From the NCBI GenBank assembly GCA_035995545.1, contig DASYKI010000016.1, positions 664,599 to 728,598 of the forward strand: DNA of 64,000 bases, in the 5' to 3' direction. This document shows, in pieces, positions 1-64,000 of this stretch (the first letter of the stretch is position 1; each line of letters opens with the position of its first letter). Position numbers and translations under genes: made by a program. This DNA comes from Candidatus Dormiibacterota bacterium (lineage in GTDB: Bacteria; Chloroflexota; Dormibacteria; Aeolococcales; Aeolococcaceae). The notes under the pieces are model-generated. The model was not told where the DNA came from. It worked only from the letters and a program-made list of their open reading frames with translations, and made no database searches.

Positions 1-561
1 AGGCCCTCCTCGATCCGCTACCTCCTCGCCGCGAGCACGCACTACCGCAAGGTGCTCAACTACACCGACGACGCGCTGTACACGGCGGCGCAGGCGGTGG
101 AGCGCATCGCGGTGTTCCGCGATCGTCTGCTCGCCTTGACTCCCGCGCCGTCGGGCGACGCCGCCGGCGACGACGAGGCGTGCACCGTCACCACGCGCGC
201 CACCGAGGACTTCGACGCCGCGCTCGACGACGACCTCAATCTCCCCGAGGGGATGGGCGTCTTCTTCACCGCGGTGCGCGACGCCAACCGCCTGCTCGAC
301 AGCGGCGCCGTCACCGAGAAGGGCCGGCAGTGGCTGCTCTCCCTGGTCGACCACGTCGACGACGTCCTCGGCGTGCTGCCACTGGTTGCGCGCGAACGCG
401 AGAGCGAGCTGGCGCCCGACGACGAGGAATTGCTCGACCGCCGCGTCGCCGCCCGCAGCGCGCGCGACTGGTCGCAGTCCGACGCGCTGCGCGACGAGCT
501 CGCCCGCCGCGGCATCGCCGTCGAGGACACCCCCCAGGGCCAGCGCTGGAAGCGCGCCTGA
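1..561 (+). CDS. cysS: cysteine--tRNA ligase, C-terminal part (5' end lies outside window)
   Basis: Frame is open from base 1 (..LRYLLAASTHYRKVLNYTDDAL..). The C-terminal region with DALDDDLNLPEG-type motif resembles the CysRS anticodon-binding/C-terminal domain. It is followed directly by rlmB, the usual cysS-rlmB arrangement. Confidence 0.7.
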   Translation, partial: RPSSIRYLLAASTHYRKVLNYTDDALYTAAQAVERIAVFRDRLLALTPAPSGDAAGDDEACTVTTRATEDFDAALDDDLNLPEGMGVFFTAVRDANRLLDSGAVTEKGRQWLLSLVDHVDDVLGVLPLVARERESELAPDDEELLDRRVAARSARDWSQSDALRDELARRGIAVEDTPQGQRWKRA

Positions 562-579
562 GCCGCTGACGGCGCTCAC

Positions 580-1314
580 GTGGACATCCTCTACGGGCGC
601 AATCCCGTGCTCGAAGCGCTCCGGTCCGGACGCGAGGCGCGCAAGCTGGTGCTGGCGCAGGGCGTTCGCCAGGAGCAGCGCCTCGACGAGATCCTCGCCC
701 TGGCGGAGCAGCGGGGCATTCCCGTCGAGGAGTCGCCGCGCCGCCGTCTCGACGACATCGCCCACACCGAGCATCACCAGGGCATCGCCGGCTACTTCCA
801 CGCGCGCCCGCCGCTGAGCCTCGACGACCTGCTGCGCGAGGCCAAGCATCCCGCGCTGCTGCTCGTGCTCGACGGCATCCAGGACCCGCAGAACCTCGGC
901 GCCCTGGCCCGCAGCGCCGATGCCGTCGGTGCTGACGGGCTGGTCATTCCACGCCACCGTGCCACCGGGGTGACGCCAGCCGCCGCCAAGGCCTCGGCTG
1001 GGGCCACCGAGTATGTTCCTGTCGTCTCTGTCACCAACCTGGCGCAGGCGCTGCAGCGCATCGGCGACGCCGGCATCTGGCGGGTCGGCCTCGCCGCCGA
1101 GGGCAGCGTGCGCTACGACCAGTTCGACTACACGAGCCCCGTCGCGCTGGTGGTGGGCGCGGAGGGGGAGGGGCTGCGCCCACTCACCCTGCGCCACTGC
1201 GACGCCGTCGTCTCCCTGCCCATGCTGGGCAACGTCGCCTCGCTCAACGCGGGCGTCGCCGGCGGTGTGCTCCTGTACGAGGCGGCGCGCCAGCGCGGCT
1301 TCGCGGGGCGATGA
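580..1314 (+). CDS. rlmB: 23S rRNA (guanosine-2'-O)-methyltransferase, SpoU/TrmH family (RlmB-like)
   Basis: 244-aa ORF; N-terminal L30e-like segment (ILYGRNPVLEAL) then SPOUT methylase motifs (LVLDGIQDPQNLGALARSADAVG, VVGAEGEGL, SLNAGVAGGVLLYE); a GTG at 574 is an alternative start. Confidence 0.8.
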   Translation: MDILYGRNPVLEALRSGREARKLVLAQGVRQEQRLDEILALAEQRGIPVEESPRRRLDDIAHTEHHQGIAGYFHARPPLSLDDLLREAKHPALLLVLDGIQDPQNLGALARSADAVGADGLVIPRHRATGVTPAAAKASAGATEYVPVVSVTNLAQALQRIGDAGIWRVGLAAEGSVRYDQFDYTSPVALVVGAEGEGLRPLTLRHCDAVVSLPMLGNVASLNAGVAGGVLLYEAARQRGFAGR

Positions 1315-1321
1315 TGGGCGC

Positions 1322-1894
1322 ATGCGCACCCTGATCGTCGACGGCTACAACACCGTGCACGCCTGGCCGTCGCTGAAGGCCGCCCTGGAGTCGCGCGGCC
1401 TGGAGGAGGCGCGCCGCCGCCTGGTGGCAGCCCTCGCCGAGTACGCCGCAACCGAGCAGGTGCGCGTGACCGTCGTCTTCGACGCGCCGCGCCACACCGG
1501 CCGCGCCGCCAGCCTGGAGGTGATCGATGGCGTCGAGGTGCGCTTCAGCGGCGGCCACGACAGCGCCGACCACGTCATCGAGCGCCTCGCCTACCTGGCC
1601 ACGCGCGGCGGTCCCGCCGAGAACGTCGTCGTTGCCACCTCCGATCGACTGCAGCGCGACATGGTCCGCGCCATGGGCGTGACCACCATGGACGCCCGCA
1701 CCCTGGAGGCCGAGGTGCGCGCCGCCGCCGACACCACCACCCAGCGCGCCACCCACATGCGCCACCAGGCGGGCAACTCGCGCCGCGTCGAGCACCACCT
1801 CAAGCCCGACGTTCGCGACCGCCTCGAGCGCATGCGCCGCGGGCTCCCTGCCGATCCCGCCGACCCCGCACCACCGCCCGACGACACCGCCTAG
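1322..1894 (+). CDS. NYN-domain (YacP-like) putative RNase
   Basis: ATG at 1322 gives MRTLIVDGYN.. The protein-like sequence starts well inside the 1013..1894 track ORF. The position after rlmB mirrors the B. subtilis yacO-yacP arrangement. Confidence 0.55.
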   Translation: MRTLIVDGYNTVHAWPSLKAALESRGLEEARRRLVAALAEYAATEQVRVTVVFDAPRHTGRAASLEVIDGVEVRFSGGHDSADHVIERLAYLATRGGPAENVVVATSDRLQRDMVRAMGVTTMDARTLEAEVRAAADTTTQRATHMRHQAGNSRRVEHHLKPDVRDRLERMRRGLPADPADPAPPPDDTA

Positions 1895-1934
1895 GGCCGC
1901 CGCGCGACCCGGTGCTACCCTTCGGGATCGCCGC

Positions 1935-2006
1935 GCCGGTGTAGCTCAGTGGTAGAGCGTCCGCCTTGTAAGCGGAGGGTCCGGGGTTCGAATCCCCGCG
2001 CCGGCT
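1935..2006 (+). tRNA. tRNA-Thr (anticodon TGT)
   Basis: Cloverleaf folded by hand. Acceptor stem GCCGGTG/CGCCGGC, D-arm TAGCTCAGTGGTAGAGCG, anticodon stem-loop TCCGC-CTTGTAA-GCGGA (UGU), T-arm CGGGG-TTCGAAT-CCCCG. CCA is not encoded. Confidence 0.85.
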
Positions 2007-2946
2007 ACTCGCGTACCGGCAGCACCGCCTCGGCGTTCTCGACCGCGCGCGGCGCGCCGGTGAGCGCGACCATCACCGCGGCGACCAGCACCACGGCACC
2101 GCCCAGCAGCCGCAGCGCAGACAGTCCCTCACCCAGCACCAGCGCCGCCAGCAGTGCGGTGGTGGCGGGCTCCAACGTGCTGACGATGGAAGCCCGGGTG
2201 GGCCCGACTCGTGACAGTCCCGCGAGGAACAGCGTGGCCGCGATCAGCGTCGGCACGATGGCGAGGCCGGCGATGATGCCCCACGCCTGCGCGTCGAGGC
2301 CGTGCAGCTCGCCGCCCACGGCTGCGGCCACTAGGAAGCAGGCGCCGCCGACGGTGGTGATCACGGCGCTGGCGTGCAGTGCGGGAACGCCGCGCAGCAG
2401 CACCCCGCCGGTGAGGATGTAGCAGGAGTACACGACCGCCGACGTCAGGCCGAGCAGGACGCCGGCGAGGTCGAGGTGTCCCGTCGGGGTGGGGCCGACG
2501 ACCAGCAGCACACCGATGCAGGCGAGCAGCAGCGCGAGCATGCGCGTGCGGGTCAGCCGTTCGCGGAGCACGACGCGGGCGAGCAGCGTCACCAGCACCG
2601 GGTAGACGTAGAGCAGGATGGAGGTGATCGCCGCGGGAATGCTGCGCAGGCTGCTGAAGAACGCCGTCGCCTGCAGGACGTACATCACGCCCATGGCGGC
2701 CAGGCCTGCGTTGCGACGGCGGTCCAGCCGGGCGATGTCGTGCCGCAGTGCCGCCAGTGTCCAGAGGCACACGGCGGCGAGGGAGAAGCGCAGTCCCAGC
2801 AGGGTGGACAGCGGGATGCCGTGGCGGGAGCCGAGCTTGCCGAAGATGCCGAGAGTTCCGAAACTGACGGCCGAGATGGCGACGTAGGCGAGGCCCACGG
2901 TGTCGGCGCGGCGCCCACTCTGCTGCACGGGTGGACATGACACCAC
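2005..2946 (-). CDS. EamA/DMT superfamily transporter
   Basis: 313-aa ORF, very hydrophobic with ~10 predicted TM segments in two EamA-like halves. Start uncertain; its stop codon overlaps the 3' end of tRNA-Thr(TGT) convergently. Confidence 0.65.
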   Translation of the reverse strand: MVSCPPVQQSGRRADTVGLAYVAISAVSFGTLGIFGKLGSRHGIPLSTLLGLRFSLAAVCLWTLAALRHDIARLDRRRNAGLAAMGVMYVLQATAFFSSLRSIPAAITSILLYVYPVLVTLLARVVLRERLTRTRMLALLLACIGVLLVVGPTPTGHLDLAGVLLGLTSAVVYSCYILTGGVLLRGVPALHASAVITTVGGACFLVAAAVGGELHGLDAQAWGIIAGLAIVPTLIAATLFLAGLSRVGPTRASIVSTLEPATTALLAALVLGEGLSALRLLGGAVVLVAAVMVALTGAPRAVENAEAVLPVRE

Positions 2947-2972
2947 AGTCAGTCCGGGCGCCGCTCAGGCGC

Positions 2973-3380
2973 TCAGGCGTCGACGCGCATGTGCACGTGC
3001 TCGGCGACCCTGCGGTAGCCGATGGCGCCATCGATCGAGTTGGAGGTCGGGTTGGCGGCGTCGGTGAAGAGGAACACGCTGCGCCGGCCGCGGGCGAGGA
3101 GGTCGCGGGTCAGCGCAGCCGTCAGTGCCGTGCCGTATCCGTGGCGGCGGAACGCGACAGGGGTGTAGACGGGTCCGATCCGCACGCCCGTCGGCGTCAT
3201 GCCGCCCGTAGGCGGCCATCGCCACGGGTGTGCCGCCGTCCTCGCAGAGGAGGCAGCCGCTGTGCTCGCCAGGGTGGCGTAGAGCAGGCAGTGGCCCGCC
3301 TCGTCCGCCTCCAGCAGGGGAGCAGCCGCGGCGGCGAAGTCCTCGACATCGGGGCAGACCTGCAGCTCGACCCTGGGCAT
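2973..3380 (-). CDS. small GNAT-family N-acetyltransferase
   Basis: 135-aa ORF containing an acetyl-CoA-binding-like segment (RRHGYGTALTAAL); the N-terminal half is low-complexity so boundaries are uncertain. Confidence 0.45.
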   Translation of the reverse strand: MPRVELQVCPDVEDFAAAAAPLLEADEAGHCLLYATLASTAAASSARTAAHPWRWPPTGGMTPTGVRIGPVYTPVAFRRHGYGTALTAALTRDLLARGRRSVFLFTDAANPTSNSIDGAIGYRRVAEHVHMRVDA

Positions 3381-3459
3381 TGCTCACCCTCGTGGACGCG
3401 TGTTCGCGGCCGCCCGATGCATACTGCCTGACACGGAAGCGGACGTGGAGGTTGTTCTC

Positions 3460-4311
3460 ATGCCAGGTGCAGTCGTGGTCACCGGTGCGTCGACCGGCAT
3501 CGGGCGCGCCATCGCGCTGCGGCTCAGCGCCGGTGGCATGCGCGTCTTCGCCGGGGTGCGTCGCCAGGAGGACGCCGACGCGCTGCGCCGCGAGTCGGCG
3601 CAGATCACCCCGCTGCTCCTCGACGTCACCGACCAGGCGTCTCTGGACCGAGCGGTCAGCACGGTGTCCGAGGCGGTGGGCGACGCCGGCCTGGCGGGCC
3701 TGGTCAACAACGCCGGCATCTCCGGCGGCGCGCCCACCGAGTTCTTCGCCGTCGACGACCTGCGCGCCATGCTGGAGGTCAACGTGGTCGGCGTCGTCGC
3801 CACCACCCAGGCGTTCCTGCCGCTGATCCGCACGGGGCGTGGACGCATCGTCTACATCGGTTCCATCGGCGGCCGCATGGCGGTGCCCTTCCTGGCCGCC
3901 TACTCGATGACCAAGGCGGCGGTGAGCGCGCTCTGCGACTCGCTGCGCGGCGAGCTGCGGCCCTGGGGCATCCACGTCGCGCTGATCGAGCCGGGCTCGA
4001 TCAAGACCCCGATCTGGGAGAAGGGCCTGCGCGGCATCGAGGACCAGATGGGACGCTGGCCCGCCGAGGCGATGCAGCTCTACGGCGACGTCATCCCCAA
4101 GATGCGCCGCATCACCGAGAAGACGGCGTCGCGCGCGATCGCGCCGGACAAGGTTGCCAAGGCCGTCGAGCACGCGCTCACGGCGTCGCGCCCGCACACC
4201 CGCTACGTGGTCGGCGCCGACGCGCGCGCCCAGGCCATCCTGCGCCGCGTCCCCGACCGCGCCCGCGACGCGATGATCGCACGCACCATCGGGCTGCAGA
4301 AGAAAACCTGA
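3460..4311 (+). CDS. SDR-family short-chain dehydrogenase/reductase
   Basis: ATG at 3460 (MPGAVVVTGASTGIGRA, Rossmann TGxxxGIG); YSMTKAAVSAL (YxxxK catalytic motif); the track ORF begins upstream at 3400 but the protein-like sequence starts at 3460. Confidence 0.8.
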   Translation: MPGAVVVTGASTGIGRAIALRLSAGGMRVFAGVRRQEDADALRRESAQITPLLLDVTDQASLDRAVSTVSEAVGDAGLAGLVNNAGISGGAPTEFFAVDDLRAMLEVNVVGVVATTQAFLPLIRTGRGRIVYIGSIGGRMAVPFLAAYSMTKAAVSALCDSLRGELRPWGIHVALIEPGSIKTPIWEKGLRGIEDQMGRWPAEAMQLYGDVIPKMRRITEKTASRAIAPDKVAKAVEHALTASRPHTRYVVGADARAQAILRRVPDRARDAMIARTIGLQKKT

Positions 4312-4341
4312 GCGGGGCTCTGGGGCGCCGCCCGTCATCGC

Positions 4342-4612
4342 GTGCCCGGTGCTAGCAGCCGCCGGGCCTCGCCTGCCGCGTGCCAGCAGCCGCCGGGTCC
4401 CCCCGCTCCCCGTGCTGGCAGCCGCCGAGTCACCCCGTACCCAGTGCTGGCAGCCGCCGGATCCCCGTGCCCGGTGCTGGCAGCCGCCGGATCCCCCATG
4501 CCCGGTGCTGGCAGCCGCCGGATCCCCGTGCCCGTGCTGGGAGCTGCCGAGTCCCCCGTAACCCCCGTGCTGGCAGCCGCCGGTCCCCCCGTACCCCGTG
4601 CTAGCAGCCGCC
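4342..4612. repeat. tandem direct-repeat array, ~9 copies of a ~30-bp unit (GTGCTGGCAGCCGCCGG + variable TCCCCGT(G/A)CCC tail)
   Basis: Read directly from the sequence. A 17-nt conserved core alternates with 12-16-nt related (not unique) tails. The array fills the convergent gap between the SDR (+) and the glycosidase-like gene (-) and overlaps that gene's last codons. Confidence 0.8.
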
Positions 4613-6724
4613 CGCAAAGTTCAACTGGTACACCGCGCCCGCACGAAGCGTGAGCATCACGCCCTGAGCCACCAGTTGCGCGGCAACGCGGTGCCCCGCC
4701 GAATCCACAGCACTCACCAGCCGCGAGCCCGCCATCGGCACCAGCAGGCGCCCCGGCACGGTGCTGGTCACCGTCCCATGCCAGTTCTGCGCGCAGGCCG
4801 GCGCCCGCACCACCAGCGCGTGCGCATGCGCGAAGGTCCGCGCCGTCACCGCCTTGCCCACCTCGTACTGCCACTCGCCCCCGGCAAGCGGCACCGGATG
4901 TCCCTGCCCCTTGATCGACGACAGCGACACCACCGCGCCCAACTGGTCCGTCAGCGCTGGCGTGATCGGCAAACCCCCAACCCAGGTCTTGCCGAAGTAC
5001 ATCGCCGGCGTGCCGTACACGGTGCTGGCGACGGTGTGCGGGATCACCGTGGTCGCGTCGACCTGCCAGCCGTCGCCGTCGATGAGCATGTCCGGGTTCA
5101 CCGCGGCGACCAGTGCCGCACGGCGATCCCACTCGGCTGTGCTCCAGGCGTCGTAGAGGCGCAGCGTGTCGGCCACCGCGGCGAACTGCGGCGCCGCCGC
5201 GCTGGCGTCGATCATCGCGTCGGGCCGCAGCCTGTGCGCCGAGCTGTGGATGGCGTCCATGTAGCGGTACAGCGCCAGCGCACCGTAGCCCCGCGCGGGA
5301 TTGCTGACCGTGGCCGGGATGTTGTACTGCCAGTCGAGCTTGAGCCCGTCGGCGGCCAATGCGTCGCCGCCCGAGCCCACCAGCGCCCCGACCGTTGCTG
5401 CCATCTCTGACTGGAACGACGTGGTGGTGGGGTCGATGAGGCGCTCGGGCGTGGCGGTGCGGGCCAGCTTGGCGGACAGCGGGATGGTGTCGATGCGGTG
5501 CGCCCACATCGGCCACCAGAGCAGGACGTGCAGTCCCTGGGCGTGCAGCTCGTCGATCAGCGCCCGCATCCCGGCGACGCCGCCGAAGCGCAGCGGGTCG
5601 GGCATGGGGTCGCCGATGCGCTCCTGCCAGCGCGAGTCGATGACCAGGGTGAAGTGGTCGACGTGGTACCGCGCCTTCCAGTCGGCGGCGAAGCTGCGCA
5701 CCCAGTCGGCGGTGAAGGCCGGGCTGCCGCGGAAGGCGTGCACGGCCATCTGCTCGCCCCAGGTGTCGACGATGGGCTCGCTCCACCACGCCGGGCGCGA
5801 GCCGGGCGGCGAAGCGACGGTGACCGCCTTCAGCCCCACCAGCGCGTCGTGGTAGGCGCGCAGCCCGGTCAGGGGGTCGGCGGCGAAGGTGACCACGAAG
5901 TCGGGGAAGCGCAGCATGCCCGCCTGGCCGGTGCCGGCGCCGAGGTCGGCCGTGGCGTCCACGCTGGCCAGCGGGTAGTCGATCGACACCGCGCCGTCGT
6001 GTCCCACCCGCATCGACGTCGCCGAGGGGACCTGGACCAGGCCGAGCCCCATCCAGCCGGGGGTGCCGCGGAGCTGCACCTGCAGCGGCGGCGGAGCGAA
6101 CGGGGTGCGGCCCACCGTCGACACCACCGGCGCCGGCGACACCGAGGTTGCCCGCGGGTCGGGCGTGTAGCCGTCCTGGATGGTGGTCATGTCCAGGCCG
6201 CGGTGGCCGTCGGCGAAGAAGCTGGGGGCGAGGGCGCGCTGCGGGCCGAGCGGCGCCGTGAACGAGACGGTGAAGCTGGACGGGCTCGGCGTCAGCGTCG
6301 CCTGGGAGAGGACGGTGCCGTCGGCGGCGACCATGGTGGTGGTCAGGACGTGGCCGGTCAGGGTGGTGTGGGCGTGGGCTCCGCTGGGGATGGCGGCGCG
6401 GCCGGCCAGGGCGCAGAGCGGCAGCGAGGTGTAGACGCGGCCGTCGGCCGAGGCCAGGCTGACCACCGCCGAATCGGGGTCGGCCCAGATCGCGTAGCCG
6501 GTCCCGGCGACGTGAAGCTCGGCGGCGCCCACCGCGGGGGTGACGTCGAAGCCCTCGAGGCGGTCCTCGGTGGGCTCGGCGGGAAGCGTGCGGGTGAAGG
6601 GATGCGCCTGGGCCACCCCGGCGACGCAGGCCCCGATGGTGACCACGGCGAACACCGCCGCACCGCGGTTGGCGCCGAGGCGCCGCGCGGTCGAGAGGAG
6701 GCGGGACGGGAGGGGTCTGCGCAT
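4601..6724 (-). CDS. secreted protein, putative glycoside-hydrolase-like (TIM-barrel) enzyme
   Basis: 707-aa ORF. The N-terminal signal peptide has a positively charged n-region, a hydrophobic core and a AQA cleavage-like site. The middle region (HFTLVIDSRWQ.., LHVLLWWPMW, LKLDWQYN) resembles clan GH-D-type (alpha/beta)8 glycosidases. The family assignment is not certain. Confidence 0.45.
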   Translation of the reverse strand: MRRPLPSRLLSTARRLGANRGAAVFAVVTIGACVAGVAQAHPFTRTLPAEPTEDRLEGFDVTPAVGAAELHVAGTGYAIWADPDSAVVSLASADGRVYTSLPLCALAGRAAIPSGAHAHTTLTGHVLTTTMVAADGTVLSQATLTPSPSSFTVSFTAPLGPQRALAPSFFADGHRGLDMTTIQDGYTPDPRATSVSPAPVVSTVGRTPFAPPPLQVQLRGTPGWMGLGLVQVPSATSMRVGHDGAVSIDYPLASVDATADLGAGTGQAGMLRFPDFVVTFAADPLTGLRAYHDALVGLKAVTVASPPGSRPAWWSEPIVDTWGEQMAVHAFRGSPAFTADWVRSFAADWKARYHVDHFTLVIDSRWQERIGDPMPDPLRFGGVAGMRALIDELHAQGLHVLLWWPMWAHRIDTIPLSAKLARTATPERLIDPTTTSFQSEMAATVGALVGSGGDALAADGLKLDWQYNIPATVSNPARGYGALALYRYMDAIHSSAHRLRPDAMIDASAAAPQFAAVADTLRLYDAWSTAEWDRRAALVAAVNPDMLIDGDGWQVDATTVIPHTVASTVYGTPAMYFGKTWVGGLPITPALTDQLGAVVSLSSIKGQGHPVPLAGGEWQYEVGKAVTARTFAHAHALVVRAPACAQNWHGTVTSTVPGRLLVPMAGSRLVSAVDSAGHRVAAQLVAQGVMLTLRAGAVYQLNFAGGC

Positions 6725-6751
6725 TTTCGGGGCGGGCGGTCGGTCAGTGGC

Positions 6752-8401
6752 TCAAAAGCTTGGAACGGAGAGATCGCTGCGAATGTATACGCGATCGAGG
6801 GTCGAGCGATAGACCTCCCGGTAACTCGACAGCAGCAGCGGCTGGATGTCCGAGAAGTAGGCGAGGTCGTCCTCCTCGGTCACGATTATCTCCGGCCTCA
6901 GCTGGGCCACCCGTTTCGTTACGCCTCCGTTGGATTGCAGGAGCGACTCGTTGTTGTAGATGGGCGGCGTCGGAAGCAGAACGGGCAGGTCGGCGAGAAG
7001 ATACGGCCAGGCGTCCGAGGACCACACCACCGCGCTGTGGCCGGCCAGTCCGTGCTCGCGGATCCACGTCGAGACCGCCGTGTCGGCGGGGGCGCGCAGG
7101 TCCCACTCGGCCTCCCAGGAGCTCCAGGTGTGCTGCCCCGTCCAGGCCTGGAAGGCGCCCACGTAGTAGGTCGACAGGTTGCGATAGGTGTTCATGCCAG
7201 AGCTGGCACCTTCCGGAATCCATTCCACTCCCGCCGAACGCGCCAGAACACCGGCCAACAGCAGTCCGCCGACCAGTGGCGCGGCGGTGAGCAGCCGGGC
7301 GCGGTTGCCGAGCATCGATCGCCACGCGTCGCGGCGGTCGGGCAGCCCGGCCACCAGGGCGAGGCAGACCGGCACCACGGTGGGGCCGAGGAAGTGCGCG
7401 AAGGGTTGCTGCGCCGCAGCCGGAACTGTCAGCGTCGCAATCGCCCACACGGCGAGCATCCAGCCGCCACCTGAACTCGACCTGAATCGCGCCAGCACGG
7501 CACCGGCGACGGCCGCGGCGATGCACAGCGCGAGGAGGCCGAGCAGCACGGGGCCGTGGGCGCCGGGCAGCGAGCTGGCGTTGTAGTCGCCGGTGTAGAA
7601 GCCGACCAGCGCGTACCACAGGGTGTGTGGTCCGACCAGGATGGCGAAGGGGATGGCCCATGCCAGGGTTGCGCCGACCACCGTGGCCGCGTAGGTGAGC
7701 AGGTGGCGCGGCCGCGCGGCGGGATGGACAAGCAGGATCAGCCCGACGGCCGCGGTGTCGACCAGCGCGGTCTGCTGGTAGCAGAGGGCCGTGGCGGCGA
7801 GCAATCCGGCCGCGACGGGCCAGAGGTTGCCCGCGGTGCGGCGTTCGTGGAGGCGGACGATGACGATGGCGGCCACCCACGACGCCGGCGCGATGAGCAG
7901 CGACTCCGGCAGGATCAGCTCGGCGTCGAAGAGGGGAAGGCCCAGCATGACCCCGGTGACGAGCACCGCAGTTGCTGCCTTCCATGGCACGAACAGGTGG
8001 CGCGCGACGTAGGCGACCGCCGCCAGCGCGATGGCCGCGAAGACGAAGGTGAGCAGGTGCAGCGCCGTCTCAGTGCTGCCCAGGGTGTGCACCACGCTGC
8101 CGACGGTGGCGAGGTGGAGCGGGGGCTTGTTGTTCCAGATGTCCTTGTAGGGCAGCTTGCCGCTGAGCATCTCGCGGCCGGTGGCGGCGTAGCCGGCCTC
8201 GTCGGTGTACCAGTGCGGCTCGACGAAGCTGGGCAGGCGGAGCAGGGCGAAGGCAGTCGCGCCGGGCAGCCACCACAGGCGGCGCAGGCGGGATGGGGCG
8301 TGCCGCGTGCCGCTGCGGGCCTGCGCCGCCGGTCCGCCGGCGTGCGGCGATGCCTCGGCTGCGGCTTCGGCGGGCGGAGCGGGTGGGGTGTCGGCGGGCA
8401 C
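6752..8401 (-). CDS. GT-C fold glycosyltransferase, PMT/ArnT-like (GT39/GT83-like), polyprenol-phosphate-sugar dependent
   Basis: Multi-TM protein with loop-1 DE motif (HWYTDEAGYAATGREMLSGKLPYKDIWNNKPPL). The N-terminal part of the 6752..8920 track ORF is low-complexity. The start is probably the GTG near 8401 (VPADTPPAPP..), giving a Pro/Ala-rich tail before TM1. Confidence 0.6.
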   Translation of the reverse strand: MPADTPPAPPAEAAAEASPHAGGPAAQARSGTRHAPSRLRRLWWLPGATAFALLRLPSFVEPHWYTDEAGYAATGREMLSGKLPYKDIWNNKPPLHLATVGSVVHTLGSTETALHLLTFVFAAIALAAVAYVARHLFVPWKAATAVLVTGVMLGLPLFDAELILPESLLIAPASWVAAIVIVRLHERRTAGNLWPVAAGLLAATALCYQQTALVDTAAVGLILLVHPAARPRHLLTYAATVVGATLAWAIPFAILVGPHTLWYALVGFYTGDYNASSLPGAHGPVLLGLLALCIAAAVAGAVLARFRSSSGGGWMLAVWAIATLTVPAAAQQPFAHFLGPTVVPVCLALVAGLPDRRDAWRSMLGNRARLLTAAPLVGGLLLAGVLARSAGVEWIPEGASSGMNTYRNLSTYYVGAFQAWTGQHTWSSWEAEWDLRAPADTAVSTWIREHGLAGHSAVVWSSDAWPYLLADLPVLLPTPPIYNNESLLQSNGGVTKRVAQLRPEIIVTEEDDLAYFSDIQPLLLSSYREVYRSTLDRVYIRSDLSVPSF

Positions 8402-8411
8402 GGGCGCTGTA

Positions 8412-9233
8412 GTATCCCCCGCCGATGTGTCCCGCCCGCCCTCGGCGACCCCGGTGACCACGGCGCCGCGCGCCCTGGTGGTCCCGCCCGCCCTGGAGCG
8501 GCGGCTGCCCGGGCTCAGCCTGGTCATGCCCTGCCACAACGAGTCGGAGAACCTGCGCTGGCTGTTGCCCCACGTCGCCGAGGTGATGCCGCGCCTCGCC
8601 GAGGCGTACGAGGTGGTCATCGTCGACGACGGCAGCACCGACGGCAGCGGGGACGTGGCGCGATCGCTGGCCGCGTCGCTGGGCATGGACCTGCAGGTGC
8701 TGCGGCACGAGGTGAAGAGCGGATACGGCATCACCGTCGCGGACGGGCTGCGGGCGACGCGGTTGGAGTACAGCGCGTTCACCGATGCCGACGGGCAGTT
8801 CGAGGTGGCCGACCTGTCGCTGCTGATCCCGCTGCTGGACCGGGCCGACTTCGTCGGCGGGTGGCGGGAGTCGCGGTCGGACGCGGCGATGCGGTCGGTG
8901 GTGAGCGGTGTGTTCAACACGCTGCTGCGCGTTCTCTACGGGCTTCGCGTCCGAGATGCGGACTGCGCGCTGAAGGTGATGCGGACGTCGTTCCTGCGCT
9001 CGATCGACATCGAGTCGCGGTCGGCGCTGATGAACGCCGAGCTCTACATCAAGGCGCAGCGCGGGGGGTGGCGGGTGCTGCAGGTGCCGGTGCCGCACCA
9101 TCCGCGGCAGCTCGGCGTGCGCAGCGGGGCGCGGCCACGGGCGATTGCGCGGGCGGTCAAGGAGCTTGTGCTGCTTCGCTTTCGGCTGGCGCGGAGTGAG
9201 CGGGGAAGGGGGCCGGGGAGCTCAGCGCGCTGA
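8412..9233 (+). CDS. GT2 polyprenol-phosphate sugar synthase (Ppm1/DPM1/GtrB-like)
   Basis: GT-A motifs LSLVMPCHNESENL, VVIVDDGSTDGS, FTDADGQF (DxD), DCALKVMR; the start is a GTG between 8412 and 8481; divergent from the GT-C gene with near-abutting starts. Confidence 0.75.
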   Translation, partial: VSPADVSRPPSATPVTTAPRALVVPPALERRLPGLSLVMPCHNESENLRWLLPHVAEVMPRLAEAYEVVIVDDGSTDGSGDVARSLAASLGMDLQVLRHEVKSGYGITVADGLRATRLEYSAFTDADGQFEVADLSLLIPLLDRADFVGGWRESRSDAAMRSVVSGVFNTLLRVLYGLRVRDADCALKVMRTSFLRSIDIESRSALMNAELYIKAQRGGWRVLQVPVPHHPRQLGVRSGARPRAIARAVKELVLLRFRLARSERGRGPGSSAR

Positions 9234-10170
9234 GGCGGACTGGAACCAGTCCAGGGTCTGGCGCAGGCCCTGCTCGATGGCGGTGTGCGCCTGCCAGTGC
9301 AGCCAGCGCCGGGCGCGGTTGGTGTCGAGGCAGCCGCGGCGCACCTCACCCTGGGCCGCTTCCTCGTGCAGTGGGGCGAGCCCGCTGCTGTGCAGGTTCG
9401 CCAGCGTGGTGACCACCGTGTCGACGCTGGTCTCGCGGCCGGTGCCGACGTTGACGGCGCCTGCGCGGTTGCTGCGCAATGCGGCGAGGTTGGCGGCGGC
9501 GACGTCGCCGACGAAGACGAAGTCGCGGGTCTGCAGGCCGTCGCCACGGATCACCGGCGCTTCACCGGCGAGCAGCTTGGTGCAGGAGATGGCCACAACT
9601 CCCGCCTCGCCGGTGCCGTCCTGCCTGGGCCCGTAGACGTTGCCGTATCGCAGCGCCAGGGTGCGCATGCCGGCGAGCCGGCGGAAGGACCCAAGGTAGG
9701 CCTCCTCGGCGGCCTTGCTGGCGCCGTACTGCGAGCGCGGCGCGGGTGTCAGGCTCTCGCGTGCGGGCAGGGTGCGCGCATCGCCATAGACGGCGCCGCC
9801 CGACGATGCGGTGACGATGCTCGGCACCTTCGCGTCGGCGGCAGCCTTGAAGAAGGCGATGCTGCTGGCCACCGCGGTGCGCACGTGGGTGGCGGGGTCG
9901 CGCAGCACCTTGTTGACACCGCCGCGCGCGGCGAGGTGGAGCACGGCGTCGGGCTTGAAGCGCAGCAGCGCGGTGGCGGTCGCGGGGTCGCCGCAGTCGG
10001 CTTCGAGGAGCTCGGCCTCGGCCGGCAGGGGGACGCCGCAGTCGTGCGAGAGGTCGTCGACGACCAGCACCTGGGTGCCCTCGGCGATCAGCGTCTCGAC
10101 GGTGTGGGAGCCGATGAAGCCCGCGCCGCCGCTGACGGCGACGCGGCGGGGGAGGGGGCGCGGGGTGGGG
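9222..10170 (-). CDS. NAD-dependent sugar epimerase/dehydratase (GalE-like)
   Basis: Carries the extended-SDR fingerprints VSGGAGFIGSH (Rossmann) and YGASKAAEE (YxxxK). It begins inside the 9222..11030 track ORF, probably at the GTG near 10170. Its 3' end overlaps the GT2 gene end by 12 bp. Confidence 0.75.
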
Positions 10171-10180
10171 GTGGCGCCCC

Positions 10181-11257
10181 TCAGCGCCACGCGGTGGCCC
10201 CGGCCTGGGCGGGCTTCGGCGCGGCGCCGGCGGCCGCTGCGGCTGCTGTCGCGCCTGCCCCCGCCGCCGCTGCCGTGTCGGCGGGGTCGTCCATCCGCTC
10301 GGGTTTGTCGCCGGCCATGGCGGCCGCGGCGGCGAGGCCGATGGGCAGGGTGACCGTGCCGCGCAGCAGCAGGGCCACGGTGGTGGCGATGCCGAACGGC
10401 GTCCCGGTGCGGAGCAGCAGGCCGACCACGATGGCGTCGGCCGGGCCGACCCCGAAGGGCAGGGCGCTGAGGCTGCCGCCGGCCTGGCTGAGCGCGTAGA
10501 CCCCGATCGCCGCGGCGAGGCCGTCGAGGTCGCCGCCGCCGAGCCCGGCGACGAGCAGGATGACCTGCAGCCCGCTGAGCACGAAGACCACCAGCGTGGT
10601 CAGGGTGAAGGTGAGCAGCAGGGGCGTGTCGCCGGCCAGGACCGCGACCTCGCTGCCCATGCGGCCGATGGCGCGGGTCCTCGTGCGCAGGAGCGGCAGC
10701 CGGGCCGCCGCGTTGAGCACGGCGGTGGATGCGACGCGGGCCTGCGGAACGTGGGCGATCGTCCAGGGCACGGCGATGGCCAGCCCGGCGCCGATGCACA
10801 GGCCGGCGACCACTCCCGGGCCGCCGATGGTCGGGCCGAAGAAGGCGGCGCCCGCCGCCAGCAGGAGGGCGAAGCTGAGGATGCGCTCGTAGACGACGGT
10901 GGCCACCCCGGTTGTGGCGGGGATGTCGTCGTCGCGGCGCCAGATCCAGGCGCGGACCAGGTCGCCACTGGCGGCGGGGGTCAGGCTGGAGAGCGTCTGC
11001 CCCGCGAGCTGGGCCTTGACCAGGCTCCACCAGCGGGGGCGCTGCTGCAGTCTCGCCAGCACGAGGCGCGTTCTCAGCGCGCGGACCAGGGTGATCGGGA
11101 CGTTGAGGCCCAGGGTGACGAGCAGCGCGGGGATGCTCAGCCGACCGAGGGCGACCCAGACGTGGGCCGGGCCGGCGCGCCAGAAGAGCACGCCGAGGAC
11201 CCCCACACCGACCAGGGCCGCCACGCGGTGCGAGGTGACCAGCGTTCGCAGGCGCAT
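10181..11257 (-). CDS. flippase-like polytopic membrane protein (lysylphosphatidylglycerol-synthase TM-region-like family)
   Basis: 358 aa with ~8 TM helices and an Ala-rich C-terminal tail. This family is commonly encoded next to GT2 polyprenol-phosphate glycosyltransferases. It lies directly upstream of, and is likely co-transcribed with, the epimerase. Confidence 0.55.
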   Translation of the reverse strand: MRLRTLVTSHRVAALVGVGVLGVLFWRAGPAHVWVALGRLSIPALLVTLGLNVPITLVRALRTRLVLARLQQRPRWWSLVKAQLAGQTLSSLTPAASGDLVRAWIWRRDDDIPATTGVATVVYERILSFALLLAAGAAFFGPTIGGPGVVAGLCIGAGLAIAVPWTIAHVPQARVASTAVLNAAARLPLLRTRTRAIGRMGSEVAVLAGDTPLLLTFTLTTLVVFVLSGLQVILLVAGLGGGDLDGLAAAIGVYALSQAGGSLSALPFGVGPADAIVVGLLLRTGTPFGIATTVALLLRGTVTLPIGLAAAAAMAGDKPERMDDPADTAAAAGAGATAAAAAAGAAPKPAQAGATAWR

Positions 11258-11339
11258 CGTGGCCGCAGCATAGCCTGCCCCCGGCTTTCCGAGCGTGGCG
11301 CCATCTTGGGGGGTGCTAGAGTAGCCGCCCGGCGGCCGG

Positions 11340-11414
11340 GCCCAAGTAGCTCAGAGGTAGAGCAACGCCTTGGTAAGGCGTAGGCCGTGGGTTCGATTCC
11401 CACCTTGGGCTCCA
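11340..11414 (+). tRNA. tRNA-Thr (anticodon GGT), CCA encoded
   Basis: Cloverleaf folded by hand. Acceptor GCCCAAG/CTTGGGC, D-arm TAGCTCAGAGGTAGAGCA, anticodon stem-loop ACGCC-TTGGTAA-GGCGT (GGU), variable loop AGGCC, T-arm GTGGG-TTCGATT-CCCAC, discriminator T, then CCA. Confidence 0.85.
11365..11414 (+). repeat. 50-bp direct repeat, copy 1 (3' two-thirds of tRNA-Thr GGT) - candidate attL
   Basis: The sequence ACGCCTTGGTAAGGCGTAGGCCGTGGGTTCGATTCCCACCTTGGGCTCCA is identical at 26716-26765. Confidence 0.8.
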
Positions 11415-11970
11415 CCTGTCGCAACAGGGGAAAACGAGCTCACAGGCAGGGCTGCATCGCGTCCGTCCGCCCCATCCGCACCCGTCGGAGGGGTCTGGAA
11501 TGCGTGGGATGTTGACCTAGAAGAGCTGGGTCAACGCCTTCGACGATATTGACCTTCGAGGAAGGTCACGGAGGACGGGCGTCACAGCTCCGAGCGTCTC
11601 GCAGCCGAGTCGGATGCCGCTGAGCACTGGAACGCGACCGGCTTTGGGAGGAACGACGCACTCAAGCTACGAGCGAGAGGTGCTGTGACACGATCGCGGT
11701 CGACGACGGGGCAATGCCGCTGGGCATGCGCCGCGTCAAGGAGCGCCGCGATTTTCGTCACCGATGTGGTCAGCGAGCTGCTCATCAACGTGGTGCTGTT
11801 CGGCGTCTGGGCGCTGACTGTACACGGCTTCTTCTGGCCCGGCTTGGTGCTGGCCGGACGGAGCGTCGGCCTGGTGATGCACGCATGCACCGCGTCCGGA
11901 CAGCGCGATCACAAGTGGCGAGGTCGAGCGCGAGATGGAGCGACTGCGGCGAGGCGCTCGGGACGCGCAA

Positions 11971-11984
11971 ATCTGAGCCGGCTC
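11971..11984. terminator. perfect 14-bp palindrome CTGAGCCGGCTCAG at the 3' end of the PNPOx-like gene (possible bidirectional hairpin)
   Basis: The palindrome is read directly from the sequence and overlaps the stop codon of the 11983..12402 minus-strand gene. No U-tract is present, so terminator function is an inference. Confidence 0.3.
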
Positions 11985-12402
11985 AGGCCTCGGGGATGCG
12001 CCGTCCGGTGACCTCGTCGACGCGAATGCGGATCCACCGACCGCCTGCGGACGCGGCCCACGAGCGCAGCGGCCCCCGCCGCAGCCGTTCCAACTCGTGA
12101 GGGTCGGTGACCTCACTCGCGGTGCCACGCGCGATGACGCTCCAGCCCGCGTGGTAGAGCGGGCGCTGGTCATCAACCTCGAAGACGACCGCTGCACCGC
12201 CGGCGAGCGCACTGAGCTTGGTGCCTTCCATCGACCAGAAGACGATGGTGTCGGGAGTCTCCGCCAGGTAGTTCACCGGGACGATGTGGGGGCGGCCATC
12301 ATGGATGAAGCCCACACGTCCGACGAACGATCCGCGCTGCAGGAGACCGGTCGAATCCTCGCGTGTCAGCGTCTCGATGTGCGATTGAGAGTCATCCTGC
12401 AT
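11983..12402 (-). CDS. pyridoxamine 5'-phosphate oxidase family protein (PNPOx-like FMN/F420-binding split barrel)
   Basis: Protein-like sequence from MQDDSQSHIETLTREDSTGLLQRGSFVGRVGFI.. with the characteristic HIVPVNY..GxxxR-type pattern. The track ORF start at 12504 looks too far upstream. Confidence 0.55.
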   Translation of the reverse strand: MQDDSQSHIETLTREDSTGLLQRGSFVGRVGFIHDGRPHIVPVNYLAETPDTIVFWSMEGTKLSALAGGAAVVFEVDDQRPLYHAGWSVIARGTASEVTDPHELERLRRGPLRSWAASAGGRWIRIRVDEVTGRRIPEA

Positions 12403-12409
12403 CGCACTG

Positions 12410-13092
12410 TCAGGTCGCCGTGGACCCGTCGTTGGCTCGCCCTGCTTGCTGGCGGACCAGATAGACGGCAGCCTCCGTACGCCGCGACAGGCCAAGCTTG
12501 GCAAGAACGTTGGAGACGTAGTTCTTCACCGTCTTCTCGGCGAGGTGGATGCGTTCGCCGATCTGTCGATTCGTGAGTCCCTCGGCGACCAGTTCGAGAA
12601 TGCGCCGTTCCTGCGGAGTCAGGTGCTCGGGTCCCGCGACCTCGATGGGCTCCTCGCCGCGGATGCGGGCGAGGACGCGCTCGGTGACCGCGCCGTCGAG
12701 CAGCGACTCTCCCCTCGCTACCTTCTTGATTGCCTCTATCAGCTCGGGCCCCTGGATCTGCTTGAGGACGTATCCCGAGGCACCGGCCATGATCGACGTG
12801 AACAAGGCCTCGTCGTCCGCGAACGACGTGAGCATGAGGACGCGGGTGTCGGGATGCGCGGACCGGATGTCGCGGCAAGCCTCGATCCCTGACCGTCCCG
12901 GCATGCGCACATCCATGACCACGACGTCAGGGGCCTGCTCATCAGCCAGCACCACGGCCTCGTCGGCTGTGCCGGCCTCGCCCACAACCACCATCGTGGG
13001 CTGGGTCTCCAGGAGCGCGCGGAGGCCACGCCGCACGAGATCGTGGTCGTCGCAGAGAAGGACCCGGGTTGAACCGGTCGGCTCGTCCATGC
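12410..13092 (-). CDS. two-component response regulator, NarL/LuxR family (DevR/DosR-like)
   Basis: Receiver domain (RVLLCDDHDLVRRGLRALL.., phospho-acceptor in VVVMDVRMPG, LTSFADDE, K in GASGYVLK) followed by a LuxR HTH (LTPQERRILELVAEGLTNRQIGERIHLAEKTVKNYVSNVLAKLG). Start at ATG ~13092 (MDEPTGSTRV). Confidence 0.8.
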
Positions 13093-13198
13093 CCGCAGTG
13101 TACGGGCTGCCGCCGGAGCCGACCAGGGTCCTTCGGTCCAGGGGCACAGGTGCCCATGGTCTCTAGCCGGAGGGTGGGAGAGGGCGAAAGCTGGTCCC

Positions 13199-15822
<2,624 letters not shown>

Positions 15823-15960
15823 GTCGGTGTCCTCAACGGGGAGCCGCCCGGCTCGATGCGTTCTTTCTGTTGGAGGGTGGTCGCACGTGGCGCCGGGACG
15901 GCTCTCATCACACCCTCATCGTCGCGACATGACGCATCACCCGGCCAGGGCCGGACGTCG

Positions 15961-18728
15961 TCAGCTGCGGTGCTCTTCGGCCTGTGCGCGCGGGACCGAT
16001 GGCTCCTGCTGATGCTGCGGCTCCGCGCGACGCAGGTGGCGCACCGAGAGCCAGGGGCGATCCTGCCACGGCATCACGCGCACCTTGGCATCAACCACCA
16101 CCGCACCCGATGGCGACGAGATGACCGGGTTCAGGTCCATCTCGGCGACCTCCGGGATGTCGGCAGCGAGTTGGGCGACCCGCAGCAGTGCGTCCTCGAC
16201 CGCGGCGATGTCGACCGGTGGCGCACCGCGATGGCCGTGCAGCAGTGGGGCGCCACGGATCGACTCCACCAGCTCGTGCGCGTCGACGTCGGTGAGCGGC
16301 AGGATGCGGAAGGCGCGGTCGCCGAAGACCTCGACAGCGGTTCCGCCACTGCCGAACATGATCAGCGGACCGAAGAGCGGGTCCTGCACGACGCCGATGA
16401 TCAGCTCCACGCCACCTGGCACCATGTGCTGGACGATGGCGCTGTGCATCGACCCGCCGAGGCGCTGCGCCATCGCTGCGTAGGCATCTCGCACCTCGGC
16501 TGCGGTACGCAGGCCGAGCTGGACTCCGCCGACGTCGGTCTTGTGCACGATGCTGCCGGACGCAACCTTGAGCGCCACGGGAATGCCGATCTCGCTCGCC
16601 GCGCGCGCGGCCGCCGACGCCGACCCCACCAGGCGCGACGGGGCGGTGGCGATGCCGTAGGCGTGGAGCAGCGCCTCGGCGGCATCGGCGTCCATCCAGC
16701 AGCCGTCGGGATGCCCGTCCAGCGCGCTGGCCACCACCGCGCGTGCTGCATCGGCGTTGATGCCGTCCAGCACGGGGAGCACCCCCGGGGGACGCTCGCG
16801 CCAGCGCGCATAGCCGACCACCGCGGCAAGCGCCTCCGCCGCCGGCTCGACGAAGGCGAACGACGGCACGGTGCGGCCATCTGCGTGGGGAACGGGCGGC
16901 TCTTGCATGGCCAGGAACGTGGCGATGACCGGGATGTCCGCACTCGCCGACGCGCTGGCGATCGCCTTGGCAACGGCGCCGGTGTCCACGGTGCGGACCG
17001 GTGCGTGGATGGCAATCAGAGCGTCGACCTCGCCACTGGCGGCGATGGCGGTGAGCGCGGTGCGGTAGGCGTCGGCACCGGCACCGGCACCGAGGTCGAC
17101 GGGGTTGCTCACACCGGCGACCAGCGGGGCGGCACCGCGCAGCGTTTCTGCCAGCCGTGGGCCGAACTCGGGAATGGTCAGCCGAGCGGCGTCGAGGGCG
17201 TCGGCGGCGAGGATGCCCGCGCCCCCAGCGTTGCCGACCACGCCGACGCGGGGCCCCCGTGGCAATGGCTGGGTGGCCAGAAGCGTCCCCACCTCGAACA
17301 ACTGCCGTAGGTCGTCGACGCGGATGACGCCCGCCTGGTGGAAGAGCGCGTCGACCGCGGTGTCGGGCGTGGCCAGCGATGCGGTGTGCGACGCAGCCGC
17401 CCTGCCGCCCGCCGCGCTGCGGCCAGCCTTGACCGCGACGATCGGCTTGTGGCGCGCCACCCGCGGCGCGATGCGGGCGAAATCCCGTGGATTGCCGAAG
17501 GATTCGAGGTAGAGGAGGATGACGTCGGTGTCGGAGTCCTGGTCCCAGTAGCGGATCAGGTCGTTGCTGCTGACGTCGACCTTGTTGCCCATGCTGACGA
17601 AGCTGGAGACACCGATCCCGGCGCCCCGGGACCATTCCAGCATGGCGATGCCGAGCGCTCCCGACTGCGAGGCGAAGGCGACGTGGCCCGGTTCCGGGGG
17701 ACTGTCGATGAAGGTGGCGTTGAGCCGCACTGCGGCCGCGGTGTTGACGATGCCGATGCAGTTGGGACCGACGATGCGCATGCCGCCGCGGTGGGCATGC
17801 TCGACCACGGTGCGCTCCATCGCCGCCCCCGCGTCGCCCATCTCGCCGAAGCCCGAGGTGACGATGACCAGGTCGCGCACGCCCTTGGTCGCGCAGTCGT
17901 CGACCACTTGCAGGACGTCACGAGCGGGCACGGCGAGCACTGCGAGGTCGACGTCCCCGTCGATGTCGCCGACGCTCGGGTAGGCGACCAGTCCGGCCAC
18001 CTGTGCAGACCGCGGGTTCACCGGATACACAGGCCCCTGGAAGCCACCGGCGATCACGTTGTCGAGGATGGCACGGCCGATGCCGCCGTCCCGGCCCGCG
18101 CCGACCACTGCGACGGAGCGCGGGCGCAGCAGTCGCCGGACGGAGCGCACCGCCGCCGTCCATCCGCGCTCCTCAACGGCGGCGAGCGACTCGACCGTCT
18201 GGATGATCTCCATGGTCACCGTGACCACGCCGTGCTCACTCTGCCGCACGTCACGAAAGCCTGCGGCGTGGAAGACGTCGAGCATGCGCCGGTTGTGGGT
18301 GAGGGTCTCGGCGACGAACTGCGTGATGCCCTGCGCCCGCGCGTACGCGGCCAGGCACTCCAGCAGCAGTGTGCCGAGGCCGCGGCCCTGGTGCGCATCG
18401 GCCACGACGAAGGCCACCTCAGCGCTGGCGCCGTCGACCAGCCGGTCGTACCGCGCGACGGCCACGATGTCGTCCTGCAGCACTGCGACGAATGCCATGC
18501 GGTCGTGATAGTCGACATGGTGAACCGCTGCACGTCGCTGCCGGTGAGATGCGGTCGTGGCGTGAAGAACCGGAGGTAGACGGTCTCCGCCGAAAGGCGG
18601 GAGTGGAACGCGACCAGTCCCGGTCCGTCGTCCTCGCGGATCGGCCGAAGATGGACGGTGGCCCCGTCGGCGAGGACGGAGTCCAATTCCCACTGCGCCG
18701 GGTAGGGCGGTGCCCCGATGGTGGTCAT
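15961..18728 (-). CDS. GNAT acetyltransferase fused to NDP-forming acyl-CoA synthetase (CoA-binding + ATP-grasp); apparent single-base frameshift near 18515-18525
   Basis: The N-terminal GNAT is split between the 18216..18728 ORF (MTTIGAPPYPAQW..SDVQRFT) and the 15961..18693 ORF (HVDYHDRMAFVAVLQDD..QGRGLGTLLLE). Downstream lie a CoA-binding domain (VAVVGAGRDGGIGRAI), succinyl-CoA-synthetase-like segments and an ATP-grasp. The two frames join cleanly if one base is added at ..TTCACC|CATGTC. Confidence 0.6.
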
Positions 18729-18785
18729 CTCTGCGGCCTCATGGTAGGGGTGTGTCGGGGGCTTCGCTGCGGCTGGACGAGAGAC

Positions 18786-18813
18786 GGCCCGCCTGCCAGG
18801 TGGCAGACGGGCC
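18786..18813 (-). terminator. near-perfect 13-bp inverted repeat GGCCCGCCTGCCA-GG-TGGCAGACGGGCC (hairpin) downstream of the 18876..19506 gene
   Basis: The inverted repeat is read from the sequence. It sits between convergently ordered minus-strand genes. High-GC actinobacterial terminators often lack U-tracts, so the function is inferred. Confidence 0.35.
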
Positions 18814-18875
18814 GCGGTCCCATGCCTCTCGGCGAGGACCTCGCCGGCTCCCGCGTCATCCGACGCCGGGAGGGG

Positions 18876-19506
18876 TCAGGATGCCGTGGGCCGAGGCACG
18901 GTGAGCGGAGTGGCTGTGGTCGCCGCGGGCTTCTTGGCACGGGCACCCGCACGCCAGCCGACCAGCTCGAAGGCCATTGCTCCGAGCACGACGATGGCGG
19001 CGATCAGCAGGCCGATGGCGGCGTAGAGGGCGTACTGCCCAACCTGCCACCACCCGTAGGCGTTGAGCAGGAGGCCGCGGAGGGTCTCACCCATGAAGAG
19101 GGTGGTGCGCTGGCCGCTCAGCGTAGCGACCACCTTGGCGTCCGGAGTCGGCTTGGCCTGCTCGGCGACCAGCTTGCCGCTGACCTGGGAGTAGGTCTGG
19201 CCGGCGGCGACCTTCTGCAGGTGCACGTTGATGTAGTCGTTGGCATAGGCCTGCGCCTGCGGGCCCGTGGTCACGGCCTGCCCAGCGTACTGCGAGAGGT
19301 CCGCGTACTGAGTGTCGCCCAGCGTCTTGGCGTCGAAGCCGGGCGAACCCACGGCCGGGACGGAGATGTTCTGGGCGGCCAGCTCGTCGCCCACCATGTT
19401 GTGCGAGAAGCTGTTCGCCCAGAAGAGGAAGCCTGCGGCGAAGCTGAGGATGCCGATCAGTCCCACTTGCAGGACGATGATCCGCCAACGGATTCCCTTG
19501 GTCATT
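18876..19506 (-). CDS. membrane protein (N- and C-terminal TM helices flanking an extracytoplasmic domain), unknown function
   Basis: Protein-like from MTKGIRWRIIVLQVGLIGILSFAAGFLFW.. to ..ALYAAIGLLIAAIVVLGAMAF; the upstream part of the track ORF is low-complexity. Confidence 0.5.
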
Positions 19507-19614
19507 GTCGTTCTCCCGGCTGGTGATGATGGGTGTGGCCGGTTGACCACGGTTTCATCCTGGCTGCCGAGGCGTTGTCGCCCTAGAGGCAGGCGCCCTA
19601 GATTGCCGGCGGGA

Positions 19615-19660
19615 GGAAGGTCCCGGGTCGGGACGAAGGTCCCTGGTGGCACCCGGGACG
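19615..19660 (-). promoter_or_regulatory. cluster of GGGAC/GTCCC palindromes including GGGAC-GAAG-GTCCC (DosR/DevR-box-like core) upstream of the membrane-protein gene
   Basis: GGAAGGTCCCGGGTCGGGACGAAGGTCCCTGGTGGCACCCGGGACG read from the sequence, ~110-150 bp upstream of the minus-strand start at 19506; the match to the TTSGGGACTWWAGTCCCSAA consensus is limited to the core. Confidence 0.35.
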
Positions 19661-19699
19661 CGAGACGGGGCTGTCAGCCCTCGTAGTTGGCCGCGATCC

Positions 19700-20270
19700 G
19701 CGCTGCATAGCGCTCCGCGACCACGTGTGGTATCCGGCGAAGACCGCGTCGCAGCGCACCAGGATCTCGCCATCGCGTGCGACCGCCACGTCGACTCCCG
19801 GAAGCGGCGGCCGCACCGTGCCGAAGCGCACGGCGCCGATGGGATTGACGCTGGTGACCCCGACGTCGTCCGACATCTCGTACAGGTCGCAGAGCTCGAC
19901 CCCGACCGCGTGGACGAAGCGAAGCACTTCGGGGGAGATCGGTGCTGCAGCGGTGATCATCACCGTCGCCTGGTCGAGACCCAGTCGGGCGCGAATCCGG
20001 CGCAGCACGAGGCGGTCCGCCAGCGCGAGTCGCCGTCCACGCGACGTGCGCACCGTCGTTGCTGTCTGCCGGCGCTCGACCGTGCGCCGTCCTCGGCGAT
20101 GGCCCAGCGGGCGAGAAGGCGCCGCGGACCGCGCTGCTCGCCGACGGCGTGTGGATGCGGTCGGCGATCTTCTCCCAGACTCGGGGTACGCCGACGAAGC
20201 ACTCACGGACGCCATGGGCCACCGGGTCCAATGGCACTGGCGGCACTGCGCGCAGCGTCGGAGAGTGCAA
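19700..20270 (-). pseudogene. frameshifted, truncated fragment of a long-chain fatty-acid--CoA ligase (FadD-like)
   Basis: Two minus frames carry consecutive pieces of the AMP-binding family. One has FVGVPRVWEKIADRI. The other has LGLDQATVMITAAAPISPEVLRFVHAVGVELCDLYEMSDDVGVTSVNPIG..GTVRPPLPGVDVAVARDGEILVR..VFAGYH. The N-terminal ~300 aa and the C-terminal domain are absent. Confidence 0.5.
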
Positions 20271-20301
20271 GGTACCCACCCTGTCATCCGAGGAGATTTG
20301 C

Positions 20302-21406
20302 CATGGCTGTCATGACACAGTTGTCTGCAGGCACCCGCACGCAGACGGGAACGATGCGCGCCTTCGTCATCGCCGGGGTCGGCAAGACCGCCGTCGTGGA
20401 GAAGCCGATTCCCGAGCCGGGACCGGAGGAGGCCGTGGTACGCACGACCGCCGCGCTGGTCTGCACCTCAGATGTGCACACTGTGCGCGGCGCCATCGCG
20501 GTCCCGGCGGGCCGAACACTCGGACACGAGTCCGTGGGCGTGATCCACAGCCTGGGCTCGGCGGTGCAGGGTTTCACGGTCGGCGAGCGCGTCGCCGTCG
20601 GCGCGATCACCCCGTGCTTCCGTTGCGAGTATTGCCAGCGTGGCTTCACCTCGCAGTGCAAGGGGATGCTCGGCGGCTACAAGTACACCACCCAGATCGA
20701 CGGCAACATGGCCGAGTACTTCATCGTCCCGGCGGCCGAGGCCAACCTCACCCGCATCCCTGCCGACCTGCCCGACGAGAAGGCGGTCTACGCCTGCGAC
20801 ATGCTCTCCACCGGCTTCGTCGGCGCCGAGCACGCCGAGCTGTTGCTCGGTGAGACGGTCGCCATCTTCGCCCAGGGACCCGTCGGCCTTGCCGCCACGA
20901 TCGGCTGCAAGCTGCTGGGAGCCGGCCTGATCATCGCCGTCGAGTCGATGCCCAATCGCCAGGCGCTGGCCCGTCGCTTCGGCGCCGACGCCATCGTCGA
21001 CTTCACCAAGGGTGATCCCGTCGAGCAGATCCTCGCGCTGACCGACGGCAAGGGTGTCGACGCGGCCATCGAAGCGTTCGGGTTCCCGCAGACCTTCGAG
21101 GCGGCGATCCGCGCCACCAAGCCCGGCGGCCGCATCTCCAACATCGGCTACCACGGCGAGAACCCCGCGCCGCTGCAGATCCCGCTGGAGCCGTTCGGCA
21201 TGGGCATGTCCGACAAGACCATCCGCACCGGCCTCTGCCCCGGCGGCAGCGAGCGCCTCGGCCGTCTTCTGCGCCTGATGCAGACCGGCAAGGTCGACCC
21301 CACGCCGATGACGACGCACCGCTTCAAGTTCGACGACATCTCCACGGCGTTCGAGATGATGACCGCCAAGGCGGACGGCATCATCAAGCCGCTGATCACC
21401 TTCTGA
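20302..21406 (+). CDS. adh: zinc-dependent alcohol dehydrogenase (MDR superfamily, NADP secondary-ADH-like)
   Basis: Contains GHESVGVIHSLG (catalytic Zn), a CFRCEYCQ-type region, and a GQGPVGL-type cofactor segment (AIFAQGPVGLAATIG). Start at ATG 20302 or 20353. Confidence 0.8.
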
Positions 21407-21439
21407 TCCCATACCCCCCACATCCCAGGTGGCAACCCC

Positions 21440-21904
21440 ATGCCCAGCAAGAAGACCATCGACGAGTTCCTGGCGCAGAAGCACGTCGCCTTCGTCGGCG
21501 TCTCGCGCAACCCCAAGCAGTTCGCCAACGCCATCTACCGTGAGCTGTGCGACGGCGGGCGCACGCTGTACCCGGTCAACCGCAACCCCGAGGTCACGAC
21601 CATCGAGGGCGACCGCTCCTACCAGCGCCTCGCCGACGTGCCCGATCCGGTGGACGGGGTCTTCGTCATGGTGGCCGCCAAGGATGCCGCAGACGTGGTG
21701 CGCGAGGCGGTGGCGCGCGGCATCCCGCGCGTCTGGCTGCATCGCGGGCTCGGTCCCAACTCGGTGTCGGCGGAGGCCGTCGCGATCTGCGCGGAGAACG
21801 GCGTCGACGTTGTCGACGGTGCGTGCCCATTGATGTTCGTCGAGCCGGTCGGATTCATCCACCGCATCCATCACGGGCTGGCGCGTCATCGCTTCGCAGC
21901 CTGA
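21440..21904 (+). CDS. CoA-binding domain protein (YccU/YneT-like)
   Basis: 154 aa; VAFVGVSRNPKQFANAIYREL.. Rossmann-like CoA-binding pattern. Confidence 0.7.
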   Translation: MPSKKTIDEFLAQKHVAFVGVSRNPKQFANAIYRELCDGGRTLYPVNRNPEVTTIEGDRSYQRLADVPDPVDGVFVMVAAKDAADVVREAVARGIPRVWLHRGLGPNSVSAEAVAICAENGVDVVDGACPLMFVEPVGFIHRIHHGLARHRFAA

Positions 21905-21931
21905 CCAGCGGCACCCGAGGAGCTCCAGATA

Positions 21932-22534
21932 ATGGCAACAGCAAGCTATCCGGTCCACCTGGACGTCGACTACGATGTGGGGCCTCGCGATCGTTTCACC
22001 GTCCTGCTTCGGGCGGTCGTCGCCATCCCCGCGCTGGTTGTGCTGGCGACGCTCGGCAGCGCCAACAACATCGGCGCGAGCGGGGCCGGCGGCCTCTTCC
22101 TGGCCACCCTGCTGATGCTGGTCTTCCGGCACAAGTACCCGGGGTGGTGGTTCGACTGGACCTTGAACCTGACGCGCTTCTCCAACCGCGTCTTCGCCTA
22201 CCTCCTGCTCTTGCGCGACGAGTATCCGTCCACGGATGACGAGCAGCACGTGCACCTGGTTCTTCCCGATCCGCAGGGCGGCGCGGCACTCAATCGGTGG
22301 CTGCCCCTGGTCAAGTGGCTGCTCGTCATTCCTCACCTCGTCGTCCTGGTGGTGTTGTGGGCCGCCGCCGTGGTGGTGACCATCGTGTCCTGGGTGGCGA
22401 TCCTGGTGACCGGCCACCACCCGCGTTCGCTCCACGACTTCGTCGTCGGCGTGTTCCGCTGGAGCCTGCGCGTCGAGGCCTATGCCTTCGCACTGGTGAC
22501 CGACGTGTATCCGCCGTTCCGCCTCGCGGAGTGA
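21932..22534 (+). CDS. DUF4389-like membrane protein
   Basis: 200 aa, two hydrophobic segments with conserved YPGWWFDWTLNLTRF / IPHLVVLVVLW pattern. Confidence 0.55.
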   Translation: MATASYPVHLDVDYDVGPRDRFTVLLRAVVAIPALVVLATLGSANNIGASGAGGLFLATLLMLVFRHKYPGWWFDWTLNLTRFSNRVFAYLLLLRDEYPSTDDEQHVHLVLPDPQGGAALNRWLPLVKWLLVIPHLVVLVVLWAAAVVVTIVSWVAILVTGHHPRSLHDFVVGVFRWSLRVEAYAFALVTDVYPPFRLAE

Positions 22535-22808
22535 CGGTCTGCCGAGGCTGCGTGGCGCGCCGTCACACCTCGCCAGCGCATCCTCGAGTCGCTCGTCGCC
22601 ACCCCACCGGGCCGTCAGGTCGTCACGGAACGATCAGCCGGTGGCGGCGAACGGTGACGCTGTGCTCGGTCACCCGACTCAGCATCGCCAGGTGCCATGC
22701 AGCGGCGCCAGAGGCCAACGATGGCAACACGTCCGCGCCGTCGCGGCACCACGGTCCCAACGCCCTCGGCCATTCGCCTCTGTCCGGTGGGACCGGCACC
22801 GGGTCAGC

Positions 22809-23336
22809 ATGTGGTGCATCGAGGACCACATGAGGACGATCGACATGACCGCCACCGGCGACACCGCCCTGCGCCCAGCGCTCAGCGTCTGGGAGGAGAA
22901 CCTGTTCTCGCACTTCGTCGAGCACACCGACCAGGAGACGGCCGTCCTTGCCGTCTACGAAGATCTGGCCGAGAGCAGCCCCAACGAGTTTGTCCGCTAC
23001 CTCGCGGCGCTGCTGCTCGAAGACGAGCGGCGCCACCACCGCATCTTCACCCAGCTCGCCAACACGATGGTCTCGCAGGCGAACCTGATCAGCCGCCCGG
23101 ATGACGTGCCGTCGCTCACCCCCGCCAAGGACGGTGGTGAACTGCGGGCGCTGACCGAGCGCCTGATCGCGCTGGAGGAGGACGACAAGACCCAGCTGGC
23201 CCGCCTGCGCAAGGAGTTGAAGCCGGTGCGTGACACCACCATCTGGGACCTGCTGGTGCAGCTCGCCGAGCGGGACACTGAGAAGCACCTGCTCGTCCTT
23301 CGCTTCATCGCCGGCGTCGCCAAGGGCAGCCCCTGA
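22809..23336 (+). CDS. hypothetical protein
   Basis: Protein-like composition (..EENLFSHFVEHTDQETAVLAVYEDLAESSPNEFVRYLAALLLEDERRHH..). The start is ambiguous among ATGs at 22809, 22830 and 22845, and the upstream part of the track ORF is low-complexity. Confidence 0.4.
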   Translation: MWCIEDHMRTIDMTATGDTALRPALSVWEENLFSHFVEHTDQETAVLAVYEDLAESSPNEFVRYLAALLLEDERRHHRIFTQLANTMVSQANLISRPDDVPSLTPAKDGGELRALTERLIALEEDDKTQLARLRKELKPVRDTTIWDLLVQLAERDTEKHLLVLRFIAGVAKGSP

Positions 23337-23372
23337 CCCGCCTCGAGCGTCTTGCGGGAGCGTAGGGAACCG

Positions 23373-24032
23373 ATGACCACCCGGAGACGCGCGCTCACCG
23401 TGTGCCTGGTCGCGCTGGTTGCCACCACCGCCGCGTTCGGCCGCTCCAAGCTGCTGCGCTGGGGTGCCACGGACGACGAGGTCGGTGAGCACCTGCCCGG
23501 CGACGACCTGGTCGCCGATCCGCATCTCGTGGCCACCCGCGCGATCACCATCCACCGGCCGGCGAGGGACGTGTGGCCGTGGGTGGCTCAACTCGGCCAT
23601 GGCAAGGCGGGCTTCTACAGCTACGACGTCCTCGAGAACCTGGTTGGGTGCCACATCCACAACGCGAACCGGATCGTTCCTGCCTGGCAAGAGATTCGCG
23701 TCGGTGATGACGTGCGTCTCGCTCCGGAAGTCCGCCTCGACGTGCGCATCGCCGACCCATCAGGCGCCCTGGTCCTGGGCGGAGGCGTACCGATGGGCAA
23801 TGCTGGGCCACTCTTCGACTTCAGCTGGGCGTTCGCGCTGCGCGACGCAGGCGAGGGTGGCACCCGCCTCCTCATCCGGGAACGCTATCGCTATCTGCAT
23901 CCGTGGGTGCGACTGATGGTGGAGCCCGTCGAGGTGGTGAGTTTCGTGATGACCCAGAAGATGCTGCGCGGCATCAGGGACCGAGCCGAAGCGACAGGAT
24001 CGTCACCACAGAACGCTGCTACAAGTCCGTGA
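23373..24032 (+). CDS. SRPBCC-like (polyketide cyclase/START-fold) protein with N-terminal signal/TM segment
   Basis: ATG 23373 MTTRRRALTVCLVALVATTAAFG..; size and pattern are consistent with the SRPBCC family; low certainty. Confidence 0.5.
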   Translation: MTTRRRALTVCLVALVATTAAFGRSKLLRWGATDDEVGEHLPGDDLVADPHLVATRAITIHRPARDVWPWVAQLGHGKAGFYSYDVLENLVGCHIHNANRIVPAWQEIRVGDDVRLAPEVRLDVRIADPSGALVLGGGVPMGNAGPLFDFSWAFALRDAGEGGTRLLIRERYRYLHPWVRLMVEPVEVVSFVMTQKMLRGIRDRAEATGSSPQNAATSP

Positions 24033-24036
24033 CCTG

Positions 24037-24051
24037 CTGACCTCAGGTCAG
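24037..24051. terminator. palindrome CTGACCT-C-AGGTCAG immediately after the SRPBCC-like gene stop
   Basis: Read from the sequence; the terminator or operator role is an inference. Confidence 0.3.
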
Positions 24052-24110
24052 TGGTTTGGTCGCGATCTCGTTCCCGAGCGTGCGTCACCGCCTCGTCACC
24101 GCTAGGGAGC

Positions 24111-24136
24111 AAGGTCCGCGCGACGAGCGGGACCTT
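24111..24136 (+). promoter_or_regulatory. inverted repeat AAGGTCCGC-N8-GCGGGACCTT, 55-80 bp upstream of the HD-GYP gene
   Basis: Read from the sequence; the same AAGGTCC(C) word occurs twice in the 19615-19660 cluster. Confidence 0.3.
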
Positions 24137-24191
24137 CGTACGTGGTGAGCAGGCGTTCGGCCCTCGTCACGACAAGAAGCCTGTCACCACC

Positions 24192-25613
24192 ATGGCCCAA
24201 ATGCCAAGAGCCCTGGAGACATCACGCGATGAGCCGCCGCTGACGATTGCACGTCCGGAGATCGACTACCAGCTCATCGCGGAGGCGATCCCCCACATCG
24301 TCTGGCTGGCGACGCCGGACGGGTCCATCGAGTACGTCAACCGCCGCGCAAGCGACTACACGGGGCTGTCGCGCGAGGTCACGTATGGATGGGGTTGGCT
24401 CTCCATGGTCCACCCGGAAGATCGCGCCCGTGTCCAAGCGGCATGGGAGCGCGCGACCCGAACCGAGACTCCCTACGAGATCGAGTACCGGCTTCGCCGC
24501 GCCGACGCAACCTACCGGTGGTTCGCGTTTCGCAGCCTGCCCGCTCGCGACGCGGATGGACACACCGTTCGCTGGATCGGTACGGCGACCGACATCCAGG
24601 ACGCCAAACGGCTGAAGGACGAGTTGCGCAGGGCCAACCGGCAGAACCTCGAAACCATCACTCTGCTGGAGACCCTCCAGGCCACCGCACCGTTGGGCCT
24701 GGGCTTCATCGACCGAGACTTCCGCATCGTGCAGCTCAACGACCGGTTGGCAGCGGTCACCGGCGGATCCGCCGCTGACCACGTCGGCAAGAAGGTGCCG
24801 GACGTCGTGCCTGCGCTCTGGCCGACGCTTGAACCTCTCTACCGGCGCGTCCTGAAGGGGGAGCCGATCCTCAACCGGGAGATGAGCGGTCCGTCCGCCG
24901 AGGACGGCGGTGGCCGCCACAGCTGGCTCAGCAGCTATTACCCCGTGCGGGTTGGCGATGAGGTGATCGGTATCGGCGTCGTCGTCGTGGACATCACCGA
25001 ACGCAAGCGAGCCCAGCAGGCGCGTGACGAGTTGACCCGGTCCGCGGTGGGGGCGATCGTGGCCATCGTCGAAGCACGCGACCCGTACACAGCAGGCCAC
25101 CAGAGGAGGGTGGGCGAGCTCTCGGCAGCCATCGGCGCCGAGATGGGCCTGGACCAGTTCGCGATCGAGGGCATCCGCCTTGCCGGGACCATCCACGACA
25201 TCGGCAAGATCCGCACCCCGGCCGAGATCCTGACACGCCCTGGGAAGCTGCGGCCGGCCGAATACGAGCTGGTCAAGAGCCACAGCCGCGACGGACACGA
25301 CATCGTCGCGGACATCGACTTTCCCTGGCCGGTGCCCCAGATGATCCTGCAGCATCACGAGCGCTGCGATGGGAGTGGCTACCCGGACGGCTTGCGACGC
25401 GACGAGATCACTCTGGGTGCCCGCATCATCGCCGTCGCCGATGTCGTCGACGCGATGACGTTACCGCGTCCATACCGGGTGGGCCTCGGGCTCCCCGCCG
25501 CCATCGAGGAGCTCAGCAACGGTCGCGGGAGCCTGTTCGACCCGGAGGCGGTCGACGCGCTGCTTCGTCTCTGCAAGGAGGGCCGAGTGTGTTTCGACCG
25601 GCCATCAGCGTGA
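24192..25613 (+). CDS. PAS/PAC-PAS sensor fused to HD-GYP domain (putative c-di-GMP phosphodiesterase)
   Basis: Two PAS-like modules (IVWLATPDGSIEYVNRR.., LGLGFIDRDFRIVQLND..) then HD (AGHQRRVGELS..IHDIGKI) and GYP (CDGSGYPDGL) motifs. Start at ATG 24192. Confidence 0.75.
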   Translation: MAQMPRALETSRDEPPLTIARPEIDYQLIAEAIPHIVWLATPDGSIEYVNRRASDYTGLSREVTYGWGWLSMVHPEDRARVQAAWERATRTETPYEIEYRLRRADATYRWFAFRSLPARDADGHTVRWIGTATDIQDAKRLKDELRRANRQNLETITLLETLQATAPLGLGFIDRDFRIVQLNDRLAAVTGGSAADHVGKKVPDVVPALWPTLEPLYRRVLKGEPILNREMSGPSAEDGGGRHSWLSSYYPVRVGDEVIGIGVVVVDITERKRAQQARDELTRSAVGAIVAIVEARDPYTAGHQRRVGELSAAIGAEMGLDQFAIEGIRLAGTIHDIGKIRTPAEILTRPGKLRPAEYELVKSHSRDGHDIVADIDFPWPVPQMILQHHERCDGSGYPDGLRRDEITLGARIIAVADVVDAMTLPRPYRVGLGLPAAIEELSNGRGSLFDPEAVDALLRLCKEGRVCFDRPSA

Positions 25614-25650
25614 CGCACTCTGCGCTGATGCGCCTCCGTCTGGCTGGGAT

Positions 25651-26611
25651 ATGACCGCACCCACCACGATCGGTGGCCACCTTCTGCAGCGCGACCCGCC
25701 GGGACGCCTGTACGTTCGGCACTACGCGCTCCTCGGAGCGGCACCCTCGCGCATGGCGGCAGCGGCTGCCCTCGCATACGTGGTGGCGACGCCCTTCGGG
25801 CCGCACCGCAAGCTCCTCGACATCTTCATGGGCGGTGCCGTCTCCTCAACGTCCTCGTCGCTCTGGTCGTGGGAAAGGTGGTCAGCAGTCGATGGGAGAC
25901 GTACTTCTTCGACGCATGGAGCACAGGCAGCCTGCTGCTGGCGTTCGCCTGGGCGCAGATCGGCGGCGGCGCAAAGCCCGTTGGGGTGGCTGCTCATCCT
26001 CCCCGTCATCTACGCGTCAATCAACGACCCGGTTGCCCACACGGCGGTCGTCGCGGTCGCCGCGCTGGCCGGTGCGCTCGGGCTCATGGCTACGGGCAAC
26101 GCATGGGGCAGCGAGGGGTGGTTCCGCGTCCTGTTCATCGCAACCTTCGACGTCATGGCGGTCGCCTCGGCCGTCAACCGCCCTGCAGCTGGTGCCGCAT
26201 CAGATCGACCCGGCGCCGCTGGGTACGGCGACCCACATCGTGCTTCCGCTCGCGCCTGACCTCCTCGCTCTGGTGGGACCGAGGGTGCTGCACGCTCTGG
26301 CCGCCGATCAGCTCGTCGATCGCATCAACGAGCTGGAGGTTGAGGCCGCCGCGGAGTTCGTGTACCAGCGCCCTCCGCGGACTTCGGGGAGCTGGTCGCC
26401 CGCCGCTCCGGCGTCGGTGCCGCGAGGCCCTGACCACCCGAGGGGTCGGATCGCTCGACTGCCGTGTTGCTGCGCGCCGCAGGCCGGGGCCGTCGCCCGT
26501 CGCGGCGAGGTGGGGGAGGGGCAGGTTGAGGTGGGCGCCGGAGCGTGTGTTCAACGGCAGCACTCTCGGTCCGCCGCCATCCAGGCTCATCCGCGATGCA
26601 GGAAGCGTTGA
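25651..26611 (+). pseudogene. degraded gene for a membrane-anchored protein (multiple frameshifts)
   Basis: Membrane-helix-like stretches continue across three frames (..LLNVLVALVVGKVVSSRWETYFFDAW.. / ..LGWLLILPVIYASINDPVAHTAVVAVAALAG..FRVLFIATFDVMAVASAV.. / ..LVGPRVLHALAADQLVDRINELEVEAAAEFVY..); no intact ORF. Confidence 0.3.
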
Positions 26612-26715
26612 CCGACGGCGGCGTTGGACAAACGTATGATCGGTGGCGTCATCGCCCCTCCGGCGAGCTCGGAAACGGCATGACGGCACAGTGCGGCGAA
26701 CCCCCGTTCCAGCCC

Positions 26716-26765
26716 ACGCCTTGGTAAGGCGTAGGCCGTGGGTTCGATTCCCACCTTGGGCTCCA
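26716..26765 (+). repeat. 50-bp direct repeat, copy 2 (tRNA-Thr 3' fragment without the 5' half) - candidate attR
   Basis: Exact 50/50 match to 11365-11414 in the same orientation. The upstream sequence does not form the tRNA 5' half, so this is a partial tRNA copy. Confidence 0.8.
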
Positions 26766-26793
26766 GATCGCGTTGGCAAGCTTCTGCCTGGCA

Positions 26794-26829
26794 TTGACGC
26801 CCGTGCCAGCCAGCCGCTATGGTCTGACC
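26794..26829 (+). promoter_or_regulatory. sigma70-like promoter (-35 TTGACG, 18-bp spacer, -10 TATGGT) overlapped by palindrome GGTCTGACC (candidate GntR operator) - P1, upstream of the VOC-cupin-hyuAB-ligase unit
   Basis: gcaTTGACGcccgtgccagccagccgcTATGGTCTGACCatcagtctgacc read from the sequence. Confidence 0.5.
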
Positions 26830-26865
26830 ATCAGTCTGACCGTCAACGTTGGGGCTTGTTTGTTC

Positions 26866-27351
26866 ATGCGGATCCTGGGCATGAATCATGCCGTTCTCTA
26901 CGTTCGCGACGCGCAGGTGACCGCGGCGTTCTACGAGGGCCTCCTCGATTTCTCGCGGGTCATCGACGACCCGCGCTTCGTCTTCATGCGAGCCAACGCC
27001 TCGCCCAACCACCACGACGTCGCCTTCTTCACCGTCGGAGCGCAGGCCGCTGACTCCGGCGCCGGACACAGCAGTGTCGGCCTCTACCACGTCGCCTGGG
27101 AGGTGCCCACCCTCGACGACCTCGTCGCCTGCAGGGACCGCCTGGTCGCGGCGGGTGCGCTGGTGGGAGCGAGCGACCACGGCGCCAACAAGTCCCTGTA
27201 CGCGAAGGATCCTGACGGCCTCGAGTTCGAGGTCATGTGGCTGGTGCCCGCCGATCGGTGGGGCGAGGAGGAGCACGAGGCGATCATCCGCCCGCTCCTC
27301 CTCGACGACGAGGTGGCCAGGGACCGCGAGCTCAGTGGGAGAGTGGGATGA
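26866..27351 (+). CDS. VOC (glyoxalase/bleomycin-resistance/dioxygenase) family protein
   Basis: MRILGMNHAVLYVRDAQVTAAFYEGLLDF..HHDVAFF..GLYHVAWEV..GASDHGANKSLYAKDPDGLEFEV - paired beta-alpha-beta-beta-beta modules. Confidence 0.6.
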   Translation: MRILGMNHAVLYVRDAQVTAAFYEGLLDFSRVIDDPRFVFMRANASPNHHDVAFFTVGAQAADSGAGHSSVGLYHVAWEVPTLDDLVACRDRLVAAGALVGASDHGANKSLYAKDPDGLEFEVMWLVPADRWGEEEHEAIIRPLLLDDEVARDRELSGRVG

Positions 27352-27773
27352 ACCCCGTCACCCGGGGTCCGTCCCAGCCCGGCCTGGACGGACGTGACGC
27401 GGCGGACGGTGCGGCGGAGCGCCACGTCTGGCTGGCATCGGACGCGGACGCCCACGTCGAGTCGTCGCCGGGTTTGCGCCGCCGCATCCTCACCGGCCGG
27501 GACATGATGGTCGCCATGTGGCGGATCCGGGCGGGGTCGGGGCCGACGCCCTACGGCAACCACGCCGGCAACGAGCAGTTCGGCATCATCCTGCGCGGCT
27601 CGCTCGACTTCCGAATCAACGGTGAGCGGCGCGTGCTCGGGCCTGGCGACGTGTACTGGGCGCCGCCCGGCTGCGACCACGGCGACAGCCGCTTCGCCGG
27701 CGACGCCGACTCCGACGAGTGCTGGATCGCCGACATCTTCTGTCCGCCACGCGAGGACTACCGCAATGGCTGA
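27348..27773 (+). CDS. cupin-domain protein
   Basis: ATG 27348 overlaps the VOC stop (ATGA). The cupin barrel has the GNHAGNEQFGIILRGSLDFRINGERRVLGPGDVYWAPPGCDHG motif pattern. Confidence 0.6.
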   Translation: MNPVTRGPSQPGLDGRDAADGAAERHVWLASDADAHVESSPGLRRRILTGRDMMVAMWRIRAGSGPTPYGNHAGNEQFGIILRGSLDFRINGERRVLGPGDVYWAPPGCDHGDSRFAGDADSDECWIADIFCPPREDYRNG

Positions 27774-27810
27774 GTTGCGCAATGGCTGAGTCGTGCAATG
27801 GCTGACTGGC
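27763..27810. repeat. 3 tandem copies of a 16-bp unit (CAATGGCTGAGTTGCG / CAATGGCTGAGTCGTG / CAATGGCTGACTGGCG) spanning the cupin stop and hyuA start
   Basis: Read from the sequence. Copy 1 holds the cupin stop (AAT GGC TGA). Copy 3 holds the hyuA start (ATG GCT GAC). Each of copies 1 and 2 also contains an ATG followed by an in-frame TGA 7 codons later. Confidence 0.85.
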
Positions 27811-29924
27811 GCCTGGCCGTCGACATCGGCGGCACCTTCACCGACGTGGTGCTGCTCGACGCGGCGTCGGGCCGCGTGCTCACCGAGAAGACGCTGACCA
27901 CACCCGCGGACCCGCTGCAGGGCCTGCGGCGCGGTGTCGACGCACTGCTGTCGCGCGCCGCGGTCGAGCCCCGCGCCATCTCGCGCGCCACGGTGCACGC
28001 GACCACGCTGGTGACCAACGCGCTGATCGAGGGCAAGGGTGCGCGTACGGCGCTGGTGACCACCAGCGGCTTCGCGGACACCCTGCTGATCCGCAACGAG
28101 CACCGCTACGACATGTACGACCTGCAGATCGAGTTCCCCCCACCACCGGTGCCGCGTGAACTCACCTTCGAGGTCGACGAGCGCACCACCGCTGAGGGCG
28201 AGCTGCGCCGCGTGCCGGATATGGCCGCCGTCGACGAGCTCGCCGAGCAGCTCCGGGCGGCGGACGTGCAGGCGGTCGCCGTCTGCTTTCTGCACAGCTA
28301 CGCAAATCCGGCCAACGAACGCGAGGTCGGTGCGCGCCTGGCCGAGCTGCTGAACGTGCCGGTGTGCGTCTCCAGCGACGTCGCGCCGCAGATCCGCGAG
28401 TATCCCCGCGCGGTGACCACCGCGTGCAACGCGATCACCATGCCACTGGTCAGCCGCTACCTCGGCGAGCTGTCCGCGTGGCTGCAGGAGCGTGGCATCG
28501 GCGCAGGGCTGCAGATCATGCTCAGCAACGGGGGAGTGGTCGCGCCCGACGTCGCCGTGCGCATGCCGGTCCGCCTCGTCGAGTCGGGACCCGCCGCCGG
28601 TGCCCTGGCGGGGGCCTGGTACGCCGAGCGGCTCGGGGAGAGCCGGCTGCTCTGCTTCGACATGGGCGGGACAACGGCCAAGGCGTGCCTGATCGAGGAC
28701 TTCGAGCCGGCCCTGGCGGTCGACTTCGAAGTCGCCCGGGTGTACCGCTTCAAGCGCGGGTCGGGATACCCGGTGACGGTGCCGTCCATCGACCTGGTGG
28801 AGATCGGCGCCGGCGGCGGCAGCCTGGCGCGGGTCGACAGCCTCGGCCTGCTCAAGGTCGGCCCGGAGTCGTCCGGCGCCGAGCCCGGGCCGGCGTGCTA
28901 CGCCCGTGGTGGCACGGCTGCCGCCGTGACCGACTGCGACCTGCTGCTCGGCTATCTCGACCCCGAGCACTTTCTCGGCGGCGACATGCGCCTCGACCGC
29001 ACGGCCGCGGAGCGCGCTGTGGCCGGCCTGGCCGGCGAGCTCGGAGTCACCGTCGAGGCCGCAGCCATGGGCGTCCACGAAGTTGTCAACCAGAACATGG
29101 CCGCCTCGGCGCGCATGCACGCGGTCGAGCGCGGTGTCGATCTTCGCGGTGTCACCCTGCTCGCCTTCGGCGGAGCCGGGCCCGTGCACGCCTGCGGTGT
29201 CGCCGAGCTGCTCCAGGCTGACCGCGTCGTCTTCCCTCCGGACGCCAGCGTGCTGAGCGCCTTCGGCACCCTGGTCACTCCCATGCGCGTCGACCTCGCG
29301 CGCACGCTGGTGCGCCCGCTCGACGGAGTCGACGCTGCCGAGCGTGACGCTCTCCTCGCCGAACTGCGCGACGACGCTGTGCGCTCGCTGCAGAGTGCCG
29401 GCATCGAGGCCGCCGACATCCGGGTGCGCTACGGCGTGGACGCGCGCTACACGGGCCAGGGCCACGAGATCACGGTGTGGCTGGGCGAGGGCGACGGCTG
29501 GCCGGTCGATGCCGCGGAGGCGCAGCGGCGATTCGAGGAGGAGTACGCCCGCGTCTACGGACTCTCCATCGGCGGCATCCCCGTCGAGGTGGTCACCTGG
29601 CGTGTCGCCGTGTACGCGCCGGCGCCTGCACTGGACCGGCGCGGCGCGGCGCCGGCCGGCGAGGCGCAGCAACCCCGGCATCGCCTCGCCCACTTCGGCC
29701 GCAGCTCGCCGCCGGTGGAGGTGCCGGTGTTCGAGCGCCAGGCACTTGCGGTGGGGACGGTGATCGACGGTCCCGCCGTGGTCGAGCAGCGCGACACCAC
29801 CACGGTGCTGCGTCCCGGCTGGCGCGCCACGGTGGCGCCGGACGGGTCGCTCCTCGCCGTCCGTGTCGCCGTGGCCGGTGCCGTTCCCGCGCTCACCGAC
29901 CTCGCCGGCATCGCCGGTGCCTGA
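27798..29924 (+). CDS. hyuA: hydantoinase/oxoprolinase family protein, A subunit (ATP-dependent N-methylhydantoinase A / acetone-carboxylase-beta-like)
   Basis: 708 aa; N-terminal AVDIGGTFTDVVL (ASKHA ATPase fold), conserved Hydantoinase_A core. Confidence 0.85.
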   Translation: MADWRLAVDIGGTFTDVVLLDAASGRVLTEKTLTTPADPLQGLRRGVDALLSRAAVEPRAISRATVHATTLVTNALIEGKGARTALVTTSGFADTLLIRNEHRYDMYDLQIEFPPPPVPRELTFEVDERTTAEGELRRVPDMAAVDELAEQLRAADVQAVAVCFLHSYANPANEREVGARLAELLNVPVCVSSDVAPQIREYPRAVTTACNAITMPLVSRYLGELSAWLQERGIGAGLQIMLSNGGVVAPDVAVRMPVRLVESGPAAGALAGAWYAERLGESRLLCFDMGGTTAKACLIEDFEPALAVDFEVARVYRFKRGSGYPVTVPSIDLVEIGAGGGSLARVDSLGLLKVGPESSGAEPGPACYARGGTAAAVTDCDLLLGYLDPEHFLGGDMRLDRTAAERAVAGLAGELGVTVEAAAMGVHEVVNQNMAASARMHAVERGVDLRGVTLLAFGGAGPVHACGVAELLQADRVVFPPDASVLSAFGTLVTPMRVDLARTLVRPLDGVDAAERDALLAELRDDAVRSLQSAGIEAADIRVRYGVDARYTGQGHEITVWLGEGDGWPVDAAEAQRRFEEEYARVYGLSIGGIPVEVVTWRVAVYAPAPALDRRGAAPAGEAQQPRHRLAHFGRSSPPVEVPVFERQALAVGTVIDGPAVVEQRDTTTVLRPGWRATVAPDGSLLAVRVAVAGAVPALTDLAGIAGA

Positions 29925-29942
29925 CACAAAGGAGTGCGGTCG

Positions 29943-31541
29943 ATGCCGGTCGTGATCGACGCCGTCGAGCTGGAGGTGCTCTGGGGCAACCTGGTCAACA
30001 CCGTCAACGAGCAGGCGCGGGCCCTGCAGCGCGCCGCCTTCAGCCCCATCGTCCGCGAGGCGGGCGACCTGGCCAACGCGCTCTTCGACCAGCGCGGCCG
30101 CATGGTCGCCCAGGCGGTCACCGGCACGCCCGGCCACATCAACTCGCTGGCCATGGCGGCGCGCGAGATCCTCGCCGAGTATCCGCCGCAGGCGCTCGAA
30201 CCGGGGGATGTTCTGGTCACCAATGACCCGTACAAGACGGCCGGGCAGCTCCTCGACGTCACCGTGCTGACACCGGTGTGGCGCCAGCAGCGGATCATCG
30301 GCTTCTTCGGCTCGACCATCCATCACACCGATGTCGGCGGCTACGGGATCGGCGCGGGTGCTCGCGATGTGTTCGAGGAGGGCCTCTGGATCCCCATCAC
30401 CCGGCTGATGGTGGGCGGGCAACGCAACGTCGAGGCGTGGAAGTTCATCCTCGCCAACGTCCGCGAGCCCGACCACATGGCCGGAGACCTGCACGCGCAG
30501 ATGGCCTCCGCCGAGGTCGGTGCCCAGCGCCTGAACGCCCTCTGCGACGCGCGCGGTCTCGACGACATCGAGGCGCTCGCGGACGAGGTGATCCGCCGCT
30601 CCGAGGAGGCGACTCGCGCCGCCATCCGCCGCCTTCCCGCCGGGACCTACGAGGCGGAGTCGACGCTGGACCTTGCCGACGGCTCGGAGATCGTCATCCA
30701 CGTCGCGGTCACCGTCGACACCGAGAAGGGCGAGATCGCCGTCGACTACGCCGGCTCGTCACCGGCCAGCCCCTTCGGCATCAACGTGGTCAAGAACTAC
30801 ACCCAGGCGTACACCACCTTCACCATCCGCAGCGTCCTCAACCCCGAGGTGCCCAACAACACCGGCAGCCTGGCGCCGATCGTCGTCGACGCGCCCGCGG
30901 GCAGCATCGTCAACGCGCAGCTCCCGGCGCCGTGCACCGCGCGCCACGTGGTGGGCATGTTCCTGCCCATGCCGCTCCTCCAGGCGCTGAGCCGGTTCCT
31001 GCCCGAGGCGGTCATGGCCGAGGGGGCCGCGGCGGTCTGGACCATGCAGGTGCACGGCCACCGGCACGACGGCAGGCCCTTCGTCACCTCGATGTTCAAC
31101 TACGCCGGCGGAACCGGTGCGCGGGCGCACAAGCCCGGGCTGTCCGCCACCGCCTATCCCACCGGGGTCGCGGCGGTGCCGGTCGAGGTCGTCGAGGCGT
31201 CGGCTCCGCTGCTGTTCCTGCGCAAGGAGCTGCGCGAGGACTCCGGGGGTGTGGGACGCAGCCGGGGCGGCATGGGACAGGTGATCGAATTCACCGTCGA
31301 CACCGGCCGGCCCTGGATGCTCAACGCCGTCACCAGCAGGCTGCGCCACGGCCCGGCCGGGCTGTTCGGCGGCGGCCCCGGTGCGGTGGGCCGCTTCGTG
31401 GTCAACGGCGAGCCGGTGACCACGCAGCGCCGCATCGACCTGGAGTCCGGCGACCTGGTCCGCCTCGAGCTGCCCGGTGGCGGCGGCTACGGAGAACCGC
31501 TGCCCGCCGGTGCGGCCGGTGCCGGGAGCGCGGATGGATGA
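29943..31541 (+). CDS. hyuB: hydantoinase B/oxoprolinase family protein
   Basis: 532 aa; typical N-terminus (DAVELEVLWGNLVNTVNEQARALQRAAFSPIVREAGD) and LVTNDPY-type segments; directly follows hyuA. Confidence 0.85.
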   Translation: MPVVIDAVELEVLWGNLVNTVNEQARALQRAAFSPIVREAGDLANALFDQRGRMVAQAVTGTPGHINSLAMAAREILAEYPPQALEPGDVLVTNDPYKTAGQLLDVTVLTPVWRQQRIIGFFGSTIHHTDVGGYGIGAGARDVFEEGLWIPITRLMVGGQRNVEAWKFILANVREPDHMAGDLHAQMASAEVGAQRLNALCDARGLDDIEALADEVIRRSEEATRAAIRRLPAGTYEAESTLDLADGSEIVIHVAVTVDTEKGEIAVDYAGSSPASPFGINVVKNYTQAYTTFTIRSVLNPEVPNNTGSLAPIVVDAPAGSIVNAQLPAPCTARHVVGMFLPMPLLQALSRFLPEAVMAEGAAAVWTMQVHGHRHDGRPFVTSMFNYAGGTGARAHKPGLSATAYPTGVAAVPVEVVEASAPLLFLRKELREDSGGVGRSRGGMGQVIEFTVDTGRPWMLNAVTSRLRHGPAGLFGGGPGAVGRFVVNGEPVTTQRRIDLESGDLVRLELPGGGGYGEPLPAGAAGAGSADG

Positions 31542-33067
31542 CCGCCCCGGCCGGCACGCTGGCGGGTCGCTGGCAGCGCGCCGTCGCCGCCGTCCCCCTG
31601 CGCACCTTCCTGGTCTGGGAGGGATCTGACGCCGCCCTGCACTCCTGGACCTACGCGCGTTTCGACGCGCTGGTGGAGGAGGTCGCCGCGGGGCTGGCGG
31701 CGCGCGGTGTCGTCGCCGGGATGCGCGTCCACGTCGTCCTGGCCAACTCGCCGGCGTTCGTGGCCACCTGGCTGGCCGTGGCCAGGATGGGCGCGTGCAT
31801 GGTGCCGTCCGACCCGCGCTCGTCGCCGGTCGAGCTGGGCGTCCACGCCGCCCGGACGGCACCGGCGGTGGCCGTGGTCGGCCGCGGCAGCGCGGATGCG
31901 TACGCCGCGGGGGTCGCGGCCGGTGGGCCGGACGTGGTCGTCGTCGACGAGGACGACGTCGAGCTGACGCCGCTGCGCCGTCGCGCCGCCGCGCCCTCGC
32001 CGTCGCACCCTGTGCGGCCACGCGATCCCTGCGCCATCCTCTTCACCTCGGGCACCACCGCGGCGCCCAAGGGAGTTGTGGTCACACAGGGCAATTACGC
32101 GTTCGCCGGCGACGTCATGGCCGCCGCGGCCGGGCTCGGGGCCGCGGATCGCTACATCGTCGTGCTGCCGCTCTTCCACGCCAACGCCCAGTACTACGCG
32201 TTCGCGCCGGCGATCAGCGTGGGCGCGTCGGTGGCCCTCGTGCATGCGTTCTCGGCGACAGCGTTCCTCACCCAGGCGGCCCGGCATCGGGCCACCCACG
32301 CCAGCCTCTTCGCGGCGCCGCTGCGGATGATCCTGGCGCGTGGCACGCCGTCCCGGCCGGTGCGCCTGCGCCACTGCTGGTATGCGCAGAACGTCACCGC
32401 CGACCAGTACGAGCAGATGGCGCTGCTCCTCGGCTGCCGGCCGCGCCAGCTCTACGGGATGACCGAGACGATTCCCGCCGTGCTCAGCAGTGGTCCGCTG
32501 TCACCGCGCCACGACAGCATGGGCGAGGTCACCTTGGGCTGCGACGTCGACCTGCACGACGCCGAGGGCCGCCCTGTGCGCGACGGCGACGCGGGCGAGA
32601 TCGTGGTGCGCGGCACTCGCGGTGGCACGCTGTTCGACGGCTACCTCGACGACGAGGCCACCACGCGGGAGAGCTTCGCGGGCGGTGTCTTCCGCACCGG
32701 CGACCGGGCCTTTCGCGACGGCGACGGCCGCCACTACTTCGCCGGCCGCCGCGGCGACATGCTCAAGGTGTCCGGCGAGAACGTCTCCGCCGTCGAGGTG
32801 GAGGCTGTGCTGGCCGCGCACCCGGGGGTCTTCGAGGCGGCGGTCACCGGCATGCCCGACGACGTGCGCGACGAGGTCCCGGTGGCCTGGGTGGTGCGCG
32901 CCACCGGCCACGAGTCCGTCGACGAGGAGTCGCTGCTGGGCTGGTGCGCCACCCGCCTGTCGCCGGCCAAGCGTCCCCGCGCCGTGCACTTCGTCGACGA
33001 GCTGCCGCGCACATCGGTGGGCAAGATTCGCAAGTTCCTGCTCAGTGTTCCCCGTGGCCCGCGGTAG
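31538..33067 (+). CDS. AMP-dependent synthetase/ligase (acyl-CoA ligase)
   Basis: ATG 31538 overlaps the hyuB stop (ATGA). Carries the AMP-binding motif ILFTSGTTAAPKGVV, and YGMTETIP, GEIVVRG, GDMLKVSGENVS and the final GKIRK lysine. Confidence 0.8.
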   Translation: MTAPAGTLAGRWQRAVAAVPLRTFLVWEGSDAALHSWTYARFDALVEEVAAGLAARGVVAGMRVHVVLANSPAFVATWLAVARMGACMVPSDPRSSPVELGVHAARTAPAVAVVGRGSADAYAAGVAAGGPDVVVVDEDDVELTPLRRRAAAPSPSHPVRPRDPCAILFTSGTTAAPKGVVVTQGNYAFAGDVMAAAAGLGAADRYIVVLPLFHANAQYYAFAPAISVGASVALVHAFSATAFLTQAARHRATHASLFAAPLRMILARGTPSRPVRLRHCWYAQNVTADQYEQMALLLGCRPRQLYGMTETIPAVLSSGPLSPRHDSMGEVTLGCDVDLHDAEGRPVRDGDAGEIVVRGTRGGTLFDGYLDDEATTRESFAGGVFRTGDRAFRDGDGRHYFAGRRGDMLKVSGENVSAVEVEAVLAAHPGVFEAAVTGMPDDVRDEVPVAWVVRATGHESVDEESLLGWCATRLSPAKRPRAVHFVDELPRTSVGKIRKFLLSVPRGPR

Positions 33068-33093
33068 ACCCGGCATGCCGCCCCGACGCCACG

Positions 33094-33123
33094 TTGTCAG
33101 ACCATCTGACTATCAGTTATGCT
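33094..33123 (+). promoter_or_regulatory. sigma70-like promoter (-35 TTGTCA, 18-bp spacer, -10 TATGCT) with palindrome GTCAGACC-A-TCTGAC in the spacer (candidate GntR autoregulatory operator) - P2, upstream of the GntR gene
   Basis: acgTTGTCAGACCATCTGACtatcagtTATGCTggcc read from the sequence, ~100 bp upstream of ATG 33220. Confidence 0.45.
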
Positions 33124-33219
33124 GGCCACGCTGGCCGGCACACCACGGCGGTGGCCCCGGCGGCGCTGGATTGGAGAGTTGGCGATGAATGCAAGCGTTG
33201 AACTCATCGAGGCGGCATC

Positions 33220-33939
33220 ATGACGATCGTAGCGGGTCACTTCGGGCCCGTCGACAGGCGCACCGTGTCCCAGGAGGTGCGGGACCGGCTCTTCGAAGCC
33301 ATCCGCTCTGGGGCGCTGCGGCCCGGCGCGGCACTGCCGTCGGAGCGCTCGCTGTGCGACGACTTCGGCGTGGCCAGGACGTCGGTGCGTGAGGCCATCC
33401 AGGGCCTGGTCTCCCTCGGCCTGCTGGAACGGCGCAGCAACCGGACCTACGTGGCCGAGCTGCTGCCCGACCTCCCGGTCTCCGCCGCCGACAACCGCAA
33501 GGTCAAGGTCTCCGAGCTGTTCGAGGTCCGCGAGGCCATCGAGGTGCCGATGGTGCGCCTCACCGCCGCGCGGGCCAGCGACCGCCAGCGCGCCGAGATC
33601 GCCGAGCTGGCGGGCCGCTTCTCGCCGCGCATGGCGGTCGAGGACTTCCGCCGGCAGGATTACGAGTTCCACTCCAAGCTGGCCGCCGCCTGCGGCAACG
33701 ACCTGCTCGCCGAGCTGTACGGCAAGGTGCTCGATCGACTCTTCCACGCCAACGAGTTCTCGTCACTTCTGACGGCAACGGTCAACCGCCGCGCGGTGCG
33801 GCAGATCATCCGCGACTCGGTGGCCAGCCATCAGGCGATTGCCGACGCGGTGATGCGCCGATCCGCAGCCGATGTCACCGCGTCGGTGGAGGCCCATCTC
33901 GCCCAGGTCGAGTCGCAGCTCAACGCCGAGCTGATATGA
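33220..33939 (+). CDS. GntR-family transcriptional regulator, FadR/FCD subfamily
   Basis: N-terminal winged HTH (LPSERSLCDDFGVARTSVREAIQGLVSLGLLERR) plus an all-alpha C-terminal FCD-like domain. Confidence 0.8.
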   Translation: MTIVAGHFGPVDRRTVSQEVRDRLFEAIRSGALRPGAALPSERSLCDDFGVARTSVREAIQGLVSLGLLERRSNRTYVAELLPDLPVSAADNRKVKVSELFEVREAIEVPMVRLTAARASDRQRAEIAELAGRFSPRMAVEDFRRQDYEFHSKLAAACGNDLLAELYGKVLDRLFHANEFSSLLTATVNRRAVRQIIRDSVASHQAIADAVMRRSAADVTASVEAHLAQVESQLNAELI

Positions 33940-34018
33940 GCGGTCCGTGACCCGCGGGTCCGACCAGGGCCGGCTGCGGCCGGCACCGTCGTCCGTGGGC
34001 GCGGGCAAGCAGCGTCGC

Positions 34019-34777
34019 ATGCGGCGGCTCTTCCGCGAGGACGGCCGCACCCTCATGGTCGCCCTCGACCATGCCCTGGTGACCGGGCGCGGGCCCGGCT
34101 ATGCGCGCGAGGTGGCCGCGGTCGCGGCCGCGCGCCCCGACGCCGTCCTGGTCACCTGGCACATGGCCCGCTCCGGTGCCGGCCTATTCGCGCAGTCCGG
34201 CCTGGTGCTCCGCCTCGACGGTGGCATGACCGACCTGGGCACCGGCCAGGCCGGCGACGTCAGCGCCACCCTGTACAGCGTCGAGGACGCCCTGGCGATG
34301 GGAGCTGACGCGGTGATCGTGCTGGCCTACCCGGGGCGGCACGACGAGCACCACTCCCTGCGCCGCCTCGCCGCACTGTGCGCGCGCTGCGAGCAGTTCG
34401 GACTCCCCGTCGTCGCCGAGGCGATCCCCGGCGGCTGGGGCCAGGAGATTCCCTGGACCGTCGACTCGGTCGCGCGCGCGGCGAGGATCACCGCGGAGCT
34501 CGGCGCCGACGTGGTCAAGACCATCTGCCCCGGCGAGCCGTCCGACTTCGCCGCGGTCGTCGAGGCGTGCCCGGTCCCGGTGGTCGCCCTGGGCGGCCCA
34601 CCCGTCGAGTCCGAGGACGCGGTGATCGAGCTGGCGCGCGGCGTGGTCCGCGCCGGCGCCGCCGGCATCGCCTTCGGCCGCAACGTCTGGGGCGCCGCCG
34701 ACCCCGCGACGATGGTGCGCCGCCTCGAGGAGGCGGTCCACTGCGATGGCTCTGCCGCCGCCGTCGACCATGGCTAG
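34019..34777 (+). CDS. class I aldolase of the DhnA/FbaB (DeoC/LacD-like) family
   Basis: Begins MRRLFREDGRTLMVALDHAL.. with a Schiff-base-lysine-type region (ADVVKT). The exact substrate is unknown. Confidence 0.6.
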   Translation: MRRLFREDGRTLMVALDHALVTGRGPGYAREVAAVAAARPDAVLVTWHMARSGAGLFAQSGLVLRLDGGMTDLGTGQAGDVSATLYSVEDALAMGADAVIVLAYPGRHDEHHSLRRLAALCARCEQFGLPVVAEAIPGGWGQEIPWTVDSVARAARITAELGADVVKTICPGEPSDFAAVVEACPVPVVALGGPPVESEDAVIELARGVVRAGAAGIAFGRNVWGAADPATMVRRLEEAVHCDGSAAAVDHG

Positions 34778-35819
34778 CGCGATGCGCCACCGCCCCCTGG
34801 GCAGAAGCGGGCTGCAGGTCAGCAGCATGGCCCTGGGCACGATGATGTTCGGCGCCTGGGCGAACAGGGATCGCGCCGATTGCATTCGCATCATCCACGC
34901 GGCGCTCGACGCCGGCATCAACCTCGTCGACACCGCCGACGTGTACTCGAACGGCGAGGCCGAGGAGATCGTCGGCGAGGCGCTGGCCGGGCGTCGTGAC
35001 GACGTGCTCGTCGCCACCAAGCTGCACGCGCCGATGGGCGACGACGTCAACCGCCGCGGCGGCTCGCGGCGGTGGATCATCCGCGCCTGCGAGGAGAGCC
35101 TGCGCCGCCTGCGCACCGACTGGATCGACATCTACCAGCTGCACCGCCCGGATCCCGGCTGCGACCTCGACGAGACGCTGTCGGCGCTGTCCGACCTGGT
35201 CCACCAGGGCAAGGTGCGGCTGATCGGCTCGTCGACGTTCCAGGCGGAGGAGATCGTCGAGGCGCTGTGGATGTCCGATGCGCGCGGCCACGTGCGGCTG
35301 CGCAGCGAGCAGGCCCCCTACAGCCTGCTCACCCGCGGCGCCGAGACGGCGGTGCTGCCGACCTGCGCGCGCCACGGCATGGGCGTCATCACCTACGCGC
35401 CGCTGGGCGGCGGGTGGCTGAGCGGACGCTACCGCCGAGGCGAGGCGCTGCAGGCCTCGCCGCGCACGGCGACGTTCCTGGCCCAGTTCGACCCGGCGCT
35501 GCCGCACAACGCGCGCAAGCTCGACGCCATCGAGCAGCTCGCCGGCATCGCCGATGCCCGGGGCATCTCGCTGATGCACCTCAGCCTGGCGTTCGCGGCC
35601 AGCCACCCGGCGGTCAGCTCGATGATCCTCGGCCCGCGCACCCTGGAGCAGCTGCAGGGCCAGCTGCCGGCGCTCGACGTGCAGCTCGACGGGGCGGTGC
35701 TCGACGCCATCGACGCCGTCATCCCGCCGGGCACCACGGTGGATCCGCGCGACGCCGGCTACGCGATCGGGGACAGCTCCGGCATGTGGCACCTGCGCGC
35801 GATCGGGCGGGCCTCGTGA
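34770..35819 (+). CDS. aldo/keto reductase
   Basis: Carries AKR motifs MRHRPLGRSGLQVSSMALGTMMFG, INLVDTADVY and the catalytic tetrad context. The start ATG overlaps the aldolase stop. Confidence 0.8.
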   Translation: MASAMRHRPLGRSGLQVSSMALGTMMFGAWANRDRADCIRIIHAALDAGINLVDTADVYSNGEAEEIVGEALAGRRDDVLVATKLHAPMGDDVNRRGGSRRWIIRACEESLRRLRTDWIDIYQLHRPDPGCDLDETLSALSDLVHQGKVRLIGSSTFQAEEIVEALWMSDARGHVRLRSEQAPYSLLTRGAETAVLPTCARHGMGVITYAPLGGGWLSGRYRRGEALQASPRTATFLAQFDPALPHNARKLDAIEQLAGIADARGISLMHLSLAFAASHPAVSSMILGPRTLEQLQGQLPALDVQLDGAVLDAIDAVIPPGTTVDPRDAGYAIGDSSGMWHLRAIGRAS

Positions 35820-36853
35820 GCGGGACGGGCAGCAGCCGGGTGGCCGTGATCACCGGGCCGGGCGAGGTGGAGCTTCGCGAGGAGCCCTCCACGGCCGCGC
35901 TGGGCCTCGACGAGGTGCTGGTGGCGGTCGCGGCCTGCGGCATCTGCACCATGGAGCGCCGGCTCTTCCTCGGCGAGAAGCCGATGTACCCGATCGCGCC
36001 GGGCCACGAGGTGAGCGGCCACATCGTCGCCCGGGGCGAGGCGGTGGCCGCCATCCCCGGTGCCCCCGAGGTGGGCGACCAGGTGGCCATCGACTTCTTC
36101 GTGCGCTGCGGGGTGTGCGCGCCCTGCCGCCGGGGGCGCAGCGCGGTCTGCCAGCACCCCCAGGGCGGGGCGCTGTCGGACGGGACTCTCGCGCTGGGCG
36201 GTGGCTTTGCCGACGTGCTGCGCGTCCGGGCGTCGCAGGTGTGGCCCTGCGGAGATGCACCGCGCGCCCACGCGACGATGGGCGAGCCGCTCGCCTGCGT
36301 GGCCCATTCCTTCCGCGCCGCCGGCTTCCAGGCGGGGGATCGCGTGGTCATCGTCGGCGGCGGCTACATGGGGCGCCTCCACCTCGCCGTCGCTCAGCTG
36401 CTGGGAGCGGTGTCGGCCGGCGTCGTCGACGTCGACCCGGAGCGGCGGGCTGCCGCAGCCACGGCGGGCGCCAGCTGGGTGGCCGCCCCCGACGCCCTCG
36501 CGGAGTGCCCGAGCAGCGACGTGGTGTTCGTCACCGCCGGGGCGCCCGGGGTGCTCGGGGCCGCCGTCGGGCTTGCCGCGGTGGGCGCCACCGTCGTCCT
36601 CTTCGGCGCGTTTCCCAAGGCCGACCGGCAAGCGGTGGCTCCGGACCACCTCCACCACGCCGAGCTCTCGCTGCGCGGCGTCTGCAACCACGAGCCGGAG
36701 GACTGGCGAACCGCCACCAGCTGGATCCGTGCCGGGGTGCTCGCCGCCGACCTCGACGCCCTGGTGTCGGCCAGCTTCGCGCTCGACGCCGTCCGCGACG
36801 CGCTGGTGCTGGCCACCACGACGCCGGTCTACCGCGTCCTGGTCGGCGGCTGA
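35816..36853 (+). CDS. zinc-binding alcohol dehydrogenase (MDR family)
   Basis: Starts at a GTG overlapping the AKR stop. Contains the MDR Zn site CGICTMERRLF..GHEVSGHIVA and structural-Zn cysteines C..C..C in FFVRCGVCAPCRRG. Confidence 0.7.
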   Translation: MSGTGSSRVAVITGPGEVELREEPSTAALGLDEVLVAVAACGICTMERRLFLGEKPMYPIAPGHEVSGHIVARGEAVAAIPGAPEVGDQVAIDFFVRCGVCAPCRRGRSAVCQHPQGGALSDGTLALGGGFADVLRVRASQVWPCGDAPRAHATMGEPLACVAHSFRAAGFQAGDRVVIVGGGYMGRLHLAVAQLLGAVSAGVVDVDPERRAAAATAGASWVAAPDALAECPSSDVVFVTAGAPGVLGAAVGLAAVGATVVLFGAFPKADRQAVAPDHLHHAELSLRGVCNHEPEDWRTATSWIRAGVLAADLDALVSASFALDAVRDALVLATTTPVYRVLVGG

Positions 36854-36858
36854 ACCAG

Positions 36859-37839
36859 GTGGCGCCGTCGGGGCCAGGACCGGCCGGCGAGGTGGACGGT
36901 CGCGTCGCCCGGATGCTGCCGGAGTGGTGCGAGGAGTGGCTCGGCTCACCCGTCGCCACGGTGCTGTTCGAGGCCGGCCACCTCTCCACGGTGGTGGGGG
37001 TGGAGCTGGCCGACGGCCGCCAGGTGGTGGTCAAGGTGCGCCCATGGGAGCCCCGCCTGCAGGCCTGCGACGCCGTGCATCGCCACCTCTGGGGGCTCGG
37101 CTTTCCCTGTCCGCGGCCGCTGGCCGAGCTCACCCGCGTGGCCGGCGAGGCCGTCAGCGCCGAGGCGCTGGTCCCCGGCGGAGACGAGCTGCCGTCCGGC
37201 GGCGGGACGGCCGAGCTGTTCGCCCGGCTGCTCGCCCGCCTCGTCGCCGCCGCTCCGCCGCCGGAGAGCCTCGCCAGCCTGGATCCGCCCGCCCCCTGGC
37301 TCTGGGGTGACCACCCCGGCACGGCCCTCTGGCCGCGCGCCGACGACACCGACGCCGACCTCAACGCGGCCACCGAGCCGGCCTGGCTGGACGAGATGGC
37401 GGCCGCGGTGCGGGCGCGGCTTCGCGCGTCGGCCCTGCCCGCGGTGGTGGGCCACGGCGACTGGCGGCGCTCCAACCTGCGCTGGAGCGGACCCCACCCC
37501 ATGGTCGTGCACGACTGGGACAGCGTGGTCGCGCTTCCCGAGCCGGTGATCGCCGGCGCGGCGGCGCTCTCCTTTCCCAACGACACCGACGCCACCACCG
37601 CGAGCGTCGCCGAGTGCGCGGTGTTCCTCGCCGCCTACGCCGCCGCCAGGAAACGCCCGTGGTCGCCGGCAGAGCTCGAGGTGTGCTGGGCGGCGGGCCT
37701 GTGGGTGTTCGCCTTCAACGCCAAGAAGGAGAGCCTGGCGGGCGCGGCCGGGGGCCCCATGGGCGAGCGTCTCCGCGGCGAGGCGGCCCAACGCCTGCGG
37801 CTGGCCGGATGCAGCCCGTCCCACCCGAGCCGGAGGTAG
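36859..37839 (+). CDS. phosphotransferase-family protein (APH/choline-kinase-like kinase fold)
   Basis: Brenner-motif-like VVGHGDWRRSNLRW and downstream VVHDWD; the N-terminus is uncertain, with a GTG at 36859 or an ATG near 36913. Confidence 0.5.
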   Translation: MAPSGPGPAGEVDGRVARMLPEWCEEWLGSPVATVLFEAGHLSTVVGVELADGRQVVVKVRPWEPRLQACDAVHRHLWGLGFPCPRPLAELTRVAGEAVSAEALVPGGDELPSGGGTAELFARLLARLVAAAPPPESLASLDPPAPWLWGDHPGTALWPRADDTDADLNAATEPAWLDEMAAAVRARLRASALPAVVGHGDWRRSNLRWSGPHPMVVHDWDSVVALPEPVIAGAAALSFPNDTDATTASVAECAVFLAAYAAARKRPWSPAELEVCWAAGLWVFAFNAKKESLAGAAGGPMGERLRGEAAQRLRLAGCSPSHPSRR

Positions 37840-37843
37840 CCCC

Positions 37844-38611
37844 ATGCCCGAGTTCACCGCATACCCGACGCACACCCCGGCGTGGGTGGACGTGGCCAGT
37901 GACGACGTCGCCGCGTCGGTCTCCTTCTACTCCGGGATGTTCGGCTGGGCTGCGCCCGCGACCGCGGACGCGGCGGGATACCGGCTGCTCACCCTGCGCG
38001 AGCGCGTCGTCGCCGGAATTCGGCCGCGGGTCGCCGGCGAGACCCGCCCGGTCTGGACGGTGGGCCTGGCCGTGGCGGAGCTGGGCGGCGAGTGCGAGCG
38101 CGTCCTGGCCGCGGGGGGCAGCGTGGTCGCGCCCTCGCTCGACGCCGCGGGTGCCGGCAGGCTGGCAGTGGTGCGCGACCCGGAGGGCGCGCCGTTCGGG
38201 CTGTGGCAGGCGGGCGCACTGCCCGGCGTCGAGCTGGCCAACGAGCCCGGCACGTGGTGCTGGAACGAGGTGCTGAGCGGCGACCTCGACGCGGCCATCG
38301 CCTTCTACGGCGGGCTCTTCGGCTGGAACGCCGAGCGGATGCCGCGCGAGGACGCCGTGTACTACGAGCTCAGACCGGCCGAGCGAGCCGTGACCGGCCT
38401 GATGCCGGTCGCCGACCGCTGGGCCACTCCCATGGCGCCGCACTGGGTCGTCTACTTCGTCGTCGAGAGCTGCGACGCCGCGGTGGCCAGGGCCGAGGCC
38501 CTGGGCGGCGAGGTGCTGGCGCCGGCGGTCGACGTGCCGGTGGGGCGCTTCGCCATCCTCGCCGACCCGGCCGGCGCCATGTTCGCGGTGGTGCAGTTCG
38601 CACCCGCTTGA
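37844..38611 (+). CDS. VOC-family protein with two glyoxalase-like domains
   Basis: Two repeats of the VDVASDDVAASVSFYSGMFGW / NEVLSGDLDAAIAFYGGLFGW module. Confidence 0.6.
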   Translation: MPEFTAYPTHTPAWVDVASDDVAASVSFYSGMFGWAAPATADAAGYRLLTLRERVVAGIRPRVAGETRPVWTVGLAVAELGGECERVLAAGGSVVAPSLDAAGAGRLAVVRDPEGAPFGLWQAGALPGVELANEPGTWCWNEVLSGDLDAAIAFYGGLFGWNAERMPREDAVYYELRPAERAVTGLMPVADRWATPMAPHWVVYFVVESCDAAVARAEALGGEVLAPAVDVPVGRFAILADPAGAMFAVVQFAPA

Positions 38612-38646
38612 CACCCCGCGGCCGGCTCGTCAGTATCGGTCAGACC
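38608..38646 (+). promoter_or_regulatory. sigma70-like promoter (-35 TTGACA, 17-bp spacer, -10 CAGTAT) followed by palindrome GGTCAGACC (candidate GntR operator) - P4, upstream of the VOC-SDR-HpcH unit
   Basis: cgcTTGACAccccgcggccggctcgtCAGTATcGGTCAGACCaactgttagacagt read from the sequence. Confidence 0.45.
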
Positions 38647-38709
38647 AACTGTTAGACAGTCCTTTGCCATCCGTGGAGACCAGCGCTGAACACCCTCGTC
38701 TTCGTCGAC

Positions 38710-39078
38710 ATGCCCGCCGCCGACCTCGACGCCGCCACCGCGTTCTACGAGCGCCTCTTCGGCTGGCAGATCAATCCGCGCCCGCGTGGGGAGTTCCACC
38801 AGATGGTGCCCGGCGAGGGCCTGCACCTCGGCCTCTTCTCCGAGACCGGCCAGCCGCCGGACCCCGATCCCGGTCCGCCCCCGCCGCGCAGCAGCAACCA
38901 GCCGCGCGTCTACATCCTGGTCGACTCGACGCCGGCCGACTACCTGGCGCGCGCCGTCGAACTCGGGGCCACGGTGGTGTGGGAACAGCAGTGGTGGAGC
39001 GAGTTCGACGGCCATCACGCCTCCTTCCGGGATCCCTGGGGCAACCAGATCGTGTTGTGGAACTACCGCGGCGAATGA
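38710..39078 (+). CDS. small VOC/glyoxalase-like protein
   Basis: MPAADLDAATAFYERLFGW..; no in-frame start lies upstream (stop at 38653), so the N-terminus is slightly short for the fold. Confidence 0.5.
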   Translation: MPAADLDAATAFYERLFGWQINPRPRGEFHQMVPGEGLHLGLFSETGQPPDPDPGPPPPRSSNQPRVYILVDSTPADYLARAVELGATVVWEQQWWSEFDGHHASFRDPWGNQIVLWNYRGE

Positions 39079-39875
39079 GCGCGCAGCTGCTCTCCGGCAA
39101 GGTCGCCCTGGTCACCGGGGCGGGCATGGGCATCGGGCGGGCCACCGCTGAGGCGTTCGCCGCGGCGGGCGCGCGCGTGGTCGTGTCCGACCTCGACGTG
39201 GCCGCCGCCGAGGTCGTGCGCCACGGCATCGAGTCGGCGTCGGGCACGGCCATCGCCTGCGCCTGTGACGTCACCTCGGCAGCCGACGCCGCTCGCGTGG
39301 TGGCGCGCACCGAGCGCGAGTACGGTGGGGTGGACATCGTTGTGGCCAATGCCGGCATCAACGTGTACGGCACGGTGGACAGCACCGACGAGGCCACCTG
39401 GGACCGCATCTACGCGGTCAACGTCAAGGGCGTCTACAACGCCGCGCACCACGGCATCCCGGCCCTGAAGCGGCGCGGCGGTGGCGCCTTCCTGGCCACG
39501 GCGTCCGACCAGGCCCTGCTTCCCCGGGCCGGCTCGGTCGCCTACAGCTCGGGCAAGGCGGCGGTGATCACCATGGTCAAGGTGATGGCCCTCGACCACG
39601 GTCCGGACAACATCCGGGTCAACTGCGTGTGCCCCGGCCCGACGCGCACGGCCATGGCCGCCCAGTCGATGGAGCGGTTCGGCGTCACCGAGGCGGATGT
39701 CGGGGTCAACGTGCCGCTGCAGCAGCGTTTCGCGGAGCCCGAGGAGGTGGCCAGCGTGCTGCTCTTCCTCGCCTCCGACATGGCCGCCTTCGTGACCGGC
39801 GAAGCCATCCTCGTCGACGGCGGCCACGCCGCCGGCGTGTTCACCGCCACCGCACCGCAGGCGCAGACCGCGTGA
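39075..39875 (+). CDS. SDR-family oxidoreductase
   Basis: VALVTGAGMGIGRA, NAG (VANAGI), YSSGKAAV (YxxxK); the ATG overlaps the previous stop. Confidence 0.8.
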   Translation: MSAQLLSGKVALVTGAGMGIGRATAEAFAAAGARVVVSDLDVAAAEVVRHGIESASGTAIACACDVTSAADAARVVARTEREYGGVDIVVANAGINVYGTVDSTDEATWDRIYAVNVKGVYNAAHHGIPALKRRGGGAFLATASDQALLPRAGSVAYSSGKAAVITMVKVMALDHGPDNIRVNCVCPGPTRTAMAAQSMERFGVTEADVGVNVPLQQRFAEPEEVASVLLFLASDMAAFVTGEAILVDGGHAAGVFTATAPQAQTA

Positions 39876-39887
39876 GCCGGGCGTGAG

Positions 39888-40676
39888 ATGAGCGGCAACC
39901 GGCTGCGCGCGCGCTGGGACGCCGGCGAGGTGGCGGTGGGCGCGTGGTGCAGCCTGGGTTCGCCCTTCGCCGCCGAGCTCTGTGCCGCCGAGGGCTTCGA
40001 CTACGTGTGCGCCGACCTCCAGCACGGCCTCATGCACTTCGACACCCTGGGCCCGATGATGATCGCCGTCGGTCGCACCGCGGCGGCGCCCGTCGTGCGC
40101 GTGCCGGCCAACCAGCGGCACTACATGGGCATGGCCCTCGACGCCGGCGCCGAGGCGGTGATCGTGCCCATGGTCAACTCGCGCAGCGAGGCGGAGATGG
40201 CGGTCAGCGGCTGCCGCTACCCGCCGGAGGGCACGCGCAGCTTCGGGCCGGTGCGTGCCGGGATGTTCACGACCGGGTCGCCGGCGGCGATCAATCGCGG
40301 GGTGCTGTGCCTGGTGATGATCGAGACCATCGCGGCTGTCGAGCATGCCGGCGAGATCTGTTCGACGCCGGGCGTCGACGGCGTCTACATCGGGCCCGCC
40401 GACCTGGCCGTCAGCATGGGACTGGCGCCACAACTCGGCGACATGGGCAGTGCGCACGCGCAGGCCATCGCCCACGTGCGCGCAACCTGCGCCGCCAACG
40501 GCATCGTGGCCGGCATCCACACCGGCGGGGGCGAGCAGGCGGGCGACTACATCGACGCCGGCTTCCGGATGGTCACCCTGAGCACCGACGCGGCGCTGCT
40601 CAGGCAGGTGCACCGCACCGAGCTCGCCACCGCCCGCGGCCGCGCGCTGAGCTCGGCGGCAGCCCCGTCCCCCTAG
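39888..40676 (+). CDS. HpcH/HpaI-family aldolase (class II, divalent-metal; 2-keto-3-deoxy-acid aldolase-like)
   Basis: 262 aa; the pattern GAWCSLGSPFAAELCAAEGFDYVCADLQHG, later VMIETIAAVEH and GVDGVYIGPADL is typical of this TIM-barrel family. Confidence 0.75.
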   Translation: MSGNRLRARWDAGEVAVGAWCSLGSPFAAELCAAEGFDYVCADLQHGLMHFDTLGPMMIAVGRTAAAPVVRVPANQRHYMGMALDAGAEAVIVPMVNSRSEAEMAVSGCRYPPEGTRSFGPVRAGMFTTGSPAAINRGVLCLVMIETIAAVEHAGEICSTPGVDGVYIGPADLAVSMGLAPQLGDMGSAHAQAIAHVRATCAANGIVAGIHTGGGEQAGDYIDAGFRMVTLSTDAALLRQVHRTELATARGRALSSAAAPSP

Positions 40677-40690
40677 CTGTGGGCCGAGGC

Positions 40691-40726
40691 TTGACCGCCT
40701 GTCCGGCGATCGATTATGGTCTGACC
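40691..40726 (+). promoter_or_regulatory. sigma70-like promoter (-35 TTGACC, 18-bp spacer, -10 TATGGT) overlapped by palindrome GGTCTGACC (candidate GntR operator) - P3, upstream of the 12.5-kb SBP-to-Rieske-less operon
   Basis: gcTTGACCgcctgtccggcgatcgatTATGGTCTGACCatcagttgatcagt read from the sequence. A 7-codon mini-ORF ATGGCTGACACAATCGGAGCGTAG lies between it and the SBP start. Confidence 0.5.
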
Positions 40727-40769
40727 ATCAGTTGATCAGTATGGCTGACACAATCGGAGCGTAGACTGC

Positions 40770-42371
40770 GTGAACCGCTTCCCCCAGTACTCCAGCCGGC
40801 TCGCCGGCGTGGCGATCCTCGCCGTCAGCGCCGCTGCGTGTGGCAGCTCCTCGACCGCGTCGCCGAGCTCAGCGGCCTCCAGCGGGGGGACCCTGGTCAT
40901 CGCCATGACGGCGAGTGACCTGCCCGGCACGGACACCATCCTCGCTCTCGGCCAGGGCGGTGAGGGCCTGCGCTTCGTCGGCTTCCAGATCTACGAGACG
41001 CTGACCGCCGAGGACCTGACCCAGAGCACGACGCCGCCCACCATCAAGGGTGTGCTCGCCGAGTCGTGGACCATGGCCCCCGACGTCAAGACGTACACCT
41101 TCAAGCTGCGCCAGGGCGTGAAGTTCCAGGACGGCACGCCCTGGAACGCCGACGCGGCCATCTTCAACTTCCAGCGCTACATGGACAAGTCGTTCCAGTA
41201 CTACTACCCGGCGGTGGCCGGGGTCGCCGGGCTGGTCGACCATTCCATCGCCACCTACAAGAAGGTCGACGACGCCACCATCGAGCTCGTCACCAGCACT
41301 CCGTACGCCTTCCTGCCGCAGGACCTCTCGCTGCTGCCCATGGCCAGCCCGACGGCGGTGAAGGCGGTCGGCAACGACGCCTTCAAGGATCACCCCATCG
41401 GCACCGGCCCGTACGCCTTCAAGTCGCAGGTGCGCGGCCAGAACATGACCCTGGTTCGCAACGACACCTACTGGCGCGGCAAGCCCAGCCTGGACAAGAT
41501 CGTGCTGCGTCCCATCCCCGACCCGACCGCGCGCGTCGCCGCGCTGAAGTCCGGCGAGGTCAACTGGGCCGAGGCGGTCAACCCCAGCGACATCTCGGGC
41601 CTCACCGGCTCCGGCTTCCAGATCCTTACCAATCCCTACTCGCAGCAGTGGCGGTGCACTCTCGACTACACCAAGACGCCGTGGAACATCCCCGAAGTTC
41701 GCCAGGCAGCCAACTTCGCGCTGGATCGGGCCACCATGGTGGGCAGCATCCTGAAGAACACCGCGGTGGCGGCATACCAGGCGGCCTCGCCGGTGGACCC
41801 CGGGTACGACGCCAGCCTCGGCGTGTACTCGTTCGACCAGGCCAAGGCCAAGGACCTGCTCAGCAAGGCCGGCTATCCCAACGGGTTCGACACCACGCTG
41901 ACCGTGCCCACCTCGGGCTCGGGCAACATGGTTCCCGTCCCGATGGCCGAGCAGATCCAGTCGGACCTCGCCAAGGTCGGCATCCGCATCAAGGTGACGC
42001 CGATGGACTGGACCACCCTCAACGCGGAGCAGGGTGCGGGCAAGATGCCCGGTGGCGCCGACATGTCCTGCTGGGCCACCACCCTGCTGATCCCCGGGTT
42101 CTGGGGTATCTGGTTCGGTTCCACGTCGCCGGGCAACGTCAACCATGTCAAGAACGCCACCGCCGACGCGCTGCTCGCCAAGGTCCCCGGCGACGGCGAT
42201 CCCGCCACCCTGGCCAGCGATTTCAAGACCCTCAACAAGACGCTGACCGCCGACGGCGCCTGGCTGTTCGTCGCCAACGACAAGAACCCGCGCGCCCTGG
42301 CCAAGACCGTCCACGGGTTCGTCGACCCGCAGTCGTGGTTCGCCAACCTCACGACGGTCACCGTGTCGTGA
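40770..42371 (+). CDS. ABC transporter substrate-binding lipoprotein, family 5 (peptide/nickel/opine type)
   Basis: Has a lipoprotein signal (AILAVSAAACGSS) and SBP_bac_5-like size and pattern. GGAG lies 10 nt upstream of the GTG start. Confidence 0.8.
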   Translation: MNRFPQYSSRLAGVAILAVSAAACGSSSTASPSSAASSGGTLVIAMTASDLPGTDTILALGQGGEGLRFVGFQIYETLTAEDLTQSTTPPTIKGVLAESWTMAPDVKTYTFKLRQGVKFQDGTPWNADAAIFNFQRYMDKSFQYYYPAVAGVAGLVDHSIATYKKVDDATIELVTSTPYAFLPQDLSLLPMASPTAVKAVGNDAFKDHPIGTGPYAFKSQVRGQNMTLVRNDTYWRGKPSLDKIVLRPIPDPTARVAALKSGEVNWAEAVNPSDISGLTGSGFQILTNPYSQQWRCTLDYTKTPWNIPEVRQAANFALDRATMVGSILKNTAVAAYQAASPVDPGYDASLGVYSFDQAKAKDLLSKAGYPNGFDTTLTVPTSGSGNMVPVPMAEQIQSDLAKVGIRIKVTPMDWTTLNAEQGAGKMPGGADMSCWATTLLIPGFWGIWFGSTSPGNVNHVKNATADALLAKVPGDGDPATLASDFKTLNKTLTADGAWLFVANDKNPRALAKTVHGFVDPQSWFANLTTVTVS

Positions 42372-43714
42372 CCTCCGGAGCGGAACGCGCGGGCCGCGGC
42401 GCCGGCCGCGACTACGACCAGCTGGTGCAGCGGTCCCGCGTTCACCGCTCTGTGTACGTCGACGGCGACATCTTCGCCGAGGAGATGCGCAAGATCTTCG
42501 GTGCCGTGTGGACCTACCTCGGCCACGAGAGCGAGATCCCTGAGGCCAACGACTTCAAGGCGACGCGGCTGGGTCTGCGACCCGTGCTGCTCACCCGCGC
42601 GCAGGACGGCAGCATCCACGCGCTGCTCAACCGCTGCATGCACCGCGGCACCGTGGTCTGCACCGCGGCGTCGGGCAACGCGCGCAGCTTCACCTGCAGC
42701 TATCACGGCTGGACGTACTCCAACACCGGCAAGCTCACCGGCGTTCCCTTTCCCGGCGGGACCGGCCCCGACTTCGACCGCAGCGAGCTCTCGCTGCTGG
42801 CACTGCCGCAGGTGGAGTCGTACCGGGGATTCATCTTCGGCGTGCTCGACGCCAAGGCGCCGTCGCTGCGCGAGTACCTGGGCCCGGCGGCGGCGCTGCT
42901 CGACGAGTGGATCGGAGGCGGCCGGTCGCGTCGACTTGTGCTGCGTCACGGCGCCCGGCGCATCGCGGCCAACGCCAACTGGAAGCTGTACCTCGACGGC
43001 GCCGCCGACGGGCTGCACCCGCTGTTCACCCACCGCTCCTTCATCGAGCTCTGCTCGTCGCGCTATCGCCCCGGACTCTTTCTCTCCGAGTTCCGGCGCG
43101 ATCCCGACGACTCCGAGATGTACTCGCAGATCATGCCCAACGGCCACCAGTACCTCGACCAGCGGCCGAGCATGACACCGACGCGCTGGAGCGCGGCGCG
43201 GCCGATGCCCGGCATGGAACACGGTGTCGAGCGCATCCGGGCGACGCACGGCGAGCGCGCCGACGCGGTGCTGGAGCAGGCGGCGTTTGCGGGAATGAAC
43301 ATCTTCATCTTCCCCAACCTGTCCCTGGTGGACAACAACATCGGCGTCATCCAGCCGGTGGCCGCCAACCGCACCGAGATCCACTGGTACCCGGTCACCC
43401 TCTCCGACCAGCTCGACGAGACCCTGGCGTTGCGCATGCGCAACGGCGAGGACTCGGACAACTTCGTCAACGTCGACGACGTCGAGAACTGGGAGCGTGC
43501 CCAGGAGGGACTGGAGAACGTTCCCGAGGCCGAGTGGCTGCACACCGGCAGGGGCATCGGCACCTCCGAGCCCTACGACGAGTCGCAGGGCGTGGCCACC
43601 GTCGCGATCACCAACGAGGAGCCGATGCGTGCCTACCAGCAGGTGTGGAAGCGCCTGATGCAGGCACCGGCGCCGTCGCTGTCCGGAGTCGCGGAGGGCT
43701 CGGTGCCGGCATGA
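42368..43714 (+). CDS. Rieske non-heme iron aromatic-ring-hydroxylating oxygenase, alpha subunit
   Basis: Rieske ligands CMH-x17-CSYH (NRCMHRGTVVC..FTCSYHGW). A catalytic domain with the GLHPLFTHRS iron-binding His pair follows. The GTG start overlaps the SBP stop. Confidence 0.8.
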   Translation: MTSGAERAGRGAGRDYDQLVQRSRVHRSVYVDGDIFAEEMRKIFGAVWTYLGHESEIPEANDFKATRLGLRPVLLTRAQDGSIHALLNRCMHRGTVVCTAASGNARSFTCSYHGWTYSNTGKLTGVPFPGGTGPDFDRSELSLLALPQVESYRGFIFGVLDAKAPSLREYLGPAAALLDEWIGGGRSRRLVLRHGARRIAANANWKLYLDGAADGLHPLFTHRSFIELCSSRYRPGLFLSEFRRDPDDSEMYSQIMPNGHQYLDQRPSMTPTRWSAARPMPGMEHGVERIRATHGERADAVLEQAAFAGMNIFIFPNLSLVDNNIGVIQPVAANRTEIHWYPVTLSDQLDETLALRMRNGEDSDNFVNVDDVENWERAQEGLENVPEAEWLHTGRGIGTSEPYDESQGVATVAITNEEPMRAYQQVWKRLMQAPAPSLSGVAEGSVPA

Positions 43715-44301
43715 CCGAGGCCAACGGCAGCTGGGCCACCAACGAGGGCTCGCGCTACGTCACCGACGAGCTGTACGAACAGCTGCGCGAGGCCGCAGCG
43801 CGGTCGAACACGCTCGGCCGCAGCCTCGACGCGGCGGCAACCGCCGAGGCCGCGTCGCTGGTGCACTTCGAGGCGCGGCTGCTCGACGAGGGGCGGTACG
43901 GGGAGTGGACCGCGCTGTTCACCGAGGACTGCATCTACTGGGTGCCGATCACCCCGGGCGGCGGCGATCCGCGCAGCGAATGGAGCCTGGTCTTCGACGA
44001 CCGGCGCCGCCTGCTCGACCGCGTCGCCTGGCTGGAGGCCGGCTGGGTGCATCCTCGCAACCCGGCGCCCACCACCTGCCGCCTGGTGAGCAACGTCGAG
44101 GCCTTCGACCAGCCGGACGGCATGCGCCTGGTGCGCAGCAACTTCTGCATCCACGAGTCGCGCCGCGGCCGCATGCGCACCTGGGTGGGGTCCTACGAGC
44201 ACGTGCTCCGGCGCGACGGCGACGCGTGGCTGATCCACCGCAAGCGCGCGATGCTGGTGGACTCGGCGGAGGCCCACGAGAACCTCGTCATCATCCTCTG
44301 A
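43711..44301 (+). CDS. ring-hydroxylating dioxygenase beta subunit (NTF2/SnoaL-like fold)
   Basis: ~196 aa; conserved FEARLLDEGRYGEWTALFTEDCIYWVP pattern typical of beta subunits; ATGA overlap with alpha. Confidence 0.7.
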   Translation: MTEANGSWATNEGSRYVTDELYEQLREAAARSNTLGRSLDAAATAEAASLVHFEARLLDEGRYGEWTALFTEDCIYWVPITPGGGDPRSEWSLVFDDRRRLLDRVAWLEAGWVHPRNPAPTTCRLVSNVEAFDQPDGMRLVRSNFCIHESRRGRMRTWVGSYEHVLRRDGDAWLIHRKRAMLVDSAEAHENLVIIL

Positions 44302-44308
44302 CGCCGAG

Positions 44309-45253
44309 ATGCTGCGATACACCGCCAAGCGCATCGGGCTGATCCTGCCGATCCTCCTCGGTGTGTCGCTGGTCGTGTTCGTGCTGCTGCATCTCACCCC
44401 CGGCAGCCCCGTCGACGCGCTGCTCGGGCCGATCGGGACCCCGCAGCAGCGGGCCAGCCTGGAGCACGACCTGGGCCTGGCGCAACCGCTGCCGGTGCAG
44501 TACTTCTCGTGGCTGCGCGGCATCGCCACCGGCAACCTGGGGACGTCGATCGCCGCGCAGTCGCCGGTGCTGCCGATCATCTCCGACGCCTTCCTCAACA
44601 CGCTGATCCTCACGGCGTTCGCGGGCGCCGTGGCGGTGATCGGCGGCCTGGTGCTGGGCACGCTGTGGGCGACCAGCCCGCACGCGGCGGTCCGCCGTGT
44701 CGCGGCCGCGCTGTCCGTCTCCGCGCTGTCGGCGCCGCAGTACGCGGTCGCGGTCATCCTCATCGTCGTGGTCGGTGTCCAGCTGCAGTGGCTTCCCGTC
44801 GGTGGCATGTACAGCTCCATCGACGGCGGTGGGCTGGTCGACCTGGGCCGGCACATCGTGCTGCCGGGGATCGCGGCGGCGCTGGTGCCGCTGGGGATCA
44901 TCGCGCGCATGTTCCGCGCCTCGCTGCTGGACGTGCTCGACCAGGGCTTCGTGGAAAGCCTCACCGCGCGCGGGCTGTCGCGCGCCCGAGTTCTGGCCCA
45001 CGCCGCCCACAACGCGATGCCGCCGATGCTCACCGTCGCCGGGCTGCAGTTCGGCTACCTGCTCGGCGGCGTGCTCTTCGTCGAGGTGATCTTCGTCTGG
45101 CCGGGCATGGGTCTCGCCGTCTACCAGGCGATCACCCAGCGCGACTACCCGATCATCCAGGCGGGCGTCCTCCTCGGCGCGTTCGCCTTCGTAGCCCTCA
45201 ACCTCGTCGTCGACGTGCTGCACGCCGCCGTCGACCCGCGCATCCGCCACTGA
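44309..45253 (+). CDS. ABC transporter permease (DppB/OppB-like)
   Basis: 314 aa, 6 TM, BPD_transp_1 with N-terminal MLRYTAKRIGLILPILLGVSLVVFVLLHLTPG. Confidence 0.8.
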   Translation: MLRYTAKRIGLILPILLGVSLVVFVLLHLTPGSPVDALLGPIGTPQQRASLEHDLGLAQPLPVQYFSWLRGIATGNLGTSIAAQSPVLPIISDAFLNTLILTAFAGAVAVIGGLVLGTLWATSPHAAVRRVAAALSVSALSAPQYAVAVILIVVVGVQLQWLPVGGMYSSIDGGGLVDLGRHIVLPGIAAALVPLGIIARMFRASLLDVLDQGFVESLTARGLSRARVLAHAAHNAMPPMLTVAGLQFGYLLGGVLFVEVIFVWPGMGLAVYQAITQRDYPIIQAGVLLGAFAFVALNLVVDVLHAAVDPRIRH

Positions 45254-45258
45254 GACGC

Positions 45259-46176
45259 ATGCTGAGCACCACCGACGTCCCACTCCGCCGCGGCTCGCGC
45301 CCGGCGCCACCGCCGGGTGCGCGCACCGCGACGCGCGGCCGCCGCCTGTGGGCCGTGGCTCGCCGCCACCCCGCGGCCGCGGTGGCGGCCGGGTTCCTGC
45401 TCGTTCTCGCCGCCGCCTCGCTGTGCGCACCGATCCTGCCGCTGCCCGACCCGGTGCGCGTCGACTCGCCAAGCGCCACCTTGGGTTTCGGCACCGCCGG
45501 CCACCTGCTGGGAACCGACCGCCTGGGCCGCGACATCCTCAGCAGGCTGATCTGGGGCGCGCGACCCTCGTTGATCATGGGCCTGGCTCCGGTGCTCATC
45601 GGCGGCTTCATCGGCACCACGCTCGGGGTCACGGCGGGGATGTCCGGGCCCCGGGTGCGCGCCGTGATCATGCGCACCCTCGACGTCTTCTACGCCTTTC
45701 CCGCGGTGCTGCTGGCCATCGCCATCGCCGCCGCGCTGGGCGCGGGCATGACCACCGCCATCATCGCCATCACCGTGATCGTGGTGCCGCCGGTGGCGCG
45801 GCTCGCCGAGAGCGAGGTGCTCGGCATGATGCGCAAGGACTTCATGCTGTCCGCGCGCGCCAGCGGGGCGCGCCAGCTCAGCATCGCGCTGCGCCAGGTG
45901 ATGCCCAACGTCGCCGGTCCGCTGGTGGTGTACTGCACGGCGCTGGTCGGGCTCTCCATCGTGTACGCGGCGGGTCTCGGGTTTCTCGGGCTCGGCCTCA
46001 ACCCACCCACCCCGGAGTGGGGCGCGATGGTCAACGAGCTGCGCACCCTGGTGTTCAGCCAGCCGTGGGTGTCGCTGACACCTGCGGTGGTGCTGCTGCT
46101 GGTGTCGATCGCCTTCAACGTGCTCGGTGACGGGCTGCGCGACGTGCTCGCGGTGGGACGGGGGACACAGCTGTGA
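45259..46176 (+). CDS. ABC transporter permease (DppC/OppC-like)
   Basis: EAA-like loop and 6 TM; the ATG at 45259 sits just after the DppB stop. Confidence 0.8.
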   Translation: MLSTTDVPLRRGSRPAPPPGARTATRGRRLWAVARRHPAAAVAAGFLLVLAAASLCAPILPLPDPVRVDSPSATLGFGTAGHLLGTDRLGRDILSRLIWGARPSLIMGLAPVLIGGFIGTTLGVTAGMSGPRVRAVIMRTLDVFYAFPAVLLAIAIAAALGAGMTTAIIAITVIVVPPVARLAESEVLGMMRKDFMLSARASGARQLSIALRQVMPNVAGPLVVYCTALVGLSIVYAAGLGFLGLGLNPPTPEWGAMVNELRTLVFSQPWVSLTPAVVLLLVSIAFNVLGDGLRDVLAVGRGTQL

Positions 46177-47228
46177 GCATGGTCAGCACCGGCCTCGCCG
46201 CCACCGCGCGCGCCAGCTCTGAGCGCGACGATGCCGCAGCGCTGGCCGTCGACGACCTCGAGGTGGTGATCGCCGCCACCGGACGGCGGGTGCACGCGGT
46301 GCAGGGCGTCAGCTTCGCGGTGGCTCCCGGCGGGACGCGCATCCTGCTCGGTGAGAGCGGCTGCGGCAAGTCGGCCACGCTGCGCGCCGTGATGCGCCTG
46401 TTCGGCCGCGACACGGTGATCCGCGGCAGGGTCCGGCTCGACGGGCACGACCTGCTCACCCTGCCCGACCGCGACATGCGCTCCGTGCGCGGCCGCGATG
46501 TCGCCCTGGTGCCGCAGGATCCCAATGCAGCCCTCGACCCGCTGCGACGCGTCGGCGGCCAGCTCGCCGAGCAGCTGCGCGCGCATCAGCCCGACATGGG
46601 CCGGCGCCAGGCGAGCCGGCGTGCCGAGGAGCTGCTGCACATGGTGCGCCTGCCCGATCCCAGGAGTGCCGCGCGTGCGTTTCCCCACGAGCTGTCGGGC
46701 GGCATGCGCCAGCGCGTGGCCATCGCCCTGGCGGTGAGCTGCTCGCCCAAGGTGCTGCTCGCCGACGAGCCGACCACCGCGCTCGACGTCACCGTGCAGG
46801 CGCAGATCCTCGAACTGCTCGCCGGGCTGCAGCAGACCATGCAGATGGCCCTGCTGCTGGTCACCCACGACGTCGGCGTCGTCCGCGAGCTGGGTGGGTC
46901 GATCAGCGTGATGTACGCCGGCCGCGTGGTCGAGGACGGTGCGGTCGCCGACGTCCTCGACCGTCCCGCCCATCCGTACCTGGCCGGACTGCTCGCCTCG
47001 CAGCCCGGTCCCGGCGTGGCCCGCGGCGGGCTGATCCCGATCGCGGGACAGCCGCCGTCGCTGGAGGAGAGTGCGCTGGTGCGGGGGTGCGCGTTCCACG
47101 AGCGCTGCGCCTCCGCGCGCGAGCAGTGCACGCGGGCGCAGCCGCCGCTGGTTGCGGTCAGGCCTGGCCATGACGCCGCCTGCCCGGTGTGGAACCCACC
47201 GCAGGGCGGCGAGGCGGTGCAGCCGTGA
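46173..47228 (+). CDS. ABC transporter ATP-binding protein (DppD-like, with C-terminal oligopeptide extension)
   Basis: Walker A GESGCGKS, signature LSGGMRQR, Walker B LLADEPTTALD. Confidence 0.8.
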   Translation: MSMVSTGLAATARASSERDDAAALAVDDLEVVIAATGRRVHAVQGVSFAVAPGGTRILLGESGCGKSATLRAVMRLFGRDTVIRGRVRLDGHDLLTLPDRDMRSVRGRDVALVPQDPNAALDPLRRVGGQLAEQLRAHQPDMGRRQASRRAEELLHMVRLPDPRSAARAFPHELSGGMRQRVAIALAVSCSPKVLLADEPTTALDVTVQAQILELLAGLQQTMQMALLLVTHDVGVVRELGGSISVMYAGRVVEDGAVADVLDRPAHPYLAGLLASQPGPGVARGGLIPIAGQPPSLEESALVRGCAFHERCASAREQCTRAQPPLVAVRPGHDAACPVWNPPQGGEAVQP

Positions 47229-48232
47229 CGCCGCTGCTGGAGGTGACCGGGCTGCACAAGACGTACGACAACGGCGTGCGCGCCGTCAACGGCATCGACC
47301 TGCACGTCGATCGTGGCGAGACGCTCGGCGTGGTCGGCGAGTCGGGCTCGGGAAAGTCGACAGCCGCGCGGCTGATCCTGCGACTCACCGAGCCGGACGC
47401 CGGGGCGGTGCGGCTCGAAGGCGAGGACGTGCTGGCGATGCGCGGTCGCCGCCTGCGCGAGGCGCGGGGCCGGATGCAGTTCGTGCCGCAGGACCCCGCC
47501 AGCGCGCTCAACCCGCGCATGACGGTGCGGCAGAGCATCGAGTTCAACCTGCGCGCCCACCGCTGGCCGGCGCCGGCGCGGCGCGAACGCATTGCCGAGC
47601 TCCTCGACGCCGTCGGCCTGGGTGCGGAGATGAGCGGGCGGCGTCCACACGAGCTGTCGGGCGGGCAGGTGCAGCGTGTCGCCCTGGCGCGTGCACTGGC
47701 AACACGTCCCGACCTGGTCATCTGCGACGAGCCGGTGTCCGGTCTCGACCGCAGCGTCCAGGCACAGGTGCTCAACCTGCTGGTGCGGCTGCAGCGCGAG
47801 CTCGGTGTGGCCATGATCTTCATCTCCCACGACCTCACCGTCGTGGAGCACATCGCCGACCGTGTCGCGGTGATGTACCTCGGCACCGTGGTCGAGGAGG
47901 CCAGTGCCGAACGCTTGTGGCACAACGCCATGCACCCGTACTCCCGCGCGCTGCTGTCGGCGATCCCGGGGACGTCGGGGGCGCGCATCATCCTGGAGGG
48001 TGATCCGCCGAGCCCGCGCGCCGTGCCGTCCGGCTGCGTGTTCAGCTCGCGGTGCGCATACGCGATCGACGAGTGCAGGCGTGCCGTCCCGCCGCTGGAG
48101 GACAGGGGCGCGCACCAGCGGGTCGCCTGCATCCGCGCACCGATCGCGTGGGCCGAGCTCTCGCCCCTCGATCCCGCCTCGCTGAATGCGAGTCGTGGCG
48201 CGAGCAACGGCCTCACGGCACACCCCGCGTGA
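47225..48232 (+). CDS. ABC transporter ATP-binding protein (DppF-like)
   Basis: Walker A GESGSGKST, signature LSGGQVQR, Walker B VICDEPVSGLD; GTG start overlapping the previous stop. Confidence 0.8.
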   Translation: MTPLLEVTGLHKTYDNGVRAVNGIDLHVDRGETLGVVGESGSGKSTAARLILRLTEPDAGAVRLEGEDVLAMRGRRLREARGRMQFVPQDPASALNPRMTVRQSIEFNLRAHRWPAPARRERIAELLDAVGLGAEMSGRRPHELSGGQVQRVALARALATRPDLVICDEPVSGLDRSVQAQVLNLLVRLQRELGVAMIFISHDLTVVEHIADRVAVMYLGTVVEEASAERLWHNAMHPYSRALLSAIPGTSGARIILEGDPPSPRAVPSGCVFSSRCAYAIDECRRAVPPLEDRGAHQRVACIRAPIAWAELSPLDPASLNASRGASNGLTAHPA

Positions 48233-49608
48233 TCGACCTCCTGCTGACCAACGCGGAGGTGGTGACGCCCTCGGGAGTCGTGCACGGAGACGTGGCCGTC
48301 GACGGCGGGCGCATCGTCGCGGTGGGGCAGGATGCCGGCGACGCACGGCGAGTCATCGACGTCGACGGGCGCATCGTGATGCCCGGTGTCTTCGACCCGC
48401 ACGTCCACTTCGGCCTGGCCGGGACCTACGGCGACGACACCATGCTGGAGGACTTCCGGCACAACACGCGCGACTGCCTGGTCGGCGGTGTCACCACCGT
48501 GGCCACGACCACCCTGCCCGGCGCCGACCTGGTCGTCGAGTACGAGCGCACCGCCGCGGTCGCCGTGGGGCATTCGTGGTGTGACTACCGGCTCGTCTCC
48601 ATCGTCGGACGGCGACCCCAGGTGGCCCAGATCCGCGAGGTGGTGGCCCGCGGCGGCACCGCCTTCAAGTTCTTCACCGGCATGGTGGGCAACGAGGCGG
48701 TGGCCCTGGGCGGAACCCCGGAGGGCATTCCCCCCGACTTCTTCCTGGAGGCGTGCGACGCGCTGCGCGCCACCGGCAGCGGTGCCTTCCCGATGATCCA
48801 CGCGGAGGAGCCGTCGGTGCGCGGCGCGCTGCTCGACCGCGTCCGCCGCTCGGGTCGTGCTGACCACCTGGTCGCCTGGGCGGACGCCAGTCCCGCGTGG
48901 GCGGAGAGTGCGCAGATCTACGGCTACGGGCTGGTGGCGCGCCAGGCCCGCGTTCCGCTGTATCCCGTCCATCTCAGCGCCGCGGAGAGCATCGACACCG
49001 TCGCCGTCCTGCAGAGCCAGGGATTCGACGTGCCCGCCGAGACCGTCGTCCACTACCTGTGCACCACCGCGGACGAGATCCAGCTCGCCGGCCTGGGTGT
49101 CCGGGCCAAGGTGCAGCCGCCGATCCGCTTCGAGCGCGACCGGCAGCGCCTCTGGCGCGGCATCGCCGAGGGCACCATCAAGGTGGTCGGCACCGACAGC
49201 GGCACGTACTCGCTGAGCATGCGCCAGGGTCCCGACTTCTGGGAGTGCCGCGTCGGCCTGCCGCTGCAGGTGGCCGACACCCTGCCGCTGATGTACACCG
49301 AGGGTGTCGCCGCCGGACACATCGACCTGCTCACCCTGTCCCAGGTGCTCAGTGCGAATGCGGCGCGGCTGCACGGGATCTACCCGCGCAAGGGAGCCAT
49401 CGCGCCGGGCAGCGACGCCGACATCGTGGTGATCGACCAGCACACTCCGGTGCGGCTGGGGGCGCACCGCTATCGCGGGCACACCGACTACACGCTGTGG
49501 GAGGGCCGCGAGGTGACCGGTGTGCCGGTGATGACCTTCCTGCGCGGCAAGCTGGTCATGCAGGACGGCGAGATCGTCGACGAGGTGCCCACCGGTGTCG
49601 CCGTCTAG
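48229..49608 (+). CDS. cyclic amidohydrolase (hydantoinase/dihydropyrimidinase-like, amidohydrolase superfamily)
   Basis: HxH metal motif in PGVFDPHVHFGLAG; candidate carboxylated-lysine context FKFFTGM; the GTG start overlaps the previous stop. Confidence 0.7.
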   Translation: MIDLLLTNAEVVTPSGVVHGDVAVDGGRIVAVGQDAGDARRVIDVDGRIVMPGVFDPHVHFGLAGTYGDDTMLEDFRHNTRDCLVGGVTTVATTTLPGADLVVEYERTAAVAVGHSWCDYRLVSIVGRRPQVAQIREVVARGGTAFKFFTGMVGNEAVALGGTPEGIPPDFFLEACDALRATGSGAFPMIHAEEPSVRGALLDRVRRSGRADHLVAWADASPAWAESAQIYGYGLVARQARVPLYPVHLSAAESIDTVAVLQSQGFDVPAETVVHYLCTTADEIQLAGLGVRAKVQPPIRFERDRQRLWRGIAEGTIKVVGTDSGTYSLSMRQGPDFWECRVGLPLQVADTLPLMYTEGVAAGHIDLLTLSQVLSANAARLHGIYPRKGAIAPGSDADIVVIDQHTPVRLGAHRYRGHTDYTLWEGREVTGVPVMTFLRGKLVMQDGEIVDEVPTGVAV

Positions 49609-50857
49609 CCCGCCGCCGGCTCGCCGCACCTGGGACAGGCTGCGCGAGCTCGCTGAGATCACCGCTCCCGGCGACGGCGTCTCCCGCGACGGCTACAGCG
49701 CCTATGAACGTCTCGCCCAGGACCTGGTCGGCGCTTGGATGCGCGACGCGGGCCTGAGCGTGACGCGCGATCATGCGGGCAACCTGCGCGGGCGCGTTGC
49801 CGGCCGGGATCCGCTGCTGCCCGCGGTGTGGGTGGGCTCGCACCTCGACTCCGTTCCCGGCGGCGGGCGCTTCGACGGAGCCTACGGCGTGGTCGGCGGC
49901 CTGGCCGCCGTCGAGGCGGCGACGGGCGGCGAGACGCCGCTGCGCTCCATCGAGCTGGTCGCGTTCGCATGTGAGGAGGGCGCGCGCTTCGGCACGGGGC
50001 TGCTGGGCAGCCGCGGGCTGGTCGAGGGCTGGGCGGACGTCGACGTCGACGCGCTGGTCGACCGCGACGGTGTGAGCCTGCGCGCCGCGCTCGCCTCGGT
50101 CGGGCTCGACGCCGAGGCGGTGCGTGCGCCGTCACTGACGCCGGGCAGCGTCCACTGCTTCGTGGAGCTGCACGTCGAGCAGGGTCCGGTGCTCGACACC
50201 GCGGCAGCGACCATCGGCGTGGTCAGCGCCATCGCCGCACCGACGTACCTGCGTGTGCGATTCGAGGGAGCCGCGGGACACGCCGGGACGACACCCATGG
50301 TGGGGCGGCGCGACGCGCTGGTGGGTGCTGCCGAGGCGATCCTGGAGGTGGAGCGCGCCGCGCGCTCGTATGACGGCGCCGCCGTCTCGACGGTCGGGTT
50401 CCTGGCCGTGCACCCCAACTCCGCCAACGTGATCCCCGGCAGCGTGACCTTCTCCGTCGACGTGCGCGCCCTCGATGCGGACACCAAGCGGCGGCTGGTG
50501 GAGGAGATCGCGGCCGGCCTGCAGCGAACCGCGCAGGCGAGGTCGCTGCAGCTCAGCGTCGCGACGCTCGCCGACCTGGCACCGGTGGCGTGCCACCCGC
50601 CGATCCAGGGCGCGGTGCGCGACGCGGCGACGTCGCTGGGGCTGCCCTGGCTCGACATGCCCAGCGGCGCGTACCACGACGCCATGGCGATGAGCCGGGT
50701 GTGCCCGGTGGGCATGGTGTTCGTCCCCAGCGCGCGCGGGTTGAGCCACGTCGCCGAGGAGTGGACCAGCCCGGACGACCTGGAGCACGGCGTCGACGTC
50801 CTCGCCGAGGTGCTGCGCACGCTCGCATCCACGACAGGCATCGAAGGAGCAGGGTGA
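49595..50857 (+). CDS. M20-family Zn amidase of the hydantoinase/carbamoylase group (N-carbamoyl-amino-acid or allantoate amidohydrolase-like)
   Basis: Carries the HAGNLRGRVAG, VWVGSHLDSVPGGGRFDGAYGV and FACEEGARFG metal-ligand pattern typical of AmaB/AllC-like enzymes. Confidence 0.75.
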   Translation: MSPSSPPPARRTWDRLRELAEITAPGDGVSRDGYSAYERLAQDLVGAWMRDAGLSVTRDHAGNLRGRVAGRDPLLPAVWVGSHLDSVPGGGRFDGAYGVVGGLAAVEAATGGETPLRSIELVAFACEEGARFGTGLLGSRGLVEGWADVDVDALVDRDGVSLRAALASVGLDAEAVRAPSLTPGSVHCFVELHVEQGPVLDTAAATIGVVSAIAAPTYLRVRFEGAAGHAGTTPMVGRRDALVGAAEAILEVERAARSYDGAAVSTVGFLAVHPNSANVIPGSVTFSVDVRALDADTKRRLVEEIAAGLQRTAQARSLQLSVATLADLAPVACHPPIQGAVRDAATSLGLPWLDMPSGAYHDAMAMSRVCPVGMVFVPSARGLSHVAEEWTSPDDLEHGVDVLAEVLRTLASTTGIEGAG

Positions 50858-52233
50858 TGACCACGACACTACTCACGGGCGGCACGGTTGCCTCGGCGAT
50901 GGGGTCGTACCCGGCGGACGTCCTCATCGACTCGGGACGCATCGCCGCCGTGGGTGCCGGCGCCGGCTTCGTGGCCGACCGGGTTGTGGACGTGAGTGGC
51001 AAGATCCTGCTGCCCGGCGGCGTCGACGTGCACACCCACCTCGACGCGCCGTTCATGGGCACGATCACGGCCGACGACTTCAACACCGGCACCATCGCCG
51101 CGGCCTGCGGCGGCACCACCACCATCGTCGACTTCGCCATGCAGTCGCGCGGCCAGAAGCTGGGCGCGGTGCTGGAGCAGTGGCACGCCAAGGCCGCGGG
51201 TCGCGCCGCCGTCGACTACGGGTTCCACATGGCCGTGACCGACCTCTACGACGGCGCCGTCGCCGACATGGACGGGGTGATCCGCGACGGCGTGACCAGC
51301 TTCAAGCTGTTCATGGCCTACAAGGGCCAGATCATGCTGGACGACGGCGAGATCTTCCGCATCCTGCGCACGGCGGGACGCTCCGGCGCCACCGTGTGCC
51401 TGCACGCGGAGAACGGCTACATCATCGACGTGCTCGCCGAGGAGCTGGTGCACTCGGGCAAGCGCGACCCCACCTTCCACGCCGTCTCGCGTCCCCCGGC
51501 CACCGAGATCGAGGCGGTACGCCGGGCCATCGCCATCGCGCGCATGGCCGATGCGCCGGTGTACTTCGTCCACCTGTCGACCGCCGGAGCGGTGGACGCG
51601 GTTGGCGAATCGCGGATGTCGGGATGGCCGGTGGCGGGGGAGACGTGCACCCACTACCTGCTGCTCGGCCCCGAGCTGTACGACGCGCCCGACTTCGAGG
51701 GCGCCAAGGTGGTGCTCACCCCGCCGCTGCGCGAGGCGCCCGACCGCGAGGCGCTGTGGGCGTCGCTGCGCACCGGCGTGCTCAGCGTTGTCAGCTCGGA
51801 CCACTGCCCGTTCTGCTTCGTCGGGCAGAAGGAAATGGGTCGCGACGACTTTCGCAAGATCCCCAACGGCGGCCCCGGGATCGAGCACCGCCTCCTGCTG
51901 CTCTACGGGCAGGGCGTGCGGCAGGGTCGGCTCACCCTGGAGCAGTTCGTCGACGTCGTGGCCACGTCACCCGCCAAGCAGTTCGGGCTCTTTCCCCGCA
52001 AGGGCGCGATCCTCCCCGGGGCGGACGCCGACGTCGTCGTGCTCGACCCCGCTGGGACCACCACGATCGCCGCCGCGACGCAGCACCAGAACCTCGACTA
52101 CACGCCGTACGAGGGCTGGACCGTGCCCGGACGCATCGACGCGGTGTACCTGCGCGGCGAGCTGGTCGTGCGCGACGGCGACTACGTGGCCGCCGCACCG
52201 GGAGGTGCGTTCCTGGCACGCAGAACGCTGTGA
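50857..52233 (+). CDS. D-hydantoinase/dihydropyrimidinase
   Basis: HxH in GGVDVHTHL, carboxylated-lysine motif FKLFMAYKG, and downstream His in VCLHAENG. Confidence 0.8.
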   Translation: MTTTLLTGGTVASAMGSYPADVLIDSGRIAAVGAGAGFVADRVVDVSGKILLPGGVDVHTHLDAPFMGTITADDFNTGTIAAACGGTTTIVDFAMQSRGQKLGAVLEQWHAKAAGRAAVDYGFHMAVTDLYDGAVADMDGVIRDGVTSFKLFMAYKGQIMLDDGEIFRILRTAGRSGATVCLHAENGYIIDVLAEELVHSGKRDPTFHAVSRPPATEIEAVRRAIAIARMADAPVYFVHLSTAGAVDAVGESRMSGWPVAGETCTHYLLLGPELYDAPDFEGAKVVLTPPLREAPDREALWASLRTGVLSVVSSDHCPFCFVGQKEMGRDDFRKIPNGGPGIEHRLLLLYGQGVRQGRLTLEQFVDVVATSPAKQFGLFPRKGAILPGADADVVVLDPAGTTTIAAATQHQNLDYTPYEGWTVPGRIDAVYLRGELVVRDGDYVAAAPGGAFLARRTL

Positions 52234-53279
52234 CCGACTACGCGCACCTGGTGCGCAGCGATCGCGTCCACCGGCGGCTGTATGTCGACCAGGACATCTT
52301 CGCCGACGAGATGGAGCGCATCTTCGGCCGCAGCTGGGTGTACCTCGCTCACCAGAGCGAGCTGCCCTCGCCTCTGGACGAGGCGATGGCGGATCTCGGC
52401 AGGCGCATGGCGCGTATCGCGTCGTATCGCGGGCTGATCTTCGGTTCGCGCAGCGACGACGTGCCGCCGCTGGCCGAGCATCTCGGCGCCGTGGCGGGCC
52501 TGCTCGACCAGTGGCTCGACCGTGCGCCGGACGGCGAGGTGTTCGTCGGCCATGGCACCCGGGTGATCAGCGCGCGTGCCAACTGGAAGCTGTACCTGGA
52601 CGGTGCGGCCGATGGCCTGCACCCCCTGTTCACCCATCGCTCCTACCTGGAACTCTCGTCGCAGCGCAGCGGGTCGCGCAAGTTCCTCTCCGAGTTCCGG
52701 GCCGATCCCGACCGCACCGCGATGTACGCGCAGGTGCTCGGCGACGGCCACCAGTTCCTCGACCAGCGCCCGACGCGGCAGCCGTCGCTGTGGAGTGCGA
52801 TGCCCAAGGTTCCCGGCACCGAGCACGTGGTGGCGCAGATCTCGGCGCGGTACGGCGATCGCACTCCCGCGGTTCTGGAACGCACCGCCTTCGCCGCCAT
52901 GAACATCTTCGTCTTCCCCAATCTCTCCATCGTCGAGAACGCCATCGGCGTGATCTGCCCGCTGGCGGTCAACCGCACCGAGGTGCGCTGGTCGCGGGTG
53001 AGCCTCAGGGGAGCTGAGCCCGAGGCGTTGCCGCTGCAGATGCGGCTCGCCGAGGAGTCGGACGGCTTCATCGACGTCGACGACATCGAGAACTGGGAGC
53101 GCGCCCAGGAAGGCCTGGAGGCGGTGCCCGAGGCGGAGTGGCTGCACACCGGGCGCGGACTGGGGCTGCCGTCGACGCGCGATGATCGCGGCGTCGAGAC
53201 CGTGGCGGTGACCAACGAGGCGCCGATGCGCGCCTACCAGGCCGAGTGGCTGCGCCTGATGACGCGGCGGCCGGACTAG
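52230..53279 (+). CDS. Rieske-less paralog of the oxygenase alpha subunit (catalytic mononuclear-iron domain only)
   Basis: Aligns by eye with the 42368..43714 protein at both ends (N-terminal RRLYVDQDIFADEMERIFG; catalytic ANWKLYLDGAADGLHPLFTHRS; C-terminal VENWERAQEGLEAVPEAEWLHTGRG). The ~95-aa segment with CxH..CxxH is replaced by LDEAMADLGRRMARI. No beta subunit follows. Confidence 0.7.
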   Translation: MTDYAHLVRSDRVHRRLYVDQDIFADEMERIFGRSWVYLAHQSELPSPLDEAMADLGRRMARIASYRGLIFGSRSDDVPPLAEHLGAVAGLLDQWLDRAPDGEVFVGHGTRVISARANWKLYLDGAADGLHPLFTHRSYLELSSQRSGSRKFLSEFRADPDRTAMYAQVLGDGHQFLDQRPTRQPSLWSAMPKVPGTEHVVAQISARYGDRTPAVLERTAFAAMNIFVFPNLSIVENAIGVICPLAVNRTEVRWSRVSLRGAEPEALPLQMRLAEESDGFIDVDDIENWERAQEGLEAVPEAEWLHTGRGLGLPSTRDDRGVETVAVTNEAPMRAYQAEWLRLMTRRPD

Positions 53280-54616
53280 GGAAACGCGAGCAGCGCCGCC
53301 GCGATTGCAGCCAGCGCGGCGGTGAGTGGTGTCATCTGGCCGGAGTTGCGGAGCGCGTCGAGGTCACGCAGCTGCGCGGCGATCTCGTCAGCGGTGGCGC
53401 ACTTCTCGAGGCGGATGCCACGGGCGCGCGAGTCGAGGTACCCGGCGATGATCGACTCGAGGTAGTGCGCGTCGTAGTCGTAGGCGTCGCCGCCCGGCGT
53501 GAAGTGGTGAGACCCGGGGAGGCTGAGGCGAAACAGGCATCTGCCGATCTGCGTCTCCACATCCGGCTCGGGGTTGGCGGCAGAGAACCCGTTCATCGGC
53601 GCCAGGTCCTGCACACCGCCGGGTCCCGGCGCCTGCGCCAAGATCACCGACGGTGCACGCATGGCGACGCCCTGGTGGGTGGCGCGGTCCGCCGCCAGCT
53701 GCTTCGCCGCGGTGGTCGGCACCAGCGCACTGCTCAGCTGCTGGTCGCTGACCACCTGGATGGCGACGATGCCGCCGGGGAACTGGATCGAGCACTGCGT
53801 CGCCGGCGGCACTTCCGACGGCTGGTAGGTCACTGTTGGCGGCGCTTTGGGATAGAGCTTGGCGATGACGTCCTGGCGGATGCAGGGGTCGACCCCACCC
53901 GCCGGCAGGGCGAGCCGCGGGGCTGGGGACGCCTGACCGGTGAGGTGGGCCACGAGGCCGGGCGCCAGGGTCTGGGCCTTGCCGAGCAGCGCGGCGTACG
54001 CCGCCGTGGGATCGCCGCCGTGGATCTTGATGTCGTCCAGCCGCTTCTGGGCGGCGGCCCCCGGGCTCGCCTTGACGACCAGCACCTGCGCTCCCTTGAG
54101 CACCGTCACCACGCCGTTGGACTGCACCGCCTTGTCGCCGAGCCCAGCTGCCACGCTCGGCGGCGGGTTGCCGCGGGTCTGGGCCGCGAACACCTGCTGG
54201 GCGGCCTGTGCGGTGTCGAGGGAGGAGAGCGTGATGCTGAGCATCGTGTCCGTCGTCGTGGTGCCCACGCGGGTCGTGCTGACATGGCCGGCGGGCGAGC
54301 TGGGGACGCCGCCGTCGTCCTCGGGACCGAGCACGTCCTCGCCGAGTGCCGCCCGGTAGCCGGCGGCGTCGAGAAGCGCGAAGGCGCTGAGGCCGCGGTC
54401 GGCCGGCGCCGCGGTCGGCACCCCGCTCGGCGGCGCCGAGGACGACGTGCTCGGTCCCGCGCTCGGCGAGGCCCCGCCGGTCGCTGAGCTGCCACACGCC
54501 GAGACCGTCACCACCGCGGCCAGGGCCGCGACGACGGCCGTTCGACCAGACGCACGCCCGCGGTGCGCGCCTGCGCTCGGCCGAGCAGTCGTCCGCATGG
54601 GCGCATGATGGGTCAT
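53276..54616 (-). CDS. secreted lipoprotein of unknown function
   Basis: Protein-like from MTHHAPMRTTARP..AVVAALAAVVTVSACGSS (signal peptide plus lipobox-like VSAC) to the end. The upstream ~200 codons of the track ORF are low-complexity. Convergent with the Rieske-less gene with a 4-bp overlap. Confidence 0.5.
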   Translation of the reverse strand: MTHHAPMRTTARPSAGAHRGRASGRTAVVAALAAVVTVSACGSSATGGASPSAGPSTSSSAPPSGVPTAAPADRGLSAFALLDAAGYRAALGEDVLGPEDDGGVPSSPAGHVSTTRVGTTTTDTMLSITLSSLDTAQAAQQVFAAQTRGNPPPSVAAGLGDKAVQSNGVVTVLKGAQVLVVKASPGAAAQKRLDDIKIHGGDPTAAYAALLGKAQTLAPGLVAHLTGQASPAPRLALPAGGVDPCIRQDVIAKLYPKAPPTVTYQPSEVPPATQCSIQFPGGIVAIQVVSDQQLSSALVPTTAAKQLAADRATHQGVAMRAPSVILAQAPGPGGVQDLAPMNGFSAANPEPDVETQIGRCLFRLSLPGSHHFTPGGDAYDYDAHYLESIIAGYLDSRARGIRLEKCATADEIAAQLRDLDALRNSGQMTPLTAALAAIAAALLAFP

Positions 54617-54637
54617 CGGCGGACCAATGTCATCCGG

Positions 54638-55270
54638 GGGATGGTCTCGGTCGCATGGGTCGCGGCTAAGCTGGTGCGCGTGCGTGCACGCGCAGTGACC
54701 ACCGAGCAGGTGCTGGCCGCGGCCGACCGCGTTGCCAGGCGCGACGGGATCGACGGGCTGACCATCCGCAGGCTCTGCGAGGAGCTCGGGGTCACCGCGC
54801 CGAGCATCTACGTCCACTTCGCCAGCAAGGACGCCATCGTCGAGGCGCTGGTCAACGACATCCTCGGCCAGGTGCACCATCCCGCGGCCGGCCGGGGCGA
54901 CTGGCTCGACCGGCTGCGCGAGTTCATCGTCAGCGTCTTCGACCAAGTCGCGCCCTACCCGGGCCTGGCCGGGCGCATCGCGCGCCGGCTGCCGACCACC
55001 CCGTCGTCGCAGCGCAACGCCGCCTTCCTCTCGGAGCTCTTCCGCGACGCCGCGCTCAGCGAGCACGACCGGGCCAACATCGTGCCCACCCTGCTCGTCT
55101 TCACCTGGGGCCACCTGCTCGGCGGCGAGTCCGACTGGACGATCGGCGGCGGCGGCAGGCTCACCGCACAGGCCTCGCGGGAGCGCTACCTGTGGGGGCT
55201 CGACCACCTCCTCGAATCCTTTCGCCGCAGCCAGCTCGGGGCTCTTGACAGCAAGGCTAGCGCGCGTTAG
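54638..55270 (+). CDS. TetR/AcrR-family transcriptional regulator
   Basis: HTH DGLTIRRLCEELGVTAPSIYVHFASKDAIV; the start is the ATG at 54638 or the GTG at 54674. Confidence 0.75.
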   Translation, partial: GMVSVAWVAAKLVRVRARAVTTEQVLAAADRVARRDGIDGLTIRRLCEELGVTAPSIYVHFASKDAIVEALVNDILGQVHHPAAGRGDWLDRLREFIVSVFDQVAPYPGLAGRIARRLPTTPSSQRNAAFLSELFRDAALSEHDRANIVPTLLVFTWGHLLGGESDWTIGGGGRLTAQASRERYLWGLDHLLESFRRSQLGALDSKASAR

Positions 55271-55326
55271 CTTTGCGGCGCTGGGTTCCCAGGGCGGCGT
55301 GTGGCGATCAGATTGGAGGACTGCCG

Positions 55327-56427
55327 GTGAGGCCGTACGACATCGTCTCGACGGACTCCCATCTCGAGGTGCCGCCCGACCAGTGGGGGCCCTACGTCGA
55401 TGCCGAGTTCCGCCAGTTCGTCCCCAAGGTGGTTCGCCTTCCCGACGGCAGCGGCGACGCCTGGGAGATGCCTGGCGGCGGTCTCATCCCGCTGGGCCTG
55501 CAGTTCGCCATCACCCGCCCGGGGGTGGAGAACCGCTACAGGTACTCGCGGCCGACCGGAATCAGCTACGGGCCCGACCTGGCCGGCACCGGGGACGGCC
55601 ATCGCCGGCTGCGGGAGATGGACGAGGACGGCGTCGACGCCGACGTGCTCTTCCCCGCGGTCTTCGGCACGCGCGGCGTCAACCTTCCGGTGGAGGTTGA
55701 CGCCGCCATCTGCCGCGGCTACAACGACTGGCTGTCGCAGGAGTACACGGCTGCCGACCCGGAGCGGCTGCTCGGACTAGCGCTGCTGCCCAAGGGCGGC
55801 ATCGAGGAGGCGATCGCCGAGATGCGCCGCGTCGCCGGCCGTCCCGGCATCTACGGGGTGGTCAACTTTCCCGAGTGCGAGCCGGGTGACGACCGCTTCT
55901 TCGAGGCGGCGCTGGAGCTGGGCGTTCCCCTCTGCTCGCACGGGTTCTTCCCGGCGCCGCGCCTGCAGTGGCCGCCCACGGGTCTCGACCTCGACCTCAG
56001 CAAGGCGACCAACGCCGCGGCCGCGCTCAAGTACATCCTCAGCGGCGTGTTCGACCGGCTGCCGGATCTGAAGATCTTCTGTGCGGAGACCTTCTGCGGC
56101 TGGCTGCCGTACGCGTACGAGCAGATGGATTCCTGGTACCAGACCCAGGGCCTGTGGGTGAACGCCGATCTCCAGCGACTCCCCAGCGACTACATGAAGC
56201 GCCACTTCCGCTGGAGCTTCATCGTCGACCCGATGGCGGTGCGGCTGCGCCACGCCATCGGCATCGAGACGATCATGTGGTCCACCGACTTCCCGCACAT
56301 GAATACCGACTGGCCGCAGTCGCTGCAGAGCATCGACGAGCAGATGGGCGACATCCCCGCCGACGAACGGCGCCGCATCGTCCGCGACAACGCCGTCGAG
56401 CTCTTCGGCCTTCCGGCGGCGAACTGA
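55327..56427 (+). CDS. amidohydrolase-2 (ACMSD/metal-dependent hydrolase TIM-barrel) family protein
   Basis: Metal ligands in an N-terminal DSHLEVPP-type His pair and a C-terminal MWSTDFPH; GTG start. Confidence 0.7.
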   Translation: MRPYDIVSTDSHLEVPPDQWGPYVDAEFRQFVPKVVRLPDGSGDAWEMPGGGLIPLGLQFAITRPGVENRYRYSRPTGISYGPDLAGTGDGHRRLREMDEDGVDADVLFPAVFGTRGVNLPVEVDAAICRGYNDWLSQEYTAADPERLLGLALLPKGGIEEAIAEMRRVAGRPGIYGVVNFPECEPGDDRFFEAALELGVPLCSHGFFPAPRLQWPPTGLDLDLSKATNAAAALKYILSGVFDRLPDLKIFCAETFCGWLPYAYEQMDSWYQTQGLWVNADLQRLPSDYMKRHFRWSFIVDPMAVRLRHAIGIETIMWSTDFPHMNTDWPQSLQSIDEQMGDIPADERRRIVRDNAVELFGLPAAN

Positions 56428-56429
56428 CC

Positions 56430-57584
56430 ATGGGCAAGGTCGAGATCGTCTCCGCCGCCTCCAACACCGAGGTCTCGCCCGACGTCTGGCGCTCCCACGT
56501 CGATCCCGAGTTCCGCGACTTCGTACCCAAGGTGACCACCGTCGACGGCAGCGCGGCATGGGTCATGCCGGTCACCGACCAGGTGGTCCAGATGCCGCGC
56601 AACCTGTTCCTGTCGAGCCAGGGCAGGGCCGTCGACTCCGTGCAGTACGGCGTCGGACTGCCCGGCACCGGCGACGGCGCCCAGCGCCTGCGCGAGCTCG
56701 ACGACGACGGCATCGACGCCGAGGTGCTGCTGCCGCCGTTCTTCGGTGTTCGCCGCCTGCCGCGGCTTCCCGCCGAGGCCTCGATCGCCGTCGCCAAGGG
56801 CTACAACGACTGGCTCTCCAAGGAGTACACCGCGGCGGACCCGCGCCGCCTCGTCGGCGTCGGACTGCTGCCGGCCTCGACCCTGCAGGACTCGCTCGAC
56901 GAGCTGCGGCGCGTGGCAACGCTCCCCGGCGTGCGCGGGCTGCAGCTGCAGGAGTGGCCCAACGGCGGCGGTGGGCCCGCGCCCGAGGACGACGCCTTCT
57001 GGAGCGAGGCGGGCAAGCTCGGCGTTGCCCTGGTGGCGCACACCGAGTTCGGCGGTGGACCGGTCGAGGACCCGGCCCGGATCGGCGCCAACGAAGGCAC
57101 CGGCATCATGTTCACCATCAACTTCCTGACCACCAAGGGCGGAGCGCCCTACTCGGCGTCGCAGCTGATGACCACCGGCGTCTTCGACCGCGTCCCCGAG
57201 CTGCGCATCTACTACGTGCACGACCGCATCTCCTGGGTCGAGTACTGGGCCGAGCAGGCCGACGACCACTACATGCGGCACCGGTACTGGGCCAACTCCG
57301 ACATGCCGCATCCGCCGAGCTACTACATCAAGCACAACCTGATGCACAACTTCGCCGTGGACGTCGTCGGGCTGCAGATCCGCGACATGCTCAACCTCGA
57401 CAACCTGATGTGGTCGCGCATCTTCCCCGCAGCGCACGGCAGCTGGCCGCGGACCGCCGCCGCCGTCGGTGAGCAGTTCACCGCCGCAGGCGTGTCCGAC
57501 GAGGACAGGCGGCGCCTGCTCGCCGGCAACGCGATGCGCTTCTTCGGGTTGTCGGAGGTGACTGCGGAGGCGGCGCTGACCTGA
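56430..57584 (+). CDS. amidohydrolase-2 family protein, tandem paralog of the preceding gene
   Basis: Same architecture and motif spacing (KGYNDWLS.EYTAADP shared verbatim; MWSRIFP at the C-terminus). Confidence 0.7.
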   Translation: MGKVEIVSAASNTEVSPDVWRSHVDPEFRDFVPKVTTVDGSAAWVMPVTDQVVQMPRNLFLSSQGRAVDSVQYGVGLPGTGDGAQRLRELDDDGIDAEVLLPPFFGVRRLPRLPAEASIAVAKGYNDWLSKEYTAADPRRLVGVGLLPASTLQDSLDELRRVATLPGVRGLQLQEWPNGGGGPAPEDDAFWSEAGKLGVALVAHTEFGGGPVEDPARIGANEGTGIMFTINFLTTKGGAPYSASQLMTTGVFDRVPELRIYYVHDRISWVEYWAEQADDHYMRHRYWANSDMPHPPSYYIKHNLMHNFAVDVVGLQIRDMLNLDNLMWSRIFPAAHGSWPRTAAAVGEQFTAAGVSDEDRRRLLAGNAMRFFGLSEVTAEAALT

Positions 57585-57605
57585 CGGTCCGCCCGGCGAT
57601 CGCGA

Positions 57606-58532
57606 CTACTTGATGGCGATCGGGTTGACCGGTGACCCCGTGGCCCCGGCGACCGGCATCGCCGGGGCCACCAGCAGGAATGCGTAGCGCCGGTCGCGCG
57701 CGCAGTCGCCGGCCAGGTCCTCGAGGTACCAGTACTCGCCGAAGTGGATGCCGAGATCGCGCAGCGCGATCATGTGCAGGGGGATGTGCATGCCCTCGAC
57801 AACGTGGGTGGCCTCGACCATGCCGTTGTCCGCCGCCACCGCCGCGACCCTGCGATCGCGCAGCCAGGTGGCCACCTCGACGTGCAGGCCGGGCTGCTCG
57901 CCGTCGAAGCTGCTCCAGTCCTCGCCGCGGTTGGTCAGCGCCATCAAGCCGGTGCGGATCAGCAGGATGTCACCGGGCTGCAGAGCTGTCTGCTGGCTCG
58001 CGGCGCAGTCGTCGAGCTCGGCAGCGGTGATCGCGTGGCCGGGCGGGAGCGAGGTCACCCCGAGATGGCGAGCCACGTCGAGCAGCACGCCGCGCCCGAC
58101 GAAGTCGGCGTGGACCTTGTCGATGCCATCGCGAGCGGCGCCGTCCGCGGTGACCGAGTCGGGTGGATACCCGTTGTACAGCGCCCCGTCGTAGTACACG
58201 TGGCAGAGTGCATCCCACTGGGTGGTGCACTGCAGCGGCATGTAGATGGTGTCGTCGGTGTAGCTCGCACCGCCGGGGACCGCGTGCGCCTGCGGATCCT
58301 CGCCGGTGGCCACGACGACGTGCACGGGGTTGAAGCGGTGGCTGCCGGGGCGCACCGGCCCGTCCCCGTTGCGGATGGTCAGCGCCAGGGAGAAGACGGC
58401 ACCGCGCTGCACCGTCCTGGCCGCCTCCAGCCGGGCGCGGTCGTCGATGTAGTTGAGTGCACCCTTCTCGTCGTCCGGGCCCCATTCGCCCCATCGCCGC
58501 AGGGAGGCGCCCAGGGCACGGACGTCGATCAT
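57606..58532 (-). CDS. cyclase-family protein (kynurenine-formamidase-like fold)
   Basis: Protein-like from MIDVRALGASLRRW.. with GDILLIRTG and HVVVATGED segments. The upstream half of the 626-aa track ORF is low-complexity. The family assignment is tentative. Confidence 0.5.
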   Translation of the reverse strand: MIDVRALGASLRRWGEWGPDDEKGALNYIDDRARLEAARTVQRGAVFSLALTIRNGDGPVRPGSHRFNPVHVVVATGEDPQAHAVPGGASYTDDTIYMPLQCTTQWDALCHVYYDGALYNGYPPDSVTADGAARDGIDKVHADFVGRGVLLDVARHLGVTSLPPGHAITAAELDDCAASQQTALQPGDILLIRTGLMALTNRGEDWSSFDGEQPGLHVEVATWLRDRRVAAVAADNGMVEATHVVEGMHIPLHMIALRDLGIHFGEYWYLEDLAGDCARDRRYAFLLVAPAMPVAGATGSPVNPIAIK

Positions 58533-59383
58533 TCCTGCGACTCCGGGCGCGTCAACGAGCGCGGGTCGTTGTCGTGGCCGAGCTGCCGGATCTGGGCCAG
58601 GCCGAGCTGCTCGTAGGCGATGCTCGCGTCCAGGGTGAGGTTGAGCTGATCGGCGACGCGGCGATTGACGATGCGCTTGGTCCAGGCCAGAGCGAACGCG
58701 GAGCGTGCCAGCAGCCGGGCCACGAAGTCGTCGGTCACCGCATCCAGATCGGCGCGCGGGACGGCGCGGTTGACGATGCGAGCGGCGGCCAGCTCGGCCG
58801 CGGTCCGCGATGGCGAGAGCATGAGATGTTCCTTCGCCTGCGTCGGAGTCATGAACAGAGGAGCCACCGCTCCGGCACCGTCGCCGGGCACGACTCCGAA
58901 GGGCAGTCCCACGCGCTGGCCGGCGCTGGTGGTGACCTCGCCCATGCCGAGGTGCACGTCCGAGATGATGGCGTCCTCTCTGGCAACGATGAGGTCGGAG
59001 AGGAAGACCAGGCTCTGGCCCAGGCCGATGGCGTCGCCGTTGACCTTGGCGATGATCGGTTTCTCGATCTCGGTCATCACCTGGCAGCAGCGCACCACGC
59101 CCAGACCCACGTGCCACGCCCCGTAGGGGTCGGCCAGCCGTGCTTCGGCGCGCGGCGTCGTGTAGTACTCGACCGGCGGTGTCACCAGGAACTCGTCGTC
59201 GTGCGCACCGGTGATGACGATCACGCGGATGCTGTGATCCGTGCGCAGCTCCTCGAGCGCGTCCGGCATCTCGACGTGCAGGTCGGCGGGGGGATCGAGC
59301 TGGAACGCCTGCTGGAGTGGCAGCATCCTGATCGTGGCCACCTGTCCGTCGACGGCAACGGAGAGCGCGCGGTACGGCTTCAT
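58529..59383 (-). CDS. enoyl-CoA hydratase/isomerase (crotonase) family protein
   Basis: KPIIAKVNGDAIGLGQSLVFLSDLIVAREDAII oxyanion-hole region. Confidence 0.75.
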   Translation of the reverse strand: MKPYRALSVAVDGQVATIRMLPLQQAFQLDPPADLHVEMPDALEELRTDHSIRVIVITGAHDDEFLVTPPVEYYTTPRAEARLADPYGAWHVGLGVVRCCQVMTEIEKPIIAKVNGDAIGLGQSLVFLSDLIVAREDAIISDVHLGMGEVTTSAGQRVGLPFGVVPGDGAGAVAPLFMTPTQAKEHLMLSPSRTAAELAAARIVNRAVPRADLDAVTDDFVARLLARSAFALAWTKRIVNRRVADQLNLTLDASIAYEQLGLAQIRQLGHDNDPRSLTRPESQE

Positions 59384-59386
59384 CGC

Positions 59387-59974
59387 CTACGCCGGGGCCA
59401 CGCCGGACGAGATGGCGCCGAGCGCGCAGCGCTGCAGGATGGTGGTCACCTCCTCGAGCGACAGCCGGCCCTTGGGGTCGTACCACTGCACCATCCAGTT
59501 GACGATGCCCAGCACGGCGTAGGCCAGTACGACGGGATCGTCGACACGAAAGACGCCGTGCTCCTGGCCGTCGCGAATCGCCTCCACGTACAGGCCGTCG
59601 TACAGCCGCCGCTGTTCGAGGTAGGTGGCGGCGAGCTTGGCGTCGATCTCGGCACGCTCCAGCAGGAAGACGCGGATCTGCGGGAGCTTGCGGCGGAAGT
59701 TGCTGAGGTGCGCCGCCAGCAGCCGGCGGATGCGCTCCACCGGATCGCCGATCTGGGCGATGTCCTGGGCCGTCGCCCAGAGCGCGGTCATCTCGTCCTC
59801 CAGCACGGCGGCGAGGATGTGCTGCTTGGAGGGAAAGTAGTGGTACAGCGACGCCTTCTTGAGCGTGGTCCGCTCGGCGATGTCGTTGATCGAGGTTCCG
59901 GCGAAGCCCTTCTCGGCGAAGAGCTTGACCGCACAGTCGAGCACCTCCTGGCGTCGCGCTCGGCCCTCAGTCAC
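59387..59974 (-). CDS. TetR-family transcriptional regulator
   Basis: HTH GFAGTSINDIAERTTLKKASLYHYFPSKQHIL. Confidence 0.8.
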   Translation of the reverse strand: MTEGRARRQEVLDCAVKLFAEKGFAGTSINDIAERTTLKKASLYHYFPSKQHILAAVLEDEMTALWATAQDIAQIGDPVERIRRLLAAHLSNFRRKLPQIRVFLLERAEIDAKLAATYLEQRRLYDGLYVEAIRDGQEHGVFRVDDPVVLAYAVLGIVNWMVQWYDPKGRLSLEEVTTILQRCALGAISSGVAPA

Positions 59975-60024
59975 GTCCGCCCTCTCCAGAAGCTACCGGC
60001 TGGCGCATGATCATACCCGCATCC

Positions 60025-61632
60025 TCACCGCAGAACGAATCCCGTGTATCCCTGCTCCGCGATCTGCGCTCGCCTGATTCGCATGTCGAGCGCGGAGTCG
60101 GGTGGCGAGAGCAGGACGCGCGGCTTGCCGGGGATGTTGGCGCCCAGCAACCAGGTGTCGGCACCGGTGCGCAGTGTCTTGGCCACGCTGGCGGCGAGCA
60201 CGTGCGCGGTCCATTCCTCCTCCGCGTCCGGAGTGGGAGACATGGCCGTGAGGCCCTGCTGTCGCATGTGCGCCATGGAGTCGACGACCCAGTCGACGAT
60301 GGGCTCGGCGACGCGCACGTAGTTGCCCCCAGGCTGGGCGGCGTTGAGGGTGAAGAGGTTGGGGAATCCGACGCTCTGCAGGCCCAGGTAGGTGCGCGGC
60401 CCCGCGGCGAACTTCTCCTTCAGCGTCAGGCTGTTCTCGCCGCGAATCTCGATGCGGTCCAGCGCCCCGGTGACCGCGTCGTATCCCGTGGCGAAGACGA
60501 TGACGTCCAGCGCGTGCTCTGCGGACGCCGTCCTGATTCCCCGCGGCGTGATCCGCTCGATGGGATCCGCACGCACGTCGACCAGGGTGACGTTGGGCCG
60601 GTTGAACACGTCGTAGTAGCCGCTCTCGCACGGTGGCCGCTTGGAGCTGAACATGTGGCCCTGGGGGACGAGCCGCTCCGCCAGGGCGGGGTCGTCGATG
60701 CGGGCGCGGATCTTGTCGCGCAGGAACTCGGAGTACTCGTCGTTGGCGGGGCCCGCCATCATGATGTCGTAGAAGTTGGCCAGCCACTTCTTGAAACCGG
60801 GCTCCAGCCACAGCCGCTCGTGCTGGGCCATGCGCTCGTCCCTGGACACCTCCATGGCCGATCGCCGATCGAACCGGTACATGAAGCCGCCCGGGCTGTC
60901 GTTGCACGCCTGCAGGATGTCGCTGTACGTCGCCTTGATGCGCTGCCGCGTCGCCGCGTCGACGGGGGTGTTGCGCAGCGGCACGCAGTAGTTGGCGGTG
61001 CGCTGGAAGACGGTGAGGCTGCCGACCTCGTCGACGATCTCGGGAACCAGCTGCACGCCGGTGCTCCCCGTGCCGATCACACCGACGCGCTTGCCGGCGA
61101 GCTCCATGCCCTCCGCCGGCCAGCGGCCGGTGTGGCACCAGGCGCCCTCGAAGTCGGCGAGGCCGTCGAAGTCGGGCACGTAGTGCGCGGAGAGGATGCC
61201 CACCGCGGTGAGCAGGAAGCGCGCCCGCGAGCGCGTGCCATCCTCCAGGGTGACGTCCCAGCGGGCATCGCCATCGCGGTAGACGGCGGAGGCGACGCGC
61301 GACGAGAGGCGAATGTCCTGGCGCATGCCGAACCTGTCGACGACGTGGTTGAGGTAGCGCTCGACCTCGGGCTGACCCGCGTAGTGGTCCTCCCAGTCCC
61401 ACTCCTGCACCAGCTCCTCACAGAAGGAGTAGGCGTAGGTGTAGCTCTCGGAGTCGAAGCGGGCGCCCGGATAGCGGTTCCAGTACCACGTGCCGCCCAC
61501 TCCGGGCGCATCGTCGTACAGGCGGACCGAGAATCCCCGCTCGCGCAGGCGGTAGAGCGCGTACAACCCGGTCACTCCCGCGCCGATGACGACGGCGTCG
61601 AACTCCTCGACGGGCACGGCCTCGACGGCCAT
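60025..61632 (-). CDS. Baeyer-Villiger-type flavin monooxygenase (class B FMO, cyclohexanone-monooxygenase-like)
   Basis: FAD GAGVTG, BVMO fingerprint FEGAWCHTGRWP, NADP GTGSTGVQ; the ATG at 61632 overlaps the upstream permease stop. Confidence 0.85.
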   Translation of the reverse strand: MAVEAVPVEEFDAVVIGAGVTGLYALYRLRERGFSVRLYDDAPGVGGTWYWNRYPGARFDSESYTYAYSFCEELVQEWDWEDHYAGQPEVERYLNHVVDRFGMRQDIRLSSRVASAVYRDGDARWDVTLEDGTRSRARFLLTAVGILSAHYVPDFDGLADFEGAWCHTGRWPAEGMELAGKRVGVIGTGSTGVQLVPEIVDEVGSLTVFQRTANYCVPLRNTPVDAATRQRIKATYSDILQACNDSPGGFMYRFDRRSAMEVSRDERMAQHERLWLEPGFKKWLANFYDIMMAGPANDEYSEFLRDKIRARIDDPALAERLVPQGHMFSSKRPPCESGYYDVFNRPNVTLVDVRADPIERITPRGIRTASAEHALDVIVFATGYDAVTGALDRIEIRGENSLTLKEKFAAGPRTYLGLQSVGFPNLFTLNAAQPGGNYVRVAEPIVDWVVDSMAHMRQQGLTAMSPTPDAEEEWTAHVLAASVAKTLRTGADTWLLGANIPGKPRVLLSPPDSALDMRIRRAQIAEQGYTGFVLR

Positions 61633-62442
61633 CACTTGGCCCACCAGTGCAGGACGCGTTTGCTGATCTGGTCGGCGATCAGCACGGTGACGACCCCCAG
61701 GGCGGAGAGGATGACGACCAGCGAGAACGTCAGCGTGGCGTCGGCGGTCGAGGTTGCGTTGCCGAGCAGGAGGCCGAGGCCGGGGGCACCGATGAGCAGC
61801 TCGCCGGTGACCACCGAGATCACCGAGAACGTCGCCGCCAGCGGCAGCGCGGCGACCGTCCACGCGATCACGTAGGGAAGGCGGACGTAGCGCATGATCG
61901 CCGCTCTGCCCGCGCCGAGAACCTGCGCGTTCTGGATCAGCGGCGGCGCCACGCTTCGCGCGCCCTCGTATGCGTTGAAGAAGGCGACGAAGAAGGTCAC
62001 CATCACCGACACGGTGATCGACCCCAGGCTGGTGGGCCCGAAGAGCACGACGACGATCGGGATCAGGGCGATGCGCGGAATCGCGTTGAGGGCCACCAGG
62101 AACGGCCGGAAGATGTCGCTCAGCACCGCGGAGCTGCCCAGGATGAGTCCGAGCACGCCGCCCAGGGTGAGGCCGATGACCAGTCCCAGCGTCGACGCCG
62201 ACATCGTGTTCCAGATGTAGGTCCAGATCGGCGTCACCCCCGGCGGGCCGAAGAACAGGTCGCGCAGGCGCGCGACGATCTTGCTCGGCGAGCTGACGAA
62301 GAAGCTGTCGAAGACATGGCTCTTCTCGGCCAGCCAGGGGATGGTGGGCAGCCACTGCCACGCCGCCAGGAACGCCGCCACCAGGGCGAGCTGGGCCAGC
62401 GTGATCCAGAGACGCCGGGAGCGGCGCCCGCTACCGAACATG
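61632..62442 (-). CDS. ABC transporter permease (NitT/TauT-type, SsuC-like)
   Basis: 6 TM with EAA-like loop; start at MFGSGRRSRRLWITLAQLAL (62442). Confidence 0.75.
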
Positions 62443-63243
62443 ACTGGTGGATCCCTGCTGGTCAGGACTGGTGGTGAAGATCTGCGAGCCGAGCTCCTCC
62501 CAGAGCAGCGCGTACAGGTCGAGGAACTCGCGGCTGTGGCGCAGCTCAATGGCATTGCGTCCGGTCCGGTCGAAGGGAACGCGGTGCCGGTTGAGGACGC
62601 GTCCCGGTCGCGCGGTGAGGATGACCACGTCGTCGCAGAGGGTGATCGCCTCGGCGAGATCGTGGGTGACCAGCACCACGGTCATGTCGAGCTCGGACAT
62701 GATCCTGAGCACGTCCTGGTGGATGGTCACCCGGGTGGGTTCGTCCAGTGAGGAGAAGGGTTCGTCGAGGAGCAGCACCGCCGGCTGGGGCGCCACCGCC
62801 GTCAGGAACGCGATGCGGCGGCGCATCCCCCCGGACAGCTGGTACGGATAGGCGCGAGCGAAGTCCTGCAGGCCGACCATCTTGAGCAGCGCATCCACGC
62901 GCGCGCGGGCGGCGGCCCTGCCGACACGCCGCCCGGCGCGGCCGACTTTGAAGTAGAGCCCGACGTTCTCCTCGGCCGTCAGCCATGGCAGCAGCGTGTC
63001 GGTCTGGAAGACCACCGTCATGGGATGCACGCCCGGCGGGAATGCCGGCCAATCGATGTGGCCGGACGTCGGCGCCCGCAGTCCCGCGAGCAGTTGCAGC
63101 AGGGTGCTCTTGCCGCAACCGCTGGGCCCGACGACAGCGACGCTGGACCCGGTGGGGATGCTCAGGTCGAGGTCGCTCAATGCGAGGACGCCGGTCGGAT
63201 ACTCGTAGCCGACGCCTTCGATGCGCACGCCCGTGGTGGTCAC
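62431..63243 (-). CDS. ABC transporter ATP-binding protein (NitT/TauT-type)
   Basis: Walker A GPSGCGKST, signature LSGGMRRR, Walker B LLLDEPFSSLD; GTG start at 63243 abutting the upstream gene. Confidence 0.8.
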   Translation of the reverse strand: MTTTGVRIEGVGYEYPTGVLALSDLDLSIPTGSSVAVVGPSGCGKSTLLQLLAGLRAPTSGHIDWPAFPPGVHPMTVVFQTDTLLPWLTAEENVGLYFKVGRAGRRVGRAAARARVDALLKMVGLQDFARAYPYQLSGGMRRRIAFLTAVAPQPAVLLLDEPFSSLDEPTRVTIHQDVLRIMSELDMTVVLVTHDLAEAITLCDDVVILTARPGRVLNRHRVPFDRTGRNAIELRHSREFLDLYALLWEELGSQIFTTSPDQQGSTSHVR

Positions 63244-63244
63244 G

Positions 63245-64000
63245 TCAGATCGGATCCCAAGCGAACACGTCGGCGCTGCGCTCCAGTGGCGTGAACGACG
63301 GCGCGAACGCGGGCCGCATCTGCTCAGCCAGGTCCTGTGGCGTCCAGCCACCGGCGCGGTGGACGGTGCGGATCGGGCGCGGCTGGCTGAAGAGGTACAC
63401 CTCGTTCTTGCGCACGCCGAGGATCTGGCCGCTGATCCCGTCGCTGAGGCCGGAGGCGAGGAACACGATGAGCGGCGCAACCGTATCCGGGCCCACCGCA
63501 CGGAGCCTGTCGATCCACCACGCCCGGTCGCCGGCCCCCGTCGCGGTCTCGGGCACGGCTCCCATCATCCGGCTCCACGCAAACGGCACCACGCAGTTGG
63601 AGCGGACGCCATGCTGGGCCATGTCGAGCGCGATCGACCGCGACAGTCCGACCAGGCCCATCTTGGCGGACGCGTAGTTGGCCTGGCGGTGATTGCCGAC
63701 CAGCGCCGAGCTGGAGGTGACGTGCACGTAGGCACCGCGCCCCTGCCGGCGGAGGTGCGGCGCGGCGGCGCGCGAGACGTAGAAGCTGCCGTGCAGATGG
63801 ACCTGCACCACGGCGTCGAAGTCGGCGGGATCCATCTCGTCGAACTCGCGGTCGCGCAGGATGCCGGCGTTGTTGACCACGGCGTCGAGACGGCCGTAGG
63901 AGTCGAGCGCGGTGGTGACAATGCGCTCGGCCTCGCGGGCACTGGCAACGCTGTCGCCGCTGCTCACCGCCTCTCCGCCTCCCGCGCGGATCTCGGCGAC
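63245..64000 (-). CDS. SDR-family oxidoreductase, C-terminal part (5' end beyond window)
   Basis: NNAGI, YASAK (YxxxK) and a ~100-aa C-terminal extension; the reading frame is open to the window edge. Confidence 0.6.
   Translation of the reverse strand, partial: VAEIRAGGGEAVSSGDSVASAREAERIVTTALDSYGRLDAVVNNAGILRDREFDEMDPADFDAVVQVHLHGSFYVSRAAAPHLRRQGRGAYVHVTSSSALVGNHRQANYASAKMGLVGLSRSIALDMAQHGVRSNCVVPFAWSRMMGAVPETATGAGDRAWWIDRLRAVGPDTVAPLIVFLASGLSDGISGQILGVRKNEVYLFSQPRPIRTVHRAGGWTPQDLAEQMRPAFAPSFTPLERSADVFAWDPI

Follow-up and report, generated by a model that had tools for sequence, protein, structure and literature searches.

A short tandem repeat lies between two convergent genes of the window, by which we mean the whole 64-kb stretch analysed here (a Candidatus Dormibacteraeota MAG from soil, 71% G+C), and one end of it runs across the stop codon of a 707-aa reading frame. 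This raises the question of which came first. Either the array supplies the gene with its last codons and stop, as an earlier note on this DNA had supposed, or the gene end is the older element and the array was built from it. The convergent stops, the TGA of the plus-strand gene at 4309-4311 and the TAG of the minus-strand gene at 4601-4603, are separated by 289 nt, and the locus divides into the following features.

3460-4311, plus strand: convergent short-chain dehydrogenase/reductase (SDR) gene, from the Pfam match to adh_short (E 6e-46) and the stop position compared with orthologues
4312-4332, no strand: non-repeated rest of the spacer, adjoining the SDR stop, from the sequence and unit parsing
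4341-4614, minus strand: whole tandem array, nine units of 29-33 nt, from Tandem Repeats Finder, core search, repeat families and unit parsing
4333-4394, minus strand: units 8 (TGG) and 9 (TAG), the most diverged, on the SDR side, from unit parsing and unit similarity
4395-4581, minus strand: units 2-7, with CAG instead of a stop, from unit parsing and unit similarity
4430-4432, minus strand: in-frame TGA, from unit parsing
4582-4612, minus strand: unit 1, gene-proximal and the putative founder, GGCGGCTGC TAG CACGGGGTACGGGGGGACC, with GGCGGCTGC and a stop found also in repeat-free orthologues
4601-4603, minus strand: TAG stop of the 707-aa gene, in its ancestral position, from open reading frames, homologue C-termini and orthologous loci
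4601-6724, minus strand: gene for a 707-aa signal/TM-anchored protein with a predicted glycoside-hydrolase-like fold, from the predicted structure and alignment

The product of the minus-strand gene is 100% identical to HEV7679802.1 (VGQ42_14660) and gave no Pfam match and no PDB sequence match. Its AlphaFold model, which is of only moderate confidence (pLDDT 69, pTM 0.59), consists of an N-terminal helix, a β-sandwich, a TIM barrel ((β/α)8) and a C-terminal β-sandwich. The best Foldseek match of this model was 8x1b, a galactosaminidase from F. plautii (E 2e-19, TM 0.45-0.48), followed by GH27, GH31, GH36 and GH97 enzymes, and the predicted fold is accordingly of the GH36/GH31/GH97/GH27 type. 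On this model the description of the gene as 'secreted glycosidase-like' is reasonable, with moderate confidence. The gene is preceded by genes for an LPG_synthase_TM protein, an epimerase, a GT2 enzyme and a PMT_2-like glycosyltransferase. The neighbourhood of the array as a whole holds SDR, GNAT, EamA transporter, PMT_2-like glycosyltransferase, GT2 and epimerase genes. The 707-aa family comprises 103 homologues, is restricted to Dormibacterota/Chloroflexota and is without a Pfam domain; in most members, down to about 45% identity, a Cys is the very last residue. In the 24 closest homologues aligned, C644, which lies ~63 residues upstream of the C-terminal C707, is invariant, as is C707 itself. 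This suggests a C644-C707 disulfide that would pin the C-terminus of the last β-sandwich of an extracytoplasmic enzyme.

The presence of a tandem array in the convergent gap was confirmed with Tandem Repeats Finder, which reported 4341-4612 with a period of 31, 8.7 copies, 79% matches and a score of 253; the runner-up array of the window scores only 74. A 17-nt core, GTGCTGGCAGCCGCCGG, occurs nine times in the array with at most 3 mismatches, at plus-strand positions 4349, 4380, 4412, 4444, 4474, 4505, 4534, 4567 and 4598, a spacing of 29-33 nt. Core matches in the whole window number 13, where 1.96 are expected, a total not attained in any of 100 shuffles; the four outside the array are scattered, with 3 mismatches each. 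Tandem Repeats Finder alternatively read the same array with a period of 93 (score 297). A higher-order repeat of 93 nt (31 codons) was rejected, as units three positions apart are not the most alike, which makes the longer period merely 3 x 31, and the frame has stops.

Read in the sense of the 707-aa gene (minus strand), each unit consists of GGCGGCTGC[C/T][A/G]GCAC and a tail with two G-runs. The array abuts the gene end, as had been noted: unit 1 contains the Gly-Gly-Cys codons and the stop, and overlaps the last four codons (A-G-G-C) together with the TAG. The triplet that follows GGC GGC TGC is TAG in unit 1, CAG in units 2-7, TGG in unit 8 and again TAG in unit 9. Successive units measure 31, 33, 29, 31, 30, 32, 32 and 31 nt, and the last merges into unique sequence; the indels that account for these length differences are located in the G-runs. 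Whole units, with their 12-16-nt tails included, are pairwise 66-93% alike, so that there are no unique spacers. The central units 3-5 reach 83-93%, which suggests a recent expansion, and the edge units 66-80%; a homogeneous centre with diverged edges is the usual pattern of an expanding array. Three separate assemblies (JGI 3300035673, Logan SRR11678605 and the NCBI MAG window) agree on every base of the array, which makes an assembler artefact unlikely, and these three appear to derive from one sample and hence from one sampled population. Exact-protein look-ups with both flanking genes returned the same contigs only.

We evaluated the age of the stop by comparison with the gene's relatives. 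Among the 26 closest homologues listed, the last three residues are GGC in 24 and GAC in one, and the remaining homologue is also Cys-terminal. No homologue in an alignment of 24 departs from G705 or C707, and G706 is kept in at least 90%. Consistent with this, at 11 orthologous loci (62-73% protein identity) that have the same convergent SDR neighbour, the gene ends in ggcggctgc or ggtggctgc followed by TGA or TAG. The stop-to-stop gap at these loci is -4 to 22 nt, and the repeats, present in the window, are absent from all 11. The SDR stop is likewise in its ancestral place (...TIGLPKKA* in relatives, ...TIGLQKKT* in the window), and the flanks of the array are collinear with the orthologous loci and contain no inserted genes. 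Given that the same terminal GGC and stop occur in repeat-free relatives, the stop is ancestral, and the internal CAG and TGG units are copies that lost the stop. On the same comparisons, GGCGGCTGC with its stop is ancestral coding sequence kept by selection on the protein, and the repeat core is a copy of these last codons and stop; amplification of the core is confined to the window's lineage. The causal order proposed earlier is thereby reversed, since a stop that is ancestral at 11 repeat-free loci was not supplied by the array. The related claim that a chance G/A difference in one unit alone accounts for the TAG also fails, as GGC or GAC forms the C-terminus of 25 of the 26 closest homologues listed.

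In the two closest relatives the spacer measures 69 nt (L112, 91% protein identity) and 50 nt (L001, 87%), compared with the 289 nt of the window, and in both it exceeds that of every other orthologue (at most 22 nt). These two spacers are G-rich (L112 2264-2332, L001 12131-12180), contain several CGGCGGC motifs and have the same stop upstream. When the L001 spacer was aligned locally to the tail of unit 1 and the start of unit 2, GACGGGGAGACGGGGAAAACC--CGGTTGCCAG was paired with CACGGGG-TACGGGG-GGACCGGCGGCTGCCAG, which weakly suggests that a partial direct repeat was already present and may have seeded slippage. A search for approximate cores, allowing 4 edits, found no second core in L001, and its match in L112 was no better than chance; with no second unit above background in either, the hint of a 'proto-repeat' is that of the local alignment. 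On these spacer lengths, expansion of the intergenic spot predates the 31-nt array. The earlier alternative of a 'variable-number intergenic array' fits in the comparison between species, the three closest lineages having 50, 69 and 289 nt.

These data allow us to propose, with a probability of about 0.8, that the array is a young, lineage-specific, noncoding minisatellite that arose by tandem amplification of the end of the 707-aa gene. The amplified segment would have been ~31 bp long, comprising three or four terminal codons, the stop and ~17 nt of the sequence directly after it, and would have been multiplied in tandem by replication slippage or unequal recombination, of which we infer slippage. 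The gene-proximal unit would be the original gene end and would retain the ancestral stop, so that the protein is left unchanged. The other eight units would be untranslated, their stop having drifted to CAG or TGG and the lengths of their G-runs through homopolymer slippage. The net effect would have been that a gap of about 10 nt between the convergent stops grew to 289 nt.

The principal alternatives differ in whether the array is, or was, translated, and in whether it acts as nucleic acid. According to the earlier note every minus frame through the array encodes low-complexity peptide, and the repeats might be what remains of a repetitive C-terminal tail. The first point is correct for two minus frames, which are open and encode a Gly/Ala/Cys/Gln/Arg-rich peptide, but not for the gene frame, which is stopped by TAG at 4601-4603, TGA at 4430-4432 and TAG at 4352-4354. 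Two open minus frames are, moreover, the default expectation for DNA of 78% G+C. The unit lengths are not multiples of 3, so that the frame rotates from unit to unit; the array has neither one open frame throughout nor a repeated peptide, and it is without coding periodicity. Glycosidase homologues with a repetitive C-terminal extension were looked for, and a repeat-encoded tail is absent from every homologue listed; those that extend past the terminal Cys (P0027, P0028, P0038 and P0043) have short, non-repetitive additions. Relatives with the same stop position and without repeats, the finding that the note itself had named as contrary to its proposal, do exist, the stop being ancestral in all close orthologues and the repeat-free relatives having almost no spacer. 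A degenerate coding tail is ruled out by the unit lengths, the in-frame TGA, the ancestral stop and the tail-less homologues, and we give it hardly any credence. A second coding role would be that of a contingency locus. A change of TAG to CAG in unit 1 would append 57 residues after Cys707 (QHGVRGDRRLPARGLRG...), ending at the TGA at 4430-4432, and gene conversion or recombination between the TAG-bearing first unit and the internal CAG units could in principle toggle this extension and so bury the conserved terminal cysteine. The units are indeed near-identical around the stop, with a single base separating TAG from CAG, and the invariant terminal Cys is probably functionally constrained. However, no listed homologue has such an extension, the triplet of unit 1 is TAG in all three assemblies of the one sampled population, and the extension would draw on three reading frames, shifting from one to another, and hold no conserved peptide. 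We consider a switch of this kind very unlikely.

A noncoding function would be that of a transcription insulator or terminator between the convergent genes. In this model, a Rho loading (rut-like) region would be provided by the C-rich plus-strand RNA that follows the SDR gene, and the G-rich minus-strand DNA or RNA, in the 3' UTR of the glycosidase-like gene, would act as a G-quadruplex or R-loop roadblock or as 3'-end protection. The absence of any intrinsic terminator (hairpin plus T run; 0 sites in 3800-5200) means that another mode of termination is needed in any case, and at the 100-250-nt scale the G4Hunter-type score of the array, whose minus strand is rich in G-runs, is the most extreme of the window. 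The minus strand also contains three G-tract motifs, each with one long central loop (18-20 nt required), and the plus strand is 46% C and 32% G. Against this, the array has no canonical G-quadruplex (four tracts of at least three G, loops of 1-7 nt), and the ViennaRNA G-quadruplex model places no quadruplex in the minimum-energy fold, whereas shuffled sequences gain 11.8 kcal/mol from quadruplexes on average. A G-quadruplex is not supported, extreme as the G-run asymmetry is. The rut-like excess of C over G is present yet unremarkable at 80 nt, the plain GC skew of the array being surpassed in 19% of 80-nt windows. Furthermore, at the 11 orthologous loci the stops lie only -4 to 22 nt apart, so that an insulating element is not required. 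The G-run/C-run strand asymmetry could still be relevant to transcription, and we rate the insulator as unlikely, though it is the least improbable of these alternatives. The array may instead belong to a repeat family scattered over the genome, of a REP/BIME-, MIRU- or CRISPR-like kind, or to a mobile element. The core does contain short palindromes (GCTG-G-CAGC, CCGG, GGATCC), and our direct view of the genome covers only 64 kb. The hairpin stability is nevertheless not in excess, the supposed spacers resemble each other, the flanks are collinear with the orthologues and without inserted genes, and no further copies were found in the window and no arrays in the genome, metagenome and viral collections. 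We regard this origin as very improbable, much as for the contingency locus.

The searches for further copies and for signals bear on these alternatives as follows. There are no unit copies beyond chance in the rest of the window. The unit pattern CGGCGGCTGCCAGCACNGGG (19 specified bases) gave 83 single matches in unrelated taxa when searched against one genome per species for 185,579 species, a result consistent with chance; the sole match in Dormibacterota (L039) lies inside a long ORF with no repeat around it. A two-core pattern returned 0 matches in metagenome contigs and 0 in viral contigs. The species-genome and metagenome scans missed the source organism's own array (the JGI contig, L002, was not recovered by the two-core pattern), so that they exclude a widespread family and are compatible with a species-private one. 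Within 245 kb of Dormibacterota DNA no other array combines a short period with multiple copies. The remaining high-scoring arrays in these 245 kb repeat every 126-255 nt, always a multiple of 3, which indicates coding domain repeats. Long repeats of this kind lie near the orthologous locus in related contigs (L108 4994-5739; L093, L094 and L098 at about 7155-7710) and are presumably repeated protein domains.

RNA folding was no better than that of dinucleotide shuffles on either strand (z +1.26 and +0.75), and the Rfam 15 covariance models gave 0 matches at E<=1 in 4000-5000 on both strands. A structured RNA was rejected on these grounds, both z-scores being above 0 and Rfam empty. No stable stem-loop per unit, as expected of REP/BIME elements, was found, and no sigma-70-like promoter was found near the array. 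The array is thus without structure or known motifs. From this absence of detectable signals we infer that the proposed minisatellite is near-neutral, and it probably has no sequence-specific function. Elsewhere in the window, the plus strand at 10148-10174 reads GGGGGAGGGGGCGCGGGGTGGGGGTGG, a canonical G-quadruplex motif of four tracts with the top 25-nt G4Hunter-type score of the window (3.0); the ORF at 10181-11257 (minus strand) ends next to it.

Arrays of this kind are ordinary and belong to an already known class, and this one matters little beyond documentation. As documentation, it is a clean, datable example of the birth of a bacterial minisatellite from a gene's last codons and stop, in which the repeat-free orthologues fix the ancestral state and the sister lineages show intermediate spacer lengths. 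For annotators and sequence readers it is a caution that, where a repeat runs across a stop codon, the gene end may be the source and the repeat the copy, rather than the reverse. It would also be a candidate strain-typing (VNTR) marker if strains of this uncultured Dormibacterota species come to be compared. More would follow if the copies of the gene's own stop region were functional, either as a TAG/CAG recombination switch that adds the 57-residue tail or as a de novo strand-asymmetric G-run/C-run insulator, which we judge to be a distinctly improbable outcome. The insulator would separate two convergent transcription units that overlap head-on in all relatives, and the switch would place a 57-residue tail on a secreted glycosidase of the envelope in which the terminal cysteine is otherwise invariant.

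Comparison with known systems places the array among bacterial minisatellites. A search of the literature on tandem repeats in Dormibacterota and on MIRU-like, stop-overlapping repeats found nothing useful. CRISPR loci resemble the array in having a conserved, regularly spaced core. Unlike in CRISPR, the core here is only 17 nt long and the 12-16-nt intervals are variants of one sequence, whole 41-nt registers being 66-93% alike; SDR, GNAT, EamA and glycan-synthesis genes take the place of adjacent cas genes. The exclusion of a CRISPR in the earlier note was therefore sound.

MIRUs are reportedly intergenic units of tens of bp whose ends overlap flanking stop and start codons. They are said to be dispersed over some 40 loci between co-directional operon genes, and to carry small ORFs that maintain translational coupling. 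As in MIRUs, the array is an intergenic tandem repeat that overlaps the terminus of a flanking gene. It differs in being a single locus, as far as the searches reach, in lying between convergent genes and in having no ORF logic: it has neither co-directional neighbours nor mini-ORFs overlapping a stop and a start, and no unit was found elsewhere in the window or in the public collections, where the source's own array was itself missed. Closer to MIRU logic than the array at 4341-4614 is a second case of gene-terminus tandem copying in the window, a 16-nt unit (CGCAATGGCTGAGTNG) in 2.8 tandem copies at 27762-27805. It joins a cupin gene (27237-27773, plus strand) to a hydantoinase/oxoprolinase A gene (27798-29924, plus strand), with ATGs at 27766, 27782 and 27798, and the first ATGGCTGA shares bases with the cupin stop (AAT GGC TGA, 27771-27773). 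Mini-ORFs of 7 codons, MAELRNG* and MAESCNG*, result from the two additional copies, and the stop of each overlaps the ATG that follows. This cupin/hydantoinase junction looks like a triplicated stop/start overlap that would preserve translational coupling, in the manner of a MIRU.

Minisatellites consist of tandem units of roughly 10-100 bp and arise from slippage or unequal recombination. The array, with head-to-tail copies of a unit in this size range at a frequency above chance, behaves as a generic bacterial minisatellite/VNTR, known from one sampled population. Like intergenic minisatellites and VNTRs of bacteria, it has noncoding head-to-tail units of ~31 nt with a homogenised centre and diverged edges, and the length of the site differs strongly among the closest lineages (50, 69 and 289 nt), a comparison made here between species, whereas the defining trait of a VNTR is variation in copy number within a species. 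What sets it apart from generic minisatellites is that its founder unit can be shown to be a gene's 3' end together with the stop codon.

Follow-up and report, generated by a model that had tools for sequence, protein, structure and literature searches.

A putative extracytoplasmic glycosylation locus of Dormibacteria with a proposed bidirectional promoter between its divergent glycosyltransferase genes

Gene content of the locus

Positions 4601-11257 of the window (the whole stretch of 64,000 nucleotides that was analysed) contain five tightly packed genes (Table 1), encoding a GH36-like protein, a GT-C-fold transferase, a GT2 protein, a GalE-like epimerase and a PF03706 membrane protein. The initial annotation had placed these genes at the same coordinates, with the GT2 and GT-C genes divergent and nearly abutting, and this was borne out both by GC3 frame analysis and by independent gene calls on the identical public contig (L001), which returned proteins of 358, 322, 268, 549 and 707 aa. 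Two long overlapping ORFs, 6752-8920 (minus strand) and 8205-9233 (plus strand), were rejected as antisense artefacts, the third-codon phase being common to both frames. The host is an uncultured soil bacterium of Candidatus Dormibacterota, and every sequence compared in this work comes from metagenome-assembled genomes.

The PF03706 gene overlaps the start of the epimerase gene by 10 bp, which suggests translational coupling. At its 3' end the GT2 gene shares 12 bp with the convergent epimerase gene, and 27 bp separate the GT-C stop codon from the 707-aa gene that follows it.

Table 1. Features of the five-gene cluster (positions in the window).
Feature	Position	Strand	Size or location	Basis
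GH36-like exported or membrane-anchored protein	4601..6724	-	707 aa	AlphaFold2 and Foldseek
GT-C-fold transferase	6752..8401	-	549 aa	
Spacer between divergent start codons	8402..8426	.	25 bp	Alignment of five orthologous loci
Putative overlapping -10 hexamers	8410..8416	.		Sequence itself and published geometry
GT2	8427..9233	+	268 aa	PF00535, PDB matches, gene call
GalE-like epimerase	9222..10190	-	322 aa	PF01370, PDB matches
PF03706 'flippase-like' membrane protein	10181..11257	-	358 aa	Pfam, TIGR00374, gene call
-10-like hexamer TATGCT, PF03706-epimerase operon	11267..11272	-	9 nt upstream of ATG 11257	

The spacer between the divergent start codons

The GT-C gene starts at GTG 8401, as initially annotated, and this is also its most downstream possible start, since the next in-frame start codon (ATG 8170) follows the invariant HWYTDE motif. 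For the GT2 gene, three in-frame candidates precede the catalytic domain (GTG 8427, 8454 and 8478), so that the two start codons are separated by 25 bp as called and by 76 bp at most. The earlier estimate of ~10-80 bp was therefore close, except that its position 8412 is a GTA and no start codon, and its deduction that the promoters must overlap coding or leader sequence holds at this distance. The gap is 23 bp in four orthologous loci, in one of which (L002) stop codons permit a single start on each side.

An alignment of five orthologous loci revealed a near-invariant element in this spacer, CGGCG(G/C)GGGATACTACAGC(G/C)(C/T)C(C/G), surrounded by coding DNA that is hypervariable and not alignable. 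At its centre, TAGTAT (8410-8415, plus strand, directed toward GT2) overlaps GATACT (8416-8411, minus strand, directed toward GT-C), and the -11A and -7T positions of the two hexamers are reciprocally base-paired; the minus-strand hexamer lacks -12T. According to a summary of Warman et al. 2021 in PMC10268837, symmetric bidirectional promoters have overlapping -10 elements with reciprocally paired -11A/-7T and divergent transcription starts 18 bp apart. For such promoters, which PMC12825309 also summarises, experimentally observed distances between divergent starts range from 7 to 25 bp, 18 bp being the commonest.

We propose that the spacer is the core of a bidirectional promoter of this type. 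One symmetric promoter would drive both the GT2 gene and the GT-C/GH36-like operon, with transcription starts predicted at ~8422 (plus strand) and ~8404 (minus strand), 18 bp apart; both mRNAs would carry leaders of just 3-5 nt, devoid of a Shine-Dalgarno sequence, and both arms would depend on one RNA-polymerase binding site, for which they would compete. More distant loci show the same pattern of overlapping -10 hexamers with reciprocal -11A/-7T pairing: the divergent architecture is kept, on a different sequence, in L052 (24 bp spacer, TATCAT), L079 (~37 bp spacer, TATGAT) and L089 (17 bp spacer, TACCAT), the last with a distance of exactly 18 bp from one start codon to the other. Across the Dormibacteria loci, TANNNT motifs 6-10 nt upstream of start candidates numbered 31, 21, 18, 16 and 18, against a background of ~6. 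The PF03706-epimerase operon, in which the PF03706 gene comes first, may also have a near-leaderless start, as judged from its upstream hexamer and from the lack of a Shine-Dalgarno sequence before ATG 11257.

The spacer could instead serve mainly as a regulator operator or a translation signal, with the true promoters inside the neighbouring coding regions. At least 20 of the 23 positions are conserved, which is more than a -10 hexamer alone requires, and neither a -35 element nor a hit in a consensus promoter scan was found. We nevertheless consider this reading unlikely: in the distant loci nothing is retained but the spacing and a central TANNNT-type hexamer, the 18-bp geometry summarised in the cited sources is reproduced exactly, the element has no palindromic structure and a single copy in the window, and a usable Shine-Dalgarno sequence at a functional distance is lacking. 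The proposed bidirectional promoter shares with those described in these summaries the overlapping -10 elements, the paired -11A/-7T and the 18-bp distance predicted for its starts; it differs from them in that both predicted products are protein-coding and leaderless or nearly so, in that it lies in a 72% GC genome with no recognisable -35, and in that the arrangement is conserved across related genomes.

Encoded proteins and the possible targets of the GT-C

The GT2 protein belongs to PF00535 (78.6 bits), contains VDDGS and DAD motifs and has no membrane helices. Its best NCBIfam matches (ArnC, MftF, a haloarchaeal Dol-P-hexose transferase and PpgS) all score far below their cutoffs, and its PDB matches are ArnC (9bhc/8vxh), the best solved relative (E ~3e-13), DPMS (5mlz) and GtrB (5ekp). 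These relatives agree with the initial assignment, and we predict a polyprenyl-phosphate sugar synthase of the DPM1/PpgS/ArnC type.

The epimerase is an extended-SDR protein (PF01370, 162.7 bits) that scores 146.5 bits against the TIGR01179 GalE equivalog, below the cutoff of 262.3; its best PDB matches (4zrm, 2p5u and 7ys8) are all UDP-glucose 4-epimerases. Aligning 'QGEVRRGCLD' with 'KGDVRKSILD' and 'PGDIKHSLAD' shows that the gatekeeper position, a serine in HexNAc-active enzymes, is occupied here by a small residue, glycine. In view of these features and of the GH36 fold relatives of the 707-aa protein (below), the sugar moved by the system is probably galacto-configured (Gal, GalNAc or GalN), as a candidate only, because neither the epimerase nor the GT2 comes near any NCBIfam equivalog cutoff.

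The PF03706 protein is polytopic (Pfam PF03706, 103.5 bits; TIGR00374 'flippase-like', 56.6 bits). Its MprF-TM/YbhN domain (residues 14-308 of 358) stands alone, as in all of its relatives (~320-350 aa), and no fusion to a GT2 was present among the 150 nearest representatives. An assignment as MprF was rejected, the C-terminal aminoacyl-PG synthase domain being absent. Gene context and family label make this protein a candidate flippase for a lipid-linked sugar.

The GT-C protein has a clear GT-C fold with ~12-13 membrane helices; its first outer loop contains an invariant HWYTDE motif (D67, E68), and ~residues 400-549 form a C-terminal alpha/beta domain. Its only Pfam match, PMT_2 (PF13231), is sub-threshold (21.7 bits versus a gathering score of 26.1); no NCBIfam match and no PF02366, PMT_4TMC or MIR domain were found, and its family profile retrieved nothing from the PDB. 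Fold matches are spread over ALG3, PIG-M, ArnT, Pmt4 and PimE, all of which use polyprenyl-monophosphate sugars, ArnT being the best Foldseek match (TM 0.50, 15-18% identity). We thus rejected GT39 (PMT), in view of the missing PMT domains, the sub-threshold PF13231 score and the empty PDB profile search, as well as GT83 (ArnT), to which the likeness is one of fold only and whose arnA/B/D partners are not encoded nearby; the earlier 'PMT/ArnT-like' label is not sustained. In our comparison the family occurs almost only in Dormibacteria; clusters of several GT-C paralogs also exist.

The 707-aa protein, earlier described as a secreted glycosidase-like protein, has an N-terminal hydrophobic helix (residues 20-38) followed, in the AlphaFold2 model (pLDDT 89.4), by a (beta/alpha)8 barrel set between a beta-sandwich and a second, C-terminal one. 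This three-domain fold is that of GH36 and GH31 enzymes (Foldseek best E 9.5e-25, TM 0.53-0.59), with the Flavonifractor plautii GH36 alpha-galactosaminidase (8x1b/9ayu/9awt) as best match, followed by GH36 alpha-galactosidases and GH31, and it agrees with the earlier description. At the sequence level the protein matches no Pfam family, GH36/Melibiase included, and no NCBIfam family, and when its profile was compared with the PDB, nothing beyond marginal GH31 fragments (E 0.045) came up, the weak match being a GH31 alpha-galactosidase. K462-L-D464-W465, D363, D525, D549 and D551 are invariant in 41 sequences, and K462/D464 with D525/D549/D551 parallel K461/D463/D532 of the F. plautii enzyme (FpGalNase), a candidate correspondence to the GH36 catalytic residues drawn by motif and numbering. 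The model points to a GH36-like enzyme, either a glycosidase or a transglycosylase. Outside Dormibacteria no member of the family was found; distant homologs are solo genes, so that coupling of the protein to the system is not obligatory.

The initial annotation inclined to protein O-glycosylation. In that case the GT-C would transfer the sugar, as PMT enzymes do, to Ser/Thr of secreted or surface proteins; this is one among several possible targets. We regard it as improbable, since the GT-C lacks PF02366, PMT_4TMC and MIR, its PDB profile search is empty, the matches to ALG3, PIG-M and ArnT are at least as strong, and the co-operonic GH36-like enzyme and the multi-GT-C paralog clusters better fit glycan or lipoglycan assembly. 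We give the same low probability to an ArnT-like modification, in which the GT-C would decorate the head group of a membrane lipid or glycolipid, and this lipid, not the donor, would be what the PF03706 protein acts on. ArnT is the closest fold relative, yet no sequence-level relation joins it to the GT-C, the Ara4N pathway genes (ArnA/B/D) are absent from the cluster, and lipid A-type modification involves nothing comparable to the GH36-like partner.

A conserved module and its relation to known glycosylation systems

The five-gene order is identical in four orthologous loci (L002, L006, L007 and L008), whose GT-C proteins are 60-70% identical. GT2, GT-C, epimerase and PF03706 genes are also associated in no fewer than four further arrangements (L005, L083, L091/L092 and the L004/L031 type), and the PF03706 gene is linked with the other three in L002, L005-L008, L083 and L091. 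A GT2 gene flanks the GT-C gene in 46 of the 85 loci of this GT-C family, directly upstream and co-directional in 34, divergent and adjacent in 7, and nearby elsewhere in 5; in 7 of the 34 co-directional loci (e.g. P0095) both are fused into one ORF. In the other 39 loci, some of them on short contigs, no GT2 was found within 8 kb. These patterns uphold the coherent gene set of the initial annotation and support the view that the five genes form one functional module. That they are mere neighbours with no common pathway, as the unrelated housekeeping or regulatory genes on both flanks and the occurrence of some family members alone could imply, is very improbable given that co-occurrence survives rearrangement down to ~40% identity, that seven GT2::GT-C fusions exist, and that the 10-bp overlap and the remaining gaps of just 27 and 25 bp are so tight.

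Three-component systems consist of a cytoplasmic polyprenyl-phosphate-sugar synthase, a proposed flippase and a GT-C acting outside; their genes are usually clustered, auxiliary epimerases may be added, and examples are GtrA/GtrB/Gtr* of Shigella and Salmonella, CsbB/GtcA/YfhO and the Citrobacter pentofuranose system, founder of GT136 (PMC11127046). The present locus shares with them a GT2 that by family, motifs and best matches appears to be a synthase of a polyprenyl-phosphate monosaccharide, a membrane flippase candidate, a GT-C fold whose first outer loop carries an acidic residue of presumed catalytic role, the clustering and the epimerase. It differs in its flippase candidate, which belongs to PF03706 and not to GtrA/SMR or MATE. 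No small GtrA-like gene is present in the cluster, where the PF03706 protein is the only other membrane protein, nor is there room for one, because no gap between the five genes exceeds 27 bp. Further differences are a GT2 without the C-terminal pair of membrane helices that GtrB and ArnC possess, a GT-C outside every characterised family, the presumably co-transcribed, exported GH36-like enzyme and the host phylum.

Mycobacterium tuberculosis PpgS (Rv3631), a GT2 without membrane helices, converts UDP-GalNAc to polyprenyl-P-GalNAc, aided by the small membrane protein Rv3632, and the GT-C Rv3779 then transfers GalN/GalNAc to a wall polysaccharide, as Skovierova et al. 2010 are summarised in PMC3485146. 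That pathway resembles the present one in combining such a GT2 with a GT-C, and PpgS ranks in the top four NCBIfam matches for our GT2, albeit at 47.9 bits against a cutoff of 370. In M. tuberculosis the UDP-GalNAc is presumably supplied by GalE1 (Rv3634c). The cluster described here contains no homolog of the Rv3632 type, which we take to be GtrA-like, its GT2 and GT-C genes are adjacent whereas those of M. tuberculosis are unlinked (Rv3631 versus Rv3779), and arabinogalactan is not expected in Dormibacterota.

ArnC/ArnT (GT2 and GT83) also use a polyprenyl-monophosphate sugar donor; among solved structures ArnC comes closest to our GT2, and ArnT is the top Foldseek match for our GT-C. In contrast, the GT-C, at its low identity, has no sequence-level match to ArnT, and the other arn genes are missing. 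The 707-aa protein shares the three-domain architecture of GH36 enzymes (FpGalNase, alpha-galactosidases) at 13% identity, and differs from them in lacking a Pfam GH36/Melibiase match, in lying in a biosynthetic operon beside the GT-C and in the restriction of its family to Dormibacteria.

Taken as a whole, the first interpretation is partly supported, and the observation on which it was built is confirmed. The contrast it drew with unlinked actinobacterial ppm1 and pmt is the wrong comparison, because the host belongs to Candidatus Dormibacterota and is not an actinobacterium, and compactness alone is no sign of a distinct system, since clustering of synthase and GT-C is usual in three-component systems (PMC11127046). 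The findings it named as counter-evidence, a GT-C grouping firmly with a lipid-modifying enzyme and a GT2 in an unrelated pathway, or an intergenic region of >150 bp, did not emerge.

From the family and fold matches, we consider it fairly probable that the locus, its bidirectional promoter included, is a Dormibacteria-specific variant of three-component extracytoplasmic glycosylation. The GalE-like epimerase would supply a UDP-galacto-sugar, probably UDP-GalNAc or UDP-Gal, which the soluble, membrane-associated GT2 would place on polyprenyl phosphate; the PF03706 protein, as its gene context hints, would carry the lipid-linked sugar across the membrane, and on its outer face the GT-C, whose conserved D67/E68 loop would mark the catalytic region, would pass the sugar to a putative envelope acceptor. 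The presumably co-transcribed, exported GH36-like enzyme may then trim, release or transglycosylate an alpha-galactoside-type linkage. The stereochemistry would be consistent with this sequence of steps: an inverting GT2 would give a beta-linked lipid donor and an inverting GT-C an alpha-linked product, the linkage type on which retaining clan GH-D enzymes act.

It is possible, if doubtful as a whole, that Dormibacteria assemble part of their envelope extracellularly from a polyprenyl-phosphate galacto-sugar, using a new GT-C family, stand-alone PF03706 flippases, a new clan GH-D family and a bidirectional promoter. If so, stand-alone PF03706 (YbhN/MprF-TM) proteins would be a third, previously unrecognised class of lipid-linked-sugar flippase, the GT-C family would be a new CAZy family, a new clan GH-D family of glycosidases or transglycosylases would be dedicated to remodelling the product, and a conserved bidirectional promoter yielding two leaderless mRNAs would drive the whole system.

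Gene content and surroundings of the cluster

The five genes at positions 4601–11257 of the window, which has a G+C content of 72%, were defined by GC3 frame analysis together with independent gene calls on the identical public contig L001 (see table below). The epimerase gene starts with a 10-bp overlap with the preceding PF03706 gene. Two longer overlapping ORFs in the centre of the cluster (6752–8920 and 8205–9233) were rejected as antisense artefacts, the third-codon phase being common to both frames.

Features of the cluster and of its edges (window positions)
Feature	Position	Strand	Description
PF03706 'flippase-like' membrane protein	11257–10181	-	358 aa; Pfam 103.5 bits; TIGR00374
Extended-SDR 4-epimerase	10190–9222	-	322 aa; PF01370 162.7 bits
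GT2	8427–9233	+	268 aa; PF00535 78.6 bits
GT-C-like membrane protein	8401–6752	-	549 aa; PMT_2 21.7 bits, under the gathering score of 26.1
707-aa protein without Pfam or NCBIfam match	6724–4601	-	Start 27 bp past the GT-C stop
Tandem array	4327–4612		31-bp GC-rich unit, ~8.7 copies, 79% match; 93-bp super-period, 3.1 copies
tRNA-Thr (GGT)	11340–11414	+	83 bp from the PF03706 start; transcription directed away
Low-GC stretch	11415–12400		~1 kb; GC 0.665–0.68 vs ~0.72 in the neighbourhood

Both flanks are unrelated to the cluster: one carries CysS, SpoU methylase, EamA transporter, GNAT and SDR genes, and the other the tRNA-Thr followed by genes for a LuxR-type response regulator, a GAF histidine kinase, a USP and a Pat-like acetyltransferase. 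A tRNA thus edges the cluster at one end and a tandem repeat at the other; the array takes up the interval between the convergent SDR (end 4311) and 707-aa genes, and overlaps the last codons of the latter. A mobile island delimited by these two elements was considered and set aside, since the orthologous locus L002 shows synteny with the cluster and with one flank (SDR, EamA, SpoU, CysS), so that an island origin is not indicated. The low-GC stretch, located between the tRNA and the response regulator gene, holds no confident GC3-supported gene. In L002 (70% identity), the PF03706 side adjoins, in place of the tRNA and two-component genes of the window, a gene for a giant protein (positions 1–6887; >3338 aa; fn3, RHS-repeat and DUF6531 matches), a possible surface-protein neighbour.

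Protein families and their linkage across loci

The GT2 has ArnC, a haloarchaeal dolichyl-phosphate hexose transferase, PpgS and AglJ among its best NCBIfam matches, all far under the cutoffs, and ArnC, DPMS and GtrB as closest solved relatives. It has no membrane helices, as is also the case for PpgS and DPM1-type enzymes. The predicted model of the GT-C is confident (pLDDT 85.1) and its top Foldseek match is ArnT (E 3e-7, TM 0.50, 18% identity); nevertheless, the protein clusters with none of its fold matches, a 32-sequence family profile retrieved no PDB chain even at E 1, and NCBIfam gave no match for either the GT-C or the 707-aa protein. The best fold matches of the GT-C are users of polyprenyl-monophosphate sugar donors, which fits a partnership with the GT2.

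The 707-aa protein was also modelled confidently (pLDDT 89.4), with a hydrophobic helix at the N-terminus, then a beta-sandwich, a TIM barrel and a second, C-terminal beta-sandwich. By fold it is best matched by the Flavonifractor plautii GH36 alpha-galactosaminidase (E ~1e-24), followed by GH36 alpha-galactosidases and GH31 enzymes. A PDB search with its profile yielded marginal GH31 fragments only. The residues that are invariant in 41 family members (K462-x-D464-W465, D363, D525, D549 and D551) parallel the reported active-site residues of the F. plautii enzyme (K461, D463, Y464, D346/D347 and D532; PMC11762096). No Pfam model exists for this family, and all of the members identified are from Dormibacteria. 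A possible lipoprotein signal (IGAC, ~residue 33) was discarded, the cysteine not being conserved in the family consensus.

The epimerase is nearest to short UDP-glucose 4-epimerases (4zrm, 2p5u and 7ys8) and has a glycine at the site that corresponds to the substrate 'gatekeeper' (Tyr299 of E. coli GalE, Cys307 of human GALE, Ser306 of WbpP). The glycine is aligned with a serine in 4zrm, 7ys8 and 6dnt, and so small a residue would be compatible with N-acetylated substrates.

The window GT-C is identical to a hypothetical protein of a 'Candidatus Dormibacteraeota' MAG and, in a scan that covered a single genome for each species, 175 confirmed relatives were identified, nearly all in Dormibacteria MAGs; we give the family size as at least 175 related genes. 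The actinobacterial frame of reference adopted in the initial annotation is therefore wrong. Members of this otherwise Dormibacteria-restricted family are also present on contigs labelled as Candidatus Angelobacter, Acidiferrales, Saccharimonadales and 'uncultured Actinomycetes' (L008, L009, L014, L029, L057, L006, L012 and L085), which probably reflect mislabelling or mis-binning of MAGs and not horizontal transfer.

Linkage was investigated by tblastn searches of 85 loci with the window proteins as queries. The GT2 is within the flank of the GT-C in 46 of the 85: directly upstream and co-directional as a separate ORF in 27, directly upstream and fused into one ORF in 7 (such as P0095, 763 aa), divergent and adjacent in 7, and in other positions in 5; the remaining 39 loci have a GT-C without GT2 within the flank. 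The complete five-gene order is also present in the orthologous loci L002, L006, L007 and L008, and the distant relative L052 retains the divergent GT2 and GT-C genes and the 707-aa gene. PF03706, epimerase and GT2/GT-C genes occur together in four layouts (the window type, L005, L083 and L091/L092), with identities to the window proteins in L091 of 41% (PF03706), 63% (epimerase), 64% (GT2) and 40% (GT-C). Since the linkage persists through rearrangement and fusion, it provides strong genomic evidence for a shared pathway. Fusions of GT2 to PF03706, sought as Rosetta-stone evidence for a flippase role, were present neither among 43 close homologs nor among the best 150 representatives of an exhaustive search.

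The coupling has limits. Homologs of the 707-aa protein with 37–45% identity (L086, L087 and L088) are solo genes in unrelated metabolic neighbourhoods, and the GH36-like family extends beyond the glycosylation cluster. In addition, L031 (4673–12038) and ~27 similar paralogous Dormibacteria clusters have no PF03706 gene and contain one GT2, two SDR epimerase-like genes and three GT-C-type genes, namely a member of the family studied here and two PMT_2/DUF2142-like proteins of ~400 aa, which suggests that several GT-C enzymes assemble a glycan extracellularly.

Divergent start codons and a putative bidirectional promoter

For the GT-C, GTG 8401 is the most downstream usable start, as the next in-frame ATG (8170) is already past the invariant HWYTDE motif. 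The upstream candidates 8461 and 8527, which would overlap the GT2 gene, are excluded by stop codons in L002, and the corresponding N-terminal extension is not conserved. For the GT2, the in-frame candidates that precede the catalytic domain's first beta-strand are GTG 8427, 8454 and 8478; position 8412, proposed initially, reads GTA. The almost abutting divergent starts of the initial annotation are borne out: the called starts lie 25 bp apart, with 76 bp as the upper limit, and in L002, whose GT-C is ~70% identical, stop codons permit exactly one start per side, 23 bp apart.

An alignment of five orthologous loci revealed a near-invariant core between the start codons, CGGCG(G/C)GGGATACTACAGC(G/C)(C/T)C(C/G), and the adjacent DNA for both N-termini is length-variable and barely alignable in the same loci. 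The window contains a single copy of the element. At its centre, TAGTAT (8410–8415, + strand) overlaps GATACT (8416–8411, - strand), the -11A of each hexamer being paired with the -7T of the other. Such a paired -10 configuration, with divergent transcription starts 18 bp apart, is that of symmetric bidirectional promoters, according to PMC10268837, which summarises Warman et al. (2021). We infer from the sequence that the spacer may be a promoter of this type for the GT2 and GT-C sides. By the 18-bp geometry, transcription would start at ~8422 and ~8404, with predicted leaders of 5 and 3 nt without a Shine-Dalgarno sequence. No -35 element was identified, and a scan of 8000–8800 for consensus -35/-10 elements and terminators was empty; this is the expected outcome at 72% GC and was not counted against a -10-only promoter.

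The bidirectional-promoter model is supported by distant relatives that retain the architecture with altered sequence: the spacer is 24 bp long in L052, with TATCAT/GATGAT, and ~37 bp in L079, with TATGAT. Further support comes from L089 (689–711), where the divergent arrangement is at its tightest: exactly 18 bp, around TACCAT/CATGGT, separate the start codons of a GT2 (66% identical) and of a 421-aa protein without Pfam match, followed by a PF03706 gene, and by the 18-bp rule both mRNAs would be perfectly leaderless. The model is also supported by the enrichment of TANNNT upstream of start-codon candidates in the window and the fetched Dormibacteria loci with overall G+C of at least 0.62 (~1.2 Mb), where the counts at 6–10 nt are 31, 21, 18, 16 and 18, against a background of ~6, with the peak at 6 nt. 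From this enrichment, leaderless or near-leaderless mRNAs seem to be common in Dormibacteria. In the window, the PF03706 gene has TATGCT followed, after 9 nt, by ATG, and TANNNT also precedes GTG 54680 (+, spacing 7) and GTG 19274 (-, spacing 9). A literature search on leaderless bidirectional promoter pairs retrieved only a general review.

A candidate extracytoplasmic glycosylation pathway

Sequence and fold analysis showed the module and the classes of its enzymes, and the cluster with divergent GT2 and GT-C genes, as initially observed, is confirmed. Its interpretation as a distinct surface-glycosylation system is supported in part, the actinobacterial comparison and the argument from compactness being set aside. 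The most likely mechanism for the five-gene cluster involves a galacto-sugar, whose identity we infer with moderate confidence from two independent hints. The epimerase would convert UDP-GlcNAc or UDP-Glc into the galacto form and the GT2 would transfer the sugar to polyprenyl phosphate; the PF03706 protein, a candidate flippase from its gene context, would flip the lipid-linked sugar to the membrane's outer face, where the GT-C would transfer the sugar from the lipid to an envelope acceptor. The product would then be trimmed, released or transglycosylated by the GH36-like enzyme. Two inverting transfers in succession would give an alpha-linked product, the type of linkage on which clan GH-D enzymes act.

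The scheme follows the logic of three-component systems for extracytoplasmic glycosylation, in which the flippase family varies (GtrA/SMR-type or MATE; PMC11127046), and the nearest specific analogue is the mycobacterial PpgS/Rv3632/Rv3779 galactosamine pathway (PMC3485146). The cluster differs from known systems in its PF03706 flippase candidate, its unclassified GT-C family, its co-operonic GH36-like enzyme, its host lineage and its conserved, putatively bidirectional promoter, predicted to be of the leaderless type. Literature searches gave nothing useful on PF03706 or LPG_synthase_TM proteins as sugar-lipid flippases or on Dormibacterota glycosylation, and found no functional study of stand-alone PF03706/YbhN proteins and no publication on the Dormibacterota cell envelope.

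Current concepts are not overturned by these findings. The 23–25-bp spacer would offer a clean case in nature for testing a symmetric bidirectional promoter that serves two leaderless protein-coding mRNAs, with compensating hexamer changes in related genomes as added evolutionary support. A testable role is proposed for stand-alone PF03706/YbhN proteins, and two families left unclassified by current sequence libraries, the GT-C and the GH36-like enzyme, are brought to light. Together with the at least 175 related GT-C genes, the cluster offers a concrete entry point to the surface glycans of Dormibacterota.

What the first reader, a model, noticed from the sequence alone, without database searches (positions are those of the whole stretch)
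11340..26765. Exact 50-bp repeat of the tRNA-Thr(GGT) 3' end brackets a 15.3-kb segment: candidate decayed integrated island
The last 50 nt of the intact tRNA (11365-11414) recur perfectly and in the same orientation at 26716-26765, with no tRNA 5' half there. That is the classic signature left by site-specific integration into a tRNA 3' end (reconstituted tRNA at one side, partial copy at the other). The bracketed segment begins with a noticeably less GC-rich junction (11415-11700). It contains a frameshifted gene, a FadD fragment and a multiply frameshifted ORF next to the distal repeat. I cannot find a tyrosine/serine recombinase or excisionase in any frame. So this would be an old, immobilised element whose recombinase has been lost.
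Basis: seen in the sequence. Interest (0 to 1): 0.7.

Follow-up and report, generated by a model that had tools for sequence, protein, structure and literature searches.

The report
Integrase-less tRNA-Thr island carrying hypoxia regulon
A 15.3-kb block of oxygen/stress-response genes in an uncultured soil bacterium sits between an intact threonine tRNA gene and a perfect 50-base copy of that gene's end, which is the scar of site-specific insertion; it carries no recombinase of its own, so it is an ordinary decayed or helper-dependent genomic island.

Summary
tRNA-Thr(GGT) lies at 11340-11414, and its last 50 nt recur exactly and in the same orientation at 26716-26765. Chance expects none.

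The repeat runs from tRNA position 26 (start of the anticodon stem) to the CCA end. This is the anticodon-centred type of attachment site.

Synteny with five relatives stops exactly at the tRNA's last base. The island-side sequences next to each repeat copy recur in relatives in other contexts: 11415-11581 at 89% in L005, and 26590-26715 at 79% in L107. They therefore behave as conserved att arms.

No recombinase or relic was found in the island or elsewhere in the window.

The cargo is a DevR/DevS-like hypoxia two-component system with USP, PNPOx, GNAT/acyl-CoA synthetase, ADH and PAS-HD-GYP genes. It also holds a truncated AMP-binding gene and a frameshifted membrane-protein pseudogene. Island genes have lower GC3 than flanking genes (0.86 vs 0.92).

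One relative carries an 8.9-kb deletion derivative, so the island is old. The perfect repeats are then unexplained.

No empty site was found.

Verdict: a decayed, integrase-less (CIME-like) tDNA island, a new member of a known kind and of modest interest.

The parts
11340..11414 (+). Intact tRNA-Thr(GGT) with encoded CCA. Proposed attL: host 5' half plus core.
   Evidence: ARAGORN. Rfam tRNA 75.8 bits. 100% identical in relatives L001, L002, L003 and L005.
11365..11414 (+). Repeat copy 1, the core. It runs from tRNA position 26 (start of the anticodon stem) to the 3' CCA.
11415..11581 (+). Conserved non-coding module directly after the tRNA; proposed P' arm. It contains two palindromes: GTTGACC-N11-GGTCAAC at 11511-11535 and TGACCTTC-GAG-GAAGGTCA at about 11550-11568.
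   Evidence: 89% identical to the sequence after the tRNA in relative L005, after which the two diverge abruptly. Absent after the tRNA in L001-L003. Folds more stably than shuffles, z = -3.5. No coding signal.
11685..12011 (+). Possible small two-transmembrane ORF, or a remnant of one. Uncertain.
   Evidence: Coding log-odds signal only at 11700-11820. Weak Pfam 2TM hit, E = 0.047. Not called as a gene in the source contig.
11983..12402 (-). Pyridoxamine-5'-phosphate-oxidase family flavoprotein (Pyridox_ox_2).
   Evidence: Pfam E = 5.5e-23. Gene call. Singleton at the 90% cluster level.
12410..13090 (-). NarL/LuxR-family response regulator, DevR/DosR-like.
   Evidence: Pfam Response_reg plus GerE. 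Best PDB match is M. tuberculosis DevR 3c3w, E = 4.8e-61 over the full length.
13199..13687 (+). Protein of unknown function, 162 aa.
   Evidence: Gene call. No Pfam hit.
13674..14849 (-). GAF-HisKA_3-HATPase sensor histidine kinase, DevS/DosT-like.
   Evidence: Pfam. The GAF domain matches DosT/DevS GAF-A structures 2vzw and 2w3d at E = 1e-43 to 1e-47.
14908..15822 (-). Tandem universal stress protein.
   Evidence: Pfam Usp, two stretches, E = 1.2e-39.
15961..18498 (-). GNAT acetyltransferase fused to an ADP-forming acyl-CoA synthetase.
   Evidence: Pfam Acetyltransf_1, CoA_binding_2, Succ_CoA_lig, ATP-grasp_5. Gene call.
18876..19505 (-). Membrane protein of unknown function, 209 aa.
   Evidence: A similar unknown gene sits next to the GNAT-ACS gene in L105.
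19611..19643 (.). Two adjacent DosR-box-like palindromes, GGGAGGAAGGTCCC and GGGACGAAGGTCCC, about 105-140 nt upstream of the membrane-protein gene.
   Evidence: Four of the five window matches to GGGAC-N4-GTCCC (up to 1 mismatch) lie inside the island.
19598..20053 (-). Truncated AMP-binding (FadD-like) gene fragment; a pseudogene.
   Evidence: Pfam AMP-binding, profile positions 284-384 of 384 only, below the cut-off. 151-aa gene call.
20303..21406 (+). Zn-dependent alcohol dehydrogenase.
   Evidence: Pfam ADH_N and ADH_zinc_N. The 90% cluster has members from other samples.
21440..21904 (+). CoA-binding protein (CoA_binding_2).
   Evidence: Pfam. The exact protein is found on 3 contigs. An 86% nucleotide homologue in L107 is truncated at its 5' end.
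21932..22534 (+). DUF4389 membrane protein.
   Evidence: Pfam. The 90% cluster has 8 members from several samples.
22809..23336 (+). Protein of unknown function, 175 aa. A DosR-box-like site lies at 22745-22758, about 50 nt upstream.
23373..24032 (+). Protein that NCBI names SRPBCC family.
   Evidence: No Pfam hit.
24201..25613 (+). PAS-PAS-HD(HD-GYP type) signalling protein.
   Evidence: Pfam PAS_4 (two stretches) and HD_5. Apart from identical copies, the best homologue is only 62% identical.
25650..26400 (+). Multiply frameshifted pseudogene of a multi-pass membrane protein. It is not a recombinase.
   Evidence: The codon log-odds scan switches frames +1/+0/+1/+2. The six-frame pieces look hydrophobic by eye. 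No Pfam hit at E up to 10.
26590..26715 (+). Non-coding sequence directly upstream of the distal repeat; proposed P arm. It contains GCGTTGACC...GTTGGACAAACGTATGATC.
   Evidence: 79% identical to L107 6987-7104, which there also precedes a tRNA-Thr 3' fragment but lies in a different genomic context. No coding signal.
26716..26765 (+). Repeat copy 2: the displaced 3' fragment of tRNA-Thr (proposed attR core), followed by the VOC gene flank.
   Evidence: The Logan contig ends at 26745, inside it.

Best explanation
The segment 11415-26715 is a genomic island that entered the 3' end of tRNA-Thr(GGT) by tyrosine-integrase-type site-specific recombination.

An element-borne attP (arm 26590-26715, a 50-bp tRNA-like core, arm 11415-11581) recombined with the tRNA gene, with the crossover in the anticodon stem-loop region. 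The tRNA was rebuilt with the element's copy of the 3' part, giving attL. The host's original 3' 50 nt were pushed 15.3 kb downstream next to the VOC gene, giving attR.

The island now has no recombinase, excisionase, replication, transfer or phage genes. It cannot move on its own. It is either a fossil or a cis/trans-mobilisable (CIME-like) element that needs an integrase encoded elsewhere.

Its cargo is a self-contained DevR/DevS-type gas/redox-sensing two-component system with typical 'dormancy regulon' genes. These are USP, PNPOx-like flavoprotein, GNAT/acyl-CoA synthetase, alcohol dehydrogenase, CoA-binding protein and a PAS-HD-GYP signalling protein. It also carries decay products.

Shown here: the repeat and its geometry, the synteny break, the conserved arms, the lack of a recombinase, the cargo homologies, and the decay.
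Inferred: the integrase mechanism, the arm assignment, and regulation of the cargo by the DevR-like regulator.
For: 1. The 50-nt direct repeat is exact, with 0 expected by chance. It is a 3' fragment lying downstream in the same orientation. It ends at the CCA and begins at tRNA position 26. This passes every Islander filter except the integrase filter and matches the 'anticodon-centred' attP class (PMC4383910).
2. The left flank 1-11414 is syntenic with L001, L002, L003, L005 and L006. Where a contig runs past the tRNA (L001, L002, L003), homology ends at its last base.
3. The island-side arms are conserved independently of the cargo. Positions 11415-11581 recur after the tRNA in L005 at 89% and then diverge. 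Positions 26590-26715 plus a tRNA-Thr 3' fragment recur in L107 at 79%, next to different genes.
4. In L107 a tRNA fragment, rather than the intact tRNA, precedes remnants of the same island (response-regulator 3' end, CoA-binding gene, DUF4389). This is what tandem accretion at one att site would produce.
5. Island genes have lower GC3 than flanking genes: 0.86 vs 0.92, Mann-Whitney p = 2.6e-4. Island GC is 0.689 against 0.73 in the flanks.
6. Five left-block proteins are singletons at 90% identity. The PAS-HD protein has no homologue between 62% and 100%. In contrast the flank proteins have 89-91% relatives.
7. No recombinase was found.
8. Independent assemblies reproduce the architecture.
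Against: - No empty site (tRNA directly followed by VOC) and no attP-form element with an integrase was found in any collection.
- No relative shows an integrase next to this tRNA.
- The module 11415-11581 diverges from L005 by about as much as the flanking core genes do (89%). It could therefore be vertically inherited, native tRNA-downstream DNA rather than an element arm.
- Arm conservation at 79-89% is no higher than neutral expectation between these relatives, so it does not prove constraint.
- If the island predates the split from L107's lineage, 50/50 identity of a neutral fragment is improbable. L107's own fragment has about 4 changes in 57 nt.
- Whole-region GC and tetranucleotide deviation is modest and matched elsewhere in the window.
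- All comparison material is fragmentary metagenome contigs.
Confidence: 0.75

Rival explanations
1. The element is still mobile without its own integrase. It would be a CIME-like or satellite island that is excised and integrated in trans by a tyrosine integrase encoded elsewhere in the genome, or on a co-resident element that targets the same tRNA-Thr. This is a sub-case of the best explanation and differs only in present-day activity.
For: The 50/50 repeat is perfect even though L107 shows the island is old. Non-coding arms are retained on both sides and recur in relatives. L107 looks like tandem accretion at the same site. CIMEs are defined as elements that kept attL and attR but lost their integration and transfer genes, and they are mobilised after accretion (PMC5704250).
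Against: No integrase with this specificity was seen. No attP or attB junction was found in any collection searched. Arm conservation is not above neutral expectation. Only 64 kb of the genome is visible.
Confidence: 0.2
2. No integration took place. The distal copy is a pseudo-tRNA: a second tRNA-Thr(GGT) gene, or a local duplication of the tRNA's 3' part, that lost its 5' half by deletion. The 15 kb between the copies would then be ordinary, fast-evolving chromosome.
For: No recombinase is present and no empty site was found. In the 89% relative the VOC-adjacent copy (L009) shows at least 54 nt of tRNA identity, so it could be a full tRNA. Rfam scores 26686-26762 just above the tRNA threshold, with 5 of 7 pseudo-acceptor pairs. 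The module after the intact tRNA is as conserved as the core genome.
Against: The identity block starts exactly at the anticodon stem and ends exactly at CCA, with a sharp drop from 100% to background. That is a recombination-junction pattern, not decay. The upstream arm plus fragment recurs as a unit in L107 in another context. The sequence upstream of the fragment is unrelated to the region upstream of the intact tRNA, since the repeat does not extend beyond 50 nt. The GC3 shift and the patchy distribution of the enclosed genes also argue against it. None of 80 VOC loci in other genomes has a tRNA-Thr nearby.
Confidence: 0.1
3. Assembly artefact: a metagenome contig mis-joined at a 50-bp shared tRNA sequence, so that the two repeat copies are not 15.3 kb apart in any real genome.
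For: The window is a metagenome contig. The Logan contig breaks inside the repeat.
Against: The junction of island end and partial tRNA is present in an independent Logan assembly, up to 30 nt into the repeat. An NCBI MAG contig of 952 kb has the same proteins in the same order across both ends, with consecutive accession numbers. A 50-bp repeat is shorter than normal read length. The break in a k-mer unitig assembly is what a true two-copy repeat would give.
Confidence: 0.03

Closest known systems
tDNA-integrated genomic islands as defined by Islander (Hudson, Lau & Williams 2015, PMC4383910), anticodon-centred ('A') attP class
   Same: An intact tRNA gene plus a displaced cognate 3' fragment, downstream and in the same orientation. 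The fragment reaches the 3' end. Length is 15.3 kb. The identity block begins at the anticodon stem. The island lies between the two copies. Tandem arrays occur at the same tDNA (suggested here by L107).
   Different: No integrase gene lies inside or overlaps the island, so Islander's integrase filter would reject it. No phage, conjugation or replication genes are present.
CIMEs (cis-mobilisable elements) and decayed ICE/IME remnants, described mainly in streptococci (review PMC5704250)
   Same: The element is flanked by attL and attR-like repeats. It lacks integration and transfer genes. It contains decayed genes. A relative shows an arrangement compatible with accretion of another element at the same att site.
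   Different: Descent from an ICE or IME is not shown. Mobilisation is not shown. The host is an uncultured high-GC soil bacterium that NCBI labels Candidatus Dormibacteraeota, and the target is a tRNA-Thr gene. No partner ICE or integrase has been identified.
Mycobacterial DevR(DosR)-DevS/DosT dormancy two-component system and its regulon
   Same: The response regulator matches DevR over its full length (E = 5e-61). The kinase GAF domain matches the DevS/DosT GAF-A domain (E about 1e-43 to 1e-47). Co-located USP, PNPOx-like and alcohol dehydrogenase genes are typical regulon members. GGGAC-N4-GTCCC palindromes lie at promoter-like positions.
   Different: The kinase has one GAF domain (391 aa), not two. 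Heme binding and the gas ligands were not tested. The motif count is not above chance for the whole window. The genes are packaged in one att-flanked 15-kb block instead of being dispersed chromosomal loci.
Actinomycete integrative and conjugative elements (AICEs, e.g. pSAM2 or SLP1; some reported to use tRNA-Thr). This comparison is from my own recollection and was not checked here.
   Same: High-GC host. Integration into a tRNA 3' end, with an identity block of about 45-60 bp running from the anticodon arm to the 3' end.
   Different: No int/xis, rep, FtsK-like tra or spd genes are present. No similarity to plasmid or phage records.

Membership tests
tDNA genomic island (Islander criteria) | A full tDNA plus a cognate tDNA fragment in the same replicon. 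A 3' fragment must lie downstream and in the same orientation. | tested here: met
   tRNA-Thr(GGT) at 11340-11414 (+). Exact 50-nt 3' fragment at 26716-26765 (+).
tDNA genomic island (Islander criteria) | The fragment is an end fragment (it reaches the tRNA 3' end), not an internal piece, and does not overlap a conserved protein domain. | tested here: met
   Identity ends at the CCA. The VOC gene starts at 26866 and its Pfam domain lies further downstream.
tDNA genomic island (Islander criteria) | Length of 2-200 kb. | tested here: met
   15,351 nt from repeat start to repeat start.
tDNA genomic island (Islander criteria) | A tyrosine integrase gene inside or overlapping the island. | tested here: not met
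   No Phage_integrase or any other recombinase family was found in the called genes. None was found in six-frame pieces of 11415-12050 and 25560-26730 at E up to 10, or in the ORFs scanned across 27-64 kb.
tDNA genomic island (Islander criteria) | An empty attB in a related genome, or detection of the excised attP form (supporting evidence, not part of the algorithm). | tested here: not met
   No tRNA-Thr|VOC junction in metagenome contigs. None in relatives L001-L003 and L005. No tRNA-Thr near VOC in L010 or in 80 genome loci. L009 is ambiguous.
CIME (cis-mobilisable element) | attL and attR sites retained. | tested here: met
   Perfect 50-bp direct repeats, with conserved flanking arms.
CIME (cis-mobilisable element) | Integration and transfer genes lost. 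| tested here: met
   None detected.
CIME (cis-mobilisable element) | Derived from an ICE or IME, and mobilisable after accretion with a functional element that uses the same att site. | not testable with these tools
   L107's layout (arm, tRNA fragment, island remnant) is compatible with accretion. No functional partner element, integrase or excision product was seen.
DevR/DevS (DosRST) dormancy system | NarL-family response regulator orthologous to DevR. | tested here: met
   Best PDB hit is 3c3w (DevR), E = 4.8e-61, covering residues 9-218. Orthology as such was not tested by phylogeny.
DevR/DevS (DosRST) dormancy system | Sensor kinase with a heme-binding GAF-A domain, plus HisKA_3 and HATPase domains. 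| tested here: inconclusive
   The GAF domain matches DosT/DevS GAF-A at E about 1e-43 to 1e-47, and HisKA_3 and HATPase_c are present. There is only one GAF domain, and the heme-ligand residues were not checked.
DevR/DevS (DosRST) dormancy system | DosR-box palindromes upstream of regulon genes. The consensus TTSGGGACTWWAGTCCCSAA is from my own knowledge. | tested here: inconclusive
   Five matches to GGGAC-N4-GTCCC (up to 1 mismatch) against 6.5 expected in the window. Four of the five lie in the island, including a tandem pair at 19611/19630 and one at 22745 in promoter-like positions.
Prophage / AICE / ICE | Phage structural genes, or conjugation and replication genes. | tested here: not met
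   All island genes are regulatory, metabolic or unknown. No match to viral contigs, phage records or plasmid records other than phage-borne tRNA genes.

The most novel reading that the evidence does not exclude
A complete gas/redox-sensing DevRS-type 'dormancy' regulon travels among Candidatus Dormibacterota as an integrase-less, att-flanked cassette. A tRNA-Thr-specific integrase encoded elsewhere would excise and insert it in trans. This would explain the pristine 50-bp repeats, the arms conserved in relatives, and the apparent tandem accretion in L107.
Probability: 0.15. Interest if true: 0.5.

Novelty: new member of a known kind. Interest (0 to 1): 0.3.

Why it matters
This is a clean example of an integrase-less island bounded to the nucleotide by a tRNA gene and its displaced fragment, in a poorly known, uncultured soil lineage. 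Integrase-requiring predictors such as Islander would miss it.

The cargo is a whole DevR/DevS-like hypoxia-response module. This suggests that dormancy and low-oxygen physiology in these bacteria can be gained, lost and eroded as a block.

The finding does not change how such islands are understood to work. Hypoxia loci acquired horizontally have been described before (e.g. PMC5720804).

Tried and rejected
- Genome collection scan with the left-flank LPG_synthase_TM protein: 338 pattern matches, none confirmed.
- Metagenome scan for the attR/empty-site junction CGATTCCCACCTTGGGCTCCAGATCGCGT: 0 hits. Even the source contig is not in that collection.
- Metagenome scan with the island GNAT-ACS protein: only relatives at 50% identity or less on the best segment over long matches (one 51-residue stretch reached 80%), and no att context.
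- Genome scan with VOC: 80 loci at 66-76% identity, none with a tRNA-Thr nearby.
- Viral contig scans. The tRNA 3' 28-mer hit only a tRNA array in a 147-kb viral contig, which is irrelevant. The module palindrome and the P-arm 19-mer gave no hits.
- The 50-mer against phage and plasmid records: only phage-borne or plasmid tRNA-Thr genes at 82-84% identity.
- Integrase relic search: Pfam at E up to 10 on ten six-frame pieces from the two ends gave nothing. tblastx of the ends against all loci gave only high-GC noise.
- The ORF that follows the module in L005, a possible integrase N-terminus: no Pfam hit and no similarity to any locus.
- Arm-type repeat search between the two arms: shared 8-10-mers are not above shuffles. 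TTGACC is too frequent to be meaningful outside the module.
- Similarity of L107's 290 nt after its tRNA fragment to the window's module, to the VOC flank or to L005: not above shuffles.
- P0044, the VOC protein of the NCBI MAG, could not be located on a contig. The 952-kb contig could therefore not be read directly.
- I first read L009's 54-nt tRNA identity as a possible empty site. I dropped that reading once L107 showed that the arm next to the core is itself tRNA-like in that stretch.

Full report
OBSERVATION.

The window holds two tRNA genes: tRNA-Thr(TGT) at 1935-2006 and tRNA-Thr(GGT) at 11340-11414, both on the + strand (Rfam 74-76 bits).

The last 50 nt of the second tRNA (11365-11414) recur exactly and in the same orientation at 26716-26765 (family D3). 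I read both copies. Identity stops on both sides, with A/C at 11364/26715 and C/G at 11415/26766. A 28-mer from the repeat, allowing 3 mismatches, has only these two matches in 64 kb, against 0 in 100 shuffles.

The repeat begins at tRNA position 26, the base before the anticodon stem ACGCC/GGCGT, and ends with the encoded CCA. ARAGORN calls no tRNA at the distal copy. Rfam gives 26686-26762 a borderline 29.4 bits (cut-off 29), because the 30 nt upstream can form 5 of 7 acceptor-like pairs.

WHERE THE SEQUENCE COMES FROM AND WHETHER THE ARCHITECTURE IS REAL.

The window is 100% identical to JGI metagenome 3300035673, contig Ga0372939_0000057 (108 kb).

A Logan assembly of SRR11678605 gives a 14.2-kb contig that is 100% identical to 12516-26745. 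It ends 30 nt into the distal repeat, which is where a k-mer unitig must stop if that sequence occurs twice.

An NCBI MAG labelled Candidatus Dormibacteraeota carries the same proteins on a 952-kb contig. The accession numbers are consecutive (HEV7679807 PNPOx through HEV7679823 hydantoinase A), so the gene order holds across the island and its right junction. A mis-join is therefore unlikely.

GENE CONTENT.

I combined frame-specific GC analysis, Pfam and the source contig's gene calls. The segment holds these genes:

| Coordinates | Strand | Product |
|---|---|---|
| 11983-12402 | - | PNPOx-family flavoprotein |
| 12410-13090 | - | NarL/LuxR response regulator |
| 13199-13687 | + | unknown |
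| 13674-14849 | - | GAF-HisKA_3 histidine kinase |
| 14908-15822 | - | tandem USP |
| 15961-18498 | - | GNAT / ADP-forming acyl-CoA synthetase |
| 18876-19505 | - | membrane protein |
| 19598-20053 | - | AMP-binding fragment (C-terminal end of the domain only) |
| 20303-21406 | + | Zn alcohol dehydrogenase |
| 21440-21904 | + | CoA-binding protein |
| 21932-22534 | + | DUF4389 |
| 22809-23336 | + | unknown |
| 23373-24032 | + | unknown (NCBI: SRPBCC family) |
| 24201-25613 | + | PAS-HD(GYP) protein |

The response regulator's best solved relative is M. tuberculosis DevR/DosR (3c3w, E = 4.8e-61, full length). The kinase's GAF domain matches the DosT/DevS GAF-A structures (E about 1e-43 to 1e-47). 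The cargo is thus a DevRS-type gas/redox two-component system together with genes typical of a dormancy or hypoxia regulon.

Palindromes of the DosR-box core type (GGGAC-N4-GTCCC, up to 1 mismatch) are no more frequent than chance in the whole window (5 against 6.5 expected). However, 4 of the 5 lie in the island. A tandem pair sits at 19611/19630, upstream of the membrane-protein gene, and one sits at 22745, upstream of 22809-23336. This is suggestive only.

A 60%-identical homologue of the PAS-HD gene in another metagenome (L105) lies in a similar neighbourhood of PNPOx genes, GNAT-ACS and an unknown membrane protein. The gene set is therefore a recurrent functional module.

RECOMBINASE SEARCH.

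- No integrase, excisionase, transposase, replication, transfer or phage family appears among the island genes.
- None appears in ten six-frame pieces covering 11415-12050 and 25560-26730 at E up to 10.
- None appears in 20 further ORFs across 33-64 kb, which are all metabolic, transport or regulatory.
- A codon log-odds scan trained on the window's genes shows that 25650-26400 carries + strand coding signal hopping between frames +1, +0, +1 and +2. The pieces read as a multi-pass membrane protein.

The stretch 11415-11982 is essentially non-coding, apart from a short 2TM-like signal at 11700-11820.

COMPARISON WITH RELATIVES.

The left-flank protein (LPG_synthase_TM, 10181-11257) has relatives at 91, 78 and about 70-74% identity, all from metagenomes or MAGs.

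Contigs L001, L002 and L003 (about 70%) are collinear with window 1-11414 and carry an identical tRNA-Thr(GGT). Homology to the window ends at the tRNA's last base, and what follows differs in each contig (a Phd/zeta toxin-antitoxin pair in L001, for example).

The closest relative, L005 (JGI 3300045000), is 89% identical in nucleotides over 1.8 kb. It has the tRNA followed by a homologue of window 11415-11581 and then unrelated sequence.

From the same sample, L009 starts with 54 nt of tRNA-Thr 3' sequence followed by the VOC-cupin flank. I first considered this a possible empty site, but it is ambiguous (see the L107 results below).

L010 (VOC 81%) has urease genes and TauE upstream of VOC and no tRNA. 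None of 80 genome loci holding VOC homologues (66-76%) has a tRNA-Thr nearby. No empty-site allele was therefore found.

THE MOST INFORMATIVE RELATIVE: L107.

L107 (JGI 3300060322) was reached through the 90% cluster of DUF4389. Its segments match the window as follows:

| L107 coordinates | Window match | Identity | What it is |
|---|---|---|---|
| 6987-7160 | 26590-26765 | 79% | sequence upstream of the distal repeat plus the tRNA fragment |
| 7162-7451 | none above shuffles | - | about 290 unrelated nt |
| 7452-7563 | 12442-12553 | 90% | 3' end of the response-regulator gene |
| 7564-8632 | 21496-22562 | 86% | CoA-binding gene (minus its first 56 nt) plus DUF4389 |

The response-regulator remnant is fused directly to the CoA-binding gene. 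L107's tRNA fragment has about 4 changes in 57 nt, including a compensatory pair in the T stem.

Three conclusions follow.

First, L107 is a deletion derivative lacking window 12554-21495, with genes truncated on both sides of the junction. A window-like gene block therefore predates the split of these lineages.

Second, the unit 'arm 26590-26715 plus tRNA 3' part' recurs in a different genomic context. In L107 it lies to the left of the island remnants, preceded by unrelated and partly fragmentary genes.

Third, L107 has arm plus fragment where the window has the intact tRNA. This is what integration of a further element of the same att type into an already occupied tRNA would give (tandem accretion), followed by more decay.

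The arm's last few bases are themselves tRNA-like: window CAGCCCACGCC, L107 GAGCAAGCGCC, tRNA GAGCAACGCC. For this reason L009's 54 nt cannot be taken as proof of an intact tRNA.

COMPOSITION AND DISTRIBUTION.

Island GC is 0.689, against 0.730 in the left flank and 0.729 at 26.8-41 kb. Another stretch at 41-64 kb has GC 0.705, and tetranucleotide deviation is modest (maximum z = 2.6, matched at 34-40 kb).

At the gene level, island genes have lower GC3 than flanking genes: mean 0.86 vs 0.92, Mann-Whitney p = 2.6e-4.

At 90% clustering among about 15 billion proteins, PNPOx, the response regulator, the kinase, USP and GNAT-ACS are singletons. PAS-HD has nothing between 62% and 100%. ADH, DUF4389 and the flank proteins (cupin, hydantoinase A) do have relatives at 90% or above, and LPG synthase and VOC have relatives at 89-91%. 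The island is thus patchily distributed and mosaic.

INTERPRETATION.

The geometry is the signature of tyrosine-integrase integration into a tRNA gene, as formalised by Islander. That is: a full tDNA, a cognate 3' end fragment downstream in the same orientation, the island between them, and an identity block starting at the anticodon arm (the 'A' class) (PMC4383910). Every Islander filter is passed except the integrase filter.

Under this model attL is tRNA 5' half, core, then 11415-11581 (P' arm). attR is 26590-26715 (P arm), core, then the VOC flank. The recurrence of each arm next to tRNA-Thr sequence in different relatives fits that assignment.

With attL and attR retained and no integration or transfer genes, the element fits the operational definition of a CIME or decayed island (PMC5704250). 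Descent from a conjugative element and any mobilisation remain untested.

WHAT DOES NOT FIT.

If the island is older than the split from L107's lineage, a neutral 50-nt relic should have picked up several substitutions, as L107's has. The window's is perfect. Recent re-integration, occasional excision that re-exposes the fragment to selection as part of the tRNA, or gene conversion could each explain this. I cannot decide between them.

The module 11415-11581 is no more conserved than the neighbouring core genes. It could therefore be vertically inherited.

No integrase was seen next to this tRNA in any relative.

RIVALS.

- A duplicated or truncated second tRNA-Thr gene is disfavoured (about 0.1). 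The reasons are the junction-like sharpness and position of the identity block, the arm-plus-fragment unit recurring in another context, and the compositional and distributional distinctness of the enclosed genes.
- An assembly artefact is disfavoured (about 0.03) by three concordant assemblies.

VERDICT.

The segment is an integrase-less, partly decayed island at tRNA-Thr(GGT). 'Immobilised' and the empty-site test remain open.

It is a new member of a known kind. Its most interesting aspects are its cargo, a complete DevRS-type hypoxia module in a Dormibacterota-labelled MAG, and the combination of old age with pristine att repeats.

Noticed in passing
window 26818-26838: TATGGTCTGACCATCAGTCTG, just upstream of the VOC gene, is invariant in the window, L009 (89% relative) and L010 (81% relative), while the surrounding non-coding DNA diverges. 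It contains a TGGTCTGACCA palindrome. In L010 a GntR/FCD regulator gene sits inside the operon, and the window has one at 33202-33939. It is probably a GntR-type operator for the VOC-cupin-hydantoinase cluster.
   Followed up: partly
window 11511-11535 and about 11550-11568: Two palindromes built on TTGACC/GGTCAA lie in the module after the tRNA. They are conserved in L005, with the only change in a loop. The 176-nt stretch folds more stably than shuffles (-79.9 kcal/mol, z = -3.5). They could be protein-binding sites (arm-type or regulator sites) or RNA hairpins.
   Followed up: partly
window 19611-19643 and 22745-22758: DosR-box-like palindromes (GGGAGGAAGGTCCC, GGGACGAAGGTCCC, GGCACCACGGTCCC) lie at promoter-like positions inside the island. 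Four of the five such matches in the 64-kb window are in the island.
   Followed up: partly
L107 7105-7161: The tRNA-Thr 3' fragment in this relative differs from the tRNA by a compensatory T-stem change (GTGGG/CCCAC to GAGGG/CCCTC) plus a T-loop G-to-A change. That would be expected if this copy once served as the 3' half of a working tRNA in another lineage, or on an element.
   Followed up: no
L107 7452-7564 (window 12553 | 21496): This is a precise fusion of the response-regulator 3' remnant to a 5'-truncated CoA-binding gene, equal to an 8,942-nt deletion relative to the window. Upstream genes in L107 (TPP_enzyme_C 148 aa, PALP 139 aa) are also fragments, so the whole neighbourhood is decaying.
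   Followed up: partly
L001 8694-9699; L002 and L003 upstream of the tRNA: In every relative the tRNA-Thr(GGT) 3' end is a synteny breakpoint, with different genes after it in each. L001 has a Phd antitoxin and a zeta-toxin-like pair there. The site looks like a general hotspot for variable DNA in this lineage.
   Followed up: partly
window 26686-26762: Rfam's tRNA model scores the distal fragment plus 30 upstream nt at 29.4 bits, just over the gathering score of 29. Annotation pipelines may therefore report a spurious or pseudo tRNA here.
   Followed up: yes
window 1935-2006: A second threonine tRNA, tRNA-Thr(TGT), lies 9.3 kb upstream. It is conserved at the equivalent place in L001 and L002. 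No fragment of it was seen.
   Followed up: no
window 27348-31541 and 33202-57584: The region to the right of the island is a long block of nitrogen-compound catabolism genes. It includes hydantoinase/oxoprolinase A and B, AMP-binding ligase, a GntR regulator, aldolases, two more VOC proteins, a peptide ABC transporter (SBP_bac_5, permease, two ATPases), several amidohydrolases and an M20 peptidase. None of it is syntenic with the 10 kb after the tRNA in the 70% relatives.
   Followed up: partly
L104 (IMG/VR UViG_3300033388_006651) 440-2946: The only viral contig that shares the tRNA 3' 28-mer is a 147-kb viral contig (probably a large phage) with an array of 13 tRNA genes. It is unrelated to the finding.
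   Followed up: yes

Follow-up and report, generated by a model that had tools for sequence, protein, structure and literature searches.

The DevR/DosR regulator-operator pair is most familiar from Mycobacterium tuberculosis, where it acts as the latency switch, and the heptamer sequence and 7-2-7 geometry of NarL sites are unrelated to its GGGAC-N4-GTCCC code. In the M. tuberculosis Dev boxes, for which the tgs1-Rv3131 and Rv3134c-devRS promoters served as comparison, palindromic GGGAC half-sites lie 4 bp apart about an A/T-rich centre, and a conserved primary box stands beside a degenerate secondary box. At Class I DevR promoters cooperative binding starts from the conserved primary box and takes in neighbouring boxes that are poorly conserved, and in an example with box centres 21 bp apart the helical phasing of the boxes matters (PMC3177182). 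The base contacts of DosR fall on the half-site G4G5G6A7C8 (PMC3177182), and Lys179, Lys182 and Asn183 are the base-contacting residues in the DosR-DNA complex (PMC4082495). The OsdR box of the OsdR/OsdK system of Streptomyces coelicolor (consensus AGGGCCGATCGGCCCT) is a G+C-rich variant of the M. tuberculosis box, and the Streptomyces sites too depart from the M. tuberculosis 20-mer in their flanks (PMC5069765).

The window analysed here is a whole stretch of 64,000 nucleotides (64 kb, 71% G+C) from a metagenome-assembled genome of Candidatus Dormibacterota. The proteins that it encodes have identical or nearest counterparts in metagenome-assembled genomes of this phylum. Judged from the sequence, positions 19611-19643 are probably a tandem pair of DevR/DosR-type operators acting on double-stranded DNA. 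By testable criteria the predicted element is a box of the DosR/OsdR type, in which the M. tuberculosis flanks are unmatched; binding by the regulator and regulation are putative. It is most likely the gas-sensing regulator encoded nearby that docks on the two palindromes, which appear to lie at the upstream limit of the promoter region conserved for a membrane-protein gene (Table 1). Since this gene is read from the minus strand (ATG at 19505, stop at 18876), the site is upstream of it, at a distance of 106-138 nt, within a 168-nt spacer that extends from the stop codon of a FadD-type gene (19674-76) to the membrane-protein ATG. The FadD-type gene, the upstream neighbour on the minus strand, is a decayed acyl-CoA ligase gene, in which only residues 286-444 of a 615-aa relative are left, spread over three frames.

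Table 1. Predicted operator site and associated features, in window positions; functional assignments are predictions.
Feature	Position	Strand	Description
Box 1 (primary)	19630..19643		Perfect palindrome GGGAC-GAAG-GTCCC; in gene sense (minus) GGGAC-CTTC-GTCCC
Box 2 (secondary)	19611..19624		In gene sense GGGAC-CTTC-CTCCC, one mismatch
Extra half-site GGGAC (19655-59)	19651..19659		3' arm of the 9-bp inverted repeat with 19620-28
Distal copy of the CGCCCTAGA direct repeat	19594..19602	-	No conservation in relatives
Element GCCTCTAGGGCG (gene sense)	19579..19590	-	Includes the proximal direct-repeat copy; GCCTCTRG invariant in five orthologues; possibly a -35 region or a further weak site
Conserved CAGCCAGGATG (gene sense)	19556..19566	-	CAGC.A.GATG invariant in orthologues; candidate -10 region, from conservation only
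Hairpin GTGGTC-AACC-GGCCAC, with a G-U pair	19535..19550	-	Likely 5'-UTR hairpin; six of six pairs kept in five orthologues
Ribosome-binding site GGGAGAA	19511..19517	-	Invariant in the orthologue alignment
Membrane-protein gene, presumed target	18876..19505	-	209 aa, two TM, Dormibacterota-wide family
GNAT / ADP-forming acyl-CoA synthetase gene	15961..18728	-	Co-directional; frameshift near 18519
Tandem universal stress protein (USP) gene	14908..15822	-	
Sensor kinase gene	13674..14849	-	Single haem-type GAF (DosT/DevS GAF-A-like) + HisKA_3 + HATPase
SRPBCC-like gene	13199..13687	+	Oppositely oriented, between kinase and regulator genes
Degenerate box GGACC-GAA-GGACC	13127..13139		37-49 nt before the regulator ATG
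NarL-family response regulator gene, DevR/DosR-like	12410..13090	-	Presumed binder of the boxes

On the plus strand, 19611-19659 reads GGGAG-GAAG-GTCCC-GGGTC-GGGAC-GAAG-GTCCC-TGGTGGCACCC-GGGAC, with GGGAG at 19611-15, GTCCC at 19620-24 and 19639-43, and GGGAC at 19630-34 and 19655-59. An earlier note on this DNA had described the spacings GTCCC-N5-GGGAC, GGGAC-N4(GAAG)-GTCCC and GTCCC-N11-GGGAC, all of which are present as written, and a repeated AAGGTCC(C) word, which was found as AAGGTCCC at 19617-24 and 19636-43. Its count of two GTCCC words stands as well, but exact GGGAC occurs twice and not three times, the third word being the GGGAG at 19611. Two repeats are to be added to that description: a 19-nt tandem direct repeat (19610-28 and 19629-47, 89% identical), and a perfect 9-bp inverted repeat (19620-28 and 19651-59) that encloses the perfect palindrome. 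The centre of box 1 lies 131.5 nt upstream of the membrane-protein ATG, and that of box 2 lies 19 bp closer to the gene.

Compared with the M. tuberculosis Dev boxes, from sequence alone, the Dormibacterota boxes share the palindromic GGGAC half-sites 4 bp apart, the A/T-rich centre and the pairing of a conserved primary box with a degenerate secondary one. Against the M. tuberculosis 20-mer TTSGGGACTWWAGTCCCSAA, box 1 matches at 14 of 20 positions; its central two positions are A/T and its flanks are unlike TTS...SAA, in keeping with the poor flank match that had been remarked on at the outset. The box centres are 19 bp apart here and 18 bp apart in the related locus L002, against 21 bp in the M. 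tuberculosis example. Features in common with the OsdR/OsdK system are the N4 spacing, the G triplets, a preference for A before GGG and USP genes nearby. Many Dormibacterota boxes read GGGCC-N4-GGCCC or mixed GGGCC/GTCCC, whereas the box in the window differs from OsdR in having A/T at the fourth position, as in M. tuberculosis, and not C/G. The comparison with OsdR is across phyla, and the regulon content of Dormibacterota is glimpsed from about 80 partial loci.

The regulator presumed to bind the boxes had been called a co-resident, DevR-like member of the NarL family, and the structural comparison bears this out. Among solved structures it comes closest to M. tuberculosis DevR/DosR (3c3w; E 4.8e-61, 209 bits; 52% identity over 206 residues), with VraR next at 144 bits. 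With NarL/FixJ-family operators in general the system shares the protein family (Response_reg + GerE) and a dimer on an inverted repeat; against NarL itself the regulator scores 140 bits. In the alignment to 3c3w, the recognition-helix segment AEKTVKNYVS, containing Lys179, Lys182 and Asn183, is the same in the regulator and in DevR. The GAF domain of the kinase matches the haem-binding GAF-A of DosT (2vzw; E 1.6e-47) and DevS (E about 1e-43), and the proximal His (HPPM) and distal Tyr (LYLT) are kept when its alignment is read against PMC4082495. In the NCBIfam search, no equivalog model reached its cutoff for either the regulator or the kinase.

The neighbourhood of USP, haem-GAF kinase and NarL-type regulator genes is likewise shared with M. 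tuberculosis, together with the identical Lys, Lys and Asn of the recognition helix. There are also differences. The kinase carries a single GAF domain where the M. tuberculosis kinases have GAF-A and GAF-B, the regulator gene is parted from the kinase gene by an oppositely oriented gene, the first gene encodes an uncharacterised membrane protein, and the host belongs to Candidatus Dormibacterota and not to Actinomycetota. The membrane-protein gene heads a co-directional string in which the GNAT/acyl-CoA synthetase, tandem USP and haem-GAF kinase genes follow. No Pfam or NCBIfam family matched the membrane protein, and its AlphaFold model (pLDDT 85) found no match in the PDB below E 0.1. In most loci its family adjoins genes for GAF-HisKA_3 kinases or NarL regulators. 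The degenerate box before the regulator gene sits in a divergent intergenic region common to the regulator and SRPBCC-like genes, and at the matching place before the regulator gene of locus L008 a perfect GGACC-GAA-GGTCC is found.

Inside the window the motif is no commoner than chance would have it. GGGACN4GTCCC occurs once against 0.28 expected and appears at least once in 26 of 100 shuffles, and the degenerate form GGGMC-N4-GKCCC occurs once against 1.24 expected; background frequency, which the earlier note had named as evidence against its proposal, is therefore what is observed in the window, and the case consequently rests on evidence from other genomes. The four-word cluster is the only cluster of at least three such words within 40 bp in the 64 kb, and four clustered words were reached in 4 of 200 Markov simulations, although these carried more words (244 vs 154), so that the window alone gives a p of about 0.02 at best. 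Scans of the 64 kb with the M. tuberculosis 20-mer consensus and with the degenerate core found no second convincing site, the next best being an intergenic GGCACCACGGTCCC at 22745 and a coding match at 15689. In the window no strong site stands ahead of the USP gene or of the regulator gene, the box upstream of the latter being degenerate.

The earlier note had read the site as a regulon signature, of which the core, a DevR/DosR-type box for the co-resident regulator, stands, while the additional sites are not supported as such. One of these, an inverted repeat AAGGTCCGC..GCGGGACCTT, is indeed present at 24111-24137, about 57 nt before the ATG of an HD-GYP gene (24193), but its half-sites are everted (GGTCC..GGACC), unlike the DosR arrangement, and it is not retained as a regulon site. 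The repeat contains GGGACCTTCGTACG (24129-42), which shares 11 nt with box 1. L008 is the only related locus with an HD-GYP gene, and it ends inside that gene. The other, the 8-bp direct repeat GCCCTAGA, is also present, as CGCCCTAGA at 19579 and 19594, and is likewise not retained as a regulon site; of its two copies only the gene-proximal one is conserved, as GCCTCTRGRGCG on the gene strand. AAGGTCC words number 10 in the window against 3.1 expected; this excess was not taken to mark a regulon, since the six other copies lie in coding sequence and lack a partner half-site.

Conservation was followed in loci picked by similarity of the membrane protein only (72-84% identity), the closest relatives being L002, L005, L006, L008 and L090 (81-84% protein identity). 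In these closest relatives, the gene-sense sequence from -146 to -106 relative to the ATG is conserved as (G/A)GGAC-N4-GTCCC-GR-CNCGGGAC-N4-NNCCC. The box 1 form, GGGAC/AGGAC-N4-GTCCC, is kept at -128 to -146 in all five and in L091, and the box 2 form, GGGAC-N4-NNCCC, in L005, L006, L008 and L090; in L002 the second box begins with AGGAC and is one bp closer. The N4 spacer itself differs among loci (CTTC, TTTG, CATG, CTAG), and the sequences upstream of box 1 are unalignable. The upstream neighbour also varies, being an intact FadD gene, a divergent Zn-ADH gene, an ABC-type gene, a divergent USP gene or a ChrB_C gene; in L006 the box lies in a divergent intergenic region, as in M. tuberculosis tgs1-Rv3131, and in L091 (78% identity) GGGACCTTGGTCCC is found at -128 beside the ChrB_C gene. 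Furthermore, an A-type box is found within 230 nt in 4 of 5 further protein-selected loci (72-84% identity). The DevR-type box that had been picked out in the window thus holds its position in relatives that were selected on protein similarity. The extra half-site is confined to the window, L008 and L090, with no conservation in L002, L005 and L006, and the outer inverted repeat is therefore limited likewise.

Other conserved islands of the spacer are GCCTCTRGRGCG, CAGC.A.GATG, the GTGGTC..GGCCAC hairpin and the ribosome-binding site. In more distant loci a GCCTCTG similar to GCCTCTRG is present, and a different hairpin takes the place of the GTGGTC..GGCCAC hairpin; in the L013-L025 group, CAGGATGA recurs about 60 nt before the ATG. 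A scan of 19350-19850 for promoters found no sigma-70 consensus. A metagenome DNA-pattern scan anchored on the ribosome-binding site and start codon, designed to gather promoters without bias towards boxes, returned the L008 contig again and one chance match only.

Enrichment in promoters, which the earlier note had proposed as a check, was examined in a wider sample, comprising 82 loci of the membrane-protein family (1.08 Mb) from GTDB genomes of Dormibacterota, where the N4 spacing proved to be specifically enriched and intergenic DNA over-represented. Exact GGGACN4GTCCC occurs 17 times in the 1.08 Mb against 4.45 +/- 1.9 expected; this and the following counts cover orthologous loci, with orthologous sites counted more than once and events not independent. 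When the spacing of GGGAC-Nk-GTCCC was varied, 17 matches were found at k=4 and 0-4 at other k, save k=7. The 13 matches of GGGAC-N7-GTCCC were traced to a single conserved coding motif, and this excess was set aside as a signal. The degenerate GGGMC-N4-GKCCC, which covers the Streptomyces form too, gives 89 matches at N4 against 6-30 at other spacings. In the 250 nt ahead of the family gene the density is 0.93 per kb, compared with 0.066 per kb in the rest of the sequence; 43 of the 89 are intergenic, that is, outside long biased ORFs, in roughly 24% of the sequence. At positions left free by the search pattern, the box centre is 72% A/T and position -1, before GGG, prefers A or C, in agreement with the TWWA centre of M. 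tuberculosis and with the Streptomyces consensus (PMC5069765). The exact box is found in only 19 of the 82 loci, and many more distant family members are without one.

Genes with a box 15-350 nt upstream include members of the membrane family (13), DosR-like regulators (8), a 173-aa family (7), cytochrome b-like proteins (7), Pyridox_ox_2 (6), Zn-ADH (3) and PAS-HisKA_3 kinases (3), with one Hsp20 and one CBS+BON protein. This set is one that we take to resemble the M. tuberculosis regulon; box-linked Hsp20, CBS and USP-type genes in the related Dormibacterota loci are shared with it. The two-TM membrane-protein gene is the gene most often preceded by boxes, and it habitually adjoins a soluble single-GAF kinase. 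Ahead of the family gene, equal enrichment is seen for another class of palindrome that is longer by one base, RGGACC-N3-GGTCCY. This class takes the proximal position in more distant loci, and it also stands before the regulator gene of L008, where the copy in the window is degenerate. Since box 2 can also be aligned to this class, there may be two regulators at work, or a single flexible one.

Three other explanations of the site were weighed. A functionless chance cluster of G+C-rich words in a spacer of 71% GC would account for the window counts given above, in which the exact palindrome turns up in 26% of shuffles and the degenerate motif is at background, but it would not account for the singularity of the cluster in the window, for a box position kept in relatives of 72-84% protein identity while the spacer around it diverges, or for an enrichment restricted to one spacing and to intergenic DNA. 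The orthologous sites are not recent identical copies either, as the N4 spacer differs among loci, and chance, which the conservation contradicts, is regarded as extremely improbable. The site might instead be a true operator for another factor, either a paralogous NarL/LuxR-type regulator or the binder of RGGACC-N3-GGTCCY. Ahead of the family gene both the N4 and the N5 class (spacing counted from GGAC to GTCC) are enriched, many loci encode two or more NarL-type regulators along with several HisKA_3 kinases, and the window regulator's own promoter carries a degenerate site only. Against this, GGGAC with N4 is exactly what the DosR recognition helix contacts, and that helix is identical in the window regulator; in eight loci a box immediately precedes a DosR-like regulator gene, and the family gene is linked to a GAF kinase or regulator in most loci. 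Assignment to another factor therefore appears unlikely, though it keeps some weight.

An element acting in RNA is considered quite improbable, if less so than chance. Here the nested inverted repeats (GUCCCGGGU/ACCCGGGAC outside GGGAC-CUUC-GUCCC) would fold in the transcript and, for the FadD-type gene, act as a terminator lacking a U-tract or stabilise the 3' end, or else provide the membrane-protein mRNA with a structured 5' leader. In fact, the minimum-free-energy fold of the minus-strand RNA is exactly this nested hairpin, the 188-nt spacer gives a more stable fold than its shuffles (z -2.59), and in the window, L008 and L090 the FadD stop codon precedes the site by no more than about 60 nt. 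However, the stability of the 81-nt core is ordinary (z -0.89, with 37 of 200 shuffles folding as well), no T-run terminator was found on either strand of 19350-19850, and an Rfam scan of the whole window gave three tRNAs only. Across five orthologues the outer helix is 69% paired, and the inner helix is without covariation, four of its five pairs being invariant and the fifth broken in L005. In L002, L005, L006 and L091 the upstream gene is absent, different or divergent, yet the boxes remain, and the enrichment follows one spacing, N4, and not stem stability. Of 19 upstream boxes, 7 have an A facing G or a C facing T as the fourth pair; such asymmetry breaks base pairing, whereas a degenerate half-site tolerates it. 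In the window, L008 and L090 the fold may, secondarily, serve the FadD transcript as a 3' structure.

For the preferred reading, a tandem DevR/DosR-type operator pair, a mechanism can be built by analogy with M. tuberculosis and Streptomyces. The DosT/DevS-like kinase would sense O2, NO or CO through its haem and phosphorylate the regulator encoded at 12410-13090. A regulator dimer would then dock on box 1 through the conserved Lys-Lys-Asn recognition helix, a second dimer would be cooperatively recruited to the weaker box 2, and the bound complex would switch on a weak downstream promoter. Because the kinase gene lies downstream, a positive feedback loop would form. Binding, activation rather than repression, the signal (hypoxia included) and the extent of the transcript are all inferred from these analogies. 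A broader proposal, in which a DosS/T-DosR circuit with the same DNA code is native to and widespread in Dormibacterota, the two-TM protein is a phylum-specific component, perhaps a membrane anchor or co-sensor whose induction would close the loop, and N4/N5 represent two paralogous regulators sharing promoters, is put forward tentatively and is held to be possible rather than probable.

Among the papers that could be searched, none links Dormibacter* with DosR, DevR, DevS or DosT. The finding would extend a known switch to a new phylum by a mechanism of a familiar kind, and specialists would expect as much from the DosR homologue. The phylum Dormibacterota is uncultured, lives in soil and is believed to survive through dormancy. 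If the reading is true, the DevR/DosR regulator-operator pair is conserved outside Actinomycetota, including the bases that are contacted and the design of promoters with tandem boxes. It would also provide a handle on the low-oxygen response of Dormibacterota, comprising an operator, a regulator, a kinase and a candidate regulon of membrane protein, USP, Hsp20, CBS, PPOX-like and ADH genes, and the boxes would supply a PWM for regulon reconstruction in metagenome-assembled genomes.

Two further sites resembling the candidate DosR-type operators (boxes) were found in the window (see the table). In an inverted repeat before the HD-GYP/PAS gene, everted half-sites were observed, and within it GGGACCTTCGTACG shares 11 identical nucleotides with box 1 (GGGAC-GAAG-GTCCC); its centre is roughly 57 nt upstream of the start codon (ATG 24193). 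The other, GGCACCACGGTCCC, is intergenic, differs from the box by one mismatch and lies about 80 nt before the ATG (22831) of a 168-aa rubrerythrin-like gene; it is followed at about 22777 by GCCTCTG, which resembles the GCCTCTRG element conserved in the membrane-protein gene promoter. In the whole window, GGGAC/GTCCC words are rarer than expected from first-order Markov simulations (154 vs about 244), and AAGGTCC is commoner than expected (10 vs 3.1), its copies other than those at two intergenic sites being coding sequence.

A second palindrome class, RGGACC-N3-GGTCCY, has one central base more than the GGGAC-N4-GTCCC class, and its enrichment upstream of the membrane-protein family equals that of the N4 class. 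In many loci it lies at about -100 from the family gene. A copy precedes the regulator gene in L008, a close relative, and its counterpart in the window is degenerate. GGGAC-N7-GTCCC was found 13 times, and 11 of these hits are copies of a single coding motif (..TTCGGGACGCTGGTCGTCCCCCGGGCC..) conserved in one orthologous gene of loci L037-L076, some 8.9 kb (about -8.2 to -9.1 kb) upstream of the membrane-protein gene; hits in orthologous loci should accordingly not be counted as independent events.

Coordinates of the sites, hairpin and altered genes (window positions unless L008 is named)
Feature	Position	Sequence
Inverted repeat before HD-GYP/PAS gene	24111-24142	
Box-like site within the repeat	24129-24142	GGGACCTTCGTACG
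Intergenic box-like site	22745-22758	GGCACCACGGTCCC
Second-class copy before regulator gene	L008 16347-16360	GGACC-GAA-GGTCC
Degenerate second-class copy before regulator gene	13127-13139	GGACC-GAA-GGACC
Putative 5'-UTR hairpin, one G-U pair	19535-19550	GTGGTC-N4-GGCCAC
FadD-type acyl-CoA ligase remnant	19674-20290 (minus strand)	
GNAT/ADP-forming acyl-CoA synthetase gene	15961-18728 (minus strand)	
tRNA match	26686-26762	

Of the FadD-type gene that lies upstream of the boxes, only a remnant is left: residues 286-301, 303-322 and 340-444 of the intact 615-aa L008 relative, spread over three different frames, with the original C-terminus and stop codon. A frameshift near 18519 divides the GNAT/acyl-CoA synthetase gene: compared with the homologue in L008, which is intact and 906 aa long, residues 1-70 and residues 71-902 lie in separate frames. 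This is either a genuine pseudogene or an error in the assembly of the MAG. The tRNA match barely reaches the Rfam gathering threshold (29.4 vs 29 bits) and may represent a tRNA that has diverged or decayed.

The 209-aa two-TM protein (18876-19505) belongs to a large Dormibacterota family with more than 2500 database matches, for which no Pfam or NCBIfam model was found. Its AlphaFold model is all-helical (pLDDT 85), and a PDB fold search with this model gave no significant match. In the loci fetched by similarity to it (L002-L094), the gene very often adjoins GAF-HisKA_3 kinases or NarL regulators. Its leader probably forms a 5'-UTR hairpin, unchanged among close relatives. In L013-L027 another hairpin (CCTGG...CCAGG and similar) occupies the same position, about 30-50 nt before the ATG, which suggests that structure rather than sequence is kept across loci.
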